Shown here: one piece after another, positions 1-64,000 of the stretch
How positions within the stretch are numbered: the stretch's first letter is position 1
Layout: each line of letters starts with the position of its first letter
IMG/VR virus record: IMGVR_UViG_3300020576_005257
Coordinates: 32,001-96,000 of that record
DNA: 64,000 bases
Strand: one strand, 5' to 3'
DNA from: a virus
Lineage: Duplodnaviria > Caudoviricetes
Program-made: the position numbers and the translations under genes
Notes under the pieces: generated by a model
Told to the model about the DNA's origin: nothing
The model's database searches: none
What the model saw: the letters and a program-made list of their open reading frames with translations, nothing else

Positions 1-1
1 T

Positions 2-127
2 AACTCAACAGAAAAATATTTTCAAGTATTTCCTCAATTTTTTGATGTAGATATTATTCGTTTTATAAATAAGAAATACTGTTACTCAACTGTTCTTGAA
101 CAGTTTATTTTTTTAGATGACTTATAA
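2..127 (+). CDS. 3' part of small aromatic-rich hypothetical protein (5' truncated by window edge)
   Basis: Frame open from 2 to TAA at 125-127 (..KKYCYSTVLEQFIFLDDL*). The YxTVLEQF ending matches the next ORF (YDTVLEEF). Not in the ORF track. Confidence 0.6.
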   Translation, partial: NSTEKYFQVFPQFFDVDIIRFINKKYCYSTVLEQFIFLDDL

Positions 128-284
128 AATATTTGGAAATAGCTGGCCTTCATTTGACTACTATAAAATTGACTTACTAGATAGTAAGTCAATTTTTGTT
201 TCTAGAAATAGGAAACATTTCATTTTGTTTACCTTATCTGACCTTTCCTATGATACTGTACTAGAAGAGTTTTATATGATATGA
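117..284 (+). CDS. small aromatic-rich hypothetical protein (55 aa)
   Basis: Own translation MTYKIFGNSWPSFDYYKID...LSYDTVLEEFYMI*. ATGA overlap with the ORF at 281; shares FDY and Y-x3-LEEF motifs with neighbours. Confidence 0.65.
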   Translation: MTYKIFGNSWPSFDYYKIDLLDSKSIFVSRNRKHFILFTLSDLSYDTVLEEFYMI

Positions 285-463
285 AATACATAAAATTTTT
301 TGATCAGCTTTTTGTTGAGACTGTTTTTGATTATCGAACTAAAAGTGATTCTAGATTTTATTTAAATATATATCCTAGTGTCACCATTAAAAACTCAATA
401 AAATTTGAGAAAAACCTAAGTTTTACATATAATTTCTTATTTGAAGAATTTACTTCACCTTAA
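281..463 (+). CDS. small aromatic-rich hypothetical protein
   Basis: 60 aa; FDY and YNFLFEEF motifs of the same mini-family. Confidence 0.65.
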   Translation: MKYIKFFDQLFVETVFDYRTKSDSRFYLNIYPSVTIKNSIKFEKNLSFTYNFLFEEFTSP

Positions 464-513
464 AAAAACATTTTTGTTAACTTTAAATTATTATTAGGAT
501 AAAATAAACTACC

Positions 514-870
514 TTGAAAACTGAGCTACTTAGATCTAAATATACTGAAAGAATCTCTACTCTTGATGATGAAGTAAAGAATGATATCGAAGAATATGTT
601 AATTCTTTAAGACTACTAAACTCTTTACTTATGTCTGAAACCGGTACTGCTAAGTCAAGAAAACTTAGAAGAAGTATGTGGCATGATGGTAAGACAAGAT
701 GGTTTCTTGATGATGTTATCGTTGCAAGAGAAATAGTTGCTGTTAATAACCAATATTACTCTTATGAGATTTATGACCCTTATAAAGAACCAAAACAATT
801 ATGGGTAACTGCTGGAAGTTATAAAGATTTTTGTGAGACTGTTGAAAAGGAATTATTAGAACTAAAATGA
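514..870 (+). CDS. hypothetical protein
   Basis: 118-aa ORF (TTG start); ATGA overlap with next gene. Confidence 0.6.
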   Translation: MKTELLRSKYTERISTLDDEVKNDIEEYVNSLRLLNSLLMSETGTAKSRKLRRSMWHDGKTRWFLDDVIVAREIVAVNNQYYSYEIYDPYKEPKQLWVTAGSYKDFCETVEKELLELK

Positions 871-1595
871 CAATGCAAACTAGGCCACAATTAGCAGGAT
901 ATCCACTCATTTCTCAAACTGTTGGACAACTTATAGCAGGTTGCAATTCATTTGAACAGGAAACTACCCTTCATGAACTGCACAAATACTATACTAGTCC
1001 AGGACGGTACTATCATAATTTAACTCATATAGAGAAAATGCTTGGTTCTTTCTTGTATATATGTGAGTATTTTAAACTTAACGTTTCTTGTGAGACACTT
1101 ATAGCAATACTGTTTCATGATGCTGTTTATAGTATCGGAAAAACTGATAATGAGATCAACTCTGCTAAACTTGCTTTAGATTTTATCGTCAAATATAACA
1201 TTCCAGTCAATTCTGTAATTGTTGAAGAATTTATTTTAGCTACTAAGAACCATTTAATACCAGATAACCCAACACTAAAACCTACTAGTCCTTTCGATTG
1301 GTTAATATTAGATCTAGATCTCGAAATTCTTTCATCTAAAAGATCAGACTATGAACAATTTGGTGCTGATATCTATCGTGAGTATAATGGCTCTGAATAT
1401 CCTTCCACTACCAATCCATCTCACATATCTTATGTAAGAGGTAGAATAAGAGTTTTAACTGGTTATGCAAAACGGAAGGAGTTATATACCTCTCTTCCCT
1501 TCTTCCAGAAAGAAGAAACAGCAAAAGCCAATCTTTGGTGGGAAATCAATTATTGGTCTTCATGGTTGAAGCAAGCAGGATTAGCTGTACAATAA
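867..1595 (+). CDS. HD-superfamily metal-dependent phosphohydrolase (COG4339-like)
   Basis: RYYHNLTHI...LFHDAVY...NEINSA...ILATKNH...LDLDLEIL...IYREY motif series. Confidence 0.85.
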   Translation: MTMQTRPQLAGYPLISQTVGQLIAGCNSFEQETTLHELHKYYTSPGRYYHNLTHIEKMLGSFLYICEYFKLNVSCETLIAILFHDAVYSIGKTDNEINSAKLALDFIVKYNIPVNSVIVEEFILATKNHLIPDNPTLKPTSPFDWLILDLDLEILSSKRSDYEQFGADIYREYNGSEYPSTTNPSHISYVRGRIRVLTGYAKRKELYTSLPFFQKEETAKANLWWEINYWSSWLKQAGLAVQ

Positions 1596-1608
1596 AAAAC
1601 TAGTAACA

Positions 1609-2022
1609 ATGGAAAAAGAAAAAATGATTTTTGTGTTTGATTCTAATTTAAAGGGTGTCGAAAGTAAAGGCAATGCCCAAATAGCTCGGGAACACTTCGG
1701 TGCTGATCCTAAGGTAGTTACTGGGCGTTCTGGTAACTCTTATGCTATTCCTACCAAGGATAAGCATCTTGCTACTCTTAACGTCGATAGAATTATGCCC
1801 TATGTTGAGGAGTTTAAGGAATATGCTAAAGCAAATCCTGATACTACTTTTATAGTTACAAAAATTGGTACTGGTTTACTAGGTCATTATGATCAAGCAA
1901 TAGCTACTTTATTTAAAGGAGCACCTAGAAACTGTTCTTTTCACTTTACTTGGAAACCATTTCTCACTACTGAAAATGATCCTTTTAAAGGTGATTACAA
2001 CTACTATTCTAAAATAGCATAA
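1609..2022 (+). CDS. macrodomain-like phage protein (IFVFGSN-type family)
   Basis: IFVFDSNLKG...GNSYAIPTK...FIVTKIGTGLLG; the last segment resembles the macro-fold IGxGxxG loop. Confidence 0.7.
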   Translation: MEKEKMIFVFDSNLKGVESKGNAQIAREHFGADPKVVTGRSGNSYAIPTKDKHLATLNVDRIMPYVEEFKEYAKANPDTTFIVTKIGTGLLGHYDQAIATLFKGAPRNCSFHFTWKPFLTTENDPFKGDYNYYSKIA

Positions 2023-2735
2023 TGATTAAAATACAGAGAGTTGGGGATATTCCTGTATTTCTTATCACCGATCAACATCTTTACCACGATAACATCAGAA
2101 AGTTTGAAGGTAGACCAGAAAACTTTGAAGCTACAATTTTAAAGTCTTTATCTAAACTACCTGAAGAGTCTATTTTAATAGACCTTGGCGATATTATCTT
2201 TGGTGACAAAACTGAAGATCTAAAGAAGTTTATATCCGTATGTCCTAGTAGAACTAAGGTTCTATGTATAGGTAACCATGATCGCAAAAGCTACTCGGCT
2301 TATTTAAGAGCGGGGTATAATTTTGTATGCGAGCATTTTTACTGGCCGGGGATTCTTTTCAGTCATAGGCCTATAGCTAGAGAATACTGGCCAGAAGGAT
2401 GTAGGTATAATATCCATGGTCATCTTCATACTAACTATAACCATTATGGTATTTATGGTAATCCTAAAAAGCATGAGGGGCATTTATTAATAGCTCTGGA
2501 AGATATGGGTTATAAAGTTAAACATATTAATGAGATTTTAACTCACCAATTTGGAATTGATTTTATAACTCCTAAGTTTAATCCGACTAAATGGATGATA
2601 TGCCTAGATTCAGACCGACACGTTTTGTACCGCGATCAGCCATATGATACTTATGCTGAAGCTAATAAAACAGCTAAAGAGTTAACTAAAACTCTTGGTC
2701 AAAAATATGTAATTTTTGATATCCCGGCAGAATAG
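2022..2735 (+). CDS. calcineurin-like metallophosphoesterase
   Basis: TDQHLYH, LGD, GNHD, SHRP and IHGHLH motifs. Confidence 0.9.
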   Translation: MIKIQRVGDIPVFLITDQHLYHDNIRKFEGRPENFEATILKSLSKLPEESILIDLGDIIFGDKTEDLKKFISVCPSRTKVLCIGNHDRKSYSAYLRAGYNFVCEHFYWPGILFSHRPIAREYWPEGCRYNIHGHLHTNYNHYGIYGNPKKHEGHLLIALEDMGYKVKHINEILTHQFGIDFITPKFNPTKWMICLDSDRHVLYRDQPYDTYAEANKTAKELTKTLGQKYVIFDIPAE

Positions 2736-2762
2736 TCTGCCCAACTAGTTAAACTAAGGGAG

Positions 2763-3197
2763 GTGAGTACTATGTACTTTACTTTAATATTAAGTATGCT
2801 TATTCCTACATATGTTCAGGAAGCACAACTTACAACTAAACTTACAGGCAGAGAGCCTGTAGTTATTCGTAAAGAGAAGGTGAAAAAAGTAGTTTTGCAA
2901 GCTGCTGCCGTCTCAAAAACCAAAACTGCTCTAGTCATCAAGAAAGATACTAAGCAGATTTATGCTATATTGGAGATTGTTAAGAAAGAATCTACTTACA
3001 ATCCATATGCACAAAACCCATCTTCAACTTCATCCGGTTTAAACGGATTTTTGAATAGTACTTGGAAGGGTGTAGACTTGAAAAAAAGCTATGATCCTTT
3101 AGTACAAATGGAAGCTATGTTTCGATATATTGATAATCGATATAAAGGCTACCCAACCCATGCTTTGACCTTTCATATTAGAAATGGATGGTATTAG
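2763..3197 (+). CDS. lytic transglycosylase-like (lysozyme-fold) protein with N-terminal hydrophobic segment
   Basis: KESTYNPYAQNPSSTSSGL..FLNSTW...DPLVQ...YIDNRY...GWY; catalytic-type ES motif. Confidence 0.8.
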   Translation: MSTMYFTLILSMLIPTYVQEAQLTTKLTGREPVVIRKEKVKKVVLQAAAVSKTKTALVIKKDTKQIYAILEIVKKESTYNPYAQNPSSTSSGLNGFLNSTWKGVDLKKSYDPLVQMEAMFRYIDNRYKGYPTHALTFHIRNGWY

Positions 3198-3209
3198 AAA
3201 CAAAAATAA

Positions 3210-3584
3210 ATGAACTATCTTTTGTTGCCTGAACAGGCTAACCTGCTTAAGAATAAATTAGAAAAACTAATTAAAGAACATAAATTTGAGATTTTATGTC
3301 TTGATAATCCTCCACCCAGTACATGGGTTAAAGTAGGAGCTGGTTTATTCTCGTATACCCTTTGGGATCTACTAATCTTTCCTGACGTAGTTAAGGATAA
3401 ATTAGTAAATGATATAGTTAATCTAAAAAACCAATTTGGTAATAACATTGGTTGTTACGCTTTGGATCCTGTTGACTTTGAAGGTGTCGTATTCAAATTT
3501 GAGTGTTATAGGCAAATTACTCAAAAAGATCGATTTTCTCCAGAAAAGGAGATAGGTAAAAAGAAAACTTATCACTCTAGGTGA
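3210..3584 (+). CDS. hypothetical protein
   Basis: 124-aa ORF in a tightly packed operon. Confidence 0.6.
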   Translation: MNYLLLPEQANLLKNKLEKLIKEHKFEILCLDNPPPSTWVKVGAGLFSYTLWDLLIFPDVVKDKLVNDIVNLKNQFGNNIGCYALDPVDFEGVVFKFECYRQITQKDRFSPEKEIGKKKTYHSR

Positions 3585-3928
3585 AATATATGTTTAGTGC
3601 TTCTAATCCTGATTCTTCGATACCCGTGAACTTTGACTTTCCTCTTTGTGGTTTGGAAAATGACATTCCTGATAAACTATTTTTAGTAGTAAGAATGCCC
3701 AATTTTCTAGCTACCAAAGCTCATGATCATAAGATCATGCTTCCTTGTTTTCAAAGCGAGGAGCTAGGAAAAGATTATGTAGCCAACGAGTATCCAAGAC
3801 ATCAAGAACAATTTCACTTTACTGAAGTTAGTTTTGAAGATGCAAGACAAATCGCAAAAAACTTAAAACAAACAGTAGCATTGTTGGTATATAACAAAGA
3901 AGGTCAAACAATCCATTATGTCAAGTAA
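3581..3928 (+). CDS. hypothetical protein
   Basis: 115-aa ORF overlapping both neighbours. Confidence 0.6.
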   Translation: MKYMFSASNPDSSIPVNFDFPLCGLENDIPDKLFLVVRMPNFLATKAHDHKIMLPCFQSEELGKDYVANEYPRHQEQFHFTEVSFEDARQIAKNLKQTVALLVYNKEGQTIHYVK

Positions 3929-4265
3929 AACAGAAAAAGCACCATTACTACAGAAGAAGAAAGATAACTTCTATACTCTTCTATACAATCCAGGATTCGG
4001 TCCTCTCTTCCCAGAACAAGACACTTTGTTTTTGTTTAAGGAAGCTATGGAAAGTAATGAGCCTGATTATGCCCATATTTATGAAGAAATTCAGCCTGGT
4101 GATCAGATCCTGGTAGAGCTGGATTTAGAGCATGAGTTTGTTAAGCAAATTCTGGCAACTGGTGCTGAAAGCTTTGTGAACTATGTTCCAACTGTCTATG
4201 TCTTTAATACTGCTAAATCTCCTGATCCTGAGATTAATCTAAAAGCTGCAAGGAGATGCGTTTAA
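3918..4265 (+). CDS. hypothetical protein
   Basis: 115-aa ORF. Confidence 0.6.
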   Translation: MSSKTEKAPLLQKKKDNFYTLLYNPGFGPLFPEQDTLFLFKEAMESNEPDYAHIYEEIQPGDQILVELDLEHEFVKQILATGAESFVNYVPTVYVFNTAKSPDPEINLKAARRCV

Positions 4266-4290
4266 GCATCTAAGAAGGAAATTAGAAAAA

Positions 4291-4707
4291 ATGAATAAAT
4301 TTATTATTCTGGCGTTTGCTCTAGCAGTTAGTACAACTGCTATGGCCACTTCTACTAAGACTGATACAAGTCTTAATCTGAAACTTAGTTCGTTCACCGA
4401 ACTTGATAAGGGTCATCGAACATCTATCGGACTTACTTTAGATGTAGCTCGATATGATCGATTCTCAGCTGGCTTGTTTGCTGGCTTTGATTCTGATGTT
4501 TGGTTGAATACACTAAGAAATCCAGGACAGAAGAACTGGTTTGACGGTCAGTCAGCTAGTGTTGGCCCAGTAATTAGCTACACAGTTGGTCAATGGGGAA
4601 ATCTCTCAGTTGATCTTGCTGGAGGGTATCTTGGAACTATGAGAACTCTTGAAATTCCAAAACACGGTAAGTGGGTTGCTGGGGTTTCTTTGGGCTTTAA
4701 GTTTTAA
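4291..4707 (+). CDS. secreted small outer-membrane beta-barrel-like protein
   Basis: Sec signal peptide MNKFIILAFALAVSTTAMA; amphipathic beta-strands; C-terminal WVAGVSLGFKF ending in Phe (BAM beta-signal-like). Confidence 0.65.
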   Translation: MNKFIILAFALAVSTTAMATSTKTDTSLNLKLSSFTELDKGHRTSIGLTLDVARYDRFSAGLFAGFDSDVWLNTLRNPGQKNWFDGQSASVGPVISYTVGQWGNLSVDLAGGYLGTMRTLEIPKHGKWVAGVSLGFKF

Positions 4708-4724
4708 TAACTAGGTACGTGACC

Positions 4725-4764
4725 ATGGGGGTTAGCCTAATAAGCTTCCCCCATTATTTTTTTT
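4725..4764 (+). terminator. intrinsic terminator
   Basis: ATGGGGG...CCCCCAT stem (4725-4731/4748-4754) followed by TATTTTTTTT, directly after the OMP-like gene. Confidence 0.75.
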
Positions 4765-4770
4765 GCTTCT

Positions 4771-5025
4771 ATGTCAATTTTTATACCCCTCTCTAACATA
4801 CACCTCGTAAAAGCTGAAGGTATATATCAGATTTTTGAGGGATCTAATCCTATTCAAGGAACTAAACATAGAAATGAAGAATTTGCTTTACAAGATTTAG
4901 AGACTTTCACAGAGTTTGCTTCTAATAAACAAGCATTTTCTAGAGCTAAAGATTCTAATGACCCTATAGTCAGATTATCTGTAAAGACTTGGCAGAATCA
5001 CCTTAATAGGTTTTATAAAAACTAA
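4771..5025 (+). CDS. hypothetical protein
   Basis: 84-aa ORF. Confidence 0.55.
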   Translation: MSIFIPLSNIHLVKAEGIYQIFEGSNPIQGTKHRNEEFALQDLETFTEFASNKQAFSRAKDSNDPIVRLSVKTWQNHLNRFYKN

Positions 5026-5074
5026 CTATGGTTAGCTCCTCGCTAACTGTCCATTTATGGAGTTAATTTAATTT

Positions 5075-5551
5075 ATGTCAACAAATAATGATATTCTTGA
5101 ACAATACGGGGCAGCAATTTACAATGCAATGAATGCCAGAAACATTACTCTGGCTCAGATGGCCTTCTTGACCAAGACCTCACCTCGAAGCTTCGCTAGA
5201 GTGAGAGATGGTGAAGTCGCACCGCCAGCAGCAGTTATTGAGATTGTTAATAACATCTTCAATGATAAGTCCATCGCTAAGCTCGGTCAGCAGATCGTAA
5301 CTCAATATGGGGAGAAAGGATCTTCCAGAACTCCTATGGGTAGTAGATCTAGTTATGCAACTAGAGTAGCACACAAGTTTGCTGATACTGCTTACATTGC
5401 CAATACAAGTAATTCTCTTCCTTTCGATGCTCATAAAGTAGCTAGTATTCTAGGTGTTAACTATAACAAGTTAATCTTGGCTATTACACAAGCTACTGAG
5501 GCAGTTGGAAAGAAGATTACTGAAGTAACTAGAGTCAATACTAGTCGCTAA
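5075..5551 (+). CDS. XRE/Cro-like helix-turn-helix protein
   Basis: YGAAIYNAMNARNITLAQMAFLTKTSPRSFARVRDGEVAP fits an XRE HTH; possible second HTH (AHKVASILGVNYNKL). Confidence 0.7.
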   Translation: MSTNNDILEQYGAAIYNAMNARNITLAQMAFLTKTSPRSFARVRDGEVAPPAAVIEIVNNIFNDKSIAKLGQQIVTQYGEKGSSRTPMGSRSSYATRVAHKFADTAYIANTSNSLPFDAHKVASILGVNYNKLILAITQATEAVGKKITEVTRVNTSR

Positions 5552-5605
5552 AAAAACCTTGGTTGGGGTAGGTTTACTTGCCCCAACCAGATTAGGAAAT
5601 GCCCT

Positions 5606-6286
5606 ATGAACAACCCAAAAATTAAAGTTAACGTGACCAATGCAAAACGGCTCCGAGCTGCTATCCAAGATCCTGCTCATGAAGCATCTTTACCAGCTAA
5701 TCAGGCAGGTTTTATTGCAGAAGCTTACAAAGAAGCTGACAAGACTGTAGAACCTGTACCAAATACTCCTGAGGTTGCTACTCCAGTTTCTGATCCCAGA
5801 TATGACCAATTGCTTCAACAACTGTTAGCTTTAACAGCTTTGCCCATAGCTTCCACTACTAAGATTCCCATTGATCCTAAAGGTACTACTAAAACTTTAG
5901 CTGAGATCTTTATTGATCTTATTTCAGGACGATCAGTTATGGTGGTTGATCTGGAAATGGAAGTAGCTAAGAAGGCCACTACTAATAAGGACATCACTGA
6001 AGGACTTATTAACAATTCTCCTTTCTATAGTCAGAAGACTCTAGAAGAGATTGCTACAATGATGATTGAATCTGGTCTTGTAGAACCAGGTTCTAGTATT
6101 GAAATTGTAGACCCACTAGCTACTTATTTAAGGCCTACTGCTGAATCTATTGCAGTAGCTGGTAAGTTTACAGAGATGATGAACAATAAGTGGCCTTCTT
6201 TTGCTGCTGATGGTATTGATATTTTCTCATATTCATTAGCACAGATGGGAACTTATTTACAAGAAAAGGGCTACAAACCGAAGTAA
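5606..6286 (+). CDS. hypothetical protein
   Basis: 226-aa ORF with genome-typical codon use. Confidence 0.65.
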   Translation: MNNPKIKVNVTNAKRLRAAIQDPAHEASLPANQAGFIAEAYKEADKTVEPVPNTPEVATPVSDPRYDQLLQQLLALTALPIASTTKIPIDPKGTTKTLAEIFIDLISGRSVMVVDLEMEVAKKATTNKDITEGLINNSPFYSQKTLEEIATMMIESGLVEPGSSIEIVDPLATYLRPTAESIAVAGKFTEMMNNKWPSFAADGIDIFSYSLAQMGTYLQEKGYKPK

Positions 6287-6347
6287 AGATTAGGGGGAAT
6301 TTAAAAACTTTATTGGTGTAACAACCAGAGGTTTATAAGATAGAAAA

Positions 6348-6872
6348 ATGTCAGTAATTCCCCCAAAATCAAATTATTATTTTAGGCCAAAAGATGGACA
6401 ATTCCAGGTTTGGCCTACTGATAAGTATGGTGAAACAGCTGCTGTTGTAACTGGAGTACTTTTAGGTGTCTGTTTAAGGCAAGATGAAGGTACTCCTAAG
6501 CAAAAAGGAAAAGTAGCTGTAGAGCCTTACACCTCTTTTGAAGTATCACTTAAGGATCCAGAGAAAAATGAATATTATGTGATTAAGTCAAAGAGTACAA
6601 TCAACTTCTCAAAGTTTCTTTGTTCAGCATTAGTGAACATAGAACCAGGAACTCCTCTTCAAATTAGTGTTAGACCTGGTACAGAGCAACCTAAAGTTAC
6701 TCTAGTACAAGTTCATGCTCAGTATGAAGATAACGGTCCTTGGCAAATTATTCTTTCTAACAGATTTGAAGGCGATCAAGATGAATTTCTTGAAATGGTT
6801 AAGAATCTTCCAGCCTATAAAGAATGGACAAAGAAAGAAGAAACACCAGCAGTTGAACTAACAGAAGGTTAA
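6348..6872 (+). CDS. hypothetical beta-rich protein with acidic tail (possible OB-fold ssDNA-binding protein)
   Basis: Strand-rich sequence and acidic C-terminus (EETPAVELTEG). Function is inferred only. Confidence 0.4.
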   Translation: MSVIPPKSNYYFRPKDGQFQVWPTDKYGETAAVVTGVLLGVCLRQDEGTPKQKGKVAVEPYTSFEVSLKDPEKNEYYVIKSKSTINFSKFLCSALVNIEPGTPLQISVRPGTEQPKVTLVQVHAQYEDNGPWQIILSNRFEGDQDEFLEMVKNLPAYKEWTKKEETPAVELTEG

Positions 6873-6903
6873 ATAAAGGGGTCTACCTGCCCCTACCACT
6901 ACT

Positions 6904-7539
6904 ATGAGAATATACCACGGAGCTATTAGAGCATCAAAGGATTTAGATTTGACTAATCCCCTAGACAAAGACTTTGATGATCTTTGTAAATATTTAAAAG
7001 TTTTCTTTCCTGTAAACTTTATACCTAAACAATGTACCATTGAGTTTTATGATGATGTCTTGTTTCGAAGACCAGAGATCTTTACTTTAACCAGACAGAT
7101 TCCAGCTAAATACTTTGATTATGGATACATTGAAATTTATAAGGGTCTTGCTTACTGCATATATTTTCCTGATCAGGAAAATTTAACTATATATACTGTA
7201 CATAAATCTACTTATGTAAACTATTTGCAATCTCTGAAAGGAGAGTTTGATTTAGAAGAGTGTATTAATAGACTACCTAAGGATAATGATTGGATTTTTC
7301 TTTGTTCTAATTACTGTGAGACTTTAACAGGAACTGGGAATAAGATACATCCTTGTCCTCAAAGTTATCCTAGATCATTCCCCCTTTATTGTCAAACTAC
7401 TTTCTATAGAAAACTAGTTGCTTATGGTATTACTGCTAAAGGTATGAGATCTGTAATGACAATAATGAAAGAAACAGATAATAAAGTTTTAAACAAAACT
7501 GAAATACTTCCTGGAAAATCTGATTATTTTATGAAATAA
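6904..7539 (+). CDS. conserved-Cys paralog family member 1 (putative E2-like fold)
   Basis: YKGLAYCIYF...YVNYL...WIFLCSNYCE...PCPQSYPRSFPLYCQTTFYRKL. Paralogy is clear; the E2 call is inference. Confidence 0.45.
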   Translation: MRIYHGAIRASKDLDLTNPLDKDFDDLCKYLKVFFPVNFIPKQCTIEFYDDVLFRRPEIFTLTRQIPAKYFDYGYIEIYKGLAYCIYFPDQENLTIYTVHKSTYVNYLQSLKGEFDLEECINRLPKDNDWIFLCSNYCETLTGTGNKIHPCPQSYPRSFPLYCQTTFYRKLVAYGITAKGMRSVMTIMKETDNKVLNKTEILPGKSDYFMK

Positions 7540-7543
7540 AAAT

Positions 7544-8161
7544 ATGGATATGTATCACGGTGAGATTGTTGAAAAATTTTCTTTGGATTTAAATAATCCA
7601 ATAGATAAAAGTTTCCAGGAGCTTTGTTCATTTTTAGGTAATATATTCAAAGCAGAACAAACATTATCTAGAGTTCAAATCATTTTTTCTGATAGTGTTT
7701 TAGATGGGGAAGATTTTACAGAATTACGAAGAATTCCCTTCTCAAAACATGATGCTGAAGGTTATGGTTTAATCTTTGCTGGCACAGCATATGGTTTGAA
7801 ATTTACTCAATCAGCTATTTGTGCTTATGCAGTACACAAGCTACATTATAAAACCTACTTAGAATCTTTTGACGATCTTAATGTAGAGGAATTAATGTCT
7901 ATCTTACCTAAAGATAGTGACTGGGTTTTTCTAGCTGGAAATTACTGTGAGGTATTAAGAGGTAGCGAGGATGAAGTTTATCCCTGCCCAATGTCAAATC
8001 CTATCTCCTTCCCAGTATATTGTCAGACTACCTTATTAAGAAAACTATCAACTTGTGGTATTAAATCTACAGGACTTTCTTCAGTTATGCACATTTATGA
8101 TAGTGATGATGAATTAGTTAAAACTGAAGTTGAACCTGGGTTTAATGACAATTTTTGGTAA
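7544..8161 (+). CDS. conserved-Cys paralog family member 2 (putative E2-like fold)
   Basis: FAGTAYGLKF...WVFLAGNYCE...PCPMSNPISFPVYCQTTLLRKL; close paralog of 6904. Confidence 0.45.
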   Translation: MDMYHGEIVEKFSLDLNNPIDKSFQELCSFLGNIFKAEQTLSRVQIIFSDSVLDGEDFTELRRIPFSKHDAEGYGLIFAGTAYGLKFTQSAICAYAVHKLHYKTYLESFDDLNVEELMSILPKDSDWVFLAGNYCEVLRGSEDEVYPCPMSNPISFPVYCQTTLLRKLSTCGIKSTGLSSVMHIYDSDDELVKTEVEPGFNDNFW

Positions 8162-8352
8162 AAAACCAATGTGTGTTAATTAATAGATATTTAAAGCAAC
8201 AGAAAAAAAAAGGAATTACTTTAGATCTTTTTAAAGTACAAACAATTCCTGTTAAATTGTCTAAGGAACAAATATCTAAAGATAAGAAAAAAGAATATTA
8301 TTGGGATGACTTTGATTGTACTCTCCAATGTGAAGATTATTATAAAAGCTAA
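8155..8352 (+). CDS. hypothetical protein
   Basis: 65-aa ORF; start uncertain. Confidence 0.4.
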   Translation: MVKNQCVLINRYLKQQKKKGITLDLFKVQTIPVKLSKEQISKDKKKEYYWDDFDCTLQCEDYYKS

Positions 8353-8368
8353 GTAATCTACCAAAACT

Positions 8369-8557
8369 ATGAAATATCCTTATAGTGGCCTACTAATTGC
8401 TCAAGAAGCACCAGATTTTAACGATCCTCAGTACCAAAGACTCCAGGATATATTAAATAAAGTTTCTTTTCTTGAGACTTTTACAATACAAAAAATTACC
8501 AAAATGGGTGCAGCACCTAAAGTGTTAGCACATGGCAAGGGAAAAACTAATGCATAA
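8369..8557 (+). CDS. truncated N-terminal paralog of the conserved-Cys family
   Basis: YPYSGLL...PDFNDPQYQRLQDILNKVSFLETFTI aligns with the N-terminus of 8532 (SYCGLV...PDLEETDELQRLRDLVKRLSNIDHFII). Confidence 0.55.
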   Translation: MKYPYSGLLIAQEAPDFNDPQYQRLQDILNKVSFLETFTIQKITKMGAAPKVLAHGKGKTNA

Positions 8558-9212
8558 ATCTTATTGTGGACTAGTCTTAAAGTCTTGGCCTGATTTAGAA
8601 GAAACAGACGAACTTCAACGTTTGAGGGATCTTGTCAAACGTTTATCTAATATTGATCATTTTATTATTGAGGAAGCTATTTTATTAGCTGGACAGTATC
8701 AAAGAAAACGCCCTTTGTGGTATACCAAGCATACTTTAGTTAATACTAAAGGAGTAAAAGAAAGCTTACTTAGAACTGTATCCAAAAATTTTCAACAAGA
8801 TTCTAGTTATTATGGTGACTTGTTTAATTTTAATGAAAAAGGTTCAAAAGTCAGTGCTATGTATTTTGGTAAAGTTTACTCTTTAACATCAATGTATAGC
8901 TCAATTTTTGTTGTAACTAGAAAAAACTATTTAGAGTTTATTGCTGCTGTTGGTTCTCCAAATATCGAAGAAGTAGAGCGGCTTGTACCTGATTTTGAGT
9001 TCCTTCCAATTGATCAATCTTGGTGTTTATTGGCTCCAGGATTTAGTGCTGTGGATGAGCATGTTGCTATGTCACCAATATTATGTCCTATATCATTAGA
9101 AACATTTATTTATACTTATTATTTACAACAACAAATGAGATACAGCGGTAATAATCTTGTTAAAAAAGGAGTTATTTATGCAGATGCTAAAAATAGAGAA
9201 AGAATCGGTTAA
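8532..9212 (+). CDS. conserved-Cys paralog family member 3 (Cys replaced by Ser)
   Basis: YFGKVYSL...VTRKNYLEFI...WCLLAPGFSA...CPISLETFIYT. Confidence 0.45.
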   Translation: MAREKLMHKSYCGLVLKSWPDLEETDELQRLRDLVKRLSNIDHFIIEEAILLAGQYQRKRPLWYTKHTLVNTKGVKESLLRTVSKNFQQDSSYYGDLFNFNEKGSKVSAMYFGKVYSLTSMYSSIFVVTRKNYLEFIAAVGSPNIEEVERLVPDFEFLPIDQSWCLLAPGFSAVDEHVAMSPILCPISLETFIYTYYLQQQMRYSGNNLVKKGVIYADAKNRERIG

Positions 9213-9960
9213 AACGGAACTAACACAAGAAAATAAATCTGTAAGAACTCCAGTTCCTAACCCTAAACTTAGAGCTTACTCGGGAGTAAATTTAGATCAC
9301 ATACTTTTAGAATCTCCAACTTCTAAATTTGAAGAAGAAATTTTTAATACTTTGAAAAGATTTCCTCATACTGGAGATTATAAAGTTTATAAATGTCTTT
9401 CTGTTGTATATCAGAATTATTATTATGATACTTTCAAAAATTTTACTAATATTACCTTAATACCTTGTAAAGTAGCATTATTACCGAAAGATGTTACTAT
9501 AGATTCTTTTAAACAATCTTCTTCTTTATATTTTGCTCCTGGTTCGTTTAAAAGAAAAAAAATAGATAAATCTAAATATATTCAACTTGGTCAATGTCAG
9601 TATCAAGATGGTGAAATTTATATAACTTACTTTGGAATTTCTTATTGTATAGAAATTAGATCTATGAAAATAATTCTAGCTTCTACTCAAGACTACTTAG
9701 AATTTTTAGAGGCTATTGGTTGTATTAATTTGAATCTTGAAAAAGAGACTTTGGTTAAAGAATCTATCCAAGTAATTGGATCCTCATTTTGTAATGTAAT
9801 AGATGGAGAAGGTGCTCATATTTTTACAACACCTTTAACTAACCCAACACCATTTTTTACTTATTTGTGTACTACTTTACTTGGCCATCTAACACACTAT
9901 CTACGAGTAAAAGATATTGCTAAGCCTTTAGACTCTAGATTCAAATCAAATGTTGAATAA
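9157..9960 (+). CDS. conserved-Cys paralog family member 4
   Basis: YFGISYCIEI...DYLEFL...VIGSSFCN...TNPTPFFTYLCTTLL. Confidence 0.45.
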   Translation: MLKKELFMQMLKIEKESVKTELTQENKSVRTPVPNPKLRAYSGVNLDHILLESPTSKFEEEIFNTLKRFPHTGDYKVYKCLSVVYQNYYYDTFKNFTNITLIPCKVALLPKDVTIDSFKQSSSLYFAPGSFKRKKIDKSKYIQLGQCQYQDGEIYITYFGISYCIEIRSMKIILASTQDYLEFLEAIGCINLNLEKETLVKESIQVIGSSFCNVIDGEGAHIFTTPLTNPTPFFTYLCTTLLGHLTHYLRVKDIAKPLDSRFKSNVE

Positions 9961-9963
9961 AAA

Positions 9964-10917
9964 ATGAAACCTCCTCTTACTTATCATACTCAATTAGTTT
10001 TCTTTCCTCAACAAGGTGAAAACTTAACACCTAAAGAAATTCACTTAGGAGAATTTCTAACAAATCCTGGTCATTTTGCAAATCATAAGTTTTCATTTGC
10101 AGTTAACAAAGATGGAATTCTTTATTCTTTTGATGAAGTTTTAAAATATGCTTTAAAATCTAATGAAGAACTTGTTGAGGCAGTATTTAGTCGTGGTTCT
10201 TTGTCTCCTTATCCTAATGTTTATTTTTCTTCTTTACCTATAGAAGAACTAAGAAAAGAGATTACTTTTCAATTACCAGTCCAAACGTATGATTATTTTG
10301 ATGCTCTTAAAGTAAGAAATATTAAAGAAACATTTATTGAAAATTCAGCTGAAGACTTTCTCAAAAGTTTTTCTCATCTTCCCCATTTACAACAACTTTC
10401 TATGAAAGCTTTTCCTGTTGAAGTTAGGCAGGAAGTTTACAATACTAAGTATCATTATAAACTAGGTTGTCCTTCTACATTTAAATTTAAACACGGAGAA
10501 AAATCATTCCAAAGTTTTTCCAAATATAAGCTAAATAAAGCCGCCCACAAACTTCTTCTTCCAGATAAATTTTCTACTTCTTATTTAGGCCCAGCTTACT
10601 TTGTTTCTTTTGGTGATTTAAATCTATATATAGTTGTAGCTAAAAAATCTGATTATCTTAAGTTTCTTAAGTGGCATATTTCTAAGTTTAAGTTTTGGAA
10701 CTATTCAAAGATTAAAAAGCAGTTACCTGCTGGGGACTATGTTCTTATTAGTACTTCTTTCTGTGAGAGATTTGATGATTGTAAAGATGGTTCACCACCA
10801 CTTCCACATCAAAGAAATATGACCTTAGATTTATTCCTTTCAACTACTCTTGTTATATACATTAAACAGAAGCTTAGATCTTCTCTGATGTTAACAGGAA
10901 TTGTTTTTTCTAAGTAA
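9964..10917 (+). CDS. conserved-Cys paralog family member 5
   Basis: YLGPAYFVSF...DYLKFL...DYVLISTSFCE...LPHQRNMTLDLFLSTTL. Confidence 0.45.
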   Translation: MKPPLTYHTQLVFFPQQGENLTPKEIHLGEFLTNPGHFANHKFSFAVNKDGILYSFDEVLKYALKSNEELVEAVFSRGSLSPYPNVYFSSLPIEELRKEITFQLPVQTYDYFDALKVRNIKETFIENSAEDFLKSFSHLPHLQQLSMKAFPVEVRQEVYNTKYHYKLGCPSTFKFKHGEKSFQSFSKYKLNKAAHKLLLPDKFSTSYLGPAYFVSFGDLNLYIVVAKKSDYLKFLKWHISKFKFWNYSKIKKQLPAGDYVLISTSFCERFDDCKDGSPPLPHQRNMTLDLFLSTTLVIYIKQKLRSSLMLTGIVFSK

Positions 10918-10935
10918 AGTTATTTTTTTTCCATT

Positions 10936-10996
10936 AAAAACCTATTATGGTTAGGAAACCTTTAGGCTAAAAAAGCTTTATATGGTTTAATTACCA
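10936..10996 (+). promoter_or_regulatory. two copies of the recurring AAAA(A/G)C-N6-TGGT-hairpin element upstream of the Ubl candidate
   Basis: AAAAAC-CTATTA-TGGTT (10936-10952) and AAAAGC-TTTATA-TGGTT (10971-10987), each followed by an ACC that closes a short hairpin. Related copies at 5017, 5552, 6303 and 13155. Confidence 0.4.
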
Positions 10997-11017
10997 ACTA
11001 GTTAAATAGGCAAACGT

Positions 11018-11512
11018 ATGGAAAATGTCAATAAAGTCACAACCCTTCTCTCCAACAAGTCGTTGAATGAAGGAACCACCGTTATCCTGTCCCTCTCCAA
11101 CAATGGAGACGGCGGAAAGCGAATTTCTGTCAATGAGAACTTGACTCTTGGTGAGATTGGTGTAAACCCCCAAGGTGGAGCAGCTGCTGAGCCTTCATTC
11201 GCTGATGTGCAGCTTCGAGTTGCTCAAATCAGTGCTGGTGCTGGTACTCCTGATTCTAAGGCTACGGCTATTAGAGCAGAAATGGATAGCTACCAAGCTC
11301 AGGTCGCTCAGTTCAAGCAAGCTGGCGGTCAGAACATCACTGATCGAGTCATGCAGGGAGTCTGCAACTGGCTCGTTGCTAACAAGGGTTTCACTACTGC
11401 TGATGAAGCTGGTAAGCCGAGAATCTCGGCTGCTGATCTTCAAGTTACCGCTATCCAGACTCAGGGTGGCGAAATGGTGTTCAACGTCGTCGGTTCGTCT
11501 GTCTGGGGTTAA
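11018..11512 (+). CDS. candidate ubiquitin-like (beta-grasp) modifier with helical insertion and exposed C-terminal Gly
   Basis: N-terminal TTVILSLSNNGDGGKRISVNENLTLGEI resembles the beta1-beta2-alpha1 pattern. C-terminal strand GGEMVFNVVGSSVWG* ends in Gly. ThiF gene 1.7 kb downstream. Codon use is distinct from the rest of the window. Confidence 0.5.
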   Translation: MENVNKVTTLLSNKSLNEGTTVILSLSNNGDGGKRISVNENLTLGEIGVNPQGGAAAEPSFADVQLRVAQISAGAGTPDSKATAIRAEMDSYQAQVAQFKQAGGQNITDRVMQGVCNWLVANKGFTTADEAGKPRISAADLQVTAIQTQGGEMVFNVVGSSVWG

Positions 11513-11526
11513 TCTCCTTTCATGAC

Positions 11527-11675
11527 GACCCTTCGGGGTTTGGGTATAACTAATCTTCTCGTATAGGTAGATGCGAGTTGCCGAAAAAAGAAGTTTAAAG
11601 TCACATTATCAGTGGTTGGTGTGACTACTTCTTTATCATTGTAGTGCTACCGCTAGCAATAGTGGTAGCCTACAA
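11527..11675 (+). ncRNA. structured intergenic RNA element with four hairpins
   Basis: GACCC-TTCG-GGGTT (11527-11540); CTCGTAT/ATGCGAG (11558-11577); AAAGAAGT..AGTCACA/TGTGACT-ACTTCTTT (11587-11634); TTGTAG-T-GCTACCGCTA-GCAA-TAGTGGTAGC-CTACAA (11639-11675). Confidence 0.6.
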
Positions 11676-11707
11676 CTTTACAATTTATTTCTTAAAAACT
11701 AATTCTC

Positions 11708-13156
11708 ATGGATAACATTAAAGCATGGCTTAAAAAACATGGTATTGAATCTCATTATGCTCTAGGCCTTAGTGTTCTAGACTTAGCTCTTCTTACAATA
11801 CCAGCTGAAGGTGAAGCTGTTCTCAGCCGGAAATATTCTTCTCAGTCTAAAGCTATAAATCAAAATAGTAACTTTATTATTAAGAACAAAGTTATTTCTA
11901 CTGGAAAGATTGGTAAGAAGTTGGATAAGCCTTCTCAGTATGATGGTATTGATAGTTATATTGTTGACTTGAAACCATACAAAACCTTAGAAGAATTCCC
12001 AGTTGATGAAGATGGTTTGTTAGCTATTCCTAGTTTTATTCAAGAGTTACAATCTGGAAAACATCCTTTTTCTTTTCTGCTTAAACCTGATGGAACACCG
12101 CAAAATAATATTATAATTAATTTTTACAATCTTATTAGTTCTTACGCTTTAAATCCTCTAAGTTCTGAAAATAAAGAAATTGTTCCTTCTTTAACTGAAC
12201 ATGGATCTCAGTTTAAATTCAGGTTTCGCCCAGTACTTAAAACTACACAACTATTGATTACTGATACTGAATGGTATCAAAATATTGTGCATAATTTAGA
12301 AGTTTTAAGTCAAATTCTTCCTTATTCTAGATCTAGAGACTATTTAGCGGCTTTATGGAACTATCCTGAATATGTCAAAACTTCTACTGCCTCAGCCGAA
12401 ACTGAATATAACAAAAAACATCAATTCAGTCTTGAAGAGTTATATAAAGCTGTAGAAACTTCACACTACAAACAACGTAGTGGTTTTAATGCTGATAGAG
12501 CTTCTTATATAGAAGTTAATACTCCAGTTGAAGAGATTGAAAAGATGAAAGAACAGGTTCTACATCATTGTAGATTTATTCCTAATCTGGAAATTAAGGA
12601 TCTTAGAAAGATCAGCTTAGTTTATAACTCTGATGGTGATTTTGCTAATACAGCTGATGCAGTAAATCATCCTAAAACTAAGAGAGATATTGTTTGGTCA
12701 GCTAAAGAAGGTTACCATGTTGTTCCAGTAAATAAAGACTTAGGTCCGCAATGGGGTAGACCAGTAATCTATGTCGGGGAAGCTTGGAGAATTTACTTCA
12801 CAATTGGAGGTGTTGATTATTTACAAAATAACTTTGTTAACTTCGTCACTCCTGAACAATTCCTTGATTGTTATACCAAATTACGACCTGATCTTATTGA
12901 AGAAGGTTGGAAGCCATGGTCAGATTTAATTTTCATTTCAACTGATTGGTGTGAAAGAAATGGTGCTAGAGTTAAACAAACTACTGGTGCTATTGATTTA
13001 CAATCACCCCATCAAAAGAGAATTGCCTTGTGGCAATGGATTATTGGACCACTTGCAGGTAAATGTTTACAAAATGGAAAACCAATAACATCTTTGGGTC
13101 TTCAAGTAGTAAATGGTGCTGATCATAGTTCTCGTCTTAAGAAAATGATATATTAA
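11708..13156 (+). CDS. large member of the conserved-Cys family (putative cognate E2-like enzyme, domain in C-terminal ~140 aa)
   Basis: YVGEAWRIYF...FVTPEQFL...DLIFISTDWCE...SPHQKRIALWQWI; lies between the Ubl candidate and ThiF. Confidence 0.45.
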   Translation: MDNIKAWLKKHGIESHYALGLSVLDLALLTIPAEGEAVLSRKYSSQSKAINQNSNFIIKNKVISTGKIGKKLDKPSQYDGIDSYIVDLKPYKTLEEFPVDEDGLLAIPSFIQELQSGKHPFSFLLKPDGTPQNNIIINFYNLISSYALNPLSSENKEIVPSLTEHGSQFKFRFRPVLKTTQLLITDTEWYQNIVHNLEVLSQILPYSRSRDYLAALWNYPEYVKTSTASAETEYNKKHQFSLEELYKAVETSHYKQRSGFNADRASYIEVNTPVEEIEKMKEQVLHHCRFIPNLEIKDLRKISLVYNSDGDFANTADAVNHPKTKRDIVWSAKEGYHVVPVNKDLGPQWGRPVIYVGEAWRIYFTIGGVDYLQNNFVNFVTPEQFLDCYTKLRPDLIEEGWKPWSDLIFISTDWCERNGARVKQTTGAIDLQSPHQKRIALWQWIIGPLAGKCLQNGKPITSLGLQVVNGADHSSRLKKMIY

Positions 13157-13213
13157 AAAATCACGTTGGGTGTAAAAACCTATCTACCGTAAATTAGGAA
13201 AAAAATAAACCAC

Positions 13214-13999
13214 ATGTATAACTTCCACTTAGTAGGAGCCGGGTCACTAGGTAGTGGCATCGCAATTGAAATCTCTCGCCGTCTTGCAGCTCTAACATGG
13301 CCAGCAAAGCTTGTTATTTACGATGATGATACAGTTGAAGAACGGAATATCTTCTCTCAAGATTTTCTTCCTTCTGACATTGGTAAAGCTAAAGCAGAAG
13401 CAGTAGCTGAGAAATGTGCTCAATACAACTTTGTGGAAGTTGAGTGGCAAAAGGTCCGAGTTGTTGAAGATAATATCAACAAGATTATGGAACTTGATCC
13501 ATTATCAATTATTATTGATGCAGTAGATAATATTGAAGCTCGCCACTTGCTTTGGTACCACACCCTTGCTACAGGTGTTCCTGTTATGCATATGGGAATG
13601 ACCCCAGAAGGAGCTGGTTTAATCAGTTGGACTTGTGAAACACATCATGATAGTTTCAATTTAAGTCCTATGAATATGACTGCTGAAAGTATTAAGCAGC
13701 TTACTTCTGCTCATGACAATAAAATGCCACCCTGCGAATTAAATGGTTTTAGATCTTTGATTTTGAATACCGTACTAGCAGGAGTAAATTCGTTATTTAT
13801 TGCTATTGGTAAAGATTCTTTAAAAGAAATCCAAATTGATGGTGAGCTTCAGGAGTCTCCTGGCACTCTCACTACTTGGAATACTCACATGAGGGGATTT
13901 GAACTTAATCCTCAAATTACTGCTGTAGTGCCTTGGCCAAAGAGTGAAGAGGAACTCTTTATCCTAGAAGCTCAAAGAATGGCTTTAGCAAATGCATAA
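13214..13999 (+). CDS. ThiF/MoeB/E1-family adenylyltransferase
   Basis: LVGAGSLGS nucleotide loop, IYDDDTVEERNIFSQDF, IGKAKAEA, IIDAVDNIEAR. Candidate thioester Cys in PPCE; no Zn-binding CxxC pairs. Confidence 0.9.
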   Translation: MYNFHLVGAGSLGSGIAIEISRRLAALTWPAKLVIYDDDTVEERNIFSQDFLPSDIGKAKAEAVAEKCAQYNFVEVEWQKVRVVEDNINKIMELDPLSIIIDAVDNIEARHLLWYHTLATGVPVMHMGMTPEGAGLISWTCETHHDSFNLSPMNMTAESIKQLTSAHDNKMPPCELNGFRSLILNTVLAGVNSLFIAIGKDSLKEIQIDGELQESPGTLTTWNTHMRGFELNPQITAVVPWPKSEEELFILEAQRMALANA

Positions 14000-16574
14000 T
14001 ATTGATCCACGGTTAGTAACTGATTTAGTTGCAGCTGTAAAACATAACTACGAACATAGAGGCTTACCCATGGCAAAAAAAGAAAATACAACTACTGAAC
14101 AAGTTATTGATAACACAGAGGAAAAAGTAATTATTCCTCCTGGGGATCAAGAAGCTGATACTCAAGAAGAAGTAGCCGTTGCTACTATTGATAAGAAGAA
14201 GGAAGAAGATTTAGGTGAAGTTTTTCCAAACGAAACTAATGTTTTAGTTGTTAGTCCTGGTTTAACTGATAAACATAAGTCTTGTCCATTTGGTGTAGTG
14301 AAATCTCATCACTATACTAATAATGGCGCATATCCTCCAGCCCTCCGGTATAAAATTTCATTCTTCCAGAACGAAGTTGAAGATTTAGTCGAATTTTTTG
14401 CGACTGAAGTTTATGACTTACAACGTATTCTTTCTGAAGATGTTCAAGTAGGGGATACTGCTTATCATAAACAGTCTGGAAAAGTTCTGAATATTACTCG
14501 TGTTACTGTAATTAACAATGAGGATAGAGCATTTGGTTGGTGGCGAGATGGAGTTACTGAAAAGTGTGAACATGTTTCAGTAAAAGATCTTTATCCACTT
14601 ATCAATTCCTTTACTGATCTTACTCAAAGAGGAAAAGTTCAACAAAGTGCTAAAGCTCCTAATACTTCAGCTTTGTTTACTTTGAACAACTCTAGTCCAT
14701 CTAAGGATTCAAGTAGTCAGAGTAGAATTGGTTATGGTGGAAGTTCTTCTAGTTCTGGTTCTGCATACTCTAGTACTAAAACTGGAATTCCAGTTATTGA
14801 TAATCATACTACTAGTAAAGATCCTATCTTAGTTGAAATCGTAGGTGGCGGTAAGTTTACTATTCAACTTACTCCTAAAGAACTTTTAAATGCAACAAAG
14901 GTTCTTGACTTTGAAATCATTGAATGCGGGGGAGATGATAATGTCTCTAAAGATGTTGTCAAACTTATCCTACCATTAGAACGGGCTAGATTTAGTAAAA
15001 CTACCAAAGAGGTACTTTGCTGTGCTTTTGATGCAACTAACGAGTATATGCAAACTATGGGCTTTGGTAAGCTTGGTTTTGCCGCACGAACTTGGTATAA
15101 AGCTCATCCTAAAACAGTCAGTAGTGGCCTACCAGCAGCGTTTACATTTAGTACTCTAAATGAACTAGTTGCTCCTTATGGCTTAGGTATTAGCCGAATC
15201 TTTATCAAGAAGGGGCTAGCTGCTTGGGAAGATACTAAAGCTTGGGAAGAGATTCTCGGAGTTAATCCTGCTGCATCTATGGATAAAACAGTATCTAACG
15301 CTGATTTTATTGATATGATGGGTGGGCCAGAAATGGCAGCTATGGCTGGTTATAATGTTAATGACTGGAGGTTGGAGTATGTAGATAATGTTCCTTCCGA
15401 TATTCCAAGAGTCGGTATGGCTGGTGCTAGTGGTGGATTTGCTTCTGGTGGGGGTCATGCTAGTTTCTACGAGCCCCGTCAACCCATGACAAATTGGACG
15501 ATGGCCTTACAATACGACAGGATTGAAAACTGCAATTGGAAAGGAGTTCCTCCAGTATTTGAATATGCTGATGGAGATTTTGTTCTGAATCTTGATATTG
15601 CTGAATGTCTTGATGTCAATGGAAAGAGACTCAAAGTTTCTGTCTATGACAATATGTCTATTGGACCAGATCCTAAAATTGGTTATTGGTGGGATCCTCC
15701 AACCTACAAAAGCTACACCCCGGCATCAAGCTCACATGGCGGGGGTCAGTCTCACTACAACTATGAAGAGTTTATGGGGAGCGACACAGAGCGTCCTAAA
15801 GGATCTCTTCCTTTAGGTGTGGAAAAAAAAAATCTAATAGACAAGAAAGGAAACTCCTCAGGGAGCAGCGGCGGATCAATAGCAGGAAACAGGAAGCTGA
15901 GCGAATGGATATCAAGCCGCAGCGACGAGGCAGAAGGTGTCGCAAGAATTCTCGCTAGTTTGACCCCTGGTGCTGATGAGGAACTGTCTATAATTCAAAA
16001 TGCTCTTTCTTATGACTCTATAAAAAAGATTGTTAAAACTCCTGATAAGCAGCCATTTTGGAAACACTCCAAAATGGCCCTTAAAAGGACATCTATTATC
16101 AATGCTGTAAAGTCAAGAAATAATCCTCAACTTGAATACATAGGATTGTTTACAGCTGCACTTGGTTATAATTTAGATTCATCAATTGATTGGGAATACT
16201 CTGATTTTCATTATGAGAAAAGAAAAGTTGACGTAATTGTTGATAAATTACTAATTGCATCTAAAAAGTTTGAATTTATTCAATGGTTTGATCTTTTAGT
16301 TGAATCTGATATTAACTCTGGTATAACCATGATTCAAGAGTTGGAAGGTGGTCTTGTCACCTTCCTTGAACTTATTCAAGATGGTGCTACTAGAGCTTTA
16401 ACTGATGTTCAAATTGAAGAAATGTTTATGATTGATCTTGAACCAATCATGGCCCTTCTTCATAAAGCTACTGTAGTAGAAAGAGCTGTTGTTCTTCTAC
16501 GATTAGCAGAACAGGAACCAGAAGAGATTATACTTTTCATGTTAACTCTCTTCATTCTTTTTGCATACGTATAA
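13992..16574 (+). CDS. 860-aa multidomain protein: SH3-like barrels, Ser/Gly linkers, possible Cys-His peptidase-like core, helical C-terminus
   Basis: VQVGDTAYHKQSGKVLNITRV..FGWW (SH3/YodC-like); EVLCCAFDATNEY and GGGHASFY; low-complexity linkers. Confidence 0.45.
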   Translation: MHNIDPRLVTDLVAAVKHNYEHRGLPMAKKENTTTEQVIDNTEEKVIIPPGDQEADTQEEVAVATIDKKKEEDLGEVFPNETNVLVVSPGLTDKHKSCPFGVVKSHHYTNNGAYPPALRYKISFFQNEVEDLVEFFATEVYDLQRILSEDVQVGDTAYHKQSGKVLNITRVTVINNEDRAFGWWRDGVTEKCEHVSVKDLYPLINSFTDLTQRGKVQQSAKAPNTSALFTLNNSSPSKDSSSQSRIGYGGSSSSSGSAYSSTKTGIPVIDNHTTSKDPILVEIVGGGKFTIQLTPKELLNATKVLDFEIIECGGDDNVSKDVVKLILPLERARFSKTTKEVLCCAFDATNEYMQTMGFGKLGFAARTWYKAHPKTVSSGLPAAFTFSTLNELVAPYGLGISRIFIKKGLAAWEDTKAWEEILGVNPAASMDKTVSNADFIDMMGGPEMAAMAGYNVNDWRLEYVDNVPSDIPRVGMAGASGGFASGGGHASFYEPRQPMTNWTMALQYDRIENCNWKGVPPVFEYADGDFVLNLDIAECLDVNGKRLKVSVYDNMSIGPDPKIGYWWDPPTYKSYTPASSSHGGGQSHYNYEEFMGSDTERPKGSLPLGVEKKNLIDKKGNSSGSSGGSIAGNRKLSEWISSRSDEAEGVARILASLTPGADEELSIIQNALSYDSIKKIVKTPDKQPFWKHSKMALKRTSIINAVKSRNNPQLEYIGLFTAALGYNLDSSIDWEYSDFHYEKRKVDVIVDKLLIASKKFEFIQWFDLLVESDINSGITMIQELEGGLVTFLELIQDGATRALTDVQIEEMFMIDLEPIMALLHKATVVERAVVLLRLAEQEPEEIILFMLTLFILFAYV

Positions 16575-16587
16575 AAGAAAATAAAAA

Positions 16588-16619
16588 CCATAGTAGCTAG
16601 TATTTCCTAGCTACTATGG
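16588..16619. terminator. perfect 13-bp inverted repeat between the E1 operon and the transcription module
   Basis: CCATAGTAGCTAG-TATTTC-CTAGCTACTATGG. The A-tract upstream gives a U-tail only on the minus strand. Confidence 0.55.
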
Positions 16620-16758
16620 AGTATAATCTTTAAATGCAAATGTTACCTGTGGCTCTTCACTTATTAACTCGTGGTTTGTTAGCTTTAACAATTTTCCTTG
16701 AAAGTCATCTTTCTCAAAAAGGAAATTTTCCCAAAATTTGATTCTTAGTTTCTGATTT

Positions 16759-17223
16759 ATGAATCACTCTAAGATAGATTTAGAAATTCTATTAAAGATT
16801 TCTGAGATTACTGGGAAGAAGTTTTTCTCTCCCAATTCCTCCAGACTGGAAGAATGTAGAGATCAAATTTTTGATCACTTAATTGATCTTTATTTGGATA
16901 GTAAAAAAACTGGTTTTAAATTATCTGAGTCTTATTGTTGGAAGGTTGCTATAAATCAAGCTTGTACTTGTTATCGAAAGATTAATAAAAGATCTTTTGT
17001 AGGTAATCTAGATTACCTAGTTGCTTCGTATCCTACAGAAAACTCTCTACTTGATCAAATTCACTTATCTATCTTAGCTAATAGTAATGACATAGATGGT
17101 GAAATAATTAATTTGTTAGCTGAAGGATACAAAAGAAAAGAAATTTGTAAAGAATTGAAGATAGTACCAAGTACCCTTAATACTAGGATTGATAGGAATA
17201 GGGGTACAAAATGGAAACTATAA
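16759..17223 (+). CDS. ECF-type sigma-factor-like protein
   Basis: Region-2-like LSESYCWKVAINQACTCYRK (cf. FSTWLYRIARNxxIDxxRK) and region-4 HTH EIINLLAEGYKRKEICKELKIVPSTLNTRIDR. Confidence 0.7.
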   Translation: MNHSKIDLEILLKISEITGKKFFSPNSSRLEECRDQIFDHLIDLYLDSKKTGFKLSESYCWKVAINQACTCYRKINKRSFVGNLDYLVASYPTENSLLDQIHLSILANSNDIDGEIINLLAEGYKRKEICKELKIVPSTLNTRIDRNRGTKWKL

Positions 17224-18587
17224 TCTACATTGGTGGGGAAATTGCTATCAAGAATTGTCCAACACATATTGCTCAGCAATTAAAGTTTCAAGCTACTTTA
17301 CCCAACCCTAAATACTATATGTGGGAAGCTAAAGCTTCCAAGAATAGTTGGTATAAAGATAATGTCTTACAACCTGAGAGAAACTATGTATACTGGAGGG
17401 AGAGTAAAGGTAATTTATATTTACCCAGAGGTATGTGGGATGCTGTTCTTTCTCTTTTACCAAATGCTAAAATTGTATCTTTACTAGTAGACCCCAAACC
17501 AGTTTCTCCCTTCCAGTTTAATGGTAAGTCATGGTATGGTCAAGCAGAAGCAGTAGACTCTGCATTACAACATAATTTTGGTTATGTACTAGGTCCTACT
17601 GGAAGTGGTAAAACATCTATAGGAATCCAAATTGCATGTAAACTTGGTTTAACTACTTTATTTATGGTTCATACTGATGCTTTATTACAGCAAGCTTATG
17701 AAAGAGTAGAAAAGTTTACTGGGTATACTCCTGGTTTAATAGGTGGTGGTAACTGGAATGTTAAAGATTTTACTATTGGTACCTTTCAAACCATATATAA
17801 AAAAGATTGTAGTTCTATTAAGAACAGCTTTGGCTTGGTAATTGCTGATGAATTTCATCATATGCAAGCTGAAACCTTTTTTGCAGCCGTTAGAAAGTTT
17901 AACTCTTTACATGCTTATGGTTTAACAGCTACTGATACTGGTAAGATGAAGTATATCAACTTGGCTCTTGGTCAGAAAGTAGCTGAAGTTGATAGAAAAG
18001 GTTTAGTTGAAGCTAAAACTATTTTGGAGGCTGAAGTATATGTAATCAAAACAGGATATAAAACTAAAAAAGAATATGAGAACTACGATCTTGCAAAGTT
18101 ATATACTGAGTTAGCTTCCTCTCCCAAAAGAAATAGTTTTGTTCTTGATCTTATAAAGAGCATACAGCCTGGAAGAAGAACTGTTATTGCTTCTCATAGA
18201 ATTGATCAACTGGATTGGTTTTATGAGCAATTAAAAGAATTTAATCCTGTATTATATCATGGAAAATTAAAAACCAAACAAAAAAAAATCTCTTTTGATA
18301 GAATGCAGAATGATGATGATAATCGTATAGTTCTAACTACTGTTCAGATTATTCAAGAAGGTTTTGATGCCCCCCATTGGGATCAATTAGTTATGGCTAC
18401 TCCTATTGGTGGGAGAGATGGCGTAGAACAACTTATTGGTAGAGTTGTTAGGAAGTCAGAAGGTAAGATGACTCCAAGAGTATTTGATCTGTTAGATAAT
18501 TCAATCTTAACAGAAACATGGCTTAACAATAGACTAAATAGATACGAGAAACTAAATGCAAAAGTCCACTTCGACAAAACGTTTTGA
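17211..18587 (+). CDS. superfamily 2 helicase (XPB/UvsW-like)
   Basis: GPTGSGKT, DEFHH, GLTAT, EGFDAP and QLIGRVVR motifs. Confidence 0.92.
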   Translation: METIIYIGGEIAIKNCPTHIAQQLKFQATLPNPKYYMWEAKASKNSWYKDNVLQPERNYVYWRESKGNLYLPRGMWDAVLSLLPNAKIVSLLVDPKPVSPFQFNGKSWYGQAEAVDSALQHNFGYVLGPTGSGKTSIGIQIACKLGLTTLFMVHTDALLQQAYERVEKFTGYTPGLIGGGNWNVKDFTIGTFQTIYKKDCSSIKNSFGLVIADEFHHMQAETFFAAVRKFNSLHAYGLTATDTGKMKYINLALGQKVAEVDRKGLVEAKTILEAEVYVIKTGYKTKKEYENYDLAKLYTELASSPKRNSFVLDLIKSIQPGRRTVIASHRIDQLDWFYEQLKEFNPVLYHGKLKTKQKKISFDRMQNDDDNRIVLTTVQIIQEGFDAPHWDQLVMATPIGGRDGVEQLIGRVVRKSEGKMTPRVFDLLDNSILTETWLNNRLNRYEKLNAKVHFDKTF

Positions 18588-19815
18588 ACCACTAACTTCT
18601 ATCCGTAGAATCAAGGATTATGAATTGCCTAAAACAATTCAACTTGCTGGGGAGGATACACCTATTCCAAAAAGACTTAGAAGAAAAGACATTTCTTATA
18701 CCTATATCACTGGTCCTGATGGAGCTGTTAAGCTTACTAGAACCTGTTGGATTACTCAGTCTTTATCTCATCTACTTAACGCTCAACGATTTAATGTTGA
18801 TGGCGAATTGTATGATAAAGAGAATCCTCATGGTTCCTTGACAACTTATGTTAATGAATTAATTCTAGCTAAAGAATGTGCTTTATCAACTATTGCTAGA
18901 ATGATTAAAGATGATGTTCTTAAAGACAAGAAAGGCCCAGGATTCATGGCTTTTGTACAATCTAATGAGAACGTTCCTGTAGGAAGTATTTTAATTACAG
19001 AAAGAACTTTACGGACTTTTCTAGTTCCACACAACAAAAATTGGAAGGATGCAAGTAAGGTCATCGTTACTAGGTTTCCCAACTTAGGTCCTAATACTAC
19101 AATTGAACTTAATTTATTAGTTCAAAAAGCTCCTAACAATTCCTATAAAGAGAATGCTTTAACTGAGCAATTAAAAGTGTTCTTGGATGAGAATATCGGT
19201 GTTCTTGAAGATGCAGAAGATTTAATGGATCCAGTATTCATTCACCCAGACATTTTGAAAGATTGTTTACAGGGTGATGGAGACGGAGATACTGTTTATT
19301 CTGTTATTTCAGAACAGAATGGAGTAAATTTTACTGACCTATCTCTTCTTAGAAATCCTGGCGAAGATCAGTTATTTGAAGATGAAATTGAGAAAGCTTT
19401 ACAAAAAGCTTCCAGATATGACGGTAAAACTATTTCTAATTATTTACCTCAACTATTTGATCAGTCTCCTATTGGTCCAGCCACCTATGCCATTAGAATG
19501 CAGGTTCACCAATTAGCTAAATCTCTTAAAGGAACTTGTGATCACCCAATGCATGAAGCTTGGAAACAGGTTGCTCCTTGGGCTATTGAGTTGATTGAGT
19601 TTGTTATGGATATTCGCAAAGGAGATTATACTACTGAGCAAATCCAAGATAATTTAAACCAAATTTCTGCGTGGAGTATAGCAATTAAAAAGGCTAAAGA
19701 AGATGGTTGTTGGTTTGCTAAAACTGTAACTACTAGTGATATTGGTTCCATAGAAGATTTTATAGAAACATTCCCAACACTTCAAGACTATGCAGATACC
19801 ATTTATGTTCAATGA
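18556..19815 (+). CDS. two-barrel RNA polymerase catalytic (beta-prime-like) subunit, highly reduced
   Basis: VIVTRFPNL (cf. VLLNRAPTL) and FIHPDILKDCLQGDGDGDTVY (cf. [20 protein letters not shown]); DxDGD at 19276-19290. Confidence 0.8.
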   Translation: MQKSTSTKRFEPLTSIRRIKDYELPKTIQLAGEDTPIPKRLRRKDISYTYITGPDGAVKLTRTCWITQSLSHLLNAQRFNVDGELYDKENPHGSLTTYVNELILAKECALSTIARMIKDDVLKDKKGPGFMAFVQSNENVPVGSILITERTLRTFLVPHNKNWKDASKVIVTRFPNLGPNTTIELNLLVQKAPNNSYKENALTEQLKVFLDENIGVLEDAEDLMDPVFIHPDILKDCLQGDGDGDTVYSVISEQNGVNFTDLSLLRNPGEDQLFEDEIEKALQKASRYDGKTISNYLPQLFDQSPIGPATYAIRMQVHQLAKSLKGTCDHPMHEAWKQVAPWAIELIEFVMDIRKGDYTTEQIQDNLNQISAWSIAIKKAKEDGCWFAKTVTTSDIGSIEDFIETFPTLQDYADTIYVQ

Positions 19816-20045
19816 AACATTTCATTAGCTCGTCATCCAAACCTAATTGTGCTTGTGGTAAAGAAGAACTTAATATATTTAGTTCTGAAGCTAGTCCTAT
19901 AGGGCTTTCAAATGATCTAGTTGATTTAAAGGAAGGATTTGATCCTTTCATTGTTAAATCTTTTTGTTCATGTGCTACAATACATACCTTCAAAGTTTTT
20001 GAAGGCAAGGAAAATCTCACTCCAATCTTCGTTAAACAACCATGA
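19812..20045 (+). CDS. small CxC...CxC Zn-ribbon-like protein between the RNAP subunits
   Basis: PNCACG...FCSCAT; ATGA overlaps with both RNAP-like genes. Confidence 0.55.
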   Translation: MKHFISSSSKPNCACGKEELNIFSSEASPIGLSNDLVDLKEGFDPFIVKSFCSCATIHTFKVFEGKENLTPIFVKQP

Positions 20046-21472
20046 GCGAACTCTTCAAAGTTAATTGTTCTCCGTATCTAGGCAGTGTTGAACAGCTGTC
20101 TCCTGAAATTGTTACTCTTTTATCTACCAGAGGAGATGTACAAGTTGCATCTTCTCCTAAAATAGTAACACCTATTCTTACTTATGACGAAGATGGGGAT
20201 TTTACATTTACAAAGGCTAGTACTATTGTAAGTAAAGCAATCCCAGAAAATAAGTATTACTCAGGATCTAAGGAATATTCTCCTGAACGGATTGCTGATG
20301 TAATTTACTCTAGAACACAAAAGAATCTAGAATCTTATCCTTTTCTACCTACCTACAAAAATGGAGATAAAACATCTTATCATCCATTAGCTCTTTTAAA
20401 TTATTACGATTTAGTCCGGTTACAACCAAGCCCCGAACTTGCTACTAGACTTATGAGAGAAGATTTCAATGGTCAAGGTAAACTAAAGGCTAGTAGTTTA
20501 GACAAGTTAAACCAAAGATTTTTTCACTTTTTTAAGAAAGAACTGGATCTTTATTCAGTTCCAAAAAGAGAAATTGGTACTTTCTGTAATATAGCTTATA
20601 CAGGAAACTTCAATCGACTAGCCTGGCATCTTGGTTTTGGAATGGCAAACTGCATTCCAAGAGATAGAATTGCTAGAGAGGCAAGTAGTCTTAAATCTGC
20701 TGAACGATTTCTAAATCCAGTTGAAGTACCTTTTGGTGATTTTCCTAAATTCTGTGGTCCATATATTACTATGCTTCGTGTAGCTTTTATAGCTACTGAA
20801 ACAAGTATGCTTGACTCAGGAGATCTCATGCCAAGTGCTTTTCCTAGAATTGCTTGTAAGCTATCCAAAATTCACAAAATTAAGGATCTAAAAGCTGCAC
20901 AAGAACAGTTTGGTTCCTTAAATATATCTAAACAAGCATCTAGAGCTGGTATTGAGTTGACTCATGATATTCTGGAAGAGTATGACGAAACTCATTTGCA
21001 TCCTGGTGCTATAAGATTTGTATTTCCAGGTGGTCTTAAAGTTAATACTCACTGCTTAGATACTAAAATCCAAGCTTATACTAATGATCAAGAAGAAGTT
21101 GACTTGTTGCTTGATATTAGAAGTATTACTTCTAAAGGTGCTGCTGTACTTTTAGCTATGCAGGATCCAAGATTTGCTGGAAAAGATATGAATTTTGAGG
21201 AGTTACGTCAAGTTATTCCTCAACTCAAAAAACAACAAGTTAGGGTAGGTGCTATGAAGTACTCTGCCTACGTTGGCTGGTTACCAGTGATGAGACCTGG
21301 CCAACGCTATACTGATTTTAGCAAGCCTACTAATGACATTCCAAATGACATTATTGCTAAAGCTATTATGAAACAACGATTTGACATCCCAGAAGAGCTT
21401 GAAAAGCACTATGCTGAGATGGTTCAATATGTCTCCTCCCTTACGAGTGAAATCAATGCTATCCAAAGTTAA
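20042..21472 (+). CDS. two-barrel RNA polymerase beta-like subunit, highly reduced
   Basis: Motifs in canonical beta order: LRVAFIATETSMLDSGDL (cf. VAFMPWNGYNFEDSIL), PGAIRFVFPGGLKVN (cf. GDKMAGRHGNKGV), DQEEVDLLLDIRSITSK (cf. GTPVDIVLNPLGVPSR), AYVGWLPVMR (cf. VTVGYMYMLK). Confidence 0.7.
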   Translation: MSELFKVNCSPYLGSVEQLSPEIVTLLSTRGDVQVASSPKIVTPILTYDEDGDFTFTKASTIVSKAIPENKYYSGSKEYSPERIADVIYSRTQKNLESYPFLPTYKNGDKTSYHPLALLNYYDLVRLQPSPELATRLMREDFNGQGKLKASSLDKLNQRFFHFFKKELDLYSVPKREIGTFCNIAYTGNFNRLAWHLGFGMANCIPRDRIAREASSLKSAERFLNPVEVPFGDFPKFCGPYITMLRVAFIATETSMLDSGDLMPSAFPRIACKLSKIHKIKDLKAAQEQFGSLNISKQASRAGIELTHDILEEYDETHLHPGAIRFVFPGGLKVNTHCLDTKIQAYTNDQEEVDLLLDIRSITSKGAAVLLAMQDPRFAGKDMNFEELRQVIPQLKKQQVRVGAMKYSAYVGWLPVMRPGQRYTDFSKPTNDIPNDIIAKAIMKQRFDIPEELEKHYAEMVQYVSSLTSEINAIQS

Positions 21473-22661
21473 CGTTACCACTGCTCTTCGTCTTGCCCAA
21501 CGGTGCTATAATCTTCAACAACTAACGGGTGAAAGATATGTTCTTAACTTGTTAGGCCCTGCTGGACAAGGAAAAACTGCACTTAATAATGATCATAGAG
21601 ATCATTTGGCTAATTTATTAGTAAATCGTACAGTTGCTTTGAAGTCTTATAGACTTAATCAATCAGATCCTACCGATCTTAAGGGAGTTCCTATGTATCA
21701 TGAAAATGAAGATGGACTCAAAACTTGTGAATGGGCAGTTCCTCAAATCTTTCCAGTTATTGGTTCTCCTCATTCTGGAAAGGCTGACTTTACTTTATTC
21801 TTATTTGATGAGTTTAATCAAGCTGCACAATCTATGCAGAACTTGGCTGCTAATGTTATTGATCAAGTAGTCGGAGATCAGACTCTTGATTATACACGTT
21901 ACCAGATTATCCTTGCTGGAAATAGGACTGAGGATGGTGCTGCTGTTTATGCTTTGCCTACTAATTTGAAAACTCGTCTTATTACAGTACAACTTGAAAA
22001 TACTTTAGATGATTGGATTAAATGGGCCACTCAAAATAATATTCATCCTGGTATTATTGGTTATCTAAAGAATTTTAGTATAGCTTTCAATGATACTACT
22101 TCAACTTCTGAGTATTCATCCCATCCTAACCCTAGAACCTGGCATCGTCTTAGTAGTGATATTACTTTCCATGACGATTGGGCAGCTGATGAAGATTCAA
22201 GAATCATGGCTATAGGTCTTCTTGGTGAGAAGGTTGGCAGTGCTTTTTATTCCTTCTTCCAGAAGTTCTCAGCTGAGTTTTCTATTGACAAAATCATGGA
22301 ACAAGGTGGTAAAGTAGAGATGAATTACAAAGAACTTGAGTTTGTATATACTATTATAGTTGAACTAGCTTATAGGGTAACTAAAATTCTACAAACTGCT
22401 ATGGAAAGTTTGTCACCTGATGATAGAAAAGATAGTGAGGCTGTATCCTCAATATTAACTCATCAAGATTACCAACATATTCTTAATGTTTATGATTGGC
22501 TCCATTCAGCTGATTTTCCTAAACCAATTAAACTTCTTCTAGGCACCTTTATTAATCAAACTGAGTATAATATGCTTATGAGATTAATTAGATTAGATCC
22601 CAAACTTGACAAAGCTGGTATTCAATATTCAGAGATAACTAAGCAGCTTCATGCTATCTAA
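21456..22661 (+). CDS. MoxR-like AAA+ ATPase
   Basis: GPAGQGKT, DPTDLKGVP, FLFDEFNQA, ILAGNR, NLKTRL and PNPRTW. The ATG at 21456 (MLSKVNV) is a more plausible start than 21381. Confidence 0.88.
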   Translation: MLSKVNVTTALRLAQRCYNLQQLTGERYVLNLLGPAGQGKTALNNDHRDHLANLLVNRTVALKSYRLNQSDPTDLKGVPMYHENEDGLKTCEWAVPQIFPVIGSPHSGKADFTLFLFDEFNQAAQSMQNLAANVIDQVVGDQTLDYTRYQIILAGNRTEDGAAVYALPTNLKTRLITVQLENTLDDWIKWATQNNIHPGIIGYLKNFSIAFNDTTSTSEYSSHPNPRTWHRLSSDITFHDDWAADEDSRIMAIGLLGEKVGSAFYSFFQKFSAEFSIDKIMEQGGKVEMNYKELEFVYTIIVELAYRVTKILQTAMESLSPDDRKDSEAVSSILTHQDYQHILNVYDWLHSADFPKPIKLLLGTFINQTEYNMLMRLIRLDPKLDKAGIQYSEITKQLHAI

Positions 22662-22667
22662 AAAACA

Positions 22668-23882
22668 ATGATTCCTGAATTTCGAGCAGAAATAAACTAT
22701 CCAGAAGCTAAGCCTGAGTGGAAACAGGCTCTTCTGGATTGTGTTGAGACAGATTTGTCTCAACTTATTCGTAATGCCCCTTGGGTTAGTATGATTCTAG
22801 CCAACTTAGAAGTCATAGGTATTACTTCTAGACTAGCTAATATATCTGTTAGAAGGCTTTCTTTAAATTGTTGGCCTAAAGCTGAAGGAAATGAGGCAGG
22901 TACTTGTTACTATGAGTACCCAAAACCAGAGAGATATACTTTGTTAAATCACTTAGTAACTCACTTAGTTTTCAAACACACCTCTATCCCAGAAGGATTG
23001 GATGACGGTTTAGTAGTAATTAGTCAGGATGCTACTGTTAACAACGCCATTAAGAATAGTGCTAATTCAAAGCTAAGTAGCTTCCCAGGACATATAACAA
23101 CTAATAGTGCAGGAGATACGTTAATTATTGGTGAGTTTGAAATTAAAATTCCCCAAATTGATTCTTTAGATTGGAAGGAACTTTATAACATTCTTTTTGA
23201 CCATGGTCTTGATACTACTGGTTGGGAATCTGATATAGAAAATGATCCTAATATTCTCCCTGAAGAGATAGAGAAGTTTGAGGATAAGGTCATTTCTGTT
23301 CTAACTCAAATGGAAGACAAGATCCCCGATCCTTATAAGAGACATTTATGGAAAATGTTAACTCCTAAGGTTACTTGGGCTGACAAAATAAGAATGATTC
23401 TTAATAGTATTGTTGGTAGAACTGATTTCTCCTACAATCCTAATCCTAGAAAAATTCATATTGGTATTCTTCCAACTATCACTAAACCTGCTGGTGGTAC
23501 AGTGTTTCTTGCTTTTGATACTTCAGCTAGTATGAGCAGAGAAGAAATTGAACAGGGCATTGCAGAAGCTAGACAAATCCAAAAACAATTTGGCTGTGCT
23601 ATGGAAATCATAGTTTGTGATCAAGAAGTTACTAAGATACATAGCTTTGATGGTTCTTCTGAACTTGGTTGGGCAGACTTAGAAATGCCTGGTCAAAGAG
23701 GAACAAGTTTTGTTCCAGTGTTTGATTACATAGCTGAAACTAAAGGACCAGCACCATCAGTTCTGGTATACTGTACTGATCTGGAAGGACACTTTCCTGA
23801 TAAAGGACCCAGTTATCCAGTTATTTGGTTAACCAAGAATCAAAATCATCCAGTGCCATTTGGTAAAATAGTACTAGTCTAA
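22668..23882 (+). CDS. DUF2201-type metallopeptidase-like plus vWA domain protein (MoxR partner)
   Basis: vWA MIDAS DTSASMS, GTSFVPVF, YCTDLEG, YPVIW. The N-terminal HExxH position reads HLVTH. Confidence 0.85.
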   Translation: MIPEFRAEINYPEAKPEWKQALLDCVETDLSQLIRNAPWVSMILANLEVIGITSRLANISVRRLSLNCWPKAEGNEAGTCYYEYPKPERYTLLNHLVTHLVFKHTSIPEGLDDGLVVISQDATVNNAIKNSANSKLSSFPGHITTNSAGDTLIIGEFEIKIPQIDSLDWKELYNILFDHGLDTTGWESDIENDPNILPEEIEKFEDKVISVLTQMEDKIPDPYKRHLWKMLTPKVTWADKIRMILNSIVGRTDFSYNPNPRKIHIGILPTITKPAGGTVFLAFDTSASMSREEIEQGIAEARQIQKQFGCAMEIIVCDQEVTKIHSFDGSSELGWADLEMPGQRGTSFVPVFDYIAETKGPAPSVLVYCTDLEGHFPDKGPSYPVIWLTKNQNHPVPFGKIVLV

Positions 23883-24658
23883 TGTCCCATAAAAGACCTA
23901 AATATAATCCTAAAGCCCAGACTAAAGTTCCAACTTTAGGCTTCTATAGGAAGGTTCAAAACTATGAACAGAATCAGATTAAATCTGGTTCTGTTCTCAT
24001 AGACAGAGTTTTATCATTAAAGAAAGGGGAAAGTTTACTTATTAAGACTGAACCTTATTCTGGAGGGTCAGCTGTATGTTTTGAATATGCCAGCTATTTC
24101 ACTAAAAATTTTGACGGGTACTGTTTATACATAGACTGCAATGATTCCTTCTTACCTTCCAGAACTTCTGATATTGATTTAGAAAAACTTATCCATATTA
24201 GGCCTAATTCTTCTCAACAGGTAATTGATGTTATAAAGGAATTTGCTGTTTTAGATAAGGAGTTTCTTATTATCTTAGACAATCCTTTCTTATTAAAAGA
24301 TGGTCCAACTATTAGTAATTTTCTTGTTACTATTAGAAAGATTCTTCCACATTGTACTATTATAGCTACTGAAAGAATATTAAAGAAACATACAGATGTT
24401 TGGAATAAAGTTTGTACTTTAGGTTTTAAACAAAGACATTACGTAGAAAGAGATTTGATTGGTCATACTATATCTCTGAAAATAGGTTTAGAAGAAATAG
24501 TACATTACTTATCTTATAAGTATGGTAGATTATCAAAAGTTTATGAGCATATGATTTTGGATATTGAAGAAAACAATAAAACCAAAGGTGATGTTTTTGA
24601 ATTTGACGGCTATGTAGTTAGAGGTTTCTGGTCAATGTTGAAAACTATTGAGATGTAA
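23882..24658 (+). CDS. degenerate RecA/RadB-like protein
   Basis: IKSGSVLIDRVL, EPYSGGSA (Walker A without Lys), CLYIDCNDSF, IDLEKLIHIRP, LIILDN. Confidence 0.65.
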   Translation: MSHKRPKYNPKAQTKVPTLGFYRKVQNYEQNQIKSGSVLIDRVLSLKKGESLLIKTEPYSGGSAVCFEYASYFTKNFDGYCLYIDCNDSFLPSRTSDIDLEKLIHIRPNSSQQVIDVIKEFAVLDKEFLIILDNPFLLKDGPTISNFLVTIRKILPHCTIIATERILKKHTDVWNKVCTLGFKQRHYVERDLIGHTISLKIGLEEIVHYLSYKYGRLSKVYEHMILDIEENNKTKGDVFEFDGYVVRGFWSMLKTIEM

Positions 24659-24660
24659 TT

Positions 24661-24927
24661 ATGGGCGATTTCTTTGTTTGCCATTGTGGTTTTTGTAAAT
24701 TACCAGTTACTAAAGAAGAAGGTTTAGTAATTACCGATCCTGACAATTATAAATACCGTGGTGTACTTTTCCACAAACAATGTTTGTATTTTATAGAACA
24801 TCCGCCAACTTTTGGTGTGCTTTATGTTTTACAAAACTCTAGACTTTCATCTTATGACCTAAACAGAAATGCATTAGAATGGTATAATAAGAATAATATG
24901 TCTAACGTTTATTTGGAAATTAGTTAA
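24661..24927 (+). CDS. Zn-finger protein, tandem paralog 1
   Basis: CGFCKLPV...FHKQC...WY...VYLEIS. Confidence 0.7.
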   Translation: MGDFFVCHCGFCKLPVTKEEGLVITDPDNYKYRGVLFHKQCLYFIEHPPTFGVLYVLQNSRLSSYDLNRNALEWYNKNNMSNVYLEIS

Positions 24928-24929
24928 TT

Positions 24930-25229
24930 ATGAATTATCAGCCTTTTGACTTTACCCACTTACAATCTAGCTTTTCAAAAATTCTAGAATTTAAAACCAG
25001 CAACTATAAGGGAGCCTCTTATTGTTCTGGTTGTAAAAAACCAATAGTAGATGAAGAGCCAACCCTAGATGAACGTGGGTATCATTTTCATGAGTGTTGT
25101 TTAGCTTACTCTAAAACTTTACCTCAACAAGACGATTCTGTATTTTGGGGATGTTTAGGAAGATTTACTTTTGCTGAAGCCTATGATTGGTATAAAGCTC
25201 ATCCTAAAATATATTTGAGGATTGAATAA
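24930..25229 (+). CDS. Zn-finger protein, tandem paralog 2
   Basis: CSGCKKPI...FHECC...WY...IYLRIE. Confidence 0.7.
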   Translation: MNYQPFDFTHLQSSFSKILEFKTSNYKGASYCSGCKKPIVDEEPTLDERGYHFHECCLAYSKTLPQQDDSVFWGCLGRFTFAEAYDWYKAHPKIYLRIE

Positions 25230-25231
25230 TT

Positions 25232-25507
25232 ATGTGGGAAAACGTCTCTTCAATTACCAAAATTGCCGATCACGACTATACTTGTTACTGTTGTGGTACC
25301 CCAATATATCAAAACTTTGACTATGTTACCGTTACTGGGACTTATGATGGAGCTTTTATGTCGGTAAAATATCATACTCCTTGTCATAAGTACTTAGAAT
25401 GGTATGGTGTTATTATGCCACAAGAACATGGATTTAATTATCATTTTATTCTTAGTTGGTATAAAAAGATGCATCCACCTCCAACTTACTATTTGAGCAT
25501 TCAATAA
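25232..25507 (+). CDS. Zn-finger protein, tandem paralog 3
   Basis: CYCCGTPI...YHTPC...WY...YYLSIQ. Confidence 0.7.
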   Translation: MWENVSSITKIADHDYTCYCCGTPIYQNFDYVTVTGTYDGAFMSVKYHTPCHKYLEWYGVIMPQEHGFNYHFILSWYKKMHPPPTYYLSIQ

Positions 25508-25509
25508 TT

Positions 25510-25833
25510 ATGTGGCACCATTTAAAAACTAAACATCATAAAGCTAAGAAGCGACACACATGTTATGCTTGTGGTTCTCCTATAATGCCTAATGAGCTTT
25601 ACGCTTATATCACAGGTATAATTGATGGACATGAGTTTCAAGTAATGAAATTACATGGATGCTGTCACGAATATGCAAACTACATTGAGTGGAATGATGG
25701 TGAAGGTATTTACGAGTCTGATTGGAATTACAATTCTATAGAAGAATGGTATGATGAAGAGATGCGCCGAAAAGAACAATATAGAATTAATAAAATTAAA
25801 AGCCTAGGCGGAGTATATTTACAAATAACATAG
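25510..25833 (+). CDS. Zn-finger protein, tandem paralog 4
   Basis: CYACGSPI...LHGCC...WY...VYLQIT. Confidence 0.7.
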   Translation: MWHHLKTKHHKAKKRHTCYACGSPIMPNELYAYITGIIDGHEFQVMKLHGCCHEYANYIEWNDGEGIYESDWNYNSIEEWYDEEMRRKEQYRINKIKSLGGVYLQIT

Positions 25834-25834
25834 T

Positions 25835-26320
25835 ATGGATACATTGAAATTTTTTAAGTTAAGAGAAGACGCAGTTATACCAGAGATTAAGACTGAAGGA
25901 TCTGTAGGGTATGATATTACTATCTTGGAATTTGCTAAGCAGCTTTCTCAGGATGTATTTTTATTTCATACAGGATTAGTTGCTATTGCTCCTAAAGGTT
26001 ATCATCTAGAATTAATACCTAGAAGTTCTATTAGCAAAACTGATTGGAGCCTTGCTAATTCAGTTGGAGTAATTGATCAAGATTATCGTGGAGAAATTTT
26101 GGTGGCTTTAAGGTATAATGGAGAGTATTCGTATACTGGCGAACAAGTAGGCATGGAAGTAAAATTTGGAATTGAGTTAGATAAACTACTCAAACCTCTT
26201 GATATGCCTAATAGAATAGCTCAGCTTATTCTTAGAACAACTCATGTACCACCTGTTGAAGAGATTTTTAGTCTTGATGAAACTGAGAGGGGAGATGGTG
26301 GTTTTGGGAGCACCAATTAA
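25835..26320 (+). CDS. dut: trimeric dUTPase
   Basis: GSVGYD, PRSS, GVIDQDYRGEI, RIAQL and RGDGGFGST motifs. Confidence 0.96.
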   Translation: MDTLKFFKLREDAVIPEIKTEGSVGYDITILEFAKQLSQDVFLFHTGLVAIAPKGYHLELIPRSSISKTDWSLANSVGVIDQDYRGEILVALRYNGEYSYTGEQVGMEVKFGIELDKLLKPLDMPNRIAQLILRTTHVPPVEEIFSLDETERGDGGFGSTN

Positions 26321-26322
26321 AA

Positions 26323-26817
26323 ATGAATATTATAGAAATTAAATTTGCTAGTCCTATTAATAGGCTACCTGGAGGAGAGGTCACAGTTCAACTTGAAGTA
26401 GTATTTGAGAATGATGCTGTTTGTTGTGGTTTTGCTAATGCTGCTTCTGCTACCAATGAAGATATTAGTACTGCTATTGATGAGGCTATTACTGATGCCA
26501 TTAGTAGGGCTACTAAACAGGGCCTATTCTCTACAGACAGCTCTGATACAGTGTTAGCTGATGTAATTGCCACTACCCTTGCTCCACAAGCTGAGAAGGG
26601 CTATAAAACAAGAAAGGAAGACGGTGCAATTACTGAAGAAGAGTTTAAGCAACTTTATGAGCCAGCTGATCATCATAAACAAAAAGACCTTGACAATCTA
26701 TGTGATGGGTTAGGTATAACTAGAATTGATGCAAAAGAGAGAGGGTGGAATATGCTTGAAGCTATTTCTGTTATCTCAGCTCTTGGTAAATATGCTAAGA
26801 GATTAGAATCAAAATGA
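26323..26817 (+). CDS. hypothetical protein
   Basis: 164-aa ORF in the replication operon. Confidence 0.6.
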   Translation: MNIIEIKFASPINRLPGGEVTVQLEVVFENDAVCCGFANAASATNEDISTAIDEAITDAISRATKQGLFSTDSSDTVLADVIATTLAPQAEKGYKTRKEDGAITEEEFKQLYEPADHHKQKDLDNLCDGLGITRIDAKERGWNMLEAISVISALGKYAKRLESK

Positions 26818-27149
26818 CTTGTGTAATTATTGGAGAAGTAATAAGTTTCAAAGGTAATACTATTCTGATTAAAGATAGTATTACCGGAGAAATTCATGAT
26901 ACTACTTCTCATGATGATGAGACTTTTGAATTGGAAGAAGGAGCTACTGGTATATTTATAGGTACCTTTGAAAAAGGTATTCCTGTTATTAATAAATATG
27001 AACTTAAGAAATTCCTTGATCCAATGTATGAAGATGATTTAATGGAAATTTCTGGTAAAATTATTGTTGAACTTGTTAATGATCCATTTCCTAAAATCTT
27101 TGCTGATAAGGAAGTACAACAAACTATTATTGATGCAAGTATTCAATAA
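26814..27149 (+). CDS. probable OB-fold nucleic-acid-binding protein
   Basis: CVIIGEVIS..ILIKDSITGEI..LEEGATGIFIG pattern typical of RPA/DnaE-type OB folds. Confidence 0.5.
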   Translation: MTCVIIGEVISFKGNTILIKDSITGEIHDTTSHDDETFELEEGATGIFIGTFEKGIPVINKYELKKFLDPMYEDDLMEISGKIIVELVNDPFPKIFADKEVQQTIIDASIQ

Positions 27150-27174
27150 AATTTTTTTTATCTAATTTAGACTT

Positions 27175-27621
27175 ATGGCTACAGAATCGGTTGACTTGAA
27201 AACGGATCTACTTCCGTTTGTAAAAGAGAAAAAATATCATAGAGCTTTATTTGATGGGGGTATTTTTAATAGAACAGAAAAAAAGACTTTTACTATCTTA
27301 GATTTCTGGAGACATTATATAATTGCTACTATTGGTTCAAGAGAAGCTGCTGGAAGGATGGGAGACTATACTAAACAGGATAGACTAGCCCTCATAGAAA
27401 GCATAATAGGAGAACAGAGGCCTTTAAGAAAATTAGAAGCTGAATATATTTATAAAATTGTTAAGAAGCATGGCTTACAAATAGTTCTGTTTGCAGTTGA
27501 TGAGATTTCTTTAGGTGAGCAAGAGCAATCTGGTTTACCAAGACTTGATGTTATATTGGACTTTATTAAAAGTGGTAGTGTCTATCTACACAAACTTTTG
27601 AGAGAAGATAAAGGACAATAA
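27175..27621 (+). CDS. hypothetical helical protein upstream of helicase (possible loader or initiator)
   Basis: 148-aa ORF; the role is inferred from position only. Confidence 0.5.
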   Translation: MATESVDLKTDLLPFVKEKKYHRALFDGGIFNRTEKKTFTILDFWRHYIIATIGSREAAGRMGDYTKQDRLALIESIIGEQRPLRKLEAEYIYKIVKKHGLQIVLFAVDEISLGEQEQSGLPRLDVILDFIKSGSVYLHKLLREDKGQ

Positions 27622-27648
27622 TTTTTTGGAGTTGTGTAATTTTTAATA

Positions 27649-28698
27649 ATGATTCATTCAGTTGGTAATGTAAAACATATTGATCCTGATTTCTGTATTC
27701 AGAAATATAAGACTGTCATAGAAAAGCTTGGTAATAGAACAGGACCAAATGTTCAATGGATTAAAGAATATGAAGATGATACTAAAATGCGAGTTCCTAA
27801 TAGGAATTTTACTGATGGTATTCCTACTTTTAACCAAGTAGCATCTGATTATACAGAAGGTCTTTGTTTTGTAGGTGGTCGAGCAAACGCTGGTAAATCC
27901 ACATTTCTAATTAATCTTCAAAAAGGTGCCCTTGAAAATAATGATAACGTGGTTATCATTGATTTATCTTTAGATGATCCACCTAAGAAAAGGTATCAAC
28001 AGTATATAGCTGCTATTAGTGGGCTTAGATATACTGAAGTAGCTAATCCAGCTATGCTGGATCCTAGAAAGCAGGATATATTAGAAAAAGCCAGAAATCA
28101 ATTTTTTGATTGGTTAAAATCTGGAAGATTGATTAGTCTTCATAATATTGAAAAATTTTCAGAAGGCAAGCAACTTAATCTGAGAGATTATAGAACTCAA
28201 GTTCACTTGATGAGAAAAATACGAGAAGTCTTTCCAGATTCTAAGATAGCTTTATTTGTTGATGCTTGGAATAATGTAGATATTACTGCTGGAAGACCTG
28301 GATCCGAAATTCTACAAGGTAATGAGGCACTTAACTATCTAAAAGGTGGTTCTGAAGATAATGAGATTATGGGTTTCTACTCAGCTCATATTAGAAAAAC
28401 TACTGAAAAGAGAATTACTATTCAGGACATTAAAGGAACTAGTAATATTGAGTATGATGCTGTTCTTGCATTAATTTTAAGAAATGAACAAAGAGAGAAT
28501 CAACTTGATGAGCCCTTAGTTTATGAAATGAATGATAATGAAATTCCAATCTTGACTATTGATGTATCTAAGAATAAGTCATCTGATTGGGATTATCCCC
28601 TTTTCCATCCAGCTAATACTGGTGCTTGTCAGTTATTTACTTTGAATCCTTTAGAATATAGGCAAATTTATGATGTATATAGAGGCAAAAGAAAATGA
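27649..28698 (+). CDS. DnaB-like (SF4) replicative helicase, ATPase domain only
   Basis: GGRANAGKST, DLSLDD, LFVDAWN, SAHIRK, DIKGTSNIEYDA and SKNK motifs. Confidence 0.85.
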   Translation: MIHSVGNVKHIDPDFCIQKYKTVIEKLGNRTGPNVQWIKEYEDDTKMRVPNRNFTDGIPTFNQVASDYTEGLCFVGGRANAGKSTFLINLQKGALENNDNVVIIDLSLDDPPKKRYQQYIAAISGLRYTEVANPAMLDPRKQDILEKARNQFFDWLKSGRLISLHNIEKFSEGKQLNLRDYRTQVHLMRKIREVFPDSKIALFVDAWNNVDITAGRPGSEILQGNEALNYLKGGSEDNEIMGFYSAHIRKTTEKRITIQDIKGTSNIEYDAVLALILRNEQRENQLDEPLVYEMNDNEIPILTIDVSKNKSSDWDYPLFHPANTGACQLFTLNPLEYRQIYDVYRGKRK

Positions 28699-28898
28699 CA
28701 ACTGAATGGAATGATGAAGATGATACTCAGGTTGAACAAATCAATATATTTTTTAGTGATCTGTCTCCTACTTGTCAAAATTATCTAAGAGATTTAATCT
28801 CTGAATGGGAAAACAAAGATGAAATTTTATCTAGTAGATACGCATTAGGATCTCTGGATAAGGTATTATTTCACAATCTAATGAAATATAAACAATAA
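28695..28898 (+). CDS. hypothetical protein
   Basis: 67-aa acidic ORF. Confidence 0.55.
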   Translation: MTTEWNDEDDTQVEQINIFFSDLSPTCQNYLRDLISEWENKDEILSSRYALGSLDKVLFHNLMKYKQ

Positions 28899-28900
28899 TT

Positions 28901-29359
28901 ATGAAAACATTTGAATTTGAAGGAGTTGAGTTAACTGACGAAACAGTTTTGTTTAAAGCTATTGTTTCTACTAGAACTGCTGATCCAAAGCGATTAGAAG
29001 ATTTAAGAGAGTTGCTTATTGAATCTGTTGCATCTTTTATTACTGCTAGGAAATCTGTAGAGAACTTAGAGTATAAAGAAGATCCTGAAGCTATTCATGA
29101 TAAGCTTTCTATTCTTCATAACTACTCTGGAGCTTTATTGGGATTAGCTGATTCAGTACATAGAAGGATTAAATCTAGATCTTATCTAGATCTTCTAGTT
29201 GTAGAACCAGGTGAGAAAGCACCTACACATGATATTAGGGAATATCATGCAAGAGAAGCAAGCTGTGACCTTGAAGGTCTTATTAGAATGCTTGATACAA
29301 ATCAAAGAAATATTCTTGAATCTATGTCTGTACAGTCTGGAATGATTAAGAGAAGATAA
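28901..29359 (+). CDS. helical hypothetical protein (UvsY-like recombination mediator possible)
   Basis: Long amphipathic helices, size and position near the resolvase; weak inference. Confidence 0.35.
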   Translation: MKTFEFEGVELTDETVLFKAIVSTRTADPKRLEDLRELLIESVASFITARKSVENLEYKEDPEAIHDKLSILHNYSGALLGLADSVHRRIKSRSYLDLLVVEPGEKAPTHDIREYHAREASCDLEGLIRMLDTNQRNILESMSVQSGMIKRR

Positions 29360-29364
29360 TTACT

Positions 29365-29754
29365 TTGATGAAAAACTGGGAGAAAGCTGAATCTGTTGTT
29401 GCTGATTATCTGAAAGGATACAGAGTTTCTGGTTCCGGTAATAAAGGAACCAGGGGCGATGTTAGAAAAAAAGGATATGTAGTAGAAGTTAAACAAACTG
29501 ATAGAAATCTTATTTCATTTAAAGATGAATGGATGAGAGAACTTGTAAAACTTTCTAGCAGAGATGAAGTAGCTATTGCGCTTTTCTTTGATCTAAGAGG
29601 CTATATTTATTTCTATGATGGTATTGATTTTACTTTAGATGAAACTATTCCATGGAAAACAAAGGATTTTACAGAAGAGAATCTTCCAGAAACTTTTTAT
29701 TGGGGTAAATATAGGTGGTCACTTGGCACTTTGCAAGACTTGAGACATTGGTAA
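29365..29754 (+). CDS. PD-(D/E)XK Holliday junction resolvase-like nuclease
   Basis: WEKAESVVA...SGSG...GDV...VVEVKQT. Confidence 0.8.
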   Translation: MMKNWEKAESVVADYLKGYRVSGSGNKGTRGDVRKKGYVVEVKQTDRNLISFKDEWMRELVKLSSRDEVAIALFFDLRGYIYFYDGIDFTLDETIPWKTKDFTEENLPETFYWGKYRWSLGTLQDLRHW

Positions 29755-30759
29755 ATGGACGCTAGACAAGTACTTATTTCTAATTTTGGAGAACCGATTG
29801 AGGTTTCTGGCCCAGAATTAAAATTTGTTTGTACTCAATGTGGGCATAGGTCTTTAACTGGATCTATGCTCACTGGTGTTTATTATTGTTTTGTTTGTGA
29901 GTATGGAGTAGGCCAAAAGCCACTTTTTGTTAATTCTAATTACAAAAAAAGAAAGATTGATTTTGATAAGCATCTTGAAATTACTAAGTGGCTTAAGGAT
30001 AATTTAACCCTTAGTAACTCTCACCGAAACTACTTAAAGTCAAGGGGTATTTATAATCCAGACTTTTTTGGTTTGAAAACTATTCCCACTAGGCTTGAAT
30101 TAAGGATGAAAAAGCATTTTAGTGATACTGAATTACTAGACAGTGGATTTTTCAAACCAGGATTCCATACAGACATAACTGGATGGCCTTGTTTGAAACA
30201 TAATAGAATTTTTATTCCTATTATGAATCACAATAAGCTCTGTGGCTGTAAAACTAGATGCGACTTTAGAGAAGATCTTCAAGAAGATGTAAAATATGCT
30301 TTTCCTACTGGAAGTAGGGCTAATGATTTTGTATCTTATTATCCAACTGGGTCTGATGACTTATTGATTAGTGAGGGTGATTTTAAAGTTATGGCTGCCA
30401 GAGAGTGTGGATATAGTTCTATTTGTAGCTCTGGTATTAATGGTACTGCTGCTTTAAGAAAATTCTTTTTTAATAGTCGTACAAAATATAAAAGAAGATT
30501 TATTATCTTTGATACTGAGAAATCAGATAGTAAAATTCTTTCTAGGGTACAAGCCTACAAACTCTCTGAAAGTTTAGATCATACTGATGTAGCTATTGTT
30601 ATTTTACCTAGACTTAAACCTAATACTAAAATGGACTTAGATACATATTTATTGACTTTTCCTGGAAGATTGAATGATTTACTAGAAGAAGCTTGGTATA
30701 ATAGACAAGAAACTCTTGATAGGGAATATGAATTGACTTATGGCCACATCTCGCACTAA
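29755..30759 (+). CDS. DNA primase (Zn finger plus TOPRIM)
   Basis: CTQCGH...YYCFVC, YLKSRGI, RIFIPI, KY, ISEGDFK, IIFDTE, KMDLD. Confidence 0.88.
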   Translation: MDARQVLISNFGEPIEVSGPELKFVCTQCGHRSLTGSMLTGVYYCFVCEYGVGQKPLFVNSNYKKRKIDFDKHLEITKWLKDNLTLSNSHRNYLKSRGIYNPDFFGLKTIPTRLELRMKKHFSDTELLDSGFFKPGFHTDITGWPCLKHNRIFIPIMNHNKLCGCKTRCDFREDLQEDVKYAFPTGSRANDFVSYYPTGSDDLLISEGDFKVMAARECGYSSICSSGINGTAALRKFFFNSRTKYKRRFIIFDTEKSDSKILSRVQAYKLSESLDHTDVAIVILPRLKPNTKMDLDTYLLTFPGRLNDLLEEAWYNRQETLDREYELTYGHISH

Positions 30760-31705
30760 ATACTCTGATATATTGGAACGAATCCAATTAGTTGATAAAG
30801 CTAACTTCAAAGCTATGGAACAGCATGGTGACTTTGAAGGTTTGTCTGAAAATCCTAAAGAGTTCCTTGAAGAAGTTTTTAAAAGGATGTCACTTTGTAC
30901 AAGGTGTGCCTTATCAGAAAAGAGGACCCAAGTAGTTCTTCCAGATGGTACTTATCAAGGTAAGATAATGATTCTTAGTGAAGGTCCTGGTAGTCTTGAA
31001 GATGCTAGCGGATTGCCTTTTACTGGTCCAATGGAGTTAAAAGCAAGCAGATGTGCTACTTGTGCAAATAGCGTTAGTTGTTACGATCATAGAATTCTTT
31101 ATAAGCCTAATAGTTATAATAAGAAATCTAAGCCTATTATTTGTAACCCTAAACCAGTTAATAAAAATACATTACCAAAACAGTTTTATATTAGGTCAGC
31201 TGGAGCAATTTTAGATGCAGTTATATCTAAAAGCTTTGGCAATAAATATCCAAGACAAAATTGGATTAACTTATATAATAAAGAAAAAGAAGAAAAAATT
31301 CCTTATGATAGTATTTGGTATATAACTAACACAGTATCTTGTAGAGCTTATAATCATATTACTGGAAAGGATGAGACTCCATCGAACACTTTTAGAAGTA
31401 TCTGTAAAAAGTGGCTTTTACTGCAATGGGCTGTTCTTCAGCCAGCAGTAATAGTTTGTTTAGGAAAATCAGCGTTAGAACTACTAGTAGGGGGAGCAGA
31501 TAAAGCTAACCAAGTAGTTGCTGGTGAACTATTCGATACTAAATATGGTAAGGTTATTTATCAACCTCACCCGGCATCTGTAATGAGAGAATCTCATTTA
31601 GAGTCCAGAGCATATGGCTATGCAAAATTAGCTGAAACTCTCAAGAAAGCTGTAGAATATACAGAATCTAATTATTTGGAATTACAAAATGTCGGAAAAC
31701 AATAA
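30740..31705 (+). CDS. family-4-like uracil-DNA glycosylase with Cys-rich insertion
   Basis: CTRCALSEKRTQVV, SEGPGSLEDASGLPFTG, YITNTVSCR, PAVIVCLGKSA, PHPA. Confidence 0.85.
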   Translation: MATSRTKYSDILERIQLVDKANFKAMEQHGDFEGLSENPKEFLEEVFKRMSLCTRCALSEKRTQVVLPDGTYQGKIMILSEGPGSLEDASGLPFTGPMELKASRCATCANSVSCYDHRILYKPNSYNKKSKPIICNPKPVNKNTLPKQFYIRSAGAILDAVISKSFGNKYPRQNWINLYNKEKEEKIPYDSIWYITNTVSCRAYNHITGKDETPSNTFRSICKKWLLLQWAVLQPAVIVCLGKSALELLVGGADKANQVVAGELFDTKYGKVIYQPHPASVMRESHLESRAYGYAKLAETLKKAVEYTESNYLELQNVGKQ

Positions 31706-32390
31706 AACTCTCTTTATAAATATGTTTTGTGGGCCAGGAGGCTCCAAAAGCACAGTAGCAGCTGGAGTATTCTTTACTCTCAAAACTATGAATATTAATT
31801 CTGAATATGTTTCAGAATATGCTAAAGACTTGGTTTGGGCTGAACGTCAGGGTGATCTTAGATGTCAACCCTATGTTACTGGTAAACAATTTTATCGTCA
31901 ATATAGAGTAGACGGTAAAGTAGATTTTGCTGTAGTAGATTCTCCTATTATTCTTGGAATTGCTTATGGTGGTTTTGGGGCTACTGCAAATTGGCAAGCT
32001 GCTGCTTTAGATCATTTCAACATGTTTGAAAATCTTAATATAGTATTAAATAGAAATCTGGAAGATCATCCTTATAATCCAAAAGGAAGACTACAAACTC
32101 AAGAAGAAGCTGTAGCCAAAGACAAGGAAATTGAAGATATGTTAATTCATAAAAACATTCCTTCAGTCAAGATGGCACCTATGCCTATTCAAGATACTAT
32201 TGAAAATATTACCCAACTAGCATTATATACCAAATATACTGAACCAGGTAAAAGTTATTATGGTATTTACTATGAACAAGCTGGACAGAAACTATTTACT
32301 GATTTCACAAATGATAAAAACAATTTGGATTTCTTAATTGAATCAGCTCCCGAAGATTTTAAAATGAAGGTACAAGAGTGGCTAAAATAA
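31689..32390 (+). CDS. P-loop ATPase/kinase (NadR/AAA_28-like)
   Basis: INMFCGPGGSKST, VSEYAKDLVW, VVDSP, GRLQT. Confidence 0.75.
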   Translation: MSENNKTLFINMFCGPGGSKSTVAAGVFFTLKTMNINSEYVSEYAKDLVWAERQGDLRCQPYVTGKQFYRQYRVDGKVDFAVVDSPIILGIAYGGFGATANWQAAALDHFNMFENLNIVLNRNLEDHPYNPKGRLQTQEEAVAKDKEIEDMLIHKNIPSVKMAPMPIQDTIENITQLALYTKYTEPGKSYYGIYYEQAGQKLFTDFTNDKNNLDFLIESAPEDFKMKVQEWLK

Positions 32391-32677
32391 AGAAAACTTA
32401 TTGGGTATTTAGCCATGAGTGGGAAGGTGGTATGTGGGAAGTATCTGCTGTTTCTACTAATAAAGAAAAGATTGCTAAAATTATACATAATAGAATTCTT
32501 GAAGAACTTCAAAGTACCTATTATGATTTTAGTACATCCCAGAAAAAGAAAATTAGAGATCAATTAAACTTAGGTGAAGTAGAAAAAGCTTTAGAATTAT
32601 TTATTCAATTTCAATTTGACAATGAGGTTGATTTTGATAACCAATATATAATTAGATTTGAATCATTTACGGAATGA
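32378..32677 (+). CDS. hypothetical protein
   Basis: 99-aa ORF. Confidence 0.55.
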   Translation: MAKIKKTYWVFSHEWEGGMWEVSAVSTNKEKIAKIIHNRILEELQSTYYDFSTSQKKKIRDQLNLGEVEKALELFIQFQFDNEVDFDNQYIIRFESFTE

Positions 32678-34090
32678 AAACAATATACTTTCCAGTTTTT
32701 AGGCCACCTTCAGTTTCAAAAACTAAGCCTGTATCTGTAAAAGAAAATAATGATAATTGGTTTGAGTATTATTTAAATGAACAAGCTTACTTAATCATGC
32801 CCTATTTTGCCTTTGAGTTTGGTCTTGCTATAGTAGTTTCACAATATGATATTGATGAATACAGTCTTAACTCTTATTTTTCAAGAGTTTTTTATAATAC
32901 TGATTATGATTATTTTGAGAAAACATAATGCGTATTCCTCACCTCACATCAACAAAGTTCACTGTACAAACTACTAATCTATTCTTAGTAGAATATCAAA
33001 AAAATTTTTTTCAGTATTATCTTAAAGATAATTTTTTTTTGGTGTCAGCTTATTTAGATATGATAGCTTATTATATTTCTTATAGTTATGAGATTTCAAC
33101 TACTAATCAACATTCCATGTTTATCAGATATAATAGAAAAGCTAGAAATACATATAACTCTAAATTCGAAGATTTTTCTTTATAATGACTCTTACTTTTG
33201 TATCTTATCATAAATCTGTTAGTCCTGGGTATAAATATCAATACACTTTTCCACAAAAACTGTATACATTTGATAGCTATGATTTAAGTTTTTTTATTGA
33301 TTTAGAAGTTAGACACAAATTTGATCCCCTAATAATTAGTTCAATTGTATATAGACCTTTATTTGAAGAAATGAGTTCTAATGATTGTGGTGGTAAAGAT
33401 GTTTGAGTTTACTAATTATTATGATAATGCTCCATTTGATGGGCATAGATTTCAATATAAACTCCCAACTATTGATTTTCCCTTTTTCTCTTATCATACT
33501 GACTCTAAAATATTCTTAAATTATGGAATAAAAGAGCATACCCGCATTACTTATAATATTCTTTTAGAATTTTTTGAGTATACAAAAGATGAATTATAGA
33601 ACTTATGTTAAAGTAGATAGAACACCTGCTACTACTCCACATTTTAGATATGCTTCTCCAAATGTTTTTAACTGGTATAACTCTGAACTAGAAATTTATA
33701 GGTTTGGATATTATATTTAAATGAAACTTAAGTTGTTCTTCGCTCATTTTGCTGTTTTTAACGATGGTCTTAGATTTAATTATTATTTTGAAGATAAGAG
33801 ATGTAAATTTGATTTATTTGTAGCAGATACACCGTGGATTCTTATAACAAGCCCACGAGAAACCAAATTTTCTTATGATTGGGAGTTTGAAGAATATCTT
33901 AACGATTAAAATAATGAAGTTTCAAAAATATTATTCCCACTCTTCTCGACATTTAAGCTGTAGTTTCCAATATAACGAATTTGAAACTACAGATACTAGT
34001 CAAAGCATATGTCTTAGAAAAGGTTCACTTAAATGGAATTGGTATGACCCTAATCTTGAACTATATGAATATGCTCACTATATTGGTTAA
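32674..34090 (+). other. cluster of seven overlapping small aromatic-rich ORFs (32674-32928, 32928-33185, 33185-33406, 33381-33599, 33589-33720, 33721-33909, 33875-34090)
   Basis: All carry [FY]-x-Y centrally and a Y...[LF]E-type ending. 33589-33720 (43 aa, MNYRTY...HFRY...NWYNSELEIYRFGYYI) is my own translation. Confidence 0.6.
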
Positions 34091-34171
34091 AAACCTTTAT
34101 CGGAAGATCAACTAAAATTTTCTTCTAAAAGAATGTTAACATACATTGGTGTGTTACATAGTTACACTTAG

Positions 34172-34462
34172 GTGTTGGTTATGAATGTGCGTAAACTAGA
34201 TAAAACTCTACGAAACTTTAATGCTCGGAAGAACTCTTTTAATTCTACTGAGTTAATCTCAATTTTAAATTTACTTGATTTTGATATCAGGTATGATGGT
34301 GCTCACTTAGTAGCTCAAAGTGATAAATTAGCCAGAGCTAAAAATACATCTTTTCCAAATGGTACTATTACTTTTGGTTGCCATAGAACTAGTAAAGTTC
34401 TTTCACCAAGAGCATATGCTGATTTGAAGAAGGCTTTAAAAGACTTGAAAGTTATGGATTGA
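34172..34462 (+). CDS. HicA-like mRNA interferase fold protein
   Basis: ELISILNLLDFDIRYDGAHLV...TITFGCH...AYADLKKAL matches the HicA pattern (GSH position reads GAH). Confidence 0.6.
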   Translation: MLVMNVRKLDKTLRNFNARKNSFNSTELISILNLLDFDIRYDGAHLVAQSDKLARAKNTSFPNGTITFGCHRTSKVLSPRAYADLKKALKDLKVMD

Positions 34463-34471
34463 AGGATAGAT

Positions 34472-34690
34472 ATGACTCAACAAATTACATGGAAGACTAA
34501 AGGTGTTGTTCACTATAAAAAAACTGGTGAGTATTTGGTACCCACTGGCAGTGAGTTTTTTGGCTTAGAAAGCCATTTTTCTTTTATTCCAAGTAATAAC
34601 CGAAAAGTTGTTGAAATATATATTCCAGGTGCTAGTGTTACTTATTCTAGTTTTCTAGAAAAATTTGACTTAGATGTATTTGATGATTAG
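34472..34690 (+). CDS. hypothetical protein
   Basis: 72-aa ORF with GAAGGA RBS. Confidence 0.55.
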   Translation: MTQQITWKTKGVVHYKKTGEYLVPTGSEFFGLESHFSFIPSNNRKVVEIYIPGASVTYSSFLEKFDLDVFDD

Positions 34691-34699
34691 GTAAGAATT

Positions 34700-35260
34700 A
34701 TGAGTTATATGTTTTCTGGTGCTATTGGTAATATTGACAAACAAAGAAAGAATTTCCTTCAGGTTGAGAAAGAGATAAGAGAATTATTTCTCCCTTTAGG
34801 ACATCTCTTCAAAATAAAAAATATTAAGGAAGTACATGCTCAGCTCCATACTGACTATAAAACAAAGTATGTTGAACGGCGTAGAATTCCTTTAAATGCA
34901 TCTATGTATCTAGGACCAGCTTTTGAAATAAACATAAATACTGGAGACTGGGATACTGCTATTTTTGCGGTAACGAGAGATGATTATTTAACTTATATTG
35001 AAACCATCCAAAAAAATAAAGATATAGTTGAGGAAATTAAAGAACTTATTCCAAAAGATAACTTAATCTACTTAGGTGCAAGTTATTGTGAGGTTCTTAA
35101 AAAATGTATTGAAGGAACAGTTCCCTGTCCTGTATCTAATCCTAGAAGTTTGAAAGCTTATATATATGGTAATCTTGTTCAAAAGTGCTATGATAGTGGA
35201 AATAGAAATAAAATTAATAGGGCAGTAACATTTTCTAAGGGCAGAAAAATAAGAATCTAA
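34700..35260 (+). CDS. conserved-Cys paralog family member 7 (dispersed copy)
   Basis: YLGPAFEINI...VTRDDYLTYI...LIYLGASYCE...PCPVSNPRSLKAYIYGNL. Confidence 0.45.
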   Translation: MSYMFSGAIGNIDKQRKNFLQVEKEIRELFLPLGHLFKIKNIKEVHAQLHTDYKTKYVERRRIPLNASMYLGPAFEININTGDWDTAIFAVTRDDYLTYIETIQKNKDIVEEIKELIPKDNLIYLGASYCEVLKKCIEGTVPCPVSNPRSLKAYIYGNLVQKCYDSGNRNKINRAVTFSKGRKIRI

Positions 35261-35503
35261 ATGAGTAGTCCTATTTTTAATTATTCTAGTTATTCTCATA
35301 TCTATGAGAATAAACGTCTTTATAAATATGAACAAGGACCTCCATTCTGGAATCTTAAATTTACTGTACAACGAATCAATATTATAGATATTCAATATTA
35401 TATTAATTTTCATATTCCATATGATTTAAATTTGGAATCTTTTCTTCCTCCTTGGAATTATTCAATTTGGTTGAATGATTATAGAAAAAAATTCAACAAC
35501 TAA
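35261..35503 (+). CDS. hypothetical aromatic-rich protein
   Basis: 80-aa ORF. Confidence 0.5.
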   Translation: MSSPIFNYSSYSHIYENKRLYKYEQGPPFWNLKFTVQRINIIDIQYYINFHIPYDLNLESFLPPWNYSIWLNDYRKKFNN

Positions 35504-35741
35504 AAATTTAATATCTTTTATTATGAGCACACTACAATTTTCATATGAGGCGAGCGAGTCTTATACTTATTGTAATATTCCTTGTTGGAGTCAATCTCAA
35601 CTCTCTTTTTGTAGTCTAGATAGAAATCTAGAAATGTTTAAGATGAATATTAGATATCCTTATTTTGTAGATTTGGAAGAATGGAAAGAAGCGAGATTTA
35701 TTTTGGAAGCTTTTCGACAAATTAGAAAAGGTCGTCGCTAA
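35475..35741 (+). CDS. hypothetical protein
   Basis: 88-aa ORF; true start may be internal. Confidence 0.5.
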   Translation: MIIEKNSTTKNLISFIMSTLQFSYEASESYTYCNIPCWSQSQLSFCSLDRNLEMFKMNIRYPYFVDLEEWKEARFILEAFRQIRKGRR

Positions 35742-35769
35742 TTTATTTTGAGTGAGTGGTTATTAATCA

Positions 35770-36888
35770 ATGAATGAATATTTAACATTTGATGACGTTT
35801 TGATGCGTCCTAATTATTGTGGTTTTGAATCTAGGAAGGATGTTTCTACTAAGACTGTTTTAGTACCTGGAAGATTGGAACTTGAAATTCCTATACTTAG
35901 TTCACCTATGGATACTATTACAGGTCCAGAGATGTGTGTTAAGATGAATGAGCTGGGTGGAATGGGAATTCTTCACCGATTCTGTTCTATTGAAGAGAAT
36001 GTTAAAATGTTTAATAGAGCACATGAGATACAATTTCAATTAAATGCCAATCATGGTGTTTTAAATATAGGTGTTTCAGTAGGTGTTAATGAGGGGCTTG
36101 ATAGAGCTACTGCTCTTTGGAAAGCTGGAGCACGAATTTTCTGTGTAGATACTGCTCATGCACATTCTAAACTTGCAGGAAGGATGGTGCATTCTTTAAG
36201 GACCGAATTTGGTGACGAGATCATTATTATAGGTGGTTCGGTTTGTACCTATGCTGGTAGTGATTATTTAGTTAGCAAGGGTGCTGATATTATCAGAGTT
36301 GGTATTGGGCCAGGTGGTTTTTGTTTAACAAGAACCCAAACAGGATTTGGTTTACCACAGTTTTCTACCTTGCAAGAATGTGCTAAGTGTTCTAAGCCTA
36401 TAATTGCAGATGGAGGCATTAAACAGCCTGGTGATGTAGTTAAGGCTCTTGGTATTGGAAGTGCCTGTGTGATGCTAGGAAGTATGCTAGCGGGCACATT
36501 AGAAACACCAGGCGAAGTTATCTATGAAAATAGAAATGGTACAAGGCTTCCAGAAGAGATTAAACAAAGGCCTATGCCACCATTACCTATTGAAACTAAT
36601 GTAGCTACTTACTATCCCTTTAAAGCTGCCAGGGGAATGGCAAGTCGCAGTGTTGTTGAAGAGATGTATGGTGAAATGCCTGATTGGAAGACTTATGAAG
36701 GAATATCAACTATGGTTCCAGCTAAAGGATCAGCTAGTGAAGTAATTCAAAACATCATTGGTGGTTTAAGATCAGGCTTAACTTATGCAGGTGCTAAGGA
36801 TCTTGAAGAACTTAGAAGAAGAGTTGACTTTGTTAAAATTACCCCAGCAGGTAGAATTGAAAGTGGAGCACATATTTTAGGAAAATAA
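35770..36888 (+). CDS. IMP dehydrogenase / GMP reductase family enzyme lacking CBS domains
   Basis: LTFDDVL, SSPMDTIT, GMGILHR, DTAHAHS, VGIGPGGFCLTR, IIADGGI, MLGSMLAG, GMAS, GGLRSGLTY. Confidence 0.93.
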   Translation: MNEYLTFDDVLMRPNYCGFESRKDVSTKTVLVPGRLELEIPILSSPMDTITGPEMCVKMNELGGMGILHRFCSIEENVKMFNRAHEIQFQLNANHGVLNIGVSVGVNEGLDRATALWKAGARIFCVDTAHAHSKLAGRMVHSLRTEFGDEIIIIGGSVCTYAGSDYLVSKGADIIRVGIGPGGFCLTRTQTGFGLPQFSTLQECAKCSKPIIADGGIKQPGDVVKALGIGSACVMLGSMLAGTLETPGEVIYENRNGTRLPEEIKQRPMPPLPIETNVATYYPFKAARGMASRSVVEEMYGEMPDWKTYEGISTMVPAKGSASEVIQNIIGGLRSGLTYAGAKDLEELRRRVDFVKITPAGRIESGAHILGK

Positions 36889-36889
36889 T

Positions 36890-37594
36890 ATGGATTATAG
36901 GAATCAATTATATAGCGTACAAAAAGTATCAGATACTCTGGTGTTAGCAACACAAAAAGATGAAAACATTGAAGAGCTAAGATCTCATTTTAAGAAATTA
37001 GGTTATGAGAGAATTAGATGTTATAAAGGATTTGGTACTTTAGCAGGATCCAATTATGAGAACCAACGTAAAATTAGAATAATTCCTCCTGTTCTTGGTT
37101 ATCCAAAACCAAATGAAGACAACTGTCTTTTAGAAAACTATGTTATTCAATCTAGAGATTATGGTCATTGTCATCTTTATATTGGTCCAATTTATAGTGT
37201 AAGATTACCTTATTCTGGTGGTTCTAGAGCTACATATATGCCTTTTGGCTTTATTCTCAGAGATGATTACTTAGCTTTTCTTAAAGCAATTAATACACCA
37301 AAAAAAGATTATCAAGAAATTTTAACTATAATTCCTGACACTAAATTTATTTACTTGTGTTCTCAAATGTGTGAACAATTTGACCGTAACCATATGGGAA
37401 CTATATGCCCAGTTTCAAAACCGCGATCATTAGAGAATTTCCTTTATACAGTTCTTCTTCAAAGAATGGTTGATCATAATTACAAAATGCTCCCTAAAGG
37501 TATAACTGTAGTTAATAAAGGTGGATCCAATCTTAGAAAGGCTTTTTCTGATCCAGGAAAACAAATTGTGTCTGCAAGACAAATAAAACGATGA
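36890..37594 (+). CDS. conserved-Cys paralog family member 8 (dispersed copy)
   Basis: YIGPIYSVRL...LRDDYLAFL...FIYLCSQMCE...CPVSKPRSLENFLYTVLL. Confidence 0.45.
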   Translation: MDYRNQLYSVQKVSDTLVLATQKDENIEELRSHFKKLGYERIRCYKGFGTLAGSNYENQRKIRIIPPVLGYPKPNEDNCLLENYVIQSRDYGHCHLYIGPIYSVRLPYSGGSRATYMPFGFILRDDYLAFLKAINTPKKDYQEILTIIPDTKFIYLCSQMCEQFDRNHMGTICPVSKPRSLENFLYTVLLQRMVDHNYKMLPKGITVVNKGGSNLRKAFSDPGKQIVSARQIKR

Positions 37595-38238
37595 GAATTG
37601 TTAGCATCTCTGATCTGCATGGTAATTTAATAAACATTCCTAAATGTGATTGTTTATTAATATCTGGTGATCTTGTTCCTACAAATTGTATTAATGGTAG
37701 AGATGCTGACAGGTGGCTTAATTCTAAATTCTATGATTGGTTATCCTATATAAAAGAAGATGGAATAGATATATTTGGTGTAGCTGGGAATCATGACTTT
37801 ACATTTCAAGATCGTCCTGAAATGATTCGTCCTGACATGCCTTGGACTTATTTGGAAGATAGTGGAGTTGTTTATAAGGGGTATAATATATGGGGTACCC
37901 CATGGCAACCAACTTTTGGTGGTTGGGCATTTAATCTTGATGAATGGCAGCTAGCTGAGAAATGGAAACTAATACCAGAAGATACTCATATCTTATTGTC
38001 TCATGGTCCACCTTGGGGCATAGCTGATAGGTGTGGCAATAAACATGTTGGTAGTAATTCACTAAGGCAAACTGTAGAAGCTTTAACTAAGTTAAGAGTT
38101 ATGAGTTGTGGTCATATTCATCATGAAAGAGGAGTTTACAAACTAAATAATGGTTCTAGTGTGTTAAGTAGTTCACTAGTTAATGGTCAATACATCTTAA
38201 CTAATAAGCCTTTAGTCATAGATATTCAGGAGAAATAA
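37591..38238 (+). CDS. metallophosphoesterase
   Basis: SDLHG, SGD, AGNHD, SHGPP and CGHIH motifs. Confidence 0.92.
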   Translation: MRIVSISDLHGNLINIPKCDCLLISGDLVPTNCINGRDADRWLNSKFYDWLSYIKEDGIDIFGVAGNHDFTFQDRPEMIRPDMPWTYLEDSGVVYKGYNIWGTPWQPTFGGWAFNLDEWQLAEKWKLIPEDTHILLSHGPPWGIADRCGNKHVGSNSLRQTVEALTKLRVMSCGHIHHERGVYKLNNGSSVLSSSLVNGQYILTNKPLVIDIQEK

Positions 38239-38418
38239 ATGTTTGAAATAAGTGTAGATCAAAATAATAGGAGATTCAAGAATAAAGATAAGATTATTCT
38301 TCCAGAAGTAGAAGGTGAAGTAGTAGCATATCGAGATCCCAATACAGTAGTAATACAGACTACTGATGGATACAGATTAGAAGTTCCAGAAGATCTTTTA
38401 GAACCAGCTGATGATTAA
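38239..38418 (+). CDS. small SH3-like hypothetical protein (59 aa)
   Basis: Own translation MFEISVDQNNRRFKNKDKII...EGEVV...VVIQTTDGYRLEVPEDLLEPADD*; AGGAG RBS; fills the gap in the ORF track. Confidence 0.6.
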   Translation: MFEISVDQNNRRFKNKDKIILPEVEGEVVAYRDPNTVVIQTTDGYRLEVPEDLLEPADD

Positions 38419-38650
38419 GTTTTTATTTGCATCTTCTACTTTTTTTGGGGGTTACCTTGTTTTTTTTAATAAGTTATTTCTAGGATTTGCTATAGCTAAA
38501 GACTTTAAATGGGTTATAACAGGACCTAAAGCAATTGTTACTTCATTGATTGGTTTTCATATAACTAAACAAGTTGAAAATGATATAGATGCTGTTTCCT
38601 TAGATTTTGTTTTATTCCCGATTAGGATAAATATAGGATGGTTAAAATGA
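38411..38650 (+). CDS. hypothetical protein
   Basis: 79-aa hydrophobic ORF. Confidence 0.5.
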   Translation: MIKFLFASSTFFGGYLVFFNKLFLGFAIAKDFKWVITGPKAIVTSLIGFHITKQVENDIDAVSLDFVLFPIRINIGWLK

Positions 38651-39132
38651 AAGAAATGATTCTAGTTTTAAATTGGGATTATGAGCCTATTTGTGTAACA
38701 ACAGAAGACTCTGAGTTTTACAAAGAATGCCTTCTTGCTAATGAAACACAGAAACAAGAAACTCTTACATTATGGAAACAACCATTAGATGAGTATTCTT
38801 TATTCTTGTATAATTATTCTATGGAAACGGTACATATATATAATCAACTTAAATACTATATATTAGAAGCATTAGATAAAAGAGATCCTATTAGAATAGC
38901 ATGGGAATCAGGTGGTATTGATGCTGTTAGACCACTTTTAGGATTTAAAACTCGCTATGACAAATATTTTGATGATACAGTTTACCGTATGTACCATGAG
39001 AAAAATAGGAATCCAAGATCTAGAGAAGACTATGTAAGATTTAGTAAATCTGTAACAGAAGATATGTTTTATAAAAATTGCTTTGGTACTCCTAGAAGCA
39101 CATATCACTTTGTTGATCTTCCTGTAAAATAA
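38638..39132 (+). CDS. hypothetical protein
   Basis: 164-aa ORF. Confidence 0.6.
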   Translation: MVKMKEMILVLNWDYEPICVTTEDSEFYKECLLANETQKQETLTLWKQPLDEYSLFLYNYSMETVHIYNQLKYYILEALDKRDPIRIAWESGGIDAVRPLLGFKTRYDKYFDDTVYRMYHEKNRNPRSREDYVRFSKSVTEDMFYKNCFGTPRSTYHFVDLPVK

Positions 39133-39135
39133 CAT

Positions 39136-39348
39136 ATGGATATCTTAGCTTTTGTTTTAACTATCCTTGGTCTTTTTCTAGCTGGAAGGAAGAGTATGTA
39201 TTGTTGGCCTGTTTGGATAGGAAGTAACATTATATGGATTGCTTATTTTATTCCTAAGAGTGAGTGGGCAGCTATAACAACTAATGCTTGTTTATTTTGT
39301 ATGAATGTCTACGGATGGTATAATTGGAAAAAAGATTTAACTAAATGA
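39136..39348 (+). CDS. half-size PnuC-like membrane protein (3 TM)
   Basis: LAGRKSMYCWPVWIGSNIIW...MNVYGWYNWKK. Confidence 0.75.
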   Translation: MDILAFVLTILGLFLAGRKSMYCWPVWIGSNIIWIAYFIPKSEWAAITTNACLFCMNVYGWYNWKKDLTK

Positions 39349-39641
39349 AAAATTATTTTATTAAAATATTGGATAGGATAGTAAATCCTGCTCCCACCTT
39401 CCCTGCTCCTAAAAGATTTCCTGCTGTCTCGTTTACAGTCAGAGTAGGAGATCTTGTTGAAGAGGAAGTAAATTACGAAGAAGCTTTGTTAAAAGGAGCT
39501 ACTTACATAGTTGATACTCTTAGAGCTTTGGGTACAAAACAAAAACAATTGAAATGGTTAATGGGTGTTCACCCAGAAGTTTCTTATGTTAGAGAGGACT
39601 TGAAGTGTAACTACCCTTCAATTAAGATGGAAAATGAGTAA
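39345..39641 (+). CDS. hypothetical protein
   Basis: 98-aa ORF. Confidence 0.55.
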   Translation: MKNYFIKILDRIVNPAPTFPAPKRFPAVSFTVRVGDLVEEEVNYEEALLKGATYIVDTLRALGTKQKQLKWLMGVHPEVSYVREDLKCNYPSIKMENE

Positions 39642-40497
39642 AGAACCTTTAAAGAAAACAAAAGTATTAGATCTAGGTTATGTTGAGCTATGGTCAGTTA
39701 TGGGTGATGATAGTACTGTAGCTGATGCTGCAAGAACTAGCTACAGCAGTGCTCAGAAAAGAACTAATGATAGAAATCTTTTAAGATATATGTGGGCCAA
39801 TGGCCATTCATCACCCTTTGAACAAGTCATCTTTCAGTTTAAATGGAAGCTTCCTATTTTTATTGCTCGACAAGTAGTAAGACATCGTACTGCTAGACTT
39901 AATGAAATGTCTGGGAGATACTCCGAGCTACCTGAAGAGTATTATATGTACTCTGAACAAGGTTTAGCTTTACAGTCTACTACTAATAAGCAAGGGTCTG
40001 AAGATATGGGTCTTGAAGATGAGCAAGAATTCCTAGATATATTAGAAGAGCATAACAAGGCTGGATTCTCTATTTACAAAAAGCTTGTAGAAGCCGGATG
40101 CTCACTTGAACTTGCTAGATGCCATCTTCCACTTTCTACTTATACAGAGTGGGTATGGCAAATGGATCTTCATAACTTACTACACTTCTTAAATCTTAGA
40201 ATGGATTCTCATGCTCAAGCTGAAGTAAGAGCATATGCTCAAGCTATTTATGAGATGATCAAGGAGTATGTTCCTATTACTTGTGAGGCATTTGAAGATT
40301 ATAATCTTCATGCTATGAAGTTAAGTAGAATGGAAATTGATGCTCTTGTTGCGATTATTAACAACAGAGAAAATCAAGAAATCCCATTAGCTGATTATGG
40401 TCTTAGTAAAAGAGAGCAAGTAGCATTTGTTGAAAAGTTGAAGAGACTCAACTACGACTTAATTTATCCGGTACATAAACATGAAGAACAAGGATAA
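39634..40497 (+). CDS. thyX: FAD-dependent thymidylate synthase
   Basis: AARTSY, HSSPFE, RQVVRHRTARLNEMSGRY, ELARCHLP, LRMDSHAQAEVR. Confidence 0.97.
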   Translation: MSKEPLKKTKVLDLGYVELWSVMGDDSTVADAARTSYSSAQKRTNDRNLLRYMWANGHSSPFEQVIFQFKWKLPIFIARQVVRHRTARLNEMSGRYSELPEEYYMYSEQGLALQSTTNKQGSEDMGLEDEQEFLDILEEHNKAGFSIYKKLVEAGCSLELARCHLPLSTYTEWVWQMDLHNLLHFLNLRMDSHAQAEVRAYAQAIYEMIKEYVPITCEAFEDYNLHAMKLSRMEIDALVAIINNRENQEIPLADYGLSKREQVAFVEKLKRLNYDLIYPVHKHEEQG

Positions 40498-40852
40498 AAT
40501 CTATATTGCCCAGAATCCTGATGGTAGGATAGCTTTATTTGCTCATCCAAATGGATGCATGTATATTTGGGTATCTAAAAGTTTAAAGAGGATCCAAAGT
40601 ATATGTAATGCTTATAAACTTATGAATGATCACGAAAAGGAGTATAATCCTACTTTAATCTATAAACATACTCTTATTGAGTATATAGAAAAAATGCATG
40701 ATGTTAGATTATCTACTGGAACTATTCCTGGAAAATGTGTTGGTTATGTACATCTAAGAAGACTAGAAGCTATTGTTCTTGGCCCAAGCATAAAATCTAC
40801 TCCTTTAATAGGAACTAGATCTACACCTATTACTTTACTTGATATAAATTAA
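40481..40852 (+). CDS. hypothetical protein
   Basis: 123-aa ORF. Confidence 0.55.
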   Translation: MKNKDKIYIAQNPDGRIALFAHPNGCMYIWVSKSLKRIQSICNAYKLMNDHEKEYNPTLIYKHTLIEYIEKMHDVRLSTGTIPGKCVGYVHLRRLEAIVLGPSIKSTPLIGTRSTPITLLDIN

Positions 40853-40853
40853 A

Positions 40854-41456
40854 ATGAATAAATTACTTATTGGAGTTGGCGGTTATAAGAGGCATGGTAA
40901 GAATCTTGTAGCTATGGGCCTGGAGAATGTCTTACCTAATACTAAAATCTTGGCTTTCGCTGATCCTCTTAAAATGGAAGTAGCTCAACAACTTGCTACT
41001 ATAGATGTTAATGAAGACAGAGCACCAGATTGGGCTAGCAGAGTAAAGTTTTATTTTGCTGAAATGAACTCAGAGGAAATTGATCCTAATACTGGTCGGG
41101 CTATTAAAGAGAATTATCGTTTAATTACCCAGTGGTGGGGAACAGAGTGGAGAAGGAAACAAGATGAAAATTATTGGATTAATAAATATCAGGAAGAATT
41201 TCTCAAAGATGATCAACATCAATTCTTTATTGCTCCAGACTGTAGGTTTCCTAATGAAGATGAATTTATTCACAAAATGGGTGGTATTCTTTTAAAGGTA
41301 GAAAGACCTATACTTGGTAAACCTAATGATATGCATGAATCAGAAGCATATGTAGATTCATTGAACTATGATTGGATTTTTGAAAATACTTCTAGTATTG
41401 AAGAATTACTTCTTCAAGTTGGAGACTATGCCACAAGGAACTTAATTAATGTTTAA
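40854..41456 (+). CDS. deoxynucleoside monophosphate kinase
   Basis: GYKRHGKN, FADPLK, QWWGTEWRR, DCRFPNE, HESE. Confidence 0.9.
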   Translation: MNKLLIGVGGYKRHGKNLVAMGLENVLPNTKILAFADPLKMEVAQQLATIDVNEDRAPDWASRVKFYFAEMNSEEIDPNTGRAIKENYRLITQWWGTEWRRKQDENYWINKYQEEFLKDDQHQFFIAPDCRFPNEDEFIHKMGGILLKVERPILGKPNDMHESEAYVDSLNYDWIFENTSSIEELLLQVGDYATRNLINV

Positions 41457-41991
41457 CCAAAACGAAGATCACATCATTGATTTAACTGTTAATCCAATTT
41501 TTACAGGACAAGCTCCTCCTTCTTATAAAGATACTAAACAATTTAAAGAGAATCAGTTTCATCTAAAGTTAGCTTTTTTAAATGCTACTAGAAGCAAAGA
41601 TCCTGCTACCAAAGTTGGATCAGTTATAGTTTCTAGCTGTGGTAGAATGATTAGCACTGGTTATAACGGGTTTCCAAAAGGAGTACAAGAATCAGTTGAC
41701 CTTTGGGAGAAACCAGAAAAGTATCGTAGAGTAATACATGCAGAAGTAAATGCTATCCTTAATTGTCCATTTGAAGTAAGAGGATCTGTACTTTACACTA
41801 CACTTTTCCCATGTTCTCAGTGTTTGGGTTTTATTATCCAATCAGGGATACAAACTATTGTTTTTTATGGTAAACTGTGGGAGAAAGAACCTAATAAGGA
41901 TTTAAGAGAGGAGTGGTCGCAATATCTTCATATTGTTACTCATCCTGATAACGAAGAAATGAATAAATATATTGAGGCTATAAATGTATAA
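41449..41991 (+). CDS. dCMP deaminase
   Basis: SKDPATKVG, TGYNGFP, HAEVNAI, PCSQC. Confidence 0.93.
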   Translation: MFNQNEDHIIDLTVNPIFTGQAPPSYKDTKQFKENQFHLKLAFLNATRSKDPATKVGSVIVSSCGRMISTGYNGFPKGVQESVDLWEKPEKYRRVIHAEVNAILNCPFEVRGSVLYTTLFPCSQCLGFIIQSGIQTIVFYGKLWEKEPNKDLREEWSQYLHIVTHPDNEEMNKYIEAINV

Positions 41992-42670
41992 GACACCACC
42001 TATTAATTATCTTCTTGGTGGCAAACGCGGTGCTACCCCAGTAACTAAAAATAGTTTTCCTAAAGAATCACATACTTTCCTTACTGAGAGAGGATTATCA
42101 TTAGATCCTCTTAAACTAAAGGAATCTGATGTTGATATTTATGATATTGCTAGAGCCTTATCTCATCAATGCAGATTTGGTGGTAGGGTTAGACAAACTT
42201 ACACAGTAGCTACTCATTCATTGAATATGGTGAATTGGACTGATGATCCTAAAATTCAAATGCTAGCATTATTACATGATGCTACTGAGGCTTACATTAC
42301 TGATATTCCTAAGCCATATAAACACGCTCTTTATTTAAAGATTGATGACAAGTTACTTTCTTTTGAAGAGTATGAAGAACATTTACTCCAAACAATTTTG
42401 GCTGGTTTAGAATGTTCTCATATTTATACAGATTCTAACTGGAAAAAGGTTAGAGAGCTTGATCTTAGAGCACTAGAAATTGAATTTGAATTAGTAGCTG
42501 GTTTGTGGACTACTATTTCAAGCGAAAACGATGAGGAACCTCCAACTCCAATTAAATATGTTCATAGTCATCATGTAAGTGATTTTGTTTTTGTAACTGA
42601 TTCTCCTATAAATACAGCTAAACAGTTTGTTAGTACCTTTTTCAGCTTACACTCTTTAATAAATGAGTAA
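41984..42670 (+). CDS. HD-domain 5'-deoxynucleotidase (YfbR/YfdR-like)
   Basis: DIARALSHQCRFGG, YTVATHS, ALLHDATEAYITDIPKPYK. Confidence 0.88.
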   Translation: MYKTPPINYLLGGKRGATPVTKNSFPKESHTFLTERGLSLDPLKLKESDVDIYDIARALSHQCRFGGRVRQTYTVATHSLNMVNWTDDPKIQMLALLHDATEAYITDIPKPYKHALYLKIDDKLLSFEEYEEHLLQTILAGLECSHIYTDSNWKKVRELDLRALEIEFELVAGLWTTISSENDEEPPTPIKYVHSHHVSDFVFVTDSPINTAKQFVSTFFSLHSLINE

Positions 42671-43646
42671 TGATCCAACAATCATAAAGTCGTTAACACT
42701 TCACAATTTTAGAAGTCATACTACTACACATGTAGATTTTGGTCAAATTACTGAGATCGTTCCTAAAAAGGGTGCTCCTCCTAATAATATTGGTAAAACA
42801 AATATTCTTAGAGCATTAAGAATTCTTATTCATCATGCTGAATTCCCACAGAAAGCTATTACTAGAGGTTGTGCTAACTCTATAATTACTCTAGAATTAG
42901 TTGATGGTCATGTTATTAGTAGGAACTTACAAAAGAGTAAACAGACTGTAAGTATTGTTTACCCTGATGGTAGTAAAAAAGAATTCTATGGTGTAAATGA
43001 TTCTAAACCATATGTCTTGGCAGCTATTGGTATTGAGAAAGTCTCTCTAGACCCTAGTAGTGGTCTAGAAGACTTTAACTATATACAAGCAGGTAGTCCT
43101 ACTTTCTTACTGGAAGATAGGGCTGATATGCTTCTTCGTAAAATGTCTACCTTGATTGGGTCTTCCCAAATTGAGGATATTAGTATTGAGCTATCTAAAG
43201 AGATTAAATCTTTAGAACATAGGAAGAGACTCAAAGAAAAAGACATTTCTTATTATACTAATATTTCTGTTACTGCTAGAACTACTGCTAGTAAAGTAGA
43301 ACAAACTCTGTATGCAATAAATAAAGTTGAAGAAGCTATAAAAGAAAATACCAAGTTATTAGAAAAAGCTAAACAATTACAATTAAGCTGTGGTAGTAAA
43401 GATACTAAAAAGTTAGCTGAATTAGTTGAAGATGTTAAGCCTTTAGCTAAAAGTGTTATACAACATATTAAACTACTAGATATTTTAGTTCCTTTTCAAG
43501 ATGAATTGACATCTATTAATTCTATTTTAGAAGAGCAGAATAATATTAAATCTAAATATAGTGCTGAATTACTTGCTTTACAAGCAGAAATATCAACTTT
43601 GAATTCTACTAGTGAGGTTTGTCCTACTTGCCAGAGGCCTTTATGA
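42663..43646 (+). CDS. SbcC/Rad50 N-terminal half (Walker A, coiled coil, Zn hook)
   Basis: IKSLTLHNFRSH, NNIGKTNILRAL, coiled coil, terminal CPTCQRPL hook. Confidence 0.85.
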   Translation: MSNDPTIIKSLTLHNFRSHTTTHVDFGQITEIVPKKGAPPNNIGKTNILRALRILIHHAEFPQKAITRGCANSIITLELVDGHVISRNLQKSKQTVSIVYPDGSKKEFYGVNDSKPYVLAAIGIEKVSLDPSSGLEDFNYIQAGSPTFLLEDRADMLLRKMSTLIGSSQIEDISIELSKEIKSLEHRKRLKEKDISYYTNISVTARTTASKVEQTLYAINKVEEAIKENTKLLEKAKQLQLSCGSKDTKKLAELVEDVKPLAKSVIQHIKLLDILVPFQDELTSINSILEEQNNIKSKYSAELLALQAEISTLNSTSEVCPTCQRPL

Positions 43647-44632
43647 GACCAGCTATTTTTTTTACTGATGTCCATATTAGTAAGCTAACGCCTAAATCTG
43701 CAAGAGAGTCTTGTTGGCAAACAGTATCTACAGCTTTGAGTTGGGTTGCTGATTTAGCAGTAGAACTTAACGCAGAAGTTATTTTGTGTGGTGGAGATAT
43801 AACCGATAAATATAACTGGCCATCATTTGATAGTTATCAGTTATGGAGATTGTTTAATAAATTCCCTTCTCCAGTTTATACGGTAGTAGGTAATCATGAC
43901 ATTCCTGGTGCCAACTTATCTCTTCTTTCTTTTAGTGGTTTAGGCCAAATCATCAATCCTAATTTTGATATGTGGGGAGCTAGTTTAAATATAGGTCCTG
44001 GCGGAGTTAAAATTATTGATACAGTCCAACAGTTTGGACCTTTTAGAGTTGTAGGTTATCAATGGAATGATCCTCTTCTTGAAGAGGTCCCCTTAAATTA
44101 TACTAGAATTGAAGAAAAATTTAATAAAATTCCTTTAGAGAAAGGAGAGCATGTAAACATTTTAGTTTCCCATGCTACTGTTGGCCCAAACAAAACAGAC
44201 TATTGCCCAGATTACACTCAGTTAGAAATAGATTCTAGAATTGATTTTGCTTTATTTGGAGACATACATACTGGCTTCGGCCCAGTAAAATTAAAGAATG
44301 GGGTTACAGCTGGAAATCCAGGGGCACTTTATCGTAGAAGTTTTGCTGAAAAAGATAACATTCCTGGAGTATTTATTATTTGGCCAGACAAGAAGATAGA
44401 GTGGCGTGAGATTCCTCATGTTAAGCCCGAAGAGGCATTTTATGTTAAGAGCCATGAGAGAAGAGCTAATTTAAGAGACATGGATTTTAAGGCTGCTATT
44501 GCTGCTTCTAGAGCAGCCAAAAATATGAATCCTATTGACTTTGTTAGACAAGTAGGACAAGAAGCTGGTTTTAGAGAAGAACCAATTGAACAAGTAATAA
44601 AAAGGATTCAGAAAAATGAAAGAAAAGATTGA
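43619..44632 (+). CDS. SbcD/Mre11-like nuclease
   Basis: TDVH, GGD, VGNHD, SH, FGDIH, NPGALYR. Confidence 0.9.
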   Translation: MSYLPEAFMRPAIFFTDVHISKLTPKSARESCWQTVSTALSWVADLAVELNAEVILCGGDITDKYNWPSFDSYQLWRLFNKFPSPVYTVVGNHDIPGANLSLLSFSGLGQIINPNFDMWGASLNIGPGGVKIIDTVQQFGPFRVVGYQWNDPLLEEVPLNYTRIEEKFNKIPLEKGEHVNILVSHATVGPNKTDYCPDYTQLEIDSRIDFALFGDIHTGFGPVKLKNGVTAGNPGALYRRSFAEKDNIPGVFIIWPDKKIEWREIPHVKPEEAFYVKSHERRANLRDMDFKAAIAASRAAKNMNPIDFVRQVGQEAGFREEPIEQVIKRIQKNERKD

Positions 44633-44870
44633 TGAATGTAAAGAGAAATTAGACAGGGCTAAGCAAGCTGTTCTAAAAGCTGAACTAATTTTAGAAACAG
44701 CTAATTCAGATAAAAAATCTATCCTTTCCGAATTAGCCAATTTAGGTTGGACTGAGAAAGATCTTCCAAATAAAATTGAAGAGATTAGTACTAAGCTAGA
44801 GAAAGATTCTCAAAGGCTTAGTGAACTAGTAGAAGAGTTGGAGGAAATTGTTGACAAAAACTCTAACTAA
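44616..44870 (+). CDS. short coiled-coil protein (possible detached SbcC coil segment)
   Basis: 84-aa heptad-rich helix between SbcD and the SbcC C-terminal half. Confidence 0.55.
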   Translation: MKEKIDECKEKLDRAKQAVLKAELILETANSDKKSILSELANLGWTEKDLPNKIEEISTKLEKDSQRLSELVEELEEIVDKNSN

Positions 44871-45465
44871 AGATTTACAATACAAGGCTATCAAATTAAT
44901 TTCTCAAGCTGATCTTTTAGAAAAACAGTTAAAGACTGAGACTGAGGAGCTAAGAGAATTTAACAAGGAAATTGCATTATATAGAGAATCTTTTTTATTA
45001 GCTAGACAATGTTCTAAGAAGTTTATTGATAGAATTAATACTATTGAAGAACTAGTTAGTGAAGGGTTAAGTATAGTCTTCGATACACCAATGAAATTCT
45101 ACTTTGAAAAAGTAGAAGATCCTGGTGGTTCATTAAAAGGTTTAAAACCAATGATCGAACAAGAAGATGGCCATACCGAAGCACCTGAATCAGGTTTTGG
45201 CTCATCGGTTGTACAGATAACTTCTACTATTTTAAGAGTTTGTGTTTTAGCAATTTTAGGAACTACAAAACCAATTTTGATTCTTGACGAGCCATTTAGT
45301 AATGTTAACATAGCTTTAAGAGAAAACCTTGAATTATTTATATCTCAAATAGCTAAAGATGCTGGTATCCAAATTATAACAGTTACTCATATGGACTCTG
45401 ATGCTCCAGTAGTATATGAAGTAGAAAAAATAGGTATAACTTCTTATGTCAAGAGAATAAAGTAA
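44848..45465 (+). CDS. SbcC/Rad50 C-terminal half (ABC signature, Walker B, H-loop)
   Basis: Coiled coil followed by GFGSS, ILILDEPFSNV and IITVTH. Confidence 0.85.
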   Translation: MLTKTLTKDLQYKAIKLISQADLLEKQLKTETEELREFNKEIALYRESFLLARQCSKKFIDRINTIEELVSEGLSIVFDTPMKFYFEKVEDPGGSLKGLKPMIEQEDGHTEAPESGFGSSVVQITSTILRVCVLAILGTTKPILILDEPFSNVNIALRENLELFISQIAKDAGIQIITVTHMDSDAPVVYEVEKIGITSYVKRIK

Positions 45466-45473
45466 TCTATAAA

Positions 45474-45490
45474 CCTCTATTTTATAGAGG
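45474..45490 (+). promoter_or_regulatory. hairpin occluding the RBS of the first tail-block gene
   Basis: CCTCTAT-TTT-ATAGAGG ends 2 nt before the ATG at 45493. Confidence 0.45.
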
Positions 45491-45492
45491 CT

Positions 45493-45888
45493 ATGTACCT
45501 AGATAACTTAACCCATATATTAGTAGTAACCACTACTATGCCGAGTGGTACCACAAATATTGGAGCCTATTATGGTTTCCTAGAAGATCTCGGAAATGGT
45601 TTACCTAAAAATAAGTTTGTTTCAATTAATATAGCTGCTTCTGGTGATGTAGGACTTGAGTCTTTTACTGCTGTTTCTACTAAAAGAACAGTAAACACTT
45701 TAAGCTTTACTAATTCTGGAAGTTATCAGGCTGGTATTGAGGTTAGCATTATGCCTCAATCTACTGGTGTTAAAATACCCATTCAAGTTTTTACACTTGA
45801 ACCAGGATATACTTTATCCTACTCTCCTTTCAGTAACTGGTCAATTTCTCCATCTTTACTTTTAGGAGTAGATGGAGGTAGCCCTTAA
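45493..45888 (+). CDS. putative virion structural protein
   Basis: Beta-rich, first gene of the tail block; ends GVDGGSP. Confidence 0.55.
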   Translation: MYLDNLTHILVVTTTMPSGTTNIGAYYGFLEDLGNGLPKNKFVSINIAASGDVGLESFTAVSTKRTVNTLSFTNSGSYQAGIEVSIMPQSTGVKIPIQVFTLEPGYTLSYSPFSNWSISPSLLLGVDGGSP

Positions 45889-46919
45889 TGGCTACTATTC
45901 AATTTAGAAGAGGAACAGCTGCTCAATGGACAGCAACTAATCCTATTTTAGCAAATGCTGAATTAGGTTATGAAACAGATACGGGTAAATATAAGATTGG
46001 TAATGGCTCAACTAATTGGGTTTCTTTACCTTATGCTAATACTTCTGGTGGAAGTGTAACCAGTGTTAATGGTCAAACTGGTGATGTTACTATTGCTCCT
46101 ACAGGAGTTTTAACATGGAATGGTCAATCTGGCCATGTAATCTACACTCCACCTACTGGCTCAGTAGGTTCTGGCGGGACTACTTATTATAATACAACCT
46201 ATATAGATCAATCAGCAGGTACTTCAGATACCTATGGTACTCTTTTAGGAACTATTAATGGTATAAATACTCTTTTTACTGTATCCCAATCACGGTATGC
46301 TAGTGGATCATTAAAAGTATATTTAAATGGCCAGTTACAAACACAAGGTACTACAGAAGATTGGGTAGAAACAGATCCAAGCCTAGGAACTTTTTCTTTT
46401 ATTACTCCACCAGTAACTGGTGATTATCTTACAGCAGAGTATCAATTAACTTCTAGTAGCTCTGGAGGTACTATAGTTGGATCTTCTTTATTGACTCTAA
46501 CTGGAGCAGTAACAGGATCTGGAATTGGTACAGTTGTAACTACATTAGCACCTAATATAGTAGGTATCCATAATCTCTCAGCCTCTGGAACTCCCTCAGC
46601 TAGCAAATATTTAAGAGGAGATAATACTTGGGCTACTATTGTAGCTGGAGGTAGTGGTTCAACTAATGATATTGAATTAACCCTTCAAATGATAACTTTA
46701 ATAAGTTATGTAGAATACACCTATGATCTCAGCGGCAATTTAACTAATAAAGATATTTGGGAAGATAACACAAAAACTAATAAATATTACTCTATTTTAT
46801 ATAACTATACTGGAGATGATCTTACTTCTTTAGACGTGACTAGAGAGACTGACTCATTTTCTTATACCAAGACTTTTACTTACTTAGATGGTAACTTGGT
46901 TAGTAGTACAATAAACTAA
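45888..46919 (+). CDS. tail fibre/spike protein with Mtd-N/hyaluronidase-N-type anchor
   Basis: IQFRRGTAAQWTATNPILANAELGYETDTGKYKIGNG; VTSVNGQTGDV and YLRGDNTW fibre motifs. Confidence 0.85.
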   Translation: MATIQFRRGTAAQWTATNPILANAELGYETDTGKYKIGNGSTNWVSLPYANTSGGSVTSVNGQTGDVTIAPTGVLTWNGQSGHVIYTPPTGSVGSGGTTYYNTTYIDQSAGTSDTYGTLLGTINGINTLFTVSQSRYASGSLKVYLNGQLQTQGTTEDWVETDPSLGTFSFITPPVTGDYLTAEYQLTSSSSGGTIVGSSLLTLTGAVTGSGIGTVVTTLAPNIVGIHNLSASGTPSASKYLRGDNTWATIVAGGSGSTNDIELTLQMITLISYVEYTYDLSGNLTNKDIWEDNTKTNKYYSILYNYTGDDLTSLDVTRETDSFSYTKTFTYLDGNLVSSTIN

Positions 46920-46932
46920 AGGAATTAAATTT

Positions 46933-47343
46933 ATGAGTTTTGGTAATACAACAGAAACCGACGTACTTGCTAAATTATTTAACAATACTGCATTATCTTG
47001 GGATGCTAATACTGATTTATATTTAGCTCTACACACCGCTGACCCTGGTGAGGCTGGTAGTCAGACAACTTCTGAAGCTAACTATACTAGTTATGCTAGA
47101 GTTGCTGTAAATAGAAACTCTGGTGGTTGGACTGTTTCAGGTAGCTCTGTTACTAACACTGCTCTAGTACAATTTCCACAATGTACTGGTGGATCTAGTG
47201 TTTGTACTTATGTAAGTATTGGTACTGCATCCTCTGGAGCTGGTCAGATATTGGTTAGTGGGGCTTTGAATAGCTCTCTTAGTGTTAGTAATCTTATTCA
47301 ACCACAGTTTGCTGCTACAGCTTTAACCTTTACCTTAGACTAA
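46933..47343 (+). CDS. tail-associated structural protein
   Basis: LYLALHTADPGEAG...EANYTSYARVAV motif common in phage tail blocks; AGGA RBS. Confidence 0.75.
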   Translation: MSFGNTTETDVLAKLFNNTALSWDANTDLYLALHTADPGEAGSQTTSEANYTSYARVAVNRNSGGWTVSGSSVTNTALVQFPQCTGGSSVCTYVSIGTASSGAGQILVSGALNSSLSVSNLIQPQFAATALTFTLD

Positions 47344-48209
47344 TGGCTAGTGGGTTTAATAGTATACGAGAATTAGTTGTTGCTGAGGATACTTTAGGAA
47401 GTAAGAAACTCTCTTCTTATAGAAAAGTACCAATTCAAACTACTGCAAAGGGATTTTGGTTTGATTTATCAATGTCTCCTGGTAATCCTTTACCTCAATA
47501 CTATGCTGCTTCACCTTTAACTGCTACCATTTTGGCTCGGAGTACAGATGGAGGATTAGATCATGGTGGACCAGTAAGTCCAGCTAAAAAAGTTCTTAGA
47601 AAAGCTTTAGCTATGACTGTAACTTCTACAGTTGTTCCATGTCCTATAATCATTTGTGATTACTTATTGTACTATTCATTTATTGATCAAGGAACTACTG
47701 ATCCTCAAACAATGATTAATACTAATACTTTAACAAGATACACAGATGGAGTAGGAGTTCAAGCTATGGCTGTTTGTGTTGCCGCTCATACTGGTGGTCA
47801 GACTTTTAGTATTAACTATACTAATTCTGATGGAGTTGCTGGGAGAGTTAGTCCTAACTGTACTATGACTACTCAATCTGTTAATGGCACAATTATCACT
47901 TCAGCTACAAATACCTTAGGTGCTAATGGTGCTTTTATTCCATTACAAGGTGGTGATAAAGGAATAAGAAGTATTCAAAGTGTAACAATGAATGGAGTAG
48001 ACATTGGTTTGTTTGCTTTGGTCTTAGTCAAACCTATTGCTCAACTTAGTATCAGAGGTATTGATGCTCCAGTTGAAATAGATTATTTTAAAGATTTTTC
48101 AAATTTGCCAGAAATTAAAGATGATGCATATTTGAATATGATCTGTATGCCTGGTGGAACTATTAATGGTTCTACAATAATGGGTTATACAGAGGTTAGT
48201 TGGTTTTAA
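47343..48209 (+). CDS. tail-associated structural protein (paralog of 48222)
   Basis: RYTDGVGVQA, YTNSDG and FIPLQGGDKGI are shared with 48222. Confidence 0.65.
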   Translation: MASGFNSIRELVVAEDTLGSKKLSSYRKVPIQTTAKGFWFDLSMSPGNPLPQYYAASPLTATILARSTDGGLDHGGPVSPAKKVLRKALAMTVTSTVVPCPIIICDYLLYYSFIDQGTTDPQTMINTNTLTRYTDGVGVQAMAVCVAAHTGGQTFSINYTNSDGVAGRVSPNCTMTTQSVNGTIITSATNTLGANGAFIPLQGGDKGIRSIQSVTMNGVDIGLFALVLVKPIAQLSIRGIDAPVEIDYFKDFSNLPEIKDDAYLNMICMPGGTINGSTIMGYTEVSWF

Positions 48210-48221
48210 GGAGAATAAATT

Positions 48222-49376
48222 ATGCCTTTTTCAAGTATGGATGATATTGTCAATGAGATCTCTACAGCAGGTCAATTCTTAAGAGTTGATTGGCAGAAAT
48301 CTTTCTTACCTACAACTAATGCTGTAGCTGGTGAATGGCATTATATGGCTAGAAGTGCTGGTAACCCTGGTGCTGATACCATTATGAATACTGGCACTAA
48401 CTTACTCTTTCAGCCTTTGAGTGATTCTACTACTACAGCTAATAGTATTCAGCATGGTGGTAATGTTTCTCCTAATTATAAACACATTTTAAATGCATCA
48501 GCTTTCACAGCAGCAGCTACTACTGCTCCATGTATTTTAATGCTTGTTGATTCTTTAGGTTTCTATAGAGTTACTTCTACAACTACAGCTCCTGGTGCTC
48601 AATCTTTAACTAATACTTTATCTACTTTTAGTACTTTTACTTCAGATGCTAGTACCGATATTTGTACTCATTCAAATATTAATTTAATGCCCTATACTAG
48701 GGTTCGATTAACTACTACAACTACTCTACCTGCTGGATTATCTCTAGCAACTGATTATTATGTAATCAAAGTTACAGACCTAACTTGTAAATTTGCAACT
48801 TCATATGCTAATGCTGTAGCTGGTACTGCTGTCAACATTACTGACAATGGTACTGGTACTCATACTATTACTACTCTTTTACCAAGATATACTAATGGTG
48901 CTGGAGTCCAAGCATTTATGTATGCTAATAATGCTACGCCTTTAGGTGCAGCTACTCCTAACTTATCTATTGGTTATACAAACTCACAACAAGTTGGAAG
49001 TAAAGCAACTCCTACTGTACTTCCAATTGGTAAAACTGCTGCTCCTAATGGTTTAGTTCTTTATTCAGGAACTGGTGCTGGAAAAGTTGGGCCATTTATG
49101 CCACTGGCGGCAGGAGATTCAGGAATTGCTCAAGTTGATACTACAACCCTTTCAGTTTCTTATGTTTCTGGTGAGTTTTCAATTGTACTTTGTAGGCCAC
49201 TATTAACCTTACCTATTACAACCTTAGGTGTTGCTTGTGAAAGGGATTTACTTAATCAATTGCCGTCATTGCCTAGAGTGTATGATGGAGCTTGTTTAAA
49301 CTGGTTGATCTATAGTGGTGTTGCAACTGTGACTAACAATGCTATTAATGGTCACTTAGACTTTGCTTGGGGTTAA
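48222..49376 (+). CDS. tail-associated structural protein
   Basis: RYTNGAGVQA, FMPLAAGDSGI; inserted LPAGLSLATDYYVI module; AAGGAG RBS. Confidence 0.65.
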   Translation: MPFSSMDDIVNEISTAGQFLRVDWQKSFLPTTNAVAGEWHYMARSAGNPGADTIMNTGTNLLFQPLSDSTTTANSIQHGGNVSPNYKHILNASAFTAAATTAPCILMLVDSLGFYRVTSTTTAPGAQSLTNTLSTFSTFTSDASTDICTHSNINLMPYTRVRLTTTTTLPAGLSLATDYYVIKVTDLTCKFATSYANAVAGTAVNITDNGTGTHTITTLLPRYTNGAGVQAFMYANNATPLGAATPNLSIGYTNSQQVGSKATPTVLPIGKTAAPNGLVLYSGTGAGKVGPFMPLAAGDSGIAQVDTTTLSVSYVSGEFSIVLCRPLLTLPITTLGVACERDLLNQLPSLPRVYDGACLNWLIYSGVATVTNNAINGHLDFAWG

Positions 49377-50128
49377 TACATCTTATGGCACTTATTGGAA
49401 ATTATTCTATTTATAGTAAATCCCCTACAAGGTTTAGGGGAGGAACTATTATCTCTGGAGACAGGGCTAACTTTAATAATTCATCCAATGCCAGAAATAT
49501 CTACTCCAATACAGTTATCAATAAAAAGAATGCTGTTCCAAATGGTTATTTACCACCAGCATCTTGGGTAATACCGCAAACAGCTGGAGGAATGGCTTCT
49601 TATACTGCTTTAACTTCTGTTGGAGCATTCCAAAATAGTAATTTAGCTGGTGGTATTAATGTTTTAGCAAATACTTTAACAGGATATCTTGCCGTTTCAT
49701 CTATAGGACAGTTAGTTGCTTCTTTAACATCAACTGTAACTGGACGTGGAGTTTTAGATCTACCAACTATTTTAGGAATTCTGCAAGCTAGTTCTAGTTT
49801 AACAGCTTCTGGGTTAATTACTAATGCAGCTCTTTCTCTACTTGCTTTTAAAACAGCAAGTTTTACTGGCGTTTTAGCTATCAGTAATGGTAATCTAACT
49901 AACGCCTCTTTATTGGCAATTGCTAATCTAACTGGTGGAATAGTAACTACTTTAGCAGAACTCGAAGCCAATGCTTTAATGGTTGCTGATATTCTTCCTT
50001 ATACTGAACTCTCACCACAATCTTTAGCTAATGCTGTGTGGGGTAAAAGTCTTCTTGATGAACTTGATGCTGGCACTTATGGTAAGCTAATAAAGCAACT
50101 TAAAGCAATGATAGCCGCAGGATTATAA
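49367..50128 (+). CDS. tail-associated structural protein
   Basis: Ala/Ser/Thr/Gly-rich; LSPQSLANAVW motif. Confidence 0.6.
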   Translation: MGLIHLMALIGNYSIYSKSPTRFRGGTIISGDRANFNNSSNARNIYSNTVINKKNAVPNGYLPPASWVIPQTAGGMASYTALTSVGAFQNSNLAGGINVLANTLTGYLAVSSIGQLVASLTSTVTGRGVLDLPTILGILQASSSLTASGLITNAALSLLAFKTASFTGVLAISNGNLTNASLLAIANLTGGIVTTLAELEANALMVADILPYTELSPQSLANAVWGKSLLDELDAGTYGKLIKQLKAMIAAGL

Positions 50129-53127
50129 TGACACAATTTAACCAACGACAACTTCCTAGTATAAATCTAAGTGGTTCAGGTGTTATTGGGTTTATTCCTG
50201 TTGAGAAAATTGTAACTCTTACTAATGCTAGCTCTGGTACTTTTTTAAGAGGAGATGGTACCTGGCAAACTATTGTTGGTGGTTCTGGGGTATCAAGTGT
50301 AGGTTTAACTGTTCCTACAGGTTTTTCAGTTGGTGGTTCACCAGTAACCTCAGCGGGTGATTTAGCATTATCTTTTACAGCTGGCTATAGTTTGCCTACG
50401 AACATTAGTCAGTCTAATTGGGATACAGCTTATAGTTGGGGAAATCATGCTTTAGCTGGTTATGCTGCTTCAGGGCATACTCACACTGGAGTTTATCAAC
50501 CAGCTAATGCTACTTTAGATGCAGTTGCAAGTGGTACTTATACAGGTGATGATTCTATCACTACTGTAGGAACACTTTCAACTGGAACTATTCCTTGGTC
50601 TTTACTAAACTCTGTTCCAAGTACTTTTACACCCTCAACTCATACTTTAGATAGTCACAGTAATGTTAATATTACTTCAAATACTGCTGGAGAGATTCTT
50701 AAATGGGATGGTGGTAGTTGGGTTAACAACACTCTTGCAGAAGCTGGTATATCTGCAACTGGGCATGTTCATGCTTGGAGTGATATTACTACTGGCAAAC
50801 CTACTACACTTTCAGGTTATGGTATTACAGACGCTCAGCCATTAGATACAGATTTAACTAATATTGCGGCTTTAACTGGGACGAGTGGTTTCCTTAAAAC
50901 TAATGGTGCTAACACTTGGACAGTAGATACTAATACATATCTAACCACTAATCAGTCAATTACAGTTTCTGGGGAAGGCTCAGGCTCAGGTACTACCTCT
51001 ATAACATTAACTTTAAATAATGCCTCAGTAATTGGTAAAGTTTTGACTGGGTATACTTCAGGTGCTGGTACCGTTTCAGCTACAGATACTATACTTCAAG
51101 CCATACAGAAACTTAATGGCAATGATTCTCTTGCAGTTGTAGCTAATGGAGCAATAACAGGCGCAACCAAAACTAAGCTAACTTATGATGCAAAAGGACT
51201 TATAACTTCTGGCGCGGATGCAACAACTGCTGATATTGCAGACTCTTCCAACAAGAGATATGTAACAGATGCTCAGTTAACAGTTGTTGGCAATACTTCA
51301 GGAACTAATACAGGAGATGAGACTAGGCTTAGCTTAATCAATAAAATTGGTTTAGCAACTACTTCAGTAACAGGGGTTCTTAGTGCAACTGATTGGACTA
51401 CCTTTAATAATAAGGAATCCTCCATTACAACAGGCGCAACAGGTCAATTTTGGAGAGGGGATAAAACCTGGGCTACTATTCCTTGGAATGCTTTAAGTAA
51501 CCCTACAGCAAATGAAACTTTAACAATGTCTACCTTCAGAACTACTTGGAATTATTCAGGTACTATGAGTGGTAACGCATTTTCATTAATAGGTGCTTCT
51601 AATACTTTTGGAAGTAGTTATGCAATGTTTGCCATTGAAAATGGTACTGATTCTTCTATTGATTTAGCAAAATTTAGTAGTGATGGGGTAACTAAGTTTT
51701 TAGTTAACTTTGCAGGTAATGTTTATATATCATCGTTAACTTCAGGTAGAGTTCCTTACATTGGAACGAGTGGTCTTTTACAAGATTCAGCTAACTTTAC
51801 ATTTGATGGTACTAAAATATCTCTTCCAACTACTGGAAATACTGGAGGTCTTAGTATTGGTGGAGATACCAACCTTTATAGGTCTGCTGCTGATATTCTT
51901 AAAACCGATGATGCTTTTGTTGCAAATAGTTTCAATAAAGTTAATATTACAGCTCCAGCTACTTCAGCTACCTTAACAATAGCAGATGGTCAAACTCTTA
52001 CAGTTAATGGTTCTGCAACTATTACTAATGGCACACACTCTGGTACAAATACTGGCGATCAAACAATCACTCTTACAGGAGATACAACTGGTTCAGGTAC
52101 TGGTTCTTTTGCAACTACAACAAGCAAGTTAAATGGTACTTCACTTGCTGGATTGGGGACTGGTTTATTAAAAAATACAACTGGTACAGGTGTACCAAGT
52201 ATTGCAGTTAACTCTGACTTACCAACAATGAGTGCAACTGTTGGTGGTGCTGTACCAACTCCACCAAATAACACAACAACTTTTTTAAGAGGGGATGCAA
52301 CTTTTGCAACTCCTACTACTACAAATATTACTGAAGGTACTAATCTTTATTGGACTACTGACAGAGGACTAGCTACAACATTAACTGGTTTTACTAATTC
52401 AGGAACTGGTGTTATAAGTAGTTCAGATACTATTTTATCATCTATCCAGAAACTAGATAGCGCAGACAGAGGAATTCCAACTTATAGATTAATAGTTGAC
52501 GATTTTGTTGCAGGTAGCACTAGTACCCAGCAAATTGGTGAATTGAAATGGTATATTCCTAATGGTACAATAACAAGACCCACCCCAGTCTCTGGACATC
52601 CTGGAGCTTTTACAGCTACTTCAGCTACCACTCAGTACAGCTCAGCTATTGTATGTTTACATGGTCCTGGTAACGTTACAGGTGTAAATTATTCAGATAT
52701 AGAAAGAATGACTTGGGTTATCAAAACTGGATCAGACATGACTAATGGAGTTTGGTTGTTTGGTTGTTACGGTAATTCAATTTATGATTCTTATTTTGGT
52801 AATGAAGCATTAACTTTTGAGCATTTATCATTTGGTGGTACAGCTACTTGGAAAGGAACATGTAGACATGGTGGTAGTACTTCTACTGTTAATACAGTTG
52901 GTGCTACTGTATTAGCTAACACTTGGTATCAATTAGATATTTTGAGAGTTGCTTCAAATAATTGGAGTTTTTTTGTTAATGGTGTAAATATAGGTACTAT
53001 TACAAACAATCAACCCAGTGGTACTGCTGGTTTTGGTGCAAATGTACAAACTTATGCAAATCCTGGTGCTCGGGAATATACTCTTGATTATTTTTCTGTC
53101 GTATTAAAAACTGGTAATAGGTATTAA
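50128..53127 (+). CDS. long tail fibre with C-terminal lectin-like beta-sandwich
   Basis: 999 aa, Thr/Gly-rich. Repeated LRGDxTW, SGTNTGD and DTILxxIQKL modules; KPTTLSGYGITDA; C-terminal NTWYQLDI..WSFFVNGV. Confidence 0.88.
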   Translation: MTQFNQRQLPSINLSGSGVIGFIPVEKIVTLTNASSGTFLRGDGTWQTIVGGSGVSSVGLTVPTGFSVGGSPVTSAGDLALSFTAGYSLPTNISQSNWDTAYSWGNHALAGYAASGHTHTGVYQPANATLDAVASGTYTGDDSITTVGTLSTGTIPWSLLNSVPSTFTPSTHTLDSHSNVNITSNTAGEILKWDGGSWVNNTLAEAGISATGHVHAWSDITTGKPTTLSGYGITDAQPLDTDLTNIAALTGTSGFLKTNGANTWTVDTNTYLTTNQSITVSGEGSGSGTTSITLTLNNASVIGKVLTGYTSGAGTVSATDTILQAIQKLNGNDSLAVVANGAITGATKTKLTYDAKGLITSGADATTADIADSSNKRYVTDAQLTVVGNTSGTNTGDETRLSLINKIGLATTSVTGVLSATDWTTFNNKESSITTGATGQFWRGDKTWATIPWNALSNPTANETLTMSTFRTTWNYSGTMSGNAFSLIGASNTFGSSYAMFAIENGTDSSIDLAKFSSDGVTKFLVNFAGNVYISSLTSGRVPYIGTSGLLQDSANFTFDGTKISLPTTGNTGGLSIGGDTNLYRSAADILKTDDAFVANSFNKVNITAPATSATLTIADGQTLTVNGSATITNGTHSGTNTGDQTITLTGDTTGSGTGSFATTTSKLNGTSLAGLGTGLLKNTTGTGVPSIAVNSDLPTMSATVGGAVPTPPNNTTTFLRGDATFATPTTTNITEGTNLYWTTDRGLATTLTGFTNSGTGVISSSDTILSSIQKLDSADRGIPTYRLIVDDFVAGSTSTQQIGELKWYIPNGTITRPTPVSGHPGAFTATSATTQYSSAIVCLHGPGNVTGVNYSDIERMTWVIKTGSDMTNGVWLFGCYGNSIYDSYFGNEALTFEHLSFGGTATWKGTCRHGGSTSTVNTVGATVLANTWYQLDILRVASNNWSFFVNGVNIGTITNNQPSGTAGFGANVQTYANPGAREYTLDYFSVVLKTGNRY

Positions 53128-53214
53128 TTTCTCTTTATACAATAAATTTTTAACAAATCAAATTAGTTAAATACAAAATTTATATGTTTAATCTGAGTAT
53201 TTTACTCTATTTGA

Positions 53215-53751
53215 TTGGAGGTAAAAAGAATGAATAACATATTGATTTCTTTAAGCCTGATTCTTCTTTTTCTTTATCAACGTCATCAATATGGGGTAGT
53301 TAAAAAAGCTATTCTGAAGTTACAATCTATTGATAACGAATCTGATAATAGACTAGATTATCTAGAATCTGATTCTAGGTTGTTCTGGAAAATGAGAGGT
53401 AAACTAGTTATGCTACTCGAAAAAATTACTCAATTAAAAACCCAGGTTGACATGCTTGCTGTTGATCTTGCAACTGTTGTTGCTGATCTTAGAAATGCTA
53501 CTAATGCTCTTAGACTCGCTAATAGCGATTTGCAAGCTGCCCTTGTTGCTGAAGAGGCTGATGATGCTGCTCTTGAAGCTAGAACACTAGTTGCTGAAGC
53601 TAAATCTGCTGAAGTAGATGCTGCACTTGTGCAACTTGATGGTGTTACTGCTGCTGTAGTTGCCATGTCAGAATCCCTTCAACCCGCACCAGCTCCTGAG
53701 CCAGAACCAGAAGTTCCTGCTCCTGTTGTTACAGAAGATGACGGTGCTTAA
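53215..53751 (+). CDS. membrane-anchored coiled-coil protein with Pro/Glu tail (spanin-like possible)
   Basis: N-terminal TM ILISLSLILLFLY, Ala-rich coil, PAPAPEPEPEVPAP tail. In-frame internal ATG at 53410 after GAGAGG. Confidence 0.5.
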   Translation: MEVKRMNNILISLSLILLFLYQRHQYGVVKKAILKLQSIDNESDNRLDYLESDSRLFWKMRGKLVMLLEKITQLKTQVDMLAVDLATVVADLRNATNALRLANSDLQAALVAEEADDAALEARTLVAEAKSAEVDAALVQLDGVTAAVVAMSESLQPAPAPEPEPEVPAPVVTEDDGA

Positions 53752-53771
53752 GTAACTTTTGTTACTTCCTG

Positions 53772-53802
53772 AAGAAGCCCTTTTAAAGGGCTTCTTTCTT
53801 TT
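53772..53802 (+). terminator. intrinsic terminator
   Basis: AAGAAGCCCTT-TTA-AAGGGCTTCTT followed by TCTTTT, ending the tail block. Confidence 0.85.
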
Positions 53803-53815
53803 ACACTAACTTTAT

Positions 53816-54682
53816 ATGAAATCTTTTTCTTTAACTCCTCCTAAATTACAGCTACAAGAAACTTCTACTGAACAGAAGAAAGCATTACTCAAACAAACTA
53901 ATAGTAGTTTAATTTGGTCATTAGCTATGGAGTATCAAGCTAGTGTTTTGGAATCAAAAGGTTGGGAAATTTATCGTCAATATACTCATCCTCTTTTCAC
54001 AAAGTTTAATTCTAATCATGATGGTTTTATAGTTGAAGTAGACTTTACCATAGATGAAGATCAATATAATGATATTGATTCTAAGTATGGTAAGATGATT
54101 TATGATAGAACATATAAAACTCACGCCATCAAGCTTCCAGAAAATGTTCTTACTGGACCTTATCCCATTAGCAAATTAGCTGAGTATCAAGTATCAAGTA
54201 TACTAGGAGAAGAATATACAGCTAGTGGTTATAAGTATCCTGTTGATAGGAATCAAGCTTTTGATTATAATGGTATTTATGAACTAGATGAACATAAGCA
54301 AATTATTTTATCTTTTCTGGAGGGATTGGATGTTAAGCCTACTGTTATTAAGTTATCTGATTTACCCAACCCCCTAGAAGCATTAGCTACTTGTACATTT
54401 AAAGCTATAGCAATTGATAATATTGATAGTGAAATATGTGTTATAATGAATTCTACATATAAGGGCTTTGACAACATGAGAGAAAATCCTTGTGTGATTA
54501 TTCCAATAAAAGAATCAGCATATAATCCAAGAACTATTACCACTTTTGCTTCCCAGATTTTTTATAGGGACAATGAAAAAAAGAATGAACAAGTAAAATC
54601 TATTGGTGCTGGTTGGAAGATAAGAAATCAAACTAATCATAACTATATTGAATTTTTGAAACAACAAGCTAAATCCAAATGA
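53816..54682 (+). CDS. hypothetical protein
   Basis: 288-aa ORF. Confidence 0.65.
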   Translation: MKSFSLTPPKLQLQETSTEQKKALLKQTNSSLIWSLAMEYQASVLESKGWEIYRQYTHPLFTKFNSNHDGFIVEVDFTIDEDQYNDIDSKYGKMIYDRTYKTHAIKLPENVLTGPYPISKLAEYQVSSILGEEYTASGYKYPVDRNQAFDYNGIYELDEHKQIILSFLEGLDVKPTVIKLSDLPNPLEALATCTFKAIAIDNIDSEICVIMNSTYKGFDNMRENPCVIIPIKESAYNPRTITTFASQIFYRDNEKKNEQVKSIGAGWKIRNQTNHNYIEFLKQQAKSK

Positions 54683-54918
54683 GATGTCGCTCTTGTAATC
54701 GGGATAATGTTGATACTGTAGTAAGAGCATTATCATATGGTAAAAAAGTAATAGAAGAATACTCTGTACTTAAGGTAGAAAAATATTGTATAGAGAACAA
54801 AGATCTATTTGGAGATATAGCTATTATTGAAGTTTTAGATATCTGTCCTAGATGTACTAAAGAAACTTTAAAAAGCAGAAAAATTTTGAATTTAAATGAA
54901 CAAACAACAGAAACCTAA
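54679..54918 (+). CDS. small CxxC...CxxC protein
   Basis: CRSC and CPRC. Confidence 0.55.
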   Translation: MRCRSCNRDNVDTVVRALSYGKKVIEEYSVLKVEKYCIENKDLFGDIAIIEVLDICPRCTKETLKSRKILNLNEQTTET

Positions 54919-55396
54919 ATCCTATCTTGATTTATTAGACTTATTTACTTTATTCTTAGATTGGTCAGTACAAACATATGGTTATGATGGTTTTACTAGA
55001 GCCCATAATACTGTAGCTAGGACAATATACCTAGAAGAACTTGAAAATAAAAGAGAAGATTTAATACAATACTCTATATTATGGGATATGAGTCTATGGA
55101 TTCATGATGGTAATTATTTACATCATCCTAAAGAAACTTTCTTTGATTTATTAGAAGAACTCCAAATTACCAATTTCTCACCTGATGAGATTGCTCCCTT
55201 TTTGGTTTTTGACGAAATGCTTTTTGAAGGAAAAGCAAGTAAATATATGGTTGACTCTTTCGATAAGATAGGGTACTATCCAGTATTGAAAAACAAGTAT
55301 GATCTTTACTTAAGGTCACTTATTAATTTTGGTGAATTAGTTGGCGAAAAAGAAATTCTCGGGGATACAGGAAGCTCAACATCCGGAAACGATTAG
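54896..55396 (+). CDS. hypothetical protein
   Basis: 166-aa ORF upstream of the polymerase. Confidence 0.6.
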   Translation: MNKQQKPKSYLDLLDLFTLFLDWSVQTYGYDGFTRAHNTVARTIYLEELENKREDLIQYSILWDMSLWIHDGNYLHHPKETFFDLLEELQITNFSPDEIAPFLVFDEMLFEGKASKYMVDSFDKIGYYPVLKNKYDLYLRSLINFGELVGEKEILGDTGSSTSGND

Positions 55397-57518
55397 AAGA
55401 CTCTGCGGAGTTTCTAGAGATAAAAACGGAAAGTATATAGGTAAGTATGTGTACCTTTCAGGTGAAGCTGACCAAATCCTTTTAGAACAATTATGTGAAT
55501 CATGGCTTGAAACTTATAAACAAGATGATTCTTTTTATCTAACTATAGATCTTGAAACCCAAGGACTTGATCCAATTAACTGTCAAATCCTTTTAATATC
55601 AGTTTCTTGGAATGGCAGACACGCCGCAGTATTTTCCCCATACTTCTTATGGGGTAAAAAGAATAGTACAGGTGTTGGAAGAAGTTATGACTTATGGCTT
55701 GAAGTACTTAGAACTATTCCTATAAATAACCAGAATACAAAATTTGATGGTAAGTTCTTACTTGCTAAGTATAAAATTCTAATTAACTATCTATTTTGTA
55801 CTTTAAGTGGTGCCCAGCTTGGGTGGCCTGGAGCATTTCCAGGTGATAGGTTTGCTTTAGATGTTATTGCTAAGAACCTTCTAAAGCCGATAGAGCTTTC
55901 TAAAGAACTACAGACAAGTTTTGTAGGCCAACCAGTTGAACAAGAGTTCACAGAGGATCAAGTAGCCTATGCTGCCAGTGATACACTTATTACTCATCGT
56001 CTTTTTCCTAAGATTAAACAAAGATTAGTAAATGAGGGTTTGTGGCATCTTTGGGAGGAGATGGAGTGTAAATGTATTTCATTTCTCACTAAGTCAGAAT
56101 ACAAAGGTATTTTAGTAGACAATGATGCTATTAATACTAGTTATGAAACTAATCTCGATAAGGTCTATCAACTAGAGCTTGCATTAAATGAAGAGTACTT
56201 AAAAATTCCTGAAGATATAAGACCTGTATTTCCTAAAGAAATTTTTAATGCTAAATCTTACAAACAGATATTAGAAGTAGCTGATGTTTTAGGTATTAAA
56301 CTTAGTGGTACAGGCCTTGACATTCTTAAAGAGATTAGAGTACAACACCCACATAAAATTTTAGATTTACTTGTAGACCATAAAGAAATCTATACTAGAT
56401 ATATTAAAACTATTAAGAAATGGGTAGAAGAATGTATTAATCCTGTTACTGGATGTATTCACCCTACCTACTATGTAAATGGTGCTTGGCGCACAAGTCG
56501 TCTTTCATCGTCGGACCCCAATAGCCAGAACATCCCTCCAGAGCTTAGAAGTTGCTTTATAGCTAGAAAAGATCATAAATTAGTTACTACGGACTTAAGT
56601 CAATTTGAATTTAGAGGTTGTGCAGGCATTACTCGTGAACAATATTTAATTGATGTCTTCCATAGAAGAGCAGAGAAACTGGAGGAGATTAGAGGGCTTG
56701 CTAAAAAGTACGGCTACATTGATCCTGATGGTTTTGTTAAAGATGTGCGTAAAGGTAAAGTAGCCAATATCACTAAAGGAGAAACTGAATTTGCTGTTTA
56801 TTTTGGTACTCTTGATATTCATAGAATGAATGCTGCCCTAATTTTTGGCTGTAAAGTTGAAGATGTAACAGATGTAGCTAGAACTATTACTAAAACATTA
56901 GGCTATGCTTTACTTTATGGTTCTGGTCCTGGGACCATTATGGAGCAACTTTATGGTGAAGGTATTACTGATATTCCTATCAAAGATATTATTAAGCACA
57001 GAGAAACTTTCTTTTCTGAGCTTCCTAAGGTAAAAGCTTTTATTGAACAAGTACATAAAGACGTATTGAATCCTGGCTATATTCAAAATACTATGGGAAG
57101 AAGAAGATACTTCTCACTTCCTCCCAAGTATATGGGCAATAAGTATACTAGAGAACTTGCTGATGCTCAAAGAGAAGCTGTTAACTGGCATTTCCAATCT
57201 AGTAATGCAGATGCTCTTAAAATGGCTATGCCTATGATGGATGAAATATTTATGGCAAAATACTCAGAAATGTATAAATTTAATCCTCAAATGGAGTATA
57301 ATAATGAGGTAGAGGAAACGTTTTATAGGTTATTTGGTGATGTTCCAATTTGCCTTTTAAATGTGCATGATGAAGTAGTTGTAGAAGCTCATCAAGATAT
57401 CGTAGATGATACTGCATCAATTACAGTTGCTTGTATGGTAGAATGTGGGGGTAAATCCATAAACTATTCTTGCCCTATAGAGTCGAGTGTAATTATTTCA
57501 GATTCCTGGGCAAAGTGA
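55341..57518 (+). CDS. polA: family A DNA polymerase (3'-5' exonuclease plus polymerase)
   Basis: ExoI DLETQG, ExoII NTKFD, ExoIII YAASD; TSRLSSSDPNSQNIP; motif A DLSQFEFR; motif B RTITKTLGYALLYG; motif C VHDE. Confidence 0.95.
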   Translation: MAKKKFSGIQEAQHPETIRRLCGVSRDKNGKYIGKYVYLSGEADQILLEQLCESWLETYKQDDSFYLTIDLETQGLDPINCQILLISVSWNGRHAAVFSPYFLWGKKNSTGVGRSYDLWLEVLRTIPINNQNTKFDGKFLLAKYKILINYLFCTLSGAQLGWPGAFPGDRFALDVIAKNLLKPIELSKELQTSFVGQPVEQEFTEDQVAYAASDTLITHRLFPKIKQRLVNEGLWHLWEEMECKCISFLTKSEYKGILVDNDAINTSYETNLDKVYQLELALNEEYLKIPEDIRPVFPKEIFNAKSYKQILEVADVLGIKLSGTGLDILKEIRVQHPHKILDLLVDHKEIYTRYIKTIKKWVEECINPVTGCIHPTYYVNGAWRTSRLSSSDPNSQNIPPELRSCFIARKDHKLVTTDLSQFEFRGCAGITREQYLIDVFHRRAEKLEEIRGLAKKYGYIDPDGFVKDVRKGKVANITKGETEFAVYFGTLDIHRMNAALIFGCKVEDVTDVARTITKTLGYALLYGSGPGTIMEQLYGEGITDIPIKDIIKHRETFFSELPKVKAFIEQVHKDVLNPGYIQNTMGRRRYFSLPPKYMGNKYTRELADAQREAVNWHFQSSNADALKMAMPMMDEIFMAKYSEMYKFNPQMEYNNEVEETFYRLFGDVPICLLNVHDEVVVEAHQDIVDDTASITVACMVECGGKSINYSCPIESSVIISDSWAK

Positions 57519-57557
57519 CCTTATTAACATAGGATTACTGTTCCTTCTATTGAGCAT

Positions 57558-58397
57558 ATGGTAGAAGTTTATTTGATATTAAATACACTTAATGGAAATG
57601 TTTATATAGGTCAATCTGTAAATCTAAAAGTCAGATGGGGTCAACATCGTTATTCTTTAAGAAACAGTAAACATCATTGTCCTCATCTTCAAAGAGCCTG
57701 GTCGAAATATGGAGAAGAATCATTTGATTGGATAGTAGTAGAAAGTAACCTTTCTCAAGAGGAAGCTAACTTATACGAACAAGCTTATATTGAGTGGTAT
57801 GCTGGACTAGAATTAGCATATAATCCAACTTGGAGGCATAAAGGTAAAGGAAAAATGTCTGCTGAACAAATTTCTAGAATCTCAGAAAACCATAAGAGAT
57901 TAGGAATTAGGCCTCCTACTAGAAAAGGAATTTCACCTTCTCTAGAAGCTATTGAAAAGCAGAAACAGACATACCAAAAAAATGCTCCACCAAAGAAAAA
58001 ACATTATTGTTCTACTTGTGGAAATGAGAAATCTTTTTATTATCGAAAATACTGTGATAAGTGCTTAGATAAAGCAAGAAAAGATTATGCAAAAACTCGC
58101 ATCTGTTCTGAAGAACAAAGAAAAAAAATTAGTGAGTCCAAAAAGGGTATATTTCCTTCTCAAGAATCTAAGAAAAAAATCAGTGAATCTAGTAAAGGAA
58201 AAGTTCCTAAAAACCTAACTTCTCTTCATGAAGCGAGTAGAAGAACATTCACAGTTGTTGATCCTGAAGGAAATGTAATAACAGCTTCAGGTCTAACTAA
58301 ATTTGCTTTAGAACATAATTTACATAGAAGGATGTTTAGAGATCTTTTATCTGGTAAAATAAAAGTATACAAAGGTTGGACTTTACCACAAGAGTAA
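57558..58397 (+). mobile_element. free-standing GIY-YIG homing endonuclease with NUMOD3-like repeats
   Basis: EVYLILNTLNGNVYIGQS..RWGQH..LQRAWSKYGEESF; SEEQRKKISES and SQESKKKISES repeats; YKGW end. Confidence 0.9.
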
Positions 58398-58421
58398 GAT
58401 AAATTTAATAAAGAGAAAAAC

Positions 58422-59492
58422 ATGGCAAACGAACTAGATTCCATTATAACAAAGATTAACAATAGGTATGCTAAAGGCACTACTGATACTAAACCTATTA
58501 TCGTAAGAGGTGAAGCTATTAAGGAAACCCTTAAGCCTGTATATGTCCCAACTGGCATTCAAGAATTAGATGATGCTCTTGGTGGTGGTATTCCTAAAGG
58601 AGCTAGTATTTGCGTATATGGGGATCCAGGTTGTGGTAAAACTAGCTTAGCCTTAATGGTTATAGTTCAAATTCAAAAGGCTGGGGGAGTGGCTGTATGG
58701 GTTAATGCTGAGCCCCCGTTTCCGTATGAGGCAGCTATGATGTTAGGAGTTGATTTAGATGCTCTTTATATTATCAATGCTAAAGATTATGGTGAGCAGA
58801 TTCTTGACGTTCTTAGAGAGTTACTCTTTGATTCTAAAAATCGAATTACCAGAAGTGTTGTTGATATAGTTGCAGTTGACTCTATTAATGGCCTCATTCC
58901 TAAGGCTCAGATCGACAGTGTGGAAGACAAAGGGTCAGAGGGTCATACAATGGGTAGAAGGGCTGCAATGCTCTCTAAATGGCTTGAGGAGGTAGCAGGA
59001 AGAGCTATGCTTCGAGAAGGAGCTATCCTTTTTAATATTGCTCAAAAGAGAGTTGATATTAATGCTTATGGTGCTCCTGAAAAAGCTTCTGGAGGAAAGG
59101 GTTTACAGTTCCTTGCTAAGGTTACTGTATGGATGAAGAAGAAGAGAATTGATGGTGTTTCATGGGCTTTAGGCCATGAAGTTGCTTTCGGTGTTGAAAA
59201 GAACAATGTCTCTTGTAAATTAGGAGAAGGTTCTTATCAGGTAATGTATGGAATAGGAGTTAATGACTCTTTAAAAATCATTACTGAAGCCTTTGAAAAG
59301 AATTTAATTCAAAAAGTAAAAGGAAAAGTTTATCAGGTGGTATTGCCCGATGAGGTAGTAACATTTGATGAGGGCATTGATTCTGTTAGAAATCACATTA
59401 AATCAAATGTTGAATTCAAAAATAGGATCAAAAAAGCTCTTGAAGATGGTTTCAATCCAAACGAAACCAATAACGAAAATACAGGTGAATAA
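58422..59492 (+). CDS. recA: RecA/UvsX-like recombinase
   Basis: PTGIQELDDALGGGIPKG, GDPGCGKT, WVNAE, VAVDSI, SGGKGLQF, EKN. Confidence 0.92.
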   Translation: MANELDSIITKINNRYAKGTTDTKPIIVRGEAIKETLKPVYVPTGIQELDDALGGGIPKGASICVYGDPGCGKTSLALMVIVQIQKAGGVAVWVNAEPPFPYEAAMMLGVDLDALYIINAKDYGEQILDVLRELLFDSKNRITRSVVDIVAVDSINGLIPKAQIDSVEDKGSEGHTMGRRAAMLSKWLEEVAGRAMLREGAILFNIAQKRVDINAYGAPEKASGGKGLQFLAKVTVWMKKKRIDGVSWALGHEVAFGVEKNNVSCKLGEGSYQVMYGIGVNDSLKIITEAFEKNLIQKVKGKVYQVVLPDEVVTFDEGIDSVRNHIKSNVEFKNRIKKALEDGFNPNETNNENTGE

Positions 59493-59499
59493 CTAAAAA

Positions 59500-59943
59500 A
59501 TGATTACAGCTCAAGCTCTGGGTCGCTTAACAAGAGATCCAGAAACGAAAACACTTAAAAACGGAACTATTACCGTTTTTACCGTTGCGTCTACTAATCG
59601 AGGAAAAAGTAACGATGAACAACCTACCTCAACTTTTGTGAACTGCTCCTTCTGGGGTCCCAGAGGTGAAACGTTTGCTAAATTCCACAAGAAGGGTCAA
59701 ATGGCTTTTGTGTGGGGTGAACTCTTTGAGAGATCTTATGAAGGAGCTAATGGTCCTGGGAAGTCTCTTGATATGACTGTTTCTGATTTCGGATTCCCAG
59801 AATCTAGAAAGTCAAATGATTCTGATGAAGAAGCTCCAGCTGTAGGGATCAAACCTACTGCTAAAACTAGTACTGCTCCCAGAGCAAAGGTAGGAGCTAA
59901 GTCTAGTAGTATTGATGACTATGACCCCTTCGCTGAAGACTAA
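59500..59943 (+). CDS. ssb: single-stranded DNA-binding protein
   Basis: GRLTRDPE, FTVA, FVNCSFWG, KKG..V.GEL; acidic tail DDYDPFAED. Confidence 0.93.
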   Translation: MITAQALGRLTRDPETKTLKNGTITVFTVASTNRGKSNDEQPTSTFVNCSFWGPRGETFAKFHKKGQMAFVWGELFERSYEGANGPGKSLDMTVSDFGFPESRKSNDSDEEAPAVGIKPTAKTSTAPRAKVGAKSSSIDDYDPFAED

Positions 59944-60364
59944 TCAGACATTTAAGTTTGTAGTAGTAGGTACCTCTTATATTAAGGGGGCCTACTTACA
60001 ATGTATTTCGGCGGAAAGCGGTATTCCGTTGGAATTAAGAAGTGAACCTGACAATGAGTATGATAAAGATGCTATTGGGGTTTACTTAGATGATATGAAA
60101 ATAGGCTATGTTCCTAATCAAGGATTTTCATGTTCAAACTGTTGGGCACCAATGGATCCTAAAACATATGCCTGTAAAGAATGCGGTGAACATGAACACA
60201 TCGTAGAAAGAGGACTGGCTACTAGGTTAACAAATCTAAAAGTTCTGGAGTCAAAACACGGTTGTGTAATAACCGAAATAAAAGAAAAGCAGAAGTCTGC
60301 TCCGTTATCTGTAACGTTGGTTACAGCAATGGATCCGACATTTTCTTCCTTAAATGAGGAATAA
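59912..60364 (+). CDS. HIRAN domain protein with inserted Zn ribbon
   Basis: VVGTSY, LRSEPDNEYDKDAIGVY, KIGYVP, then CSNC...CKEC before GLATRL. Confidence 0.85.
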   Translation: MMTMTPSLKTNQTFKFVVVGTSYIKGAYLQCISAESGIPLELRSEPDNEYDKDAIGVYLDDMKIGYVPNQGFSCSNCWAPMDPKTYACKECGEHEHIVERGLATRLTNLKVLESKHGCVITEIKEKQKSAPLSVTLVTAMDPTFSSLNEE

Positions 60365-60370
60365 ATAATA

Positions 60371-60525
60371 AAGTTAGGTCTTCCTAAAAAATAGGCCTAA
60401 CTTATTCCTCTATTAATAAAACCCCATCTATCAAACATTATTACTCCCTGTAATAGATGGCAGTTTTAGACGTAATACTCATTACGTTATATTTAAACTA
60501 TTGCAACTAAACGCTTGGTTTAGTT
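60371..60525 (+). promoter_or_regulatory. four-hairpin intergenic/leader region upstream of RNR
   Basis: Stems at 60371-60403, 60424-60460, 60470-60487 and 60505-60525. Confidence 0.45.
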
Positions 60526-60561
60526 CATTAATGGAGTATTGTATTTGCGGAGAATTGTGAA

Positions 60562-63500
60562 TTGAAAAAAGAAAGGAACTTTCTTGCCAACCTGAAATTA
60601 TATTCAGACTACCTAGGTTACAGAGATGACCTGAATCGTTACGAAACTTGGGATGAAGCCGTTGATGATGTAATGAATACTCATCGTAAAAAGTATTCTC
60701 ATTACCTACAAGATCTTGAACCATATTTAAAAGAAGCTACTGAAGCTTACAAAGAAAAAAGATTCTTAGCTTCTCAAAGAATGCTCCAGTTTAGAGGAGA
60801 TTCTCTTTTTAACCATGAATTTAAGGCTTATAATTGTTTAGTTTTATATTCTGATAAACCCTCTTATTTAGGCAACGCTTTTTACTTGTTGCTTTGTGGT
60901 TGTGGTGTCGGTCTGAATATGATGACACCTTTTGTTGACTTATTACCACCTATTCAAAGTAGAACTAAAGGAACTAAGACATTTAAAATTCCTGATAATA
61001 TTGAGGGGTGGGCACAAGCTGCTCATATTCTAGTAAACTCCTATTTGTCATATGGATCGTCTGACAAATTTAAAGAATATAATGGTTATGTAATTAAATT
61101 TGATTATAGTGAAATCAGGCCTAGAGGATCTAGAGTAGGTCGTAGATTTAAAGCTCCTGGACCAGATGGTTTGCAAAAGTCATTTGAGCAGATTGAAGCT
61201 TTGATGAATAGTTATGTCGAAGACTTTGAGAAACCTTTTAGTTCTCTTATTGCTTATGACATTTTTATGCATCTATCTGATGCTGTTCTTTCTGGTGGTG
61301 TAAGAAGAAGTGCTTGTTCAATCATCATCTCTCCTGAAGATCACGATCTAGTTAATGCTAAAGTAGGTAATTGGAGAGAAAAGAATCCACAAAGAGCCAG
61401 ATCTAATAACTCGGTAGGGTTGTTAAGACATAAATTTACTGAACAAGAATTTAGAGATCTAGTAGAAAAAAATGATGGTATGTCAGATTTGGGGTTTGTT
61501 TTCCTCAACAATATGTATGAGATTCTTAACCCATGTGTAATTGGAGAAACTTGGGTCAATACTTCTGAAGGTGTTAAACAAGTTTATGACTTAATTGATC
61601 GTCCTTTTAATGCTGTTGTTGATGGTAAAGAATATAGTTCTAAGGGATTTTGGCTTGTTGGAAGTAAGAAATCAATTAATCTTAAATTCAAGTCTGGAAG
61701 AGATATTACTTTAACTAATGGACATATGCTCAAACTTCAAACTGGACAGTGGATGAGGGCTGAAGATATAAGAATGGGTGAAGCAGTTTTACTAAATAAT
61801 AATAGAACTTTCACAAAGCCTGTAGATTATTCTTCTCCAGATTTTTCCAAAGGTTATTTGGTAGGTTCTGTAATTGGTGATGGAAACTTTAGTAAACTTT
61901 CAGCCGAAATTAAGTTTTGGGATAATAAATCTGAAATGCATTCTATGTGTTTAGATCATTTGTCTAATGCTGAAATGTTAAACTCAAGACACAGAGAACA
62001 TAAAGAATCTAAGCTTGCTACTTATTCTTGTTTAACCTCTAATAAAGTTTATGATCTAATGAAAGATCTTGGTTGTGTAACAGACTCTGGGGATAAGATT
62101 TTGGGTGATTCATGTCTAAAACAATCTTCAGAGTTTACAGTTGGTTTCCTTCAAGGATATTTTGATGCTGATGGTTCAGTTCAAGGTAATATAGAAAAAG
62201 GTGTATCTATTAGATTAACTAGTTCAGATATGAAGAACATGAAAAATGTTCAAGAACTATTATTAAGTTTAGGTATTGTTTCTACTATCTATAAAGATCG
62301 ACAACCTGAAGGCTATAGAACTCTTCCTGATGGTAAAGGTGGTCAAGCTCAGTATTGGTGTCGTGCGGGCCATGAGTTAGTCATTAGCAGAGATTCTATA
62401 CTTGAGTATCAAAGACTCATCAATTTCAGTAATCCAGATAAAAAGAAACATTTATCAGAGCTTTTAGATTCTTATTCTAGGTCTTTATACAAATCAAACT
62501 TTTATGATGAAGTAACTGGTATTGAAGATGCTGGTTATCAAATGGTATATGATTGTTCAGTTGAAGATGTTCATGCTTTTTCAGCTAATGGCTTAGTAGC
62601 TCATAATTGTTTTGAGATTGGCTTTACCCCATTAATTTTTGATTATTCTGATAAGAGTATTATGGAGAGGATTATGAAGTCTGATCCTACTTTGTTGACA
62701 GATGGGTCTATTAGAACAGCTATTCAATGTTGTAATCTTAACGAAGGTAATGCTCAGTTATGTAAAACTGAGAAAGATTTCTACTTGATGTGTAGAACTG
62801 CTGCCATTGTTGGAACTCTTCAAGCAGGATATACTAATTTTGCTAATATTGAAGATTGCTTAGAAGATACAATTTATGTTTCTCAAAAAGAAGCTTTACT
62901 TGGAGTATCTATTAGTGGTTGGTGTAATCAACCATGGCTCTTTAATCCAGAAGTACTTCAAAAAGGAGCTAAGATAGTATTAGATACTAACGAAGAAGTA
63001 GCTAAGATTATTGGAATTAATCCTACTGCTAGAGCAACTACTGTTAAACCTTCTGGTAATTCTTCTGTTATCTTAGGTTGTGCTTCTGGTATTCATCCAG
63101 AACACTCTGAAAAGTATTTCAGAGTTATGCAACTTAATAAAGATACTGAAGTAGGAGTTTGGGTAAATAAAAATATGCCTTTACTTCTGGAAGAAGGGGT
63201 CTATTCTTCTAATCAAACTGACTATGCTGTTTTTGTTCCTATTGAGAATGATCCAGGCACTTTATATAAAGAAGAACTTCAAGGTGTTAAGCATTTAGAA
63301 CTAATTAAGTTAGTTAAAGATAATTGGGTAAACTATGGTAAAGTAGAAGAAAGATGTATTGTTCCTACTACTTCACATAATGTTAGCAACACTGTTATTA
63401 TTGATGATAGAGAAGAAATTATCCAGTATTTAATGAAGAACCAAGATAGTTTTACTGCTGTTAGTTTTATTACTTTGTTTGGTGATAAGGACTATAATCA

Positions 63501-63924
63501 AGCACCTAATACTTCTGTCTTAACTTTTGAAGAGATCGCTAACAAATATGGTAAAGGATGTTTGTTTGCATCTGGTATTATTGTTGATGGTCTTCATTAC
63601 TTTAATCAAAACTTATGGGATGCTTGTGAACATATTTTGTATAACAAAACTCCCATTGGTACAAGAGAACAAGTTCTTTTAAAGAACTCTTGGATTGCAA
63701 GAGTTAAGAAGTTTGCCAAAAACTATTTCAAAAATGATATTAATAGAACTATTTATTGTTTAAAAGATGTGCATCTTTGTCATAAGTGGGAATCTATTAC
63801 AAGAGAAATGAAAGATGTAGATTTTACAGAAATCCTTAAAGCCCCAGTCTATCTAGAATTAGATACTATGGGTGCTCAAGCTTGCCATGGTGGTAGCTGT
63901 GAAATTGTTACATTAGGAAAATAA
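60562..63924 (+). CDS. ribonucleotide reductase large subunit (NrdJ-monomeric-like or T5-type NrdA), intein-containing
   Basis: RYETWDEAV, YNC, LLLCGCGVG, SGGVRRSA, RARSNNS, NP[intein]CFEI, CNLNE, TTVKPSGNSS, C-terminal CHGGSC. Confidence 0.93.
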   Translation: MKKERNFLANLKLYSDYLGYRDDLNRYETWDEAVDDVMNTHRKKYSHYLQDLEPYLKEATEAYKEKRFLASQRMLQFRGDSLFNHEFKAYNCLVLYSDKPSYLGNAFYLLLCGCGVGLNMMTPFVDLLPPIQSRTKGTKTFKIPDNIEGWAQAAHILVNSYLSYGSSDKFKEYNGYVIKFDYSEIRPRGSRVGRRFKAPGPDGLQKSFEQIEALMNSYVEDFEKPFSSLIAYDIFMHLSDAVLSGGVRRSACSIIISPEDHDLVNAKVGNWREKNPQRARSNNSVGLLRHKFTEQEFRDLVEKNDGMSDLGFVFLNNMYEILNPCVIGETWVNTSEGVKQVYDLIDRPFNAVVDGKEYSSKGFWLVGSKKSINLKFKSGRDITLTNGHMLKLQTGQWMRAEDIRMGEAVLLNNNRTFTKPVDYSSPDFSKGYLVGSVIGDGNFSKLSAEIKFWDNKSEMHSMCLDHLSNAEMLNSRHREHKESKLATYSCLTSNKVYDLMKDLGCVTDSGDKILGDSCLKQSSEFTVGFLQGYFDADGSVQGNIEKGVSIRLTSSDMKNMKNVQELLLSLGIVSTIYKDRQPEGYRTLPDGKGGQAQYWCRAGHELVISRDSILEYQRLINFSNPDKKKHLSELLDSYSRSLYKSNFYDEVTGIEDAGYQMVYDCSVEDVHAFSANGLVAHNCFEIGFTPLIFDYSDKSIMERIMKSDPTLLTDGSIRTAIQCCNLNEGNAQLCKTEKDFYLMCRTAAIVGTLQAGYTNFANIEDCLEDTIYVSQKEALLGVSISGWCNQPWLFNPEVLQKGAKIVLDTNEEVAKIIGINPTARATTVKPSGNSSVILGCASGIHPEHSEKYFRVMQLNKDTEVGVWVNKNMPLLLEEGVYSSNQTDYAVFVPIENDPGTLYKEELQGVKHLELIKLVKDNWVNYGKVEERCIVPTTSHNVSNTVIIDDREEIIQYLMKNQDSFTAVSFITLFGDKDYNQAPNTSVLTFEEIANKYGKGCLFASGIIVDGLHYFNQNLWDACEHILYNKTPIGTREQVLLKNSWIARVKKFAKNYFKNDINRTIYCLKDVHLCHKWESITREMKDVDFTEILKAPVYLELDTMGAQACHGGSCEIVTLGK
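61534..62607 (+). mobile_element. intein (358 aa) with LAGLIDADG homing endonuclease
   Basis: Starts CVIGETWV; block B TLTNGH; YLVGSVIGDG and FLQGYFDADG; ends VYDCSV..HAFSANGLVAHN followed by the +1 Cys. Confidence 0.95.
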
Positions 63925-64000
63925 AAAAATGAATTTAACAATTACAGGTAGTAATGAGATTTTTGATCTCGAAGTTTTGATAGTGGTACAATCTATTAAT

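What the first reader, a model, noticed from the sequence alone, without database searches (positions are those of the whole stretch)
6904..16574. Candidate phage-encoded ubiquitin-like conjugation system: Ubl, E1, expanded E2-like family and possible peptidase
Seen: a clear ThiF/E1-family enzyme (13214) with a candidate thioester Cys (PPCE) and no thiamine, molybdopterin or tRNA-thiolation genes nearby. Two genes upstream is a protein ending in a free Gly with beta-grasp-like termini (11018). Between them is a 482-aa protein whose C-terminal domain has five tandem paralogs just upstream and two more at 34.7 and 36.9 kb; seven of the eight keep one Cys. Downstream is an 860-aa protein with a possible Cys/His pair. 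Established: E1s adenylate a C-terminal Gly and pass Ubls to an E2 Cys, and bacterial E1/E2 systems (CBASS Cap2, Bil) act in anti-phage defence. Inference: a phage carrying its own Ubl-E1-E2 cascade, with diversified E2-like proteins supplying target specificity, perhaps to tag host proteins or jam host Ubl defences. I do not know of a characterised phage system with this architecture.
Basis: partly seen in the sequence, partly recalled or inferred. Interest (0 to 1): 0.93.

Follow-up and report, generated by a model that had tools for sequence, protein, structure and literature searches.

The report
Phage E1 enzyme with glycine-ended tag
An uncultured 235-kb phage and its relatives always carry the same four genes together: a ubiquitin-type activating enzyme, a very highly expressed 160-residue protein that ends in glycine, a cysteine-bearing protein of no known fold, and a probable cysteine protease. 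This looks like a virus-run protein-tagging system built mostly from unfamiliar parts.

Summary
The window is part of a 235-kb uncultured jumbo phage. A real E1/ThiF-superfamily enzyme (13214-13999) sits in a four-gene module found in all 8 related phage loci for which I hold DNA: small protein, Cys-domain protein, E1, large Cys/His protein.

The small protein (11018-11512) has an invariant glycine that is the last residue in 13 of 15 homologues. Its codon bias matches the major head protein. A complex model with controls (0.65 against 0.07) places its tail in the E1 adenylation site. Its fold is only weakly beta-grasp-like (Z 4-5.4).

The "E2-like" family is real, with eight copies in this phage and the Cys kept in 60 of 61 sequences. 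A confident model (pLDDT 91) matches no UBC/E2 or any other solved fold, and profiles match no E2 family. It is therefore at most an E2 analogue, not an E2.

The 860-aa protein keeps Cys...His...Asp at papain-like spacing; its fold was not tested. No JAB peptidase and no sulfur-relay genes occur in the genome.

The most likely reading is a phage-run tag-activation and conjugation pathway. The E1-tag step is supported; the rest is inferred.

This scan has noted other phage Ubl/JAB/E1 cassettes on other DNA, with different composition. I found no paper describing this module.

The parts
11018..11512 (+). Small protein (164 aa), the candidate tag. It ends ...GSSVWG. The model has two beta-hairpins flanking a three-helix insert.
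   Evidence: The family has 14 aligned members with an invariant G164, terminal in 12 of them; the other two carry 1-2 extra residues. L011 also ends in WG. AF2 gives pLDDT 79. Beta-grasp folds align across residues 14-164 at Z 4.1-5.4. The complex with the E1 scores 0.65 against a best control of 0.07. GC3 is 0.46 against about 0.20 for neighbours.
11513..11707 (+). Structured intergenic RNA after the tag gene: four hairpins, one of them terminator-like at 11599-11626.
   Evidence: RNA folding gives -68.5 kcal/mol, z -6.1, with 0 of 200 shuffles folding as well.
11708..13156 (+). Mid protein (482 aa). The N-terminal half is variable. The C-terminal Cys domain (about residues 274-482) carries the invariant 'WC(E/Q)R' motif with C415.
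   Evidence: Orthologues lie directly upstream of the E1 in all loci. The AF2 model of the domain has pLDDT 91 and pTM 0.86. It has no structural neighbour.
13214..13999 (+). Minimal E1/ThiF-like adenylating enzyme (261 aa) with an invariant Cys174 in 'PPCEL'.
   Evidence: Pfam ThiF at 1.3e-15. PDB profile hits to Uba6/Uba1, ThiF and MoeB. Invariant residues are G8, G10, G13, D37, D39, R44, N45, Q49, K60, D102, D105, N106, R110 and C174.
13992..16574 (+). Large protein (860 aa). It overlaps the E1 stop codon by 8 nt. The conserved core (about residues 318-560) has invariant C344, H372, H489 and D509 and is a candidate papain-like thiol peptidase or ligase.
   Evidence: Alignments of 7 orthologues; L011 keeps C, H, H and D. 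There is no Pfam or PDB sequence match.
6904..7539 (+). Free-standing Cys-domain paralog 1 (211 aa).
7544..8161 (+). Free-standing Cys-domain paralog 2 (205 aa).
8532..9212 (+). Free-standing Cys-domain paralog 3 (226 aa); its motif is 'SWCLL'.
9157..9960 (+). Cys-domain paralog 4 (up to 267 aa; the start codon is uncertain).
9964..10917 (+). Cys-domain paralog 5 (317 aa, with a longer N-terminal region).
34700..35260 (+). Distal Cys-domain paralog 6 (186 aa).
   Evidence: Hit by the orthologue-only HMM at 2.9e-10; pairwise links.
36890..37594 (+). Distal Cys-domain paralog 7 (234 aa). It starts 2 nt after the stop of the IMPDH/GMP-reductase-like gene.

Best explanation
This is a phage-run tag-activation and conjugation module with four linked steps.

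(1) The tag. The 164-aa small protein is made in very large amounts and exposes a conserved C-terminal Gly.

(2) Activation. The minimal homodimeric E1 binds the small protein, threads its tail into the ATP site and adenylates the terminal Gly. It then probably takes it onto the invariant Cys174 as a thioester.

(3) Transfer. The acyl group probably passes to the single invariant Cys of the adjacent Cys-domain protein. That protein would act as a functional analogue of an E2 but is not a UBC-fold E2. The seven free-standing paralogs, each with a different N-terminal part, would direct the tag to different targets.

(4) Trimming or ligation. The translationally coupled large protein, with a Cys...His...Asp core at papain-like spacing, would trim the rare precursor forms (tags ending WGSN or SSGF), remove the tag, or act as the ligase.

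Status of each step:
- Shown or supported: the E1's identity, the strict four-gene linkage, the terminal-Gly conservation, and the modelled E1-tag geometry.
- Inferred: the thioester relay, the role of the Cys domain, the peptidase role, and the targets.
For: E1 identity:
- Pfam ThiF at 1.3e-15; PDB profile hits to Uba6/Uba1, ThiF and MoeB.
- The full adenylation signature and Cys174 are invariant.

Linkage:
- The order small, mid, E1, big occurs in 8 of 8 loci with DNA, and the same gene sizes appear in a ninth gene table.
- Genes overlap or abut: the E1 and big genes overlap by 8 nt in the window.

Tag:
- The Gly is invariant and is the last residue in 13 of 15 homologues; the two exceptions carry only 1-2 extra residues.
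- Complex model of the E1 dimer plus tag: score 0.65 against a best control of 0.07. That mark was reached by 58 of 80 solved complexes and 2 of 110 mismatched pairs. The three runs share at least 69% of contacts, and partner pLDDT is at least 73.
- In that model tag residues 158-164 touch E1 residues 10-13 (the Gly-rich ATP loop), 103-107 and 110 (DxxDN..R) and 127-136, which include the family-invariant G133 and G135.
- E1 residue 232 touches tag residues 23 and 156, and E1 residue 223 touches 25 and 158. This implies that the first and last strands pair in parallel, as in ubiquitin. That topology is my inference, not a tool output.
- Beta-grasp domains align across both hairpins at Z 4.1-5.4.

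Abundance:
- Tag gene GC3 is 0.46 against about 0.20 for neighbours. That equals the major head protein, at 0.48.
- A structured, terminator-like RNA follows the tag gene.
- Both features fit a reagent that is consumed stoichiometrically.

Cys domain:
- The Cys is kept in 60 of 61 sequences, with no conserved His, Asp or Asn partner. This is the pattern of an acyl carrier rather than a hydrolase.

Big protein:
- C344...H489 are 145 residues apart and H489...D509 are 20 apart, all invariant. Papain's C25/H159/N175 spacing, recalled from my own knowledge, is similar.
Against: - The tag is twice the size of known Ubls, ends WG rather than GG, and matches no Ubl family by sequence.
- Foldseek found no beta-grasp for the tag, and the VIA Z-scores are in the range where chance arrangements occur.
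- The Cys domain has no detectable UBC fold or E2 sequence signal, so the E2-like step rests on position and one invariant Cys.
- The complex pass may owe something to the model's memory of solved E1-Ubl complexes, and the job differed from the calibration: it used my own alignments and three chains.
- The big protein's fold was not tested.
- No target, no isopeptide and no thioester has been observed. The phage is uncultured.
Confidence: 0.55

Rival explanations
1. Sulfur-carrier system. The E1 adenylates the small protein's Gly so that it can be converted to a thiocarboxylate, as with ThiS, MoaD, TtuB or CysO. The Cys-domain protein would relay a persulfide, and the sulfur would go into a phage-specific cofactor, nucleotide or DNA/RNA modification.
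For: - The E1 is a minimal MoeB/ThiF-sized enzyme of 261 aa with no UFD or separate Cys domain. Its best NCBIfam similarities are to ThiF models, though all fall far below their cut-offs.
- An invariant Cys in the E1 and a single invariant Cys in the neighbour are also what a persulfide relay would need.
Against: - The genome has no ThiS-family protein, rhodanese, PP-loop thiolase or MoaE, and no real ThiG. The only ThiG signal is 17 bits inside the IMPDH-like gene.
- The tag is expressed like a capsid protein. That is unexpected for a catalytic carrier that is recycled.
- Eight diversified Cys-domain paralogs and a Cys/His peptidase-like partner have no role in known sulfur relays.
- Host enzymes could still supply the missing steps.
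Confidence: 0.12
2. The E1 activates the tag's Gly, but the acceptor is not a protein lysine. It could be a lipid head group (like Atg8-PE), a cell-wall or nucleic-acid amine, or a small molecule. The Cys-domain paralogs would choose among acceptors.
For: - The evidence for the E1-tag step is the same as in the best explanation.
- The transfer protein is not a UBC E2, so there is no reason to assume lysine chemistry.
- Very high tag expression would suit coating an abundant non-protein target.
- The window's large protein ends in a hydrophobic stretch.
Against: - Nothing in the locus points to a particular non-protein acceptor.
- The hydrophobic tail of the large protein is not conserved in orthologues.
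- Every characterised bacterial E1/Ubl conjugation system targets proteins (PMC11601596, PMC10097602).
Confidence: 0.13
3. The linkage does not reflect an enzyme-substrate pair. The E1-like enzyme acts on something else, such as a small-molecule carboxylate or an RNA base as TcdA does. The small protein would be an unrelated abundant early or structural protein that happens to be syntenic.
For: - ThiF-like enzymes carry out many non-Ubl adenylations (review PMC12596934, seen only in the hit list). TcdA and MccB appear among the PDB hits.
- The tag has no sequence match to any Ubl.
- Fold support is weak.
Against: - An invariant Gly fixed at the extreme C-terminus in 13 of 15 homologues is hard to explain for a protein that is not C-terminally activated.
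- The E1 and the small protein are found only together: the E1 family has 13 other clusters and the small-protein family 10, all from the same set of phages.
- The complex model passes with clean controls and places the tail in the ATP site.
Confidence: 0.15

Closest known systems
Bil (bacterial ISG15-like) anti-phage operons BilABCD (Hor et al., bioRxiv 10.1101/2023.09.04.556158; Chambers et al., PMC10557695; as summarised in PMC11601596)
   Same: It has separate genes for a tag with an exposed C-terminal Gly, an E1, a Cys-bearing transfer protein and a peptidase. There is no E3, so target choice is proposed to lie in the transfer protein.
   Different: - It is encoded by a lytic-type jumbo phage, not by a host defence island.
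- The E1 is a single 261-aa adenylation domain, not IAD-AAD-CYS. PADLOC BilD scores only 9.5e-5 over residues 3-113.
- There is no JAB peptidase in the genome.
- The transfer protein has no UBC fold signal.
- The tag is 150-167 aa with a helical insert and ends WG.
- The transfer-protein family is expanded to eight copies.
Bub (6E/DUF6527) operons, Types I and II (Ye et al. 2024, PMC11601596)
   Same: It is a diverged, non-canonical ubiquitination-like pathway with a minimal E1, an unusual peptidase family in place of or beside JAB, and architecturally diverse tags (PMC11601603).
   Different: - Bub uses Ubl-E2 and JAB-E1, or E2-E1, fusions. It also uses serine/oxyester chemistry and the Ser-His peptidase BubE.
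- Here all genes are separate, and the E1 and its neighbour each keep an invariant Cys.
- The candidate peptidase here has Cys/His/Asp.
- No DUF6527 or other Pfam hit was found.
MoeB-MoaD and ThiF-ThiS (bacterial E1-like enzymes with sulfur-carrier proteins; PDB 1JW9, 1ZUD)
   Same: It has a minimal homodimer-sized E1 of about 250 aa whose Rossmann core aligns at 2e-9 to 4e-11. The partner's C-terminal Gly is modelled in the ATP site. A Cys lies about 175-185 residues into the enzyme.
   Different: - The partner is not a ThiS/MoaD-family protein, is twice as long and ends WG rather than GG.
- No sulfur donor or acceptor genes are present.
- The E1 scores far below every ThiF and MoeB equivalog cut-off.
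- It is accompanied by Cys-domain and Cys/His proteins that those pathways lack.
Canonical phage-borne E2-JAB-E1 cassettes, for example locus L012 on a 102-kb IMG/VR contig, and similar cassettes noted earlier in this scan (unchecked AI notes)
   Same: They are virus-encoded E1-centred cassettes in early or replication gene blocks.
   Different: - Those have a recognisable Prok-E2_D (4.5e-14) and a weak Prok-JAB match (E 0.0042, 17.4 bits, below the 25-bit cut-off) next to the ThiF gene.
- The present module has neither.
- Its three partner families are absent from those loci.

Membership tests
E1/ThiF/MoeB superfamily (PF00899) | Rossmann-like adenylation domain with a GxGxxG nucleotide loop | tested here: met
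   Pfam at 1.3e-15 over residues 5-130. G8, G10 and G13 are invariant. PDB profile hits reach 1e-12.
E1/ThiF/MoeB superfamily (PF00899) | Catalytic Asp (Mg/ATP) in DxxDN, plus Arg/Lys phosphate ligands | tested here: met
   D102, D105, N106, R110, K60, R44, N45 and Q49 are invariant in 13 sequences. The canonical 'NxxRQ' Arg is replaced, and an invariant Arg sits one residue before the Asn.
E1/ThiF/MoeB superfamily (PF00899) | Membership of a named equivalog (ThiF, MoeB, UbaA, PRTRC-ThiF, TcdA, Cap2, BilD) | tested here: not met
   All NCBIfam hits score 14-61 bits against cut-offs of 145-750. PADLOC E1-E2 and BilD models match only the Rossmann core. This is a separate branch.
E1/ThiF/MoeB superfamily (PF00899) | Catalytic Cys that takes the acyl group (thioester) | tested here: inconclusive
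   C174 in 'PPCEL' is invariant and lies at a position similar to ThiF C184 and MoeB C187 (from my own knowledge). The C-terminal half does not align to any solved E1, and no chemistry was tested.
Ubiquitin-like (beta-grasp) modifiers | Beta-grasp fold | tested here: inconclusive
   The AF2 model has pLDDT 79 and a bb-aaa-bb layout. Foldseek found nothing. VIA wide returned only helical matches. In the VIA second look, these folds aligned across residues 14-164: protein L Z 5.4 (65 aligned, 3.0 A), SATB1 ULD 4.5, PB1 4.4, ubiquitin variant 4.2 (70 aligned, 3.6 A) and Get5 UBL 4.1. Parallel pairing of the first and last strands is inferred from shared E1 contacts.
Ubiquitin-like (beta-grasp) modifiers | Exposed C-terminal Gly (usually Gly-Gly), sometimes made as a short precursor | tested here: met
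   The Gly is invariant and terminal in 13 of 15 homologues; two have 1-2 extra residues. The penultimate residue is Trp rather than Gly, so the GG form is not met.
Ubiquitin-like (beta-grasp) modifiers | Binds its E1 with the tail in the adenylation site | tested here: met
   This is a model only. Score 0.65 against a best control of 0.07; 58 of 80 solved and 2 of 110 mismatched pairs reached the mark; runs agree in at least 69% of contacts; partner pLDDT is at least 73. Tail residues 158-164 touch E1 residues 10-13, 103-107 and 110. The model supports binding but does not show it.
Ubiquitin-like (beta-grasp) modifiers | Sequence membership of a Ubl family (ubiquitin, ThiS/MoaD and others) | tested here: not met
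   No Pfam hit at E 0.1. No PDB profile hit better than 0.07. PF02597 is absent from the genome.
E2 / UBC-fold conjugating enzymes (UQ_con, Prok-E2_A-E) | UBC fold | tested here: inconclusive
   The model has pLDDT 91 and pTM 0.86. Foldseek PDB best E is 0.31 and BFVD best E is 0.12. VIA wide gives a best Z of 4.3 among 48,161 chains. The only UBC-superfold rows are Vps23 UEV at Z 2.9 and RWD domains at Z about 3.4.
E2 / UBC-fold conjugating enzymes (UQ_con, Prok-E2_A-E) | Sequence match to an E2 family; HPN motif upstream of the Cys | tested here: not met
   None of 14 members matches any E2 Pfam at E up to 10. There is no PDB profile hit and no PADLOC hit. hhalign against a genuine Prok-E2_D gives probability 0.1%. 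No conserved His-Pro-Asn occurs, and no His, Asn or Asp is conserved at 60% or more near the Cys.
E2 / UBC-fold conjugating enzymes (UQ_con, Prok-E2_A-E) | Single essential catalytic Cys | tested here: met
   The Cys is present in 60 of 61 family members and in all eight copies in this phage.
Bil system (BilABCD) | JAB/JAMM peptidase BilC and an IAD-AAD-CYS E1 (PMC11601596) | tested here: not met
   PF14464 is absent from the 235-kb genome, while the control search rang in 9 of 14 genomes. The E1 is one 261-aa domain.
Bub system (Types I and II) | Ubl-E2 and JAB-E1, or E2-E1, fusions; BubE/DUF6527; Ser-based oxyester chemistry (PMC11601596) | tested here: not met
   All four genes are separate. 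There are no Pfam hits beyond ThiF. Cys rather than Ser is invariant in the E1 and its neighbour.
Sulfur-carrier pathways (ThiS/ThiF, MoaD/MoeB, TtuB/TtuC) | Sulfur donor (rhodanese) and a thiocarboxylate-consuming enzyme (ThiG, MoaE, TtuA-type PP-loop) in the system | tested here: not met
   None is present in the genome. The 17-bit ThiG signal lies inside the IMPDH-like gene. Host-encoded partners cannot be excluded.
Papain-like (clan CA) cysteine peptidases / transglutaminase-like thiol enzymes | Cys...His...Asp/Asn in that order with suitable spacing | tested here: met
   C344, H489 and D509 are invariant, with spacings of 145 and 20 residues, and are kept in L011. This is sequence pattern only.
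Papain-like (clan CA) cysteine peptidases / transglutaminase-like thiol enzymes | Papain-like fold, or a sequence match to a peptidase family | not tested
Sequence searches found nothing.

The most novel reading that the evidence does not exclude
A clade of jumbo phages runs its own protein-tagging pathway in which only the E1 is recognisably related to ubiquitin machinery. The tag would be a 160-residue, capsid-level-abundant protein with a minimal beta-grasp-like core. It would be passed through a thioester carrier of a previously unseen fold. That carrier has diversified into as many as eight paralogs per genome, which would serve as target-specific adaptors. The pathway would remodel host or phage proteins during infection.
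Probability: 0.3. Interest if true: 0.9.

Novelty: new variant of a known kind. Interest (0 to 1): 0.74.

Why it matters
Ubiquitin-like conjugation in bacteria has so far been characterised as a host weapon against phages (CBASS Cap2, Bil, Bub). A phage-encoded pathway would show the same chemistry used from the viral side.

Here three of the four components belong to no known family. If the Cys domain does carry the tag as a thioester, it would be an E2 analogue that arose independently of the UBC fold. Its eightfold expansion would then offer a natural model for how target specificity is built without E3 ligases.

The tag's capsid-level expression suggests mass modification of an abundant target. 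That could be host machinery, a defence system, or a phage structure.

The module is also a practical test case. It is small (about 5.5 kb), self-contained, and can be expressed in a laboratory host even though the phage is uncultured.

Tried and rejected
Searches that found nothing:
- Megablast of the 9.7-kb region and tblastn of the E1 against 50,697 GenBank phage records gave no match. No cultured relative is available.
- The search for related loci with the single E1 in viral contigs found only a remote ThiF.
- With the neighbouring mini-RNA-polymerase gene it found nothing. I therefore could not ask whether clade members exist that lack the module.
- The genome search 'relatives' is not available for virus records.
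- Profiles of the tag, the Cys domain and the large protein against all PDB sequences gave nothing meaningful.
- Pfam, PHROGs, NCBIfam and PADLOC gave nothing for any component except the E1.
- The last homology search, on the large protein, returned only five unannotated relatives. Low-complexity words probably swamped the candidate list.

Structure searches:
- Tag: Foldseek PDB found none. VIA wide returned only helical-hairpin matches at Z 5.8 or less.
- Cys domain: Foldseek PDB, BFVD and VIA wide found nothing above background.
- hhalign of the Cys domain against a Prok-E2_D and against the large-protein core found no relation.

Uninformative or unavailable:
- The UQ_con search of the genome is uninformative because the control rang nowhere.
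- Model coordinates are not exposed to scripts, so strand order could only be inferred from the complex contact list.

Readings rejected:
- A Bil or Bub system: no JAB, no fusions, and a single-domain E1.
- A thiamine or molybdopterin gene set: no partner genes.
- A microcin-C-like MccB system: MccB matches at only 2e-4 over residues 3-85, and its substrate is a heptapeptide ending in Asn, not a 160-aa protein ending in Gly (plus my own knowledge).

Full report
**Context.** The window is bases 32001-96000 of a single 234,927-base virus record judged 95% complete. All genes in the region run on the + strand. The neighbourhood holds early and replication-type functions: an SF2 helicase, a DUF2201 VWA/metallopeptidase protein, a DnaB-like helicase, UDG, ThyX and family A DNA polymerase. 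No tRNA lies in the window. No GenBank phage record resembles the region at DNA or protein level.

**The E1.** The 261-aa product of 13214-13999 matches Pfam ThiF at 1.3e-15. A profile of 13 homologues hits the active adenylation domains of Uba6 and Uba1 (1e-12), ThiF (4e-11) and MoeB (2e-9). It also hits TcdA, SAE2, UBA3, UBA5, Uba4, MccB and Cap2.
- Only residues about 3-138 align. The C-terminal half is lineage-specific.
- Across the family the nucleotide loop (G8, G10, G13) is invariant. So are D37, D39, R44, N45, Q49, K60, D102, D105, N106 and R110, and Cys174 in 'PPCEL'.
- The protein scores far below the curated cut-off of every named equivalog. In PADLOC it matches only the Rossmann part of the E1-E2 and BilD models.
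- It is therefore a genuine, probably active E1-like adenylating enzyme of a separate branch.

**Linkage.** The E1 family is small, with 13 other clusters among 5.8 billion proteins.
- For every member on a long enough contig the same order recurs: a 150-167-aa gene, a 434-651-aa gene, the E1, then a 530-940-aa gene.
- BLASTP confirms that all four are orthologous across six loci.
- HMMs find the same four genes, in order, on a more distant 252-kb IMG/VR contig, L011.
- Remote ThiF-like genes in other viral contigs lack these partners. One of them, L012, instead has a canonical Prok-E2_D / JAB / ThiF cassette.
- The genes are packed or overlapping. In the window the E1 and the large gene overlap by 8 nt.

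**The small protein.**
- Fourteen aligned homologues share an invariant Gly. It is the very last residue in twelve, and L011 adds a thirteenth. One homologue ends WGSN and one SSGF. A fixed terminal Gly with occasional short extensions is the pattern of Ubl modifiers and their precursors.
- The family occurs only in this phage clade.
- AF2 gives a fairly confident model (pLDDT 79) with two beta-hairpins flanking three helices.
- Foldseek finds nothing. An all-against-all VIA search is dominated by the helical insert.
- In a second look, the rows that span both hairpins are beta-grasp domains: protein L B1 (Z 5.4, 65 of 65 residues, 3.0 A), the SATB1 ubiquitin-like domain (4.5), Cdc24 PB1 (4.4), streptokinase alpha (4.2), a ubiquitin variant (4.2, 70 aligned, 3.6 A) and the Get5 UBL (4.1).
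- These scores lie in a range where chance arrangements occur, so I count the fold as weakly supported.

**The E1-tag complex.**
- The score was 0.65 against a best control of 0.07. That mark was reached by 58 of 80 solved complexes and 2 of 110 mismatched pairs. The three runs agree in at least 69% of contacts, and partner pLDDT is at least 73.
- The counts hold only roughly, because my own alignments and three chains were used. A pass can also reflect memory of solved E1-Ubl complexes.
- The geometry is informative. Tag residues 158-164 touch E1 residues 10-13, 103-107 and 110, which are the ATP loop and the DxxDN..R motif. The tag's last strand runs along E1 residues 127-136, which contain the family-invariant G133 and G135.
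- E1 residue 232 touches tag residues 23 and 156, and E1 residue 223 touches 25 and 158. This implies that the first and last strands lie side by side and parallel, as in ubiquitin. That is my inference from the contact list.

**Expression.**
- The tag gene has GC 0.50 and GC3 0.46, while its neighbours have GC3 of 0.14-0.28.
- Genome-wide, such bias is shared by a gene cluster at 207-216 kb and by the major head protein, with GC3 0.48 (phrog_3922 at 6.5e-7).
- The 195-nt gap after the tag gene folds into four hairpins (z -6.1), one of them terminator-like.
- Both features suggest that the tag is made in large excess over the enzymes. That fits a reagent that is consumed better than a recycled carrier.

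**The Cys-domain family.**
- Eight copies occur in this genome, and only eight.
- The seven free-standing copies are linked pairwise at E 1e-5 to 1e-49. An HMM built solely from other phages' mid proteins finds three of them, the best at 3e-10. The paralogy is therefore not a circular result.
- Relatives also carry extra copies next to the module.
- An exhaustive profile search of 1.84 billion representatives finds just 95 members. The domain is either C-terminal in 430-650-aa proteins or free-standing.
- In 61 aligned domains the Cys is present in 60, a Gly in all and a Pro in 58. No His, Asp or Asn is conserved.
- The AF2 model is confident (pLDDT 91, pTM 0.86) but has no structural neighbour. 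Foldseek gives a best E of 0.31 against the PDB and 0.12 against viral models. VIA gives a best Z of 4.3 among 48,161 chains, where models without clear matches typically reach 7-8.
- The only UBC-superfold rows are a UEV domain at Z 2.9 and RWD domains near Z 3.4.
- No E2 family matches by Pfam, PDB profile, PADLOC or hhalign against a genuine phage Prok-E2_D.
- I therefore do not file it as an E2. A lone invariant Cys, a fixed position beside the E1, and paralogs with varied N-termini are what a thioester carrier with target-selecting modules would look like. That is inference.

**The large protein.**
- Its flanks are variable and rich in low-complexity linkers.
- A core of about 240 residues is 35-48% identical across loci. 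C344 ('CAFDAT'), H372 ('WYKxHP'), H489 ('GGHAS..GPR') and D509 are invariant, and L011 keeps them.
- The order Cys...His...Asp and the spacings of 145 and 20 residues resemble papain-like peptidases (my own knowledge).
- A trimming or deconjugating peptidase would account for the two extended tags. A transglutaminase-like ligase role is also possible.

**Rivals.**
- A sulfur-carrier system is disfavoured. The genome lacks ThiS, rhodanese, PP-loop thiolases, MoaE and a true ThiG, and the tag's expression level is too high. Host partners cannot be excluded.
- A non-protein acceptor for the activated tag remains open.
- Coincidental synteny is unlikely, given the terminal-Gly conservation and the strict co-occurrence of the genes.

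**Comparison and novelty.**
- By the definitions in PMC11601596, Bil requires a JAB peptidase and an IAD-AAD-CYS E1. Bub requires fused components, BubE and serine chemistry. Neither fits.
- The jumbo-phage survey PMC7824862 does not mention E1 or Ubl genes. Four literature searches found no description of a phage-run E1/Ubl pathway.
- Earlier notes of this scan describe other phage Ubl/JAB/E1 cassettes on other DNA. Those are unchecked AI notes and concern cassettes with recognisable JAB and E2 parts. The L012 cassette I verified is of that kind.
- The present module is a different, more divergent variant confined to one small clade. I rate it a new variant of a known kind.
- I am about 70% confident in the E1-tag activation step. 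I am about 55% confident that the module performs conjugation roughly as described.

Noticed in passing
window 11018-11512, compared with genome 181742-182968 (locus L020:743-1969, - strand): The tag gene's GC3 (0.46) is about twice that of all neighbours. It equals that of the major head protein (0.48). A cluster of unannotated genes at genome 207-216 kb shares the bias.
   Followed up: partly
window 11513-11707: The 195-nt intergenic gap folds into four hairpins (-68.5 kcal/mol, z -6.1). One is terminator-like, at 11599-11626. It may set the tag-to-enzyme expression ratio.
   Followed up: partly
window 34700-37594: An IMPDH/GMP-reductase-like gene (35770-36888, Pfam 2e-94) is bracketed by the two distal Cys-domain paralogs. 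The second paralog starts 2 nt after the IMPDH stop codon, which hints at a functional tie between a paralog and nucleotide metabolism.
   Followed up: no
L012:6169-8762 (IMGVR_UViG_3300029288_000110, 102 kb): An unrelated viral contig carries a canonical Prok-E2_D (4.5e-14), a weak Prok-JAB match (E 0.0042, 17.4 bits, below the 25-bit cut-off) and a ThiF (1.3e-18) cassette. This is a second, more conventional kind of virus-borne E1 system.
   Followed up: partly
window 16530-16574 (C-terminus of the 860-aa protein): The window's large protein ends in a hydrophobic stretch (...IILFMLTLFILFAYV) that looks like a membrane anchor. It is not conserved in the orthologues.
   Followed up: no
P0064 (residues 245-408): This is the one family member in which the otherwise universal Cys is replaced by Tyr ('DWYED'). 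It may be an inactive or decoy copy.
   Followed up: no
window 6348-6872 and 8155-8557: A 174-aa ORF lies just upstream of the paralog array, and two small ORFs of 62-65 aa lie between paralogs 2 and 3. None has a family match. phmmer weakly links the region 8357-8554 to paralog 3 (E 0.0076), so it may be a remnant or an extended start.
   Followed up: no
window 22668-23882; L003 and L004 downstream regions: A DUF2201 VWA / putative metallopeptidase gene lies a few kb downstream of the module in the window and in relatives, after the mini-RNA-polymerase genes.
   Followed up: no

Follow-up and report, generated by a model that had tools for sequence, protein, structure and literature searches.

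Bacterial ubiquitin-like (Ubl) conjugation systems such as Bil and CBASS-Cap2 are anti-phage defenses, and Iyer, Burroughs and Aravind are said to have described classes of four-gene Ubl conjugation operons in 2006. To our knowledge, all Ubl conjugation cascades that use a carrier build that carrier on the UBC fold. The compact cassettes of Bil (BilABCD) and related operons combine a ThiF-type E1 with a small protein that has a conserved Gly at its C terminus; a Cys protein occupies the E2 slot, and another, large protein occupies the peptidase slot.

A cassette with these same general parts is present in the genome of an uncultured phage (234,927 bp, or ~235 kb; 95%-complete), of which we analyzed a window of 64,000 nucleotides. 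It encodes a ~160-aa protein ending in WG (hereafter the candidate tag), a long-form Cys protein, a ThiF/E1-like enzyme, and a fourth, large protein (430-860 aa across the phages with the cassette). The long form, the founding member of its family, is consistently located beside a glycine-tailed protein and an E1-type enzyme and so may act as an E2 of novel shape that carries the tag. More generally, the gene neighborhood and the one conserved Cys lead us to favor, tentatively, the view that the family carries or ligates a ubiquitin-like tag of the phage through a non-UBC domain. The features of the window that bear on this proposal are as follows.

6904..7539, plus strand: short paralog 1, 211 aa; conserved Cys138, codon 7315-7317
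7544..8161, plus strand: short paralog 2, 205 aa; Cys135, codon 7946-7948
8369..8557, plus strand: 62-aa ORF similar over 43 residues to the N terminus of short paralog 3
8532..9212, plus strand: short paralog 3, 226 aa; Cys165, codon 9024-9026, motif QSWCL
9157..9960, plus strand: short paralog 4, 267 aa from TTG; Cys212, codon 9790-9792
9964..10917, plus strand: short paralog 5, 317 aa; Cys267, codon 10762-10764
11018..11512, plus strand: candidate ubiquitin-like tag, 164 aa, end ...GSSVWG-stop; Trp163 and Gly164 invariant
11708..13156, plus strand: long form, 482 aa, conserved cassette member; Cys415, codon 12950-12952
13214..13999, plus strand: ThiF/E1-like adenylating enzyme, 261 aa; Cys174 in PPC[EM]L, codon 13733-13735
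13992..16574, plus strand: fourth cassette protein, 860 aa; conserved ~210-aa core at about 14964-15593
34700..35260, plus strand: short paralog 7, 186 aa, smallest complete member; Cys130, codon 35087-35089
36890..37594, plus strand: short paralog 8, 234 aa; Cys161, codon 37370-37372

The 62-aa ORF is probably the remnant of a partial tandem duplication; it is 30% identical to short paralog 3 across 43 aa, with an E value of 4e-4 in a search of just eight sequences. A database relative of short paralog 3 begins 6 residues later, and a relative of short paralog 4 is 260 aa long.

An eight-member family and its cassette

The initial annotation had recognized eight paralogs with a shared order of motifs at positions 6904-13156. 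The family is real: the eight are true paralogs, and the whole 234,927-bp genome contains these eight copies and no others. Six members do lie within the given range, but the other two are outside it: YLGPAFEI and ASYCE belong to the protein at 34700-35260, and YIGPIYSV and SQMCE to that at 36890-37594. Otherwise, each of the eight strand motifs and of the seven Cys motifs listed occurs at its implied place. The protein at 8532-9212, which is not represented among those seven, carries QSWCL with Cys165.

Seven members are short forms and one is the long form (482 aa), and a C-terminal domain with an invariant Gly, Cys and Pro is common to all. Most pairs of the seven short forms match by BLASTP with E values from 1e-53 to 1e-4, and short paralogs 1 and 2 are 45% identical. 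When 348 ORFs were searched with a profile made solely from the long forms of other phages, four short forms of the window were found (3e-11 to 2e-3), with short paralog 7 giving the E value of 3e-11. The short forms at 8532, 9157 and 9964 were not reached by this profile and are tied to the family solely via other short forms. Among 1.84 billion representatives, the eight-member profile matches 54 clusters at E<=1e-3, including 21 at E<=1e-10. The family has no match in Pfam, PHROG, NCBIfam or PADLOC. It is unannotated and rare and, so far as these searches show, occurs in a single clade of jumbo phages, all uncultured.

The copies group by phage, and their multiplication is lineage-specific. 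There are seven short forms and one long form in this genome and four or five copies in relatives, and the long forms range from 430 to 650 aa across the phages with the cassette. Another phage (L021) has five tandem long forms whose Cys domains are 66-80% identical, whereas for five of six pairs the identity of the N-terminal parts is 24-38%. This one result fits the earlier guess that the variable N-termini serve in substrate recognition.

The long form is found in a cassette with the tag and ThiF in eight phage contigs, and the cassette is conserved across contigs of 117-250 kb from uncultured phages. The order tag, long form, ThiF, large protein is seen in the window and in L009, L010, L013/L014, L015/L016, L022 and L023, whereas the order in L017 is tag, ThiF, long form and a 430-aa protein. 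Contigs L011 and L021 stop short of the ThiF position. Synteny persists even at low similarity, with long-form profile E values of 1e-8 (L010) and 2e-6 (L015) and with syntenic E1s and tags that are about 27-31% identical.

Might the family simply travel with the E1 gene and take no part in tag chemistry? Its members could then be tagging targets, E1 regulators, or an anti-defense or structural family under diversifying selection. Short paralogs 7 and 8 are indeed 21-24 kb from the cassette, beside an IMPDH/GMP-reductase-like gene; no member has a function assigned by homology; and lineage-specific expansion is typical of arms-race genes. However, the linkage of long form, tag and E1 in eight contigs despite such low E1 and tag identity argues against mere synteny, as does the retention of the single Cys in 51 of 52 members across that divergence. 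We judge this explanation to be unlikely.

The shared domain and the search for relatives

Besides the Cys, which is also present in 8/8 window members, the 52 aligned family members retain the Gly (52/52) and the Pro (51/52). Alignment of the eight window domains bears out the invariance of the Cys, but the invariant set consists of only G, C and P. In the proposed motif P-x-S-x-P-x-S-[LF], the second P is conserved and the rest is not, with the full pattern clear in about four members. Likewise, the motif block is shared as described, but the shared unit is larger and also includes a helix and a strand N-terminal to the block. When short forms of a related phage are aligned to the long-form-only profile, the match starts at about residue 31-38. 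In the full-length AlphaFold model of the long form, the confidently modeled domain spans about residues 241-470, and the order of elements is helices, several antiparallel hairpins, the Cys, and C-terminal helices. The domain model has a pLDDT of 85 and a pTM of 0.77.

Within the shared domain, only Asp406 and Glu416 (long-form numbering) are conserved along with the Cys, and the column statistics for 52 members reveal no second conserved Cys or His able to build a metal site. Upstream of the Cys are D/S/N, W/Y/F and S, within a strand of the L-I-F-I-S type. As the initial annotation stated, the canonical HPN motif, which in E2s precedes the catalytic Cys by about 7-10 residues, is absent, and the shared domain has no conserved His or Asn before its Cys. 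The absence of HPN alone does not exclude E2 membership because some accepted E2s (Atg3, Atg10 and Ufc1) lack it too. Residues D87, H287, Y306, D406, R417 and W444 are near-invariant among long forms.

The family had been proposed to adopt a UBC/E2 fold with a helical insert, but Pfam, PDB profiles, hhalign, Foldseek and VIA-align all fail to support this fold. Specifically, Pfam scans revealed no E2 family among the eight proteins at E<=1, and no UQ_con, Prok-E2 or recurrent family among 52 members at E<=10. Searching PDB sequences with family profiles also returned nothing. Genome-wide searches with PF00179, PF14461, PF14460 and PF14457 (UQ_con and Prok-E2_A/_B/_D) likewise gave no match at E<=1, with Prok-E2_C and Prok-E2_E covered by the Pfam scans only. 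An hhalign comparison of the family alignment with one Prok-E2_D protein yielded a probability of 0.08%. Searches with two AlphaFold models that are confident over the domain, by Foldseek against the PDB, by wide VIA-align and in a second look, recovered neither an E2 chain nor any other credible structural match; the queries were the domain model and the full-length model rather than the complete ~245-aa unit alone. The searches run here uncovered no sequence or structural link between the family and any E2, E3 or other thioester carrier.

The UBC fold consists of an N-terminal helix, a four-stranded antiparallel meander, the Cys loop and C-terminal helices. A true but very divergent UBC/E2 member, with an inserted helix and its Cys at the active-site position, would be consistent with the E1 and tag neighborhood and with the gross element order of the model, which is loosely E2-like. 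We consider such membership highly improbable. What endures of the original E2-like idea concerns function, which is favored by the E1 and tag neighborhood and by a genome with no recognizable E2, whereas the fold is unsupported.

The E1-like enzyme, the candidate tag and possible chemistry

The E1-like enzyme matches ThiF in Pfam (1.3e-15) and NCBIfam (1.4e-16), the Uba1 adenylation domain in the PDB (2e-6), and 6A-MBL cap2_3 in NCBIfam (1e-10). In PADLOC, it matches the E1 part of Cap2 E1-E2 models at 1e-7 and BilD at 9.5e-5. Six E1 orthologues share an invariant GxGxxG, Asp37/Asp39, Arg44-Asn45, Lys60, Asp105 and Cys174. The candidate tag has no match to Pfam, PDB sequences or Ubl families. 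Its Trp163 and Gly164 are invariant in a six-sequence alignment, and the WG is kept in all 15 cluster representatives. Ten of these stop there, whereas five carry an extra R, R, K, A or DI, and such additions of one or two residues after the Gly resemble the usual form of a processed ubiquitin-like precursor. One more copy, from the contig fragment L014, has MG at its end instead. The fourth protein has a core of ~210 aa with an invariant Cys, two His, Asp, Asn and Arg, and has no Pfam, PDB, PHROG or PADLOC match; from these residues, we infer that it may be a Cys peptidase or ligase.

In NCBIfam, the E1 matches ThiS and MoaD adenylyltransferases best, and this raises the prospect of a sulfur relay. 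The WG protein would then be a ThiS/MoaD-type carrier adenylated by ThiF, and the family Cys would hold a persulfide and turn the carrier into a thiocarboxylate for a thio-modified nucleotide or cofactor of the phage. A domain with a single conserved Cys and a genome with no JAB or E2 would suit such a pathway, and the extra residues would as well, since some sulfur carriers, such as CysO and QbsE, are also made with additional C-terminal residues. However, a persulfide shuttle would hardly account for four to eight copies with fast-diverging N-termini, and the tag ends in WG instead of GG and is about double ThiS or MoaD in size. Moreover, the scanned neighbors include no rhodanese, cysteine desulfurase or sulfur-inserting enzyme, and neither Pfam scans of the neighbors nor the gene tables of relatives reveal a ThiG/ThiH or MoaE-type gene. 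We regard a sulfur relay as improbable.

The family could alternatively be a Cys hydrolase or transferase that acts as a tag-processing or deconjugating peptidase, or as a transglutaminase-like ligase, rather than as a passive carrier. Five of the 15 tag representatives need trimming past the Gly, Cys415 is flanked by the conserved acidic residues Asp406 and Glu416, and the near-invariant His287 of long forms falls within the confidently modeled domain. But His287 is not conserved in the short forms of the window, the domain has no papain-like or transglutaminase match by sequence or fold, and a peptidase is better sought in the fourth cassette protein, given its invariant Cys, His, His, Asp and Asn. 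This alternative seems rather unlikely to us.

We return to the proposal that the family is a non-UBC carrier or ligase. A tag system does not require a carrier, since the Ubl systems Urm1 and archaeal SAMPs work independently of E2. The 95%-complete genome shows neither UQ_con, Prok-E2_A, Prok-E2_B or Prok-E2_D nor Prok-JAB, and its only ThiF is the cassette enzyme; if the system does have a carrier, this family is the candidate for it. In the proposed pathway, any one or two residues beyond the tag Gly would be trimmed off, and the E1-like enzyme, whose motifs are intact, would adenylate the terminal Gly. The tag would pass to Cys174 of the E1 as a thioester and from there to the invariant family Cys, which in the long form is Cys415; the family domain would serve as a carrier or ligase, an E2 analogue with no detectable UBC fold. 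The fast-diverging N-terminal parts may choose the targets, which could be host or phage proteins, with each extra paralog adding a target class.

Structure prediction for the E1, the tag and long-form residues 238-482 weakly supports binding by the domain. The long form scored 0.54 (runs 0.79, 0.54 and 0.01), with one of three runs showing no interface, and the best control, in which the E1 was replaced, scored 0.11. The mark set for this score is reached by 58/80 solved complexes and 2/110 mismatched pairs, and the band at or below 0.60 contains only 7 of the 80 solved complexes plus both passing mismatches. At least 15% of contacts are common to the runs, and the partner pLDDT is at least 73. 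That a jumbo-phage clade has its own tagging system, with a Cys carrier of new structure and with targets widened by carrier multiplication instead of E3 ligases, seems somewhat less likely than the carrier or ligase role itself.

Comparison with described systems

If the proposal is true, a carrier of a different fold would mean that the step from E1 to carrier arose repeatedly, and such a carrier would provide a new handle on hidden tagging systems. If phages run such a system with many target-specific carriers, the implication would be that viruses tag host proteins or their own during infection, possibly as counter-defense. Even if the mechanism is wrong, a rare, unannotated four-gene cassette, and a domain with no structural match in the PDB, stand as results.

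The cassette shares with ThiS/ThiF and MoaD/MoeB the strongest E1 family matches, a small E1, and the lack of a ubiquitin-fold domain in the E1. However, the phage partner ends in WG instead of GG and has twice the length, the neighborhood lacks sulfur-transfer and biosynthetic genes, and the cassette has two additional conserved large proteins, one of which is multiplied. There is also a resemblance to the eukaryotic Atg12/Atg7/Atg10 system, whose modifier ends in a single Gly after an aromatic residue with no Gly-Gly and whose E2s lack the HPN motif. In contrast to the phage domain, which has no such match, Atg10 and Atg3 have a UBC-derived core recognizable by fold searches.

With type II CBASS Cap2 and Cap3, the likeness is in the E1 domain, which is the best PADLOC match of the phage E1. 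A recognizable E2 is fused to the E1 of Cap2, whereas the phage E1, at 261 aa, has no such fusion, and the candidate carrier belongs to a distinct family for which fold searches gave no match. Cap2 also conjugates the cyclase itself.

Finally, the phage cassette departs from Bil in having no UBC-type E2 and no JAB peptidase, and its tag of ~160 aa ends in WG and matches no Ubl family. Whereas Bil resides in host defense islands, the cassette described here is carried by phages, and the gene in its E2 slot has been multiplied four to eight times.

Membership and extent of the paralog family

The proteins that the initial annotation grouped by shared strand and Cys motifs form a genuine paralog family, a conclusion on which motifs, invariant residues, BLASTP comparisons, a long-form profile and a genome scan agree. 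Every strand and Cys motif quoted there is present in the window proteins, and the protein encoded from 8532 adds an eighth Cys motif, QSWCL, that the original list lacked. The count of eight also stands, although only six members lie within 6904-13156, where all had been placed, and two are found outside it.

Family members in the window
6904-7539, short form
7544-8161, short form
8532-9212, short form
9157-9960, short form
9964-10917, short form
11708-13156, long form (Cys415)
34700-35260, short form, beyond 6904-13156
36890-37594, short form, beyond 6904-13156

A genome-wide scan of the source record (IMG/VR, 234,927 bp, estimated to be 95% complete) finds exactly these eight copies. Gly, Cys and Pro residues are invariant among the window members, both in alignments of full proteins and in those of the C-terminal ~130-160 residues. 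Most pairs among the seven short forms have BLASTP E-values of 1e-53 to 1e-4, and BLAST joins the long form to them weakly (0.004-0.03). Moreover, a profile for which only other phages' long forms were used recovers four window short forms at 3e-11 to 2e-3. Beside these genes, a 62-aa ORF (8369-8557, + strand) overlaps the start of the 8532-9212 gene in another frame. Over its first 43 residues it is similar to the N-terminus of that next paralog, and by sequence it looks like the remnant of a partial tandem duplication.

Searching 1.84 billion representatives with the eight-member profile yields 54 clusters at E<=1e-3, most of them proteins of 430-650 aa that carry the domain C-terminally with a sharper motif, PWSDLIFISSDWCERNG ... 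GIDLQTPH. Two clusters consist of low-complexity repeat proteins, and omitting them gives a family alignment of 52 sequences; an IMG/VR scan using long forms only added one further locus. Among GenBank phages, the window region has no DNA match, and neither the long form nor the tag protein encoded upstream of it has a protein match.

In the 52-sequence alignment, the Gly is present in 52/52, the Cys in 51/52 and the Pro in 51/52. The next-best conserved positions are Tyr355, Asp406 (40 of 52, plus four Glu) and Glu416 (42 of 52, plus five Gln). The shared part contains no conserved His and no second conserved Cys, and we therefore rejected a metal site at the Cys. A CX5R phosphatase or rhodanese loop, as could be read from CERNGAR in the window long form, was likewise rejected, since relatives do not keep the Arg at +6. 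Long forms have additional near-invariant residues upstream (Asp87, His287 and Tyr306). When short forms from a related phage are matched to the long-form profile, the alignment runs from the His287-bearing helix onward, and thus the real shared unit spans ~200 residues.

Fold searches and divergence of the copies

The initial annotation proposed a UBC/E2 fold with a helical insert, and neither sequence searches nor fold searches with models of the domain and of the full-length long form returned anything in its support. Pfam at E<=10 gives no E2 family, and no recurrent family of any kind, across the 52 family members. PHROGs, NCBIfam and PADLOC give no match for the paralogs, and with Pfam they are equally silent on the tag and the large fourth protein of the neighboring gene cassette, where the E1 alone is matched (ThiF/E1). 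Profile searches of PDB sequences with four protein alignments (A2; A3, used for family column statistics; A7, six tags; and A10) produced only chance-level rows (E >= 0.035). An hhalign comparison of the family (A8) with one Prok-E2_D protein, obtained via plasmid ThiF neighbors, gives a probability of 0.08%, which is a weak test given its single-sequence template. The genome, at 95% completeness, has no match to UQ_con, Prok-E2_A, Prok-E2_B, Prok-E2_D or Prok-JAB. Most likely, the resemblance of YxGxxF to the E2 strand motif is a coincidence.

The Cys domain could instead be a hydrolase or transferase, an alternative that we regard as improbable. No E2, papain-like, rhodanese or transglutaminase chain appears in any search listing.

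Related phage contigs likewise carry extra family copies: L009 has three, L010 and L011 have four each, and L021 has at least five tandem long forms. These copies are lineage-specific. Short forms cluster by phage in the maximum-likelihood tree (the window's seven at 90/80, the four of L011 at 95/94 and the four of L010 at 82/65) and the long forms make up a slower-evolving group, a pattern that is a tendency rather than proof because the tree has long branches and many weak forks.

Tandem copies in contig L021
5870-14352, tag gene (product ending WGDI), two pentapeptide-repeat proteins, then at least five tandem long forms of 461-474 aa

Among the L021 copies, identity is 66-80% in the Cys domain, and in the N-terminal part five of six pairs fall to 24-38%. 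Judged from sequence, this is consistent with proteins in which a variable recognition module is attached to a constant one for catalysis or docking. The earlier suggestion that variable N-termini could recognize substrates is in line with the far greater divergence of these N-termini.

The cassette around the long form

Cassette in the window
11018-11512, tag, 164 aa, ending GSSVWG-stop, directly upstream of the long form
11708-13156, long form
13214-13999, ThiF/E1-type enzyme, 261 aa (Cys174), directly downstream of the long form
13992-16574 (+), fourth protein, 860 aa

The enzyme (Pfam ThiF, 1.3e-15; single copy in the genome) shows matches to the active adenylation domain of Uba1 and to the E1 portions of Cap2 and BilD. 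All adenylation residues are retained in six aligned E1s, together with one Cys (motif PPC[EM]L). Cluster representatives of the tag have Trp-Gly in 15/15; ten have it as their last residues and the other five carry R, R, K, A or DI after it. An extra tag copy on contig fragment L014 ends MG. When a conserved Gly precedes a short tail of variable sequence, the classical interpretation is a modifier trimmed back to that Gly and activated there. A sulfur relay is another function that might be assigned to these proteins, and we consider it unlikely.

The fourth protein has Ser/Gly-rich linkers and a core of ~210 residues (about 14964-15593) with invariant Cys, two His, Asp, Asn and Arg, including the motifs CCAFDAT, W[YF]xxHP and GHA. 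This core is retained even in a 430-aa relative (L017). The protein has no family or PDB match, and our guess is that it is a candidate Cys peptidase.

Among contigs retrieved for distant family members and for tag homologues, L009, L010, L013/L014, L015/L016, L022 and L023 share the window's order of tag, long form, ThiF and large protein. In L017 the order is tag, ThiF, long form, 430-aa protein, and L011 and L021 end ahead of the ThiF position. It is conceivable, if unlikely, that the family has a role unrelated to tag chemistry and is merely syntenic with these genes.

Structure prediction of the E1, the tag and long-form residues 238-482, each supplied as an alignment and with the long form scored, weakly supports a complex (median 0.54; runs 0.79, 0.54 and 0.01). 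The best control, in which an unrelated protein replaces the E1, scores 0.11. Of 80 solved complexes, 58 reach the score mark, as do 2 of 110 mismatched pairs; only seven of those 80 reach it with scores of 0.60 or under, which is where both passing mismatches fall. Runs have at least 15% of contacts in common, with partner pLDDT of at least 73. The drop on E1 replacement gives a hint only that the predicted long-form interface is with the E1.

The window, which covers bases 32001-96000 of the IMG/VR record, has a G+C content of ~33%, and its + strand carries almost every ORF. Genes near the family include the following.

Neighboring genes in the window
16759-21472 (+), 3′ of the cassette, HTH/sigma-region-4-like protein and ResIII/DEAD helicase, then unknowns of 419 and 476 aa
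21381-23882 (+), ATPase (PHROG 1297), then DUF2201 VWA-like/putative metallopeptidase protein
35770-36888 (+), IMPDH/GMP-reductase-family gene (Pfam 2e-94), between two distal paralogs

L009 and L010 likewise have a Sigma70_r4 gene after the cassette, and the same DUF2201 gene comes after the cassette region in L009. Four relatives carry a Macro-domain gene a few hundred bases to ~5 kb 5′ of the tag gene, that of L022 being a weak Pfam match only.

Macro-domain genes and possible NAD-related blocks
L015:4068-9051, also with NAMPT/NAPRTase and NUDIX genes
L016:1202-4621, also with NAMPT/NAPRTase genes
L022:2264-2752
L023:2667-7791, also with NAMPT/NAPRTase and NUDIX genes

This suggests that an NAD-salvage or ADP-ribose block adjoins the cassette in those relatives; none of these domains occurs among the few upstream window genes scanned.

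A proposed carrier or ligase for a phage-owned tag

The best-supported explanation, which we advance tentatively, is that in a phage-owned cassette for ubiquitin-like tagging the family serves as carrier or ligase. The E1 would adenylate the tag, which would then be held in two successive thioesters, on the E1 and on the family Cys. N-terminal parts would choose the targets, such that the extra paralogs may be alternative target-specific carriers, and the fourth protein would act as a peptidase. Under this carrier or ligase reading, the family would share the role of an E2 without a detectable E2 ancestry or fold.

No paper on this cassette turned up in literature searches. Prokaryotic or phage cassettes that pair a ubiquitin-like protein with an E1 are of a known kind, and what is new here is an unrecognized protein family in the carrier slot.

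Follow-up and report, generated by a model that had tools for sequence, protein, structure and literature searches.

A very reduced two-barrel RNA polymerase-like core with lineage-variable sigma-like and helicase neighbours in an uncultured large phage

Sequence motifs and predicted structures show that two genes of an uncultured phage (235-kb genome, 95%-complete) encode very reduced homologs of the RNA polymerase (RNAP) beta-prime and beta subunits. They lie in the 64,000-nucleotide stretch of DNA analysed here (the window). Together with a small Cys4 protein, the 419-aa beta-prime-like and 476-aa beta-like proteins would constitute the conserved heart of the locus, a minimal two-barrel RNA polymerase that we call the mini RNAP. 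We hold with moderate confidence that the sigma-like and helicase genes beside this conserved core are lineage-variable neighbours, the helicase being of the UvsW/D10 type and the sigma-like protein working on host RNAP or as a regulator. The features of the locus are:

16588..16619, + strand: hairpin with a perfect 13-bp stem and a 6-nt loop, separating the E1/p860 operon upstream from the sigma-like gene
16759..17223, + strand: P0004, 154-aa probable ECF-type sigma-like protein, with an N-terminal helical domain and a C-terminal sigma4/LuxR-type HTH
17211..18587, + strand: P0005, 458-aa SF2 helicase of the XPB/Rad25, UvsW, D10 and RadD group
18556..19815, + strand: P0001, 419-aa beta-prime-like catalytic subunit, predicted from motifs, structure model and fold matches
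19812..20045, + strand: P0003, 77-aa protein with CxC(GK)...CxC and four Cys (C13, C15, C52, C54)
20042..21472, + strand: P0002, 476-aa beta-like catalytic subunit, predicted from motifs, structure model and fold matches
21456..22661, + strand: ATPase (phrog_1297), probable start at 21456, with a 17-nt overlap with the beta-like gene
22668..23882, + strand: DUF2201 protein (VWA-like plus putative metallopeptidase N-domain), partner of the ATPase
23882..24658, + strand: p258, RecA/KaiC-like protein with a degenerate P-loop

The AF2 model of P0001 (pLDDT 84) contains, by structural matching, a double-psi beta-barrel at about residues 127-254. Every top Foldseek match of this model was Rpb1, beta-prime or AR9 nvRNAP, and structural alignment to Rpb1 covered 305 aa (Z 10.7). 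As expected of a beta-prime subunit, the barrel carries a DxDGD metal loop after an RxPxLH-type motif: R173-x-P-N-L-G-P and G240-D-G-D-G-D245 (D241/D243/D245) were invariant in 32 sequences, and the motif string of the family reads RxPNLGP...HP...GDGDGD. Profile alignment with hhalign placed P0001 on E. coli beta-prime 446-468, which includes NADFDGD, and the E. coli counterpart of the first motif, NRAPTLH, was confirmed at 424-430. Curated models did not recognize the protein as beta-prime: P0001 had no Pfam, NCBIfam or PHROG match, and a PF00623 search of the genome gave no match even at E 10.

For P0002, the AF2 model (pLDDT 88, pTM 0.80) gave 319 Foldseek matches at E<=1e-3, of which the best 50 were all Rpb2/beta chains. 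Its fold aligned over ~370 aa (Z 16) to Rpb2 165-1104 and E. coli beta 122-1244. The sequence contains SMLDSGD at 255-261, R325-x7-K333, VD353/354, K365 and RPGQR at 418-422. A basic pair eight residues apart followed by VD and then R/K marks beta subunits (K1065, K1073, D1095 and R1106 in E. coli), and P0002 has this arrangement with spacings of 8/20/12 aa vs 8/21/12 in E. coli; within the family, position 325 is R or K and K333 is invariant. With hhalign, residues 340-364 were placed on E. coli beta 1081-1105. Folds and motifs agree on the beta- and beta-prime-like identity that the first-pass annotation had given to the 476-aa and 419-aa proteins, neither of which was detected by Pfam, PHROG, NCBIfam or PDB sequence models. 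P0001 and P0002 would form a heterodimer with the active site between two double-psi beta-barrels. Fold and motifs were computed here, and the chemistry is assigned by homology: D241/D243/D245 of beta-prime would hold the catalytic Mg2+, and contacts to the NTP and the RNA 3' end would come from R/K325, K333 and K365 of beta.

Both subunits are strongly reduced where bacterial sigma factors bind. The flap segment of P0002 is 64 aa long (261 to 325) vs 251 aa in E. coli (ED813/814 to K1065). In place of a full-size flap (the SBHM insert, where sigma region 4 or TFIIB docks), its model retains a short strand-helix-strand stub at residues 272-300. In P0001 the stretch before the RxPxL motif is 172 aa vs 424 in E. 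coli beta-prime, and that after the metal loop 174 aa vs 943; a single 32-residue helix precedes the barrel in place of the two-helix clamp coiled coil. These lengths bear out the earlier argument that the subunits appear too short to hold the full flap and clamp surfaces. The 77-aa protein between them, P0003, had been called a Zn ribbon; its sequence has two Cys pairs, with C13, C15, C52 and C54 kept in 5/6 orthologs. The zinc domain of E. coli beta-prime starts with CLCGK, and P0003 carries CxC(GK). Pfam, PHROG and a further family search gave no family match for this protein, which is probably a zinc-binding accessory subunit.

The family is rare. Among 1.84 billion representative proteins we found only 46 relatives, all from uncultured large phages, with sizes of 61-595 aa (101-457 aa for the confident ones, E<=1e-10). 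The beta-prime and beta genes were linked in 16/16 related loci, always as separate genes, and in most of these loci the gap between them holds an ORF of 72-116 aa. The genome itself encodes a single RNAP set, with no paralogs of P0001 or P0002, and no T7-type RNA polymerase was found in it. If active, the beta-prime/beta pair would rank with the smallest RNA polymerases of the multisubunit type: it totals 895 aa, or 972 aa when the Cys4 protein is counted. It would then offer a natural minimal core for learning which parts of beta and beta-prime templated RNA synthesis needs, and by what means a core so stripped locates promoters. Current annotation libraries do not see the family, and phages that carry it are therefore recorded as having no RNAP.

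Both the five overlapping genes and the strong inverted repeat before them, on which the first-pass annotation had based its proposal of a transcription module, are present. Successive ORFs from P0004 to P0002 overlap by 13, 32, 4 and 4 nt on the same strand. The hairpin begins 14 nt past the stop of the upstream gene and folds with a dG of -23.3 kcal/mol (z -6.7; 0/200 shuffles folded equally well); the 235-kb genome contains only ~20 perfect hairpins of at least 10 bp, this one included. On the + strand it is preceded by an A-tract and followed by a TATAAT hexamer (16622-16627). It probably marks an operon boundary, as an RNA 3' end or stabiliser, and the region after it is a possible start region. 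The description of the module as self-contained did not survive: the chain of overlapping or abutting genes runs on into the ATPase, DUF2201 and p258 genes and beyond, and the unit conserved across relatives comprises only beta-prime, the small protein and beta. Dense gene packing is a genome-wide trait, not special to this locus. The ATPase gene lies downstream of the beta-like gene in 12/16 loci and, with the DUF2201 gene, is a conserved downstream neighbour; as a part of the polymerase the ATPase is a candidate only. In loci lacking these two genes, p258 directly follows the beta-like gene. The surroundings include genes for a DnaB-like helicase, a primase, a DNA polymerase, an SbcD-like nuclease and RNR. 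The locus would stand at the head of a long and densely packed early/middle operon in this uncultured ~235-kb phage, and the mini enzyme would most likely transcribe a subset of phage genes once host RNAP has expressed it.

P0005 belongs to SF2 and, as originally annotated, is akin to XPB. It matched Pfam ResIII (3e-22) and Helicase_C (3e-11) and fell into phrog_16. Its best solved relatives were archaeal XPB/Rad25 (PDB matches: XPBII 5e-24, Rad25 1e-16, UvsW 2e-8). SF2 motifs I, II and III are present as GPTGSGKT, DEFH and LTAT, with XPB nearest, so the XPB-type core is there. XPB proteins have a RED motif after motif III; it is absent in P0005, which reads LTATDTGKM at this point, and against the XPB equivalog NF045503 the protein scored 70.7 bits vs a cut-off of 610, outside XPB proper. 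A tblastn search retrieved T5-like D10, UvsW-type, phiYS40 and cyanophage helicases, with 23-27% identity over 82-93% of the length to T5-like D10 and UvsW-annotated genes. Relatives of P0005 are common in phages that encode no RNAP, and P0005 is the sole ResIII-type helicase match in this genome. It would most likely be a UvsW/D10-type helicase working in replication and recombination, where its substrates would be branched DNA or R-loops.

The first-pass annotation had named unlinking of the five genes in related phages as the observation that would speak against a joint machine. Unlinking is largely what we observed for the sigma-like gene: a P0004-type gene lies directly upstream of beta-prime in only 3/16 loci (L001, L002 and L022). 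For the helicase about half of the picture is one of unlinking, with a homolog within 3 kb upstream of beta-prime in 6/16 loci and no close homolog found in the genomes of two relatives (85-94% complete). Beta-prime, the small protein and beta, on the other hand, stay together. Eight other lineages have, no more than about 0.7 kb upstream of beta-prime, a gene for an unrelated beta-rich protein of ~120 aa; in three of them it is the immediate neighbour. Functional coupling of the sigma-like protein and the helicase to the mini RNAP thus received no support from the comparison of loci.

It is possible, but we think rather unlikely, that all five proteins form one holoenzyme, with the sigma docking on mini beta-prime/beta via non-canonical surfaces and giving promoter specificity, the helicase helping to open promoters, release transcripts or recycle the enzyme, and the Cys4 protein serving as a structural subunit. 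All five genes are translationally coupled at the locus. Where the sigma-like gene does adjoin beta-prime, the junction is tight (a 14-nt overlap in L001, a 23-nt overlap in L002, a 4-nt gap in L022), which suggests coupled expression, and L026 has genes for a sigma4 protein and a helicase upstream of beta-prime, within the same gene block. In those six lineages the helicase gene recurs 1-3 kb upstream in the same orientation, across clades whose other neighbours mostly differ. There are also precedents: phiKZ-type phages link a Rad25-like helicase to their RNAP genes (PMC7824862), and the virion of phage Arash contains beta, beta-prime, a sigma and the helicase encoded beside beta-prime (PMC10585845). 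Against this, most mini-RNAP lineages have the unrelated small protein and not an adjacent sigma-like gene, no close homolog of the helicase turned up in the two relatives, helicases of this family are frequent in RNAP-less phages, and the sigma docking elements look absent or vestigial (the 64-aa flap segment and the single 32-residue helix).

The ECF-like sigma identity proposed for P0004 is better founded for the family than for the protein itself. Searched alone, P0004 passed no curated cut-off: HTH_7 (22.6 bits), HTH_23 and GerE fell below theirs, and SigZ reached E 0.01. The L001 ortholog scored 31 bits against Sigma70_r4 (cut-off 24.1), and the match of the L002 ortholog to TIGR02937 (positions 10-128, E 1e-4) did not reach the cut-off. 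A six-sequence profile (A6), which includes one Pfam-annotated sigma4 protein, had as its best PDB match the ECF factor SigL (6dv9_F; SigL 66-168, regions 2.4-4.2; E 9e-7), followed by SigH, SigW and SigE; the alignment begins at region 2.4. P0004 is probably an ECF-type sigma, convincing only at the level of its family. That it is instead no sigma but a small LuxR/GerE-type HTH regulator, leaving the module without an initiation factor, appears unlikely. Such a regulator would fit the generic HTH matches of P0004 itself, a four-sequence profile that yielded only LuxR-type HTH matches with non-significant E-values, and an hhalign comparison with the phage's own canonical sigma in which only the HTH aligned. 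It fits less well with orthologs whose scores attain the Sigma70_r4 cut-off and whose matches to ECF models extend over region 2, or with the SigL match of the A6 profile.

The canonical sigma70/ECF gene lies at genome position 20469-21017 and scored above cut-off; sigma-like genes were also found in both relatives tested. The phage probably uses host RNAP too. The alternative already raised in the first-pass annotation, that the sigma-like protein serves host RNAP, fits these canonical sigma genes and the helicase relatives in RNAP-less phages at least as well as a role on the mini enzyme. P0004 would most likely redirect host RNAP or be a regulator; that it gives the mini enzyme its promoter specificity, within this sub-clade, is a live minority option. 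In its strongest form, that an ECF sigma programmes a ~100-kDa two-subunit RNAP lacking flap and clamp coiled coil by a new docking mode, with an XPB-like helicase driving ATP-dependent promoter opening or recycling, the proposal strikes us as quite unlikely. If true, this would be a phage machine that joins bacterial sigma logic and TFIIH-like logic on the smallest known multisubunit-type core. It would matter because, to our knowledge, no sigma factor works without flap-tip and clamp-helix contacts.

Very unlikely, finally, is a two-barrel enzyme that is real but no general DNA-dependent transcriptase, making specialised RNA (primers, regulatory or anti-defence) or copying RNA like the QDE-1/RDR branch: the apparent use of host RNAP with a canonical phage sigma, the extreme reduction of P0001 and P0002 and conserved neighbours that are not transcription factors (an E1-like enzyme, the ATPase/VWA pair and a RecA-like protein) would suit it, but the best structural matches are Rpb2/beta and Rpb1/beta-prime of DNA-dependent enzymes, QDE-1/RDR chains are absent among the 50 matches listed (of 319) for the beta-like model, the barrel motifs of P0002 follow the cellular beta pattern, and the phage encodes its own primase.

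Among known systems, P0004 resembles ECF (group 4) sigmas such as M. tuberculosis SigL (PDB 6DV9) in size (~155 aa) and two-domain layout, but it is very divergent and adjoins a non-canonical RNAP seemingly without the usual docking surfaces. P0005 shares its ResIII and Helicase_C core with T4 UvsW, T5 D10 and archaeal XPB/Rad25. Unlike UvsW or D10, for which this is untypical, it adjoins RNAP genes; unlike XPB, it lies far below the equivalog cut-off and has no RED motif.

YonO of the Bacillus prophage SPbeta is a single-chain two-barrel RNAP of ~100 kDa (PMC5467207), grouped by Iyer et al. with RdRP-like enzymes lacking an insert in the beta barrel (PMC7824862). The mini RNAP matches it in total size (~100 kDa) and has an equally stripped-down two-barrel catalytic core; by description it is set apart by its two subunits, beta-prime-then-beta order and cellular-beta motifs and spacing. 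A single chain of the YonO type was rejected, as the two barrels are in separate genes in 16/16 loci.

The phiKZ/AR9 nvRNAPs (PDB 7S00/7S01; PMC7598289, PMC7824862) are likewise phage-encoded, highly divergent beta/beta-prime two-barrel enzymes, and P0001 has the AR9 beta-prime piece among its best structural matches. They consist of four beta/beta-prime pieces and a fifth, phage-specific subunit, roughly a full cellular core, usually in two paralogous sets and with no sigma (PMC7598289, PMC7824862). Here there are two large pieces (895 aa in total) in a single set, a sigma-like neighbour and no sequence-level similarity; with one beta-prime-like and one beta-like gene and no paralogs in the 95%-complete genome, membership of the phiKZ/AR9 class was rejected. 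The RNAP genes of phiKZ-type phages have a Rad25-related SF2 helicase as a neighbour, and the two occur together (PMC7824862).

Salmonella phage Arash encodes beta (Gp206), beta-prime (Gp216), a sigma (Gp10) and, beside beta-prime, a helicase (Gp217), and all four are present in the virion (PMC10585845). Its subunits are annotated as ordinary beta and beta-prime, whereas the mini subunits do not reach half that size and escape detection by sequence models. Both phages have their own beta/beta-prime-type RNAP, a phage sigma (a probable one here) and a helicase gene adjoining beta-prime. Precedents for a phage RNAP accompanied by its own sigma and by a helicase next door already exist in Arash and the phiKZ-type phages.

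The two RNA polymerase (RNAP)-like genes lie in a run of five plus-strand genes, in the positions first proposed for them, which successively overlap by 13, 32, 4 and 4 nt:

16759-17223, plus strand, sigma-like protein P0004, 154 aa
17211-18587, plus strand, SF2 helicase P0005, 458 aa
18556-19815, plus strand, beta-prime-like subunit P0001, 419 aa
19812-20045, plus strand, small Cys protein P0003, 77 aa
20042-21472, plus strand, beta-like subunit P0002, 476 aa

Neither P0001 nor P0002 was recognised by Pfam, PHROG, NCBIfam or PDB sequence searches, and phmmer against PDB sequences gave nothing meaningful for either. Searches with blastn and tblastn, using the region and both subunits, yielded no match in 50,697 phage records. 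P0002 has 18 relatives. Its structural model (pLDDT 88, pTM 0.80) produced 319 Foldseek matches at E ≤ 1e-3, and the best 50 of the 319 were all Rpb2 or beta chains. VIA-align placed approximately 370 residues on Rpb2 165-1104 and E. coli beta 122-1244 (Z 16). The conserved motifs follow the cellular beta barrel pattern: SMLDSGD (255-261) corresponds to E. coli NFEDS (811-815), the basic residue 325, eight positions ahead of the invariant K333, to the K1065 and K1073 pair, VD (353-354) to VD (1094-1095) and K365 to R1106. Spacings between these motifs are 8, 20 and 12 aa, compared with 8, 21 and 12 aa in E. coli.

For P0001, 38 relatives were found in a 5.8-billion-protein set and only 46 (61-595 aa) by exhaustive HMMER search of 1.84 billion representatives; the ten most distant family members matched no Pfam or PHROG family. 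Invariant columns of the 32 aligned sequences include R173-x-P-N-L-G-P and G240-D-G-D-G-D245, the latter preceded by H-P at ten residues, while E. coli beta-prime carries NRAPTLH 34 residues upstream of NADFDGD. Profile-to-sequence alignment placed P0001 residues 226-249 (PVFIHPDILKDCLQGDGDGDTVYS) on E. coli beta-prime 446-468; hhalign with the beta-prime profile worked only with the RpoC catalytic region, and weakly (E 0.05), full-length E. coli RpoC being uninformative. The AlphaFold2 model (pLDDT 84) matched Rpb1, NRPD1, bacterial beta-prime and a piece of the AR9 non-virion RNAP beta-prime, and VIA-align superposed 305 residues on Rpb1 (Z 10.7). From these motifs, spacings and fold matches we infer that P0001 and P0002 are strongly reduced homologs of the two large RNAP subunits and probably retain catalytic competence. 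They form the only RNAP pair of the genome, in which no T7-type RNAP was found.

The first-pass annotation had judged both subunits too short for the full canonical sigma-docking surfaces, and the numbers agree. The flap-holding beta segment measures 64 aa in P0002 and 251 aa in E. coli (814 to 1065); in beta-prime, 172 residues precede the RxPxL motif (424 in E. coli) and 174 follow the metal loop (943 in E. coli). The models show a short strand-helix-strand stub (272-300) at the flap position of P0002 and a lone 32-residue helix (91-122) ahead of the P0001 beta-prime barrel.

The beta-prime family alignment contains no conserved Cys. P0003, which has no family match, carries C13, C15, C52 and C54, and the CxC...CxC pattern is retained in five of six orthologs. 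Its first Cys motif, CACGK (residues 13-17; window 19848-19862), shares its pattern with CLCGK (residues 70-74), with which the zinc-binding domain of E. coli beta-prime begins. Judged by this likeness in sequence, P0003 may represent that domain split off as a separate gene, and would supply a putative zinc module in trans.

We compared 16 informative related loci by tblastn and profiles. Beta-prime and beta were linked in all 16, and most had an ORF of 72-116 aa between the two genes. Synteny was thus conserved for the beta-prime/Cys4/beta unit but not for the other two genes: the sigma-like family lay directly upstream of beta-prime in only 3 of 16 loci (L001, L002 and L022, the closest clade), and a helicase homolog was found 1-3 kb upstream in six lineages. 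Another locus, L026, has a sigma4 protein 7 kb upstream. The genomes of two relatives (94% and 85% complete) contain no close P0005 homolog; a different ResIII gene is present 39 kb away in one of them, and none in the other. The conserved unit is beta-prime, the Cys4 protein and beta, with the sigma-like and helicase genes as neighbours that vary between lineages.

Nor did the proposed self-contained module of five genes hold. After P0002 the chain of overlapping or abutting genes goes on with those for an ATPase (starting probably at 21456), a DUF2201 protein, the 258-aa protein p258 and others, so that overlap alone sets no five-gene limits. Of the 16 loci, 12 have the ATPase and 11 the DUF2201 gene downstream; p258 recurs in 9, and directly follows the beta-like gene where the ATPase/DUF2201 pair is missing (L006, L022). 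The p258 protein (23882-24658; alignment A7) has a degenerate P-loop, EPYAGxTAL, without Lys and an hhhhD Walker-B-like strand, and looks like a RecA/KaiC-fold protein. Upstream, a ThiF/E1-like gene and a large gene (860 aa here; window 13214-16574) recur as a pair in 7 of 16 loci (L001, L002, L005, L006, L007, L022 and L024; large gene 555-886 aa), 1-7 kb from the RNAP genes, indicating that the E1 system travels with the region.

In eight other lineages (L023:7642-7980, L025:7571-7951, L016, L017, L018, L021, L004 and L026) an unrelated beta-rich protein (family A8) is encoded upstream of beta-prime, at a distance of no more than approximately 0.7 kb; in three of them it is the immediate neighbour. 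It has a conserved core of approximately 112-127 aa with the motifs HxPxxGLISPxP, VKxGDxIQ and WNPP. In the window's clade the equivalent position is taken by the sigma-like gene, and a distant A8 copy (E 1e-6) lies 14.6 kb upstream, at 3918-4265. This family could be another RNAP partner.

We further noticed an AAA_28 P-loop protein of approximately 190-240 aa, encoded beside the helicase or shortly before beta-prime in L004, L005, L016, L023, L024 and L025; there is none among the five genes of the window. At L025:9290-12551 beta-prime and beta are separated by three inserted genes, one for a bpMoxR-type AAA+ ATPase and two for products of 615 and 119 aa. L021 (CAYLNC010000003.1) is a 34-kb contig with the RNAP pair, binned in a 'Candidatus Saccharibacteria' MAG; it is more likely a mis-binned phage contig, the alternative being a hint of the host.

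The virus record is a single contig of 234,927 bp with an estimated completeness of 95%, the window has a GC content of approximately 33%, and every window gene of at least 90 aa, excluding those nested inside longer ones, is on the plus strand. The strong inverted repeat ahead of the five genes is real: it occupies 16588-16619, with a perfect 13-bp stem and a 6-nt loop, begins 14 nt past the stop of the 860-aa gene and is directly followed by a TATAAT hexamer. Its folding energy is -23.3 kcal/mol (z = -6.7; 0 of 200 shuffles fold equally well), and perfect hairpins of at least 10 bp, this one included, number about 20 genome-wide. With its T-tract on the opposite strand, it does not qualify as a textbook intrinsic terminator of the five plus-strand genes. 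No clear phage-specific promoter consensus emerged from 7-mer enrichment across 89 intergenic regions; an AAAAAC-N5/6-TGG element has ten plus-strand copies, six of them intergenic and none at the mini RNAP operon. A sigma70-type promoter scan did no better than chance (48 found, 44 expected from shuffles), and Rfam and tRNA scans of the window had no matches. Elsewhere in the genome, a minus-strand block of 86 genes (C1:99308-196130) opposes long plus-strand blocks; it probably holds late/structural genes and would be an obvious candidate for transcription by a phage-specific RNAP.

The ECF-like sigma assignment became convincing for the family, but not for P0004 on its own, which gave only sub-threshold HTH matches and SigZ at E 0.01 and has one close homolog in the large database. 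Its positional ortholog in L001 passes Pfam Sigma70_r4 (31 versus 24.1 bits) and positions 10-128 of the one in L002 align with the ECF model TIGR02937 (E 1e-4, below the cut-off). Iterative profile search of all ORFs of the related loci recruited the L022 protein (E 1e-7) and then an L026 protein annotated by Pfam as Sigma70_r4 (E 9e-5). A first profile of four sequences had retrieved only non-significant LuxR-type HTH matches from the PDB, and its hhalign comparison with the L004 and L005 proteins upstream of beta-prime, or with the phage's canonical sigma, revealed no relationship beyond the HTH. The six-sequence profile, somewhat biased by inclusion of the L026 protein, best matched ECF SigL (6DV9 chain F; E 9e-7; regions 2.4 to 4.2), with SigH, SigW and SigE next in rank. 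Overall, we consider P0004 quite likely to be a true ECF-type sigma. When the sigma-like protein (alignment A5) was modelled in complex with beta-prime 8-419 and beta 1-421, that is, beta without its C-terminal 55 residues, the prediction scored 0.00 against a mark of 0.32, which neither supports nor counts against contact with the core. Outside the window the genome encodes a canonical sigma70/ECF-family protein (C1:20469-21017; 45 bits, above the TIGR02937 cut-off), and the two mini-RNAP relatives of 94% and 85% completeness also encode sigma70/ECF-like proteins (G001:220880-222198, G002:18089-18604), all three at a great distance from RNAP.

P0005, with ResIII and Helicase_C domains, is the sole ResIII helicase of the genome. 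The description as XPB-like was borne out in that, among solved structures, it is closest to Sulfolobus XPBII (5e-24) and Archaeoglobus Rad25 (1e-16), followed by T4 UvsW and RadD, but it is not an XPB ortholog: it scores 70.7 bits with the NCBIfam XPB model (cut-off 610) and lacks RED after motif III, where the sequence reads LTATDTG. Relatives with 23-27% identity occur in 685 cultured phage records, such as T5-like 'helicase D10', UvsW-type 'RNA-DNA and DNA-DNA helicase', Thermus phiYS40 and cyanophages; none of these examples is known to carry its own RNAP. The surrounding region also holds genes for a DnaB-like helicase, primase, DNA polymerase, SbcD-like nuclease, exonuclease and RNR.

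We lean slightly towards a mini RNAP core whose variable neighbours are functionally separate. The most economical version is that the phage would express early and middle genes, including the mini RNAP operon, with host RNAP and its own sigma(s), that the mini RNAP would then read some later gene class, and that P0005 would be a phage UvsW/D10-type enzyme acting on branched DNA or R-loops. An integrated holoenzyme that includes the sigma-like protein and the helicase appears rather unlikely, although in three relatives the sigma-like gene overlaps with or abuts on beta-prime, helicase placement upstream of beta-prime recurs across clades, and in two published precedents phage multisubunit RNAPs are tied to helicases, in one of them also to a sigma. 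The sigma identity of P0004 is independent of the choice among the three readings. The third, a specialised role of the mini RNAP other than general transcription, is improbable; as a primase replacement it is unnecessary, because the genome has primase-like (29755-30759) and DnaB-like helicase (27649-28698) genes. What probability remains falls to other outcomes, including an inactive enzyme.

The literature searched, which was not exhaustive, contained no description of a two-subunit phage RNAP of approximately 420 and 475 aa. The idea of pairing a phage RNAP with a phage sigma and a helicase is already known. In phiKZ-type phages a Rad25-related SF2 helicase adjoins the RNAP genes, with a proposed RapA-like role (PMC7824862), and virions of phage Arash contain beta, beta-prime, the sigma Gp10 and the helicase Gp217 (PMC10585845). 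New, if true, would be a sigma acting on a core without flap or clamp helices.
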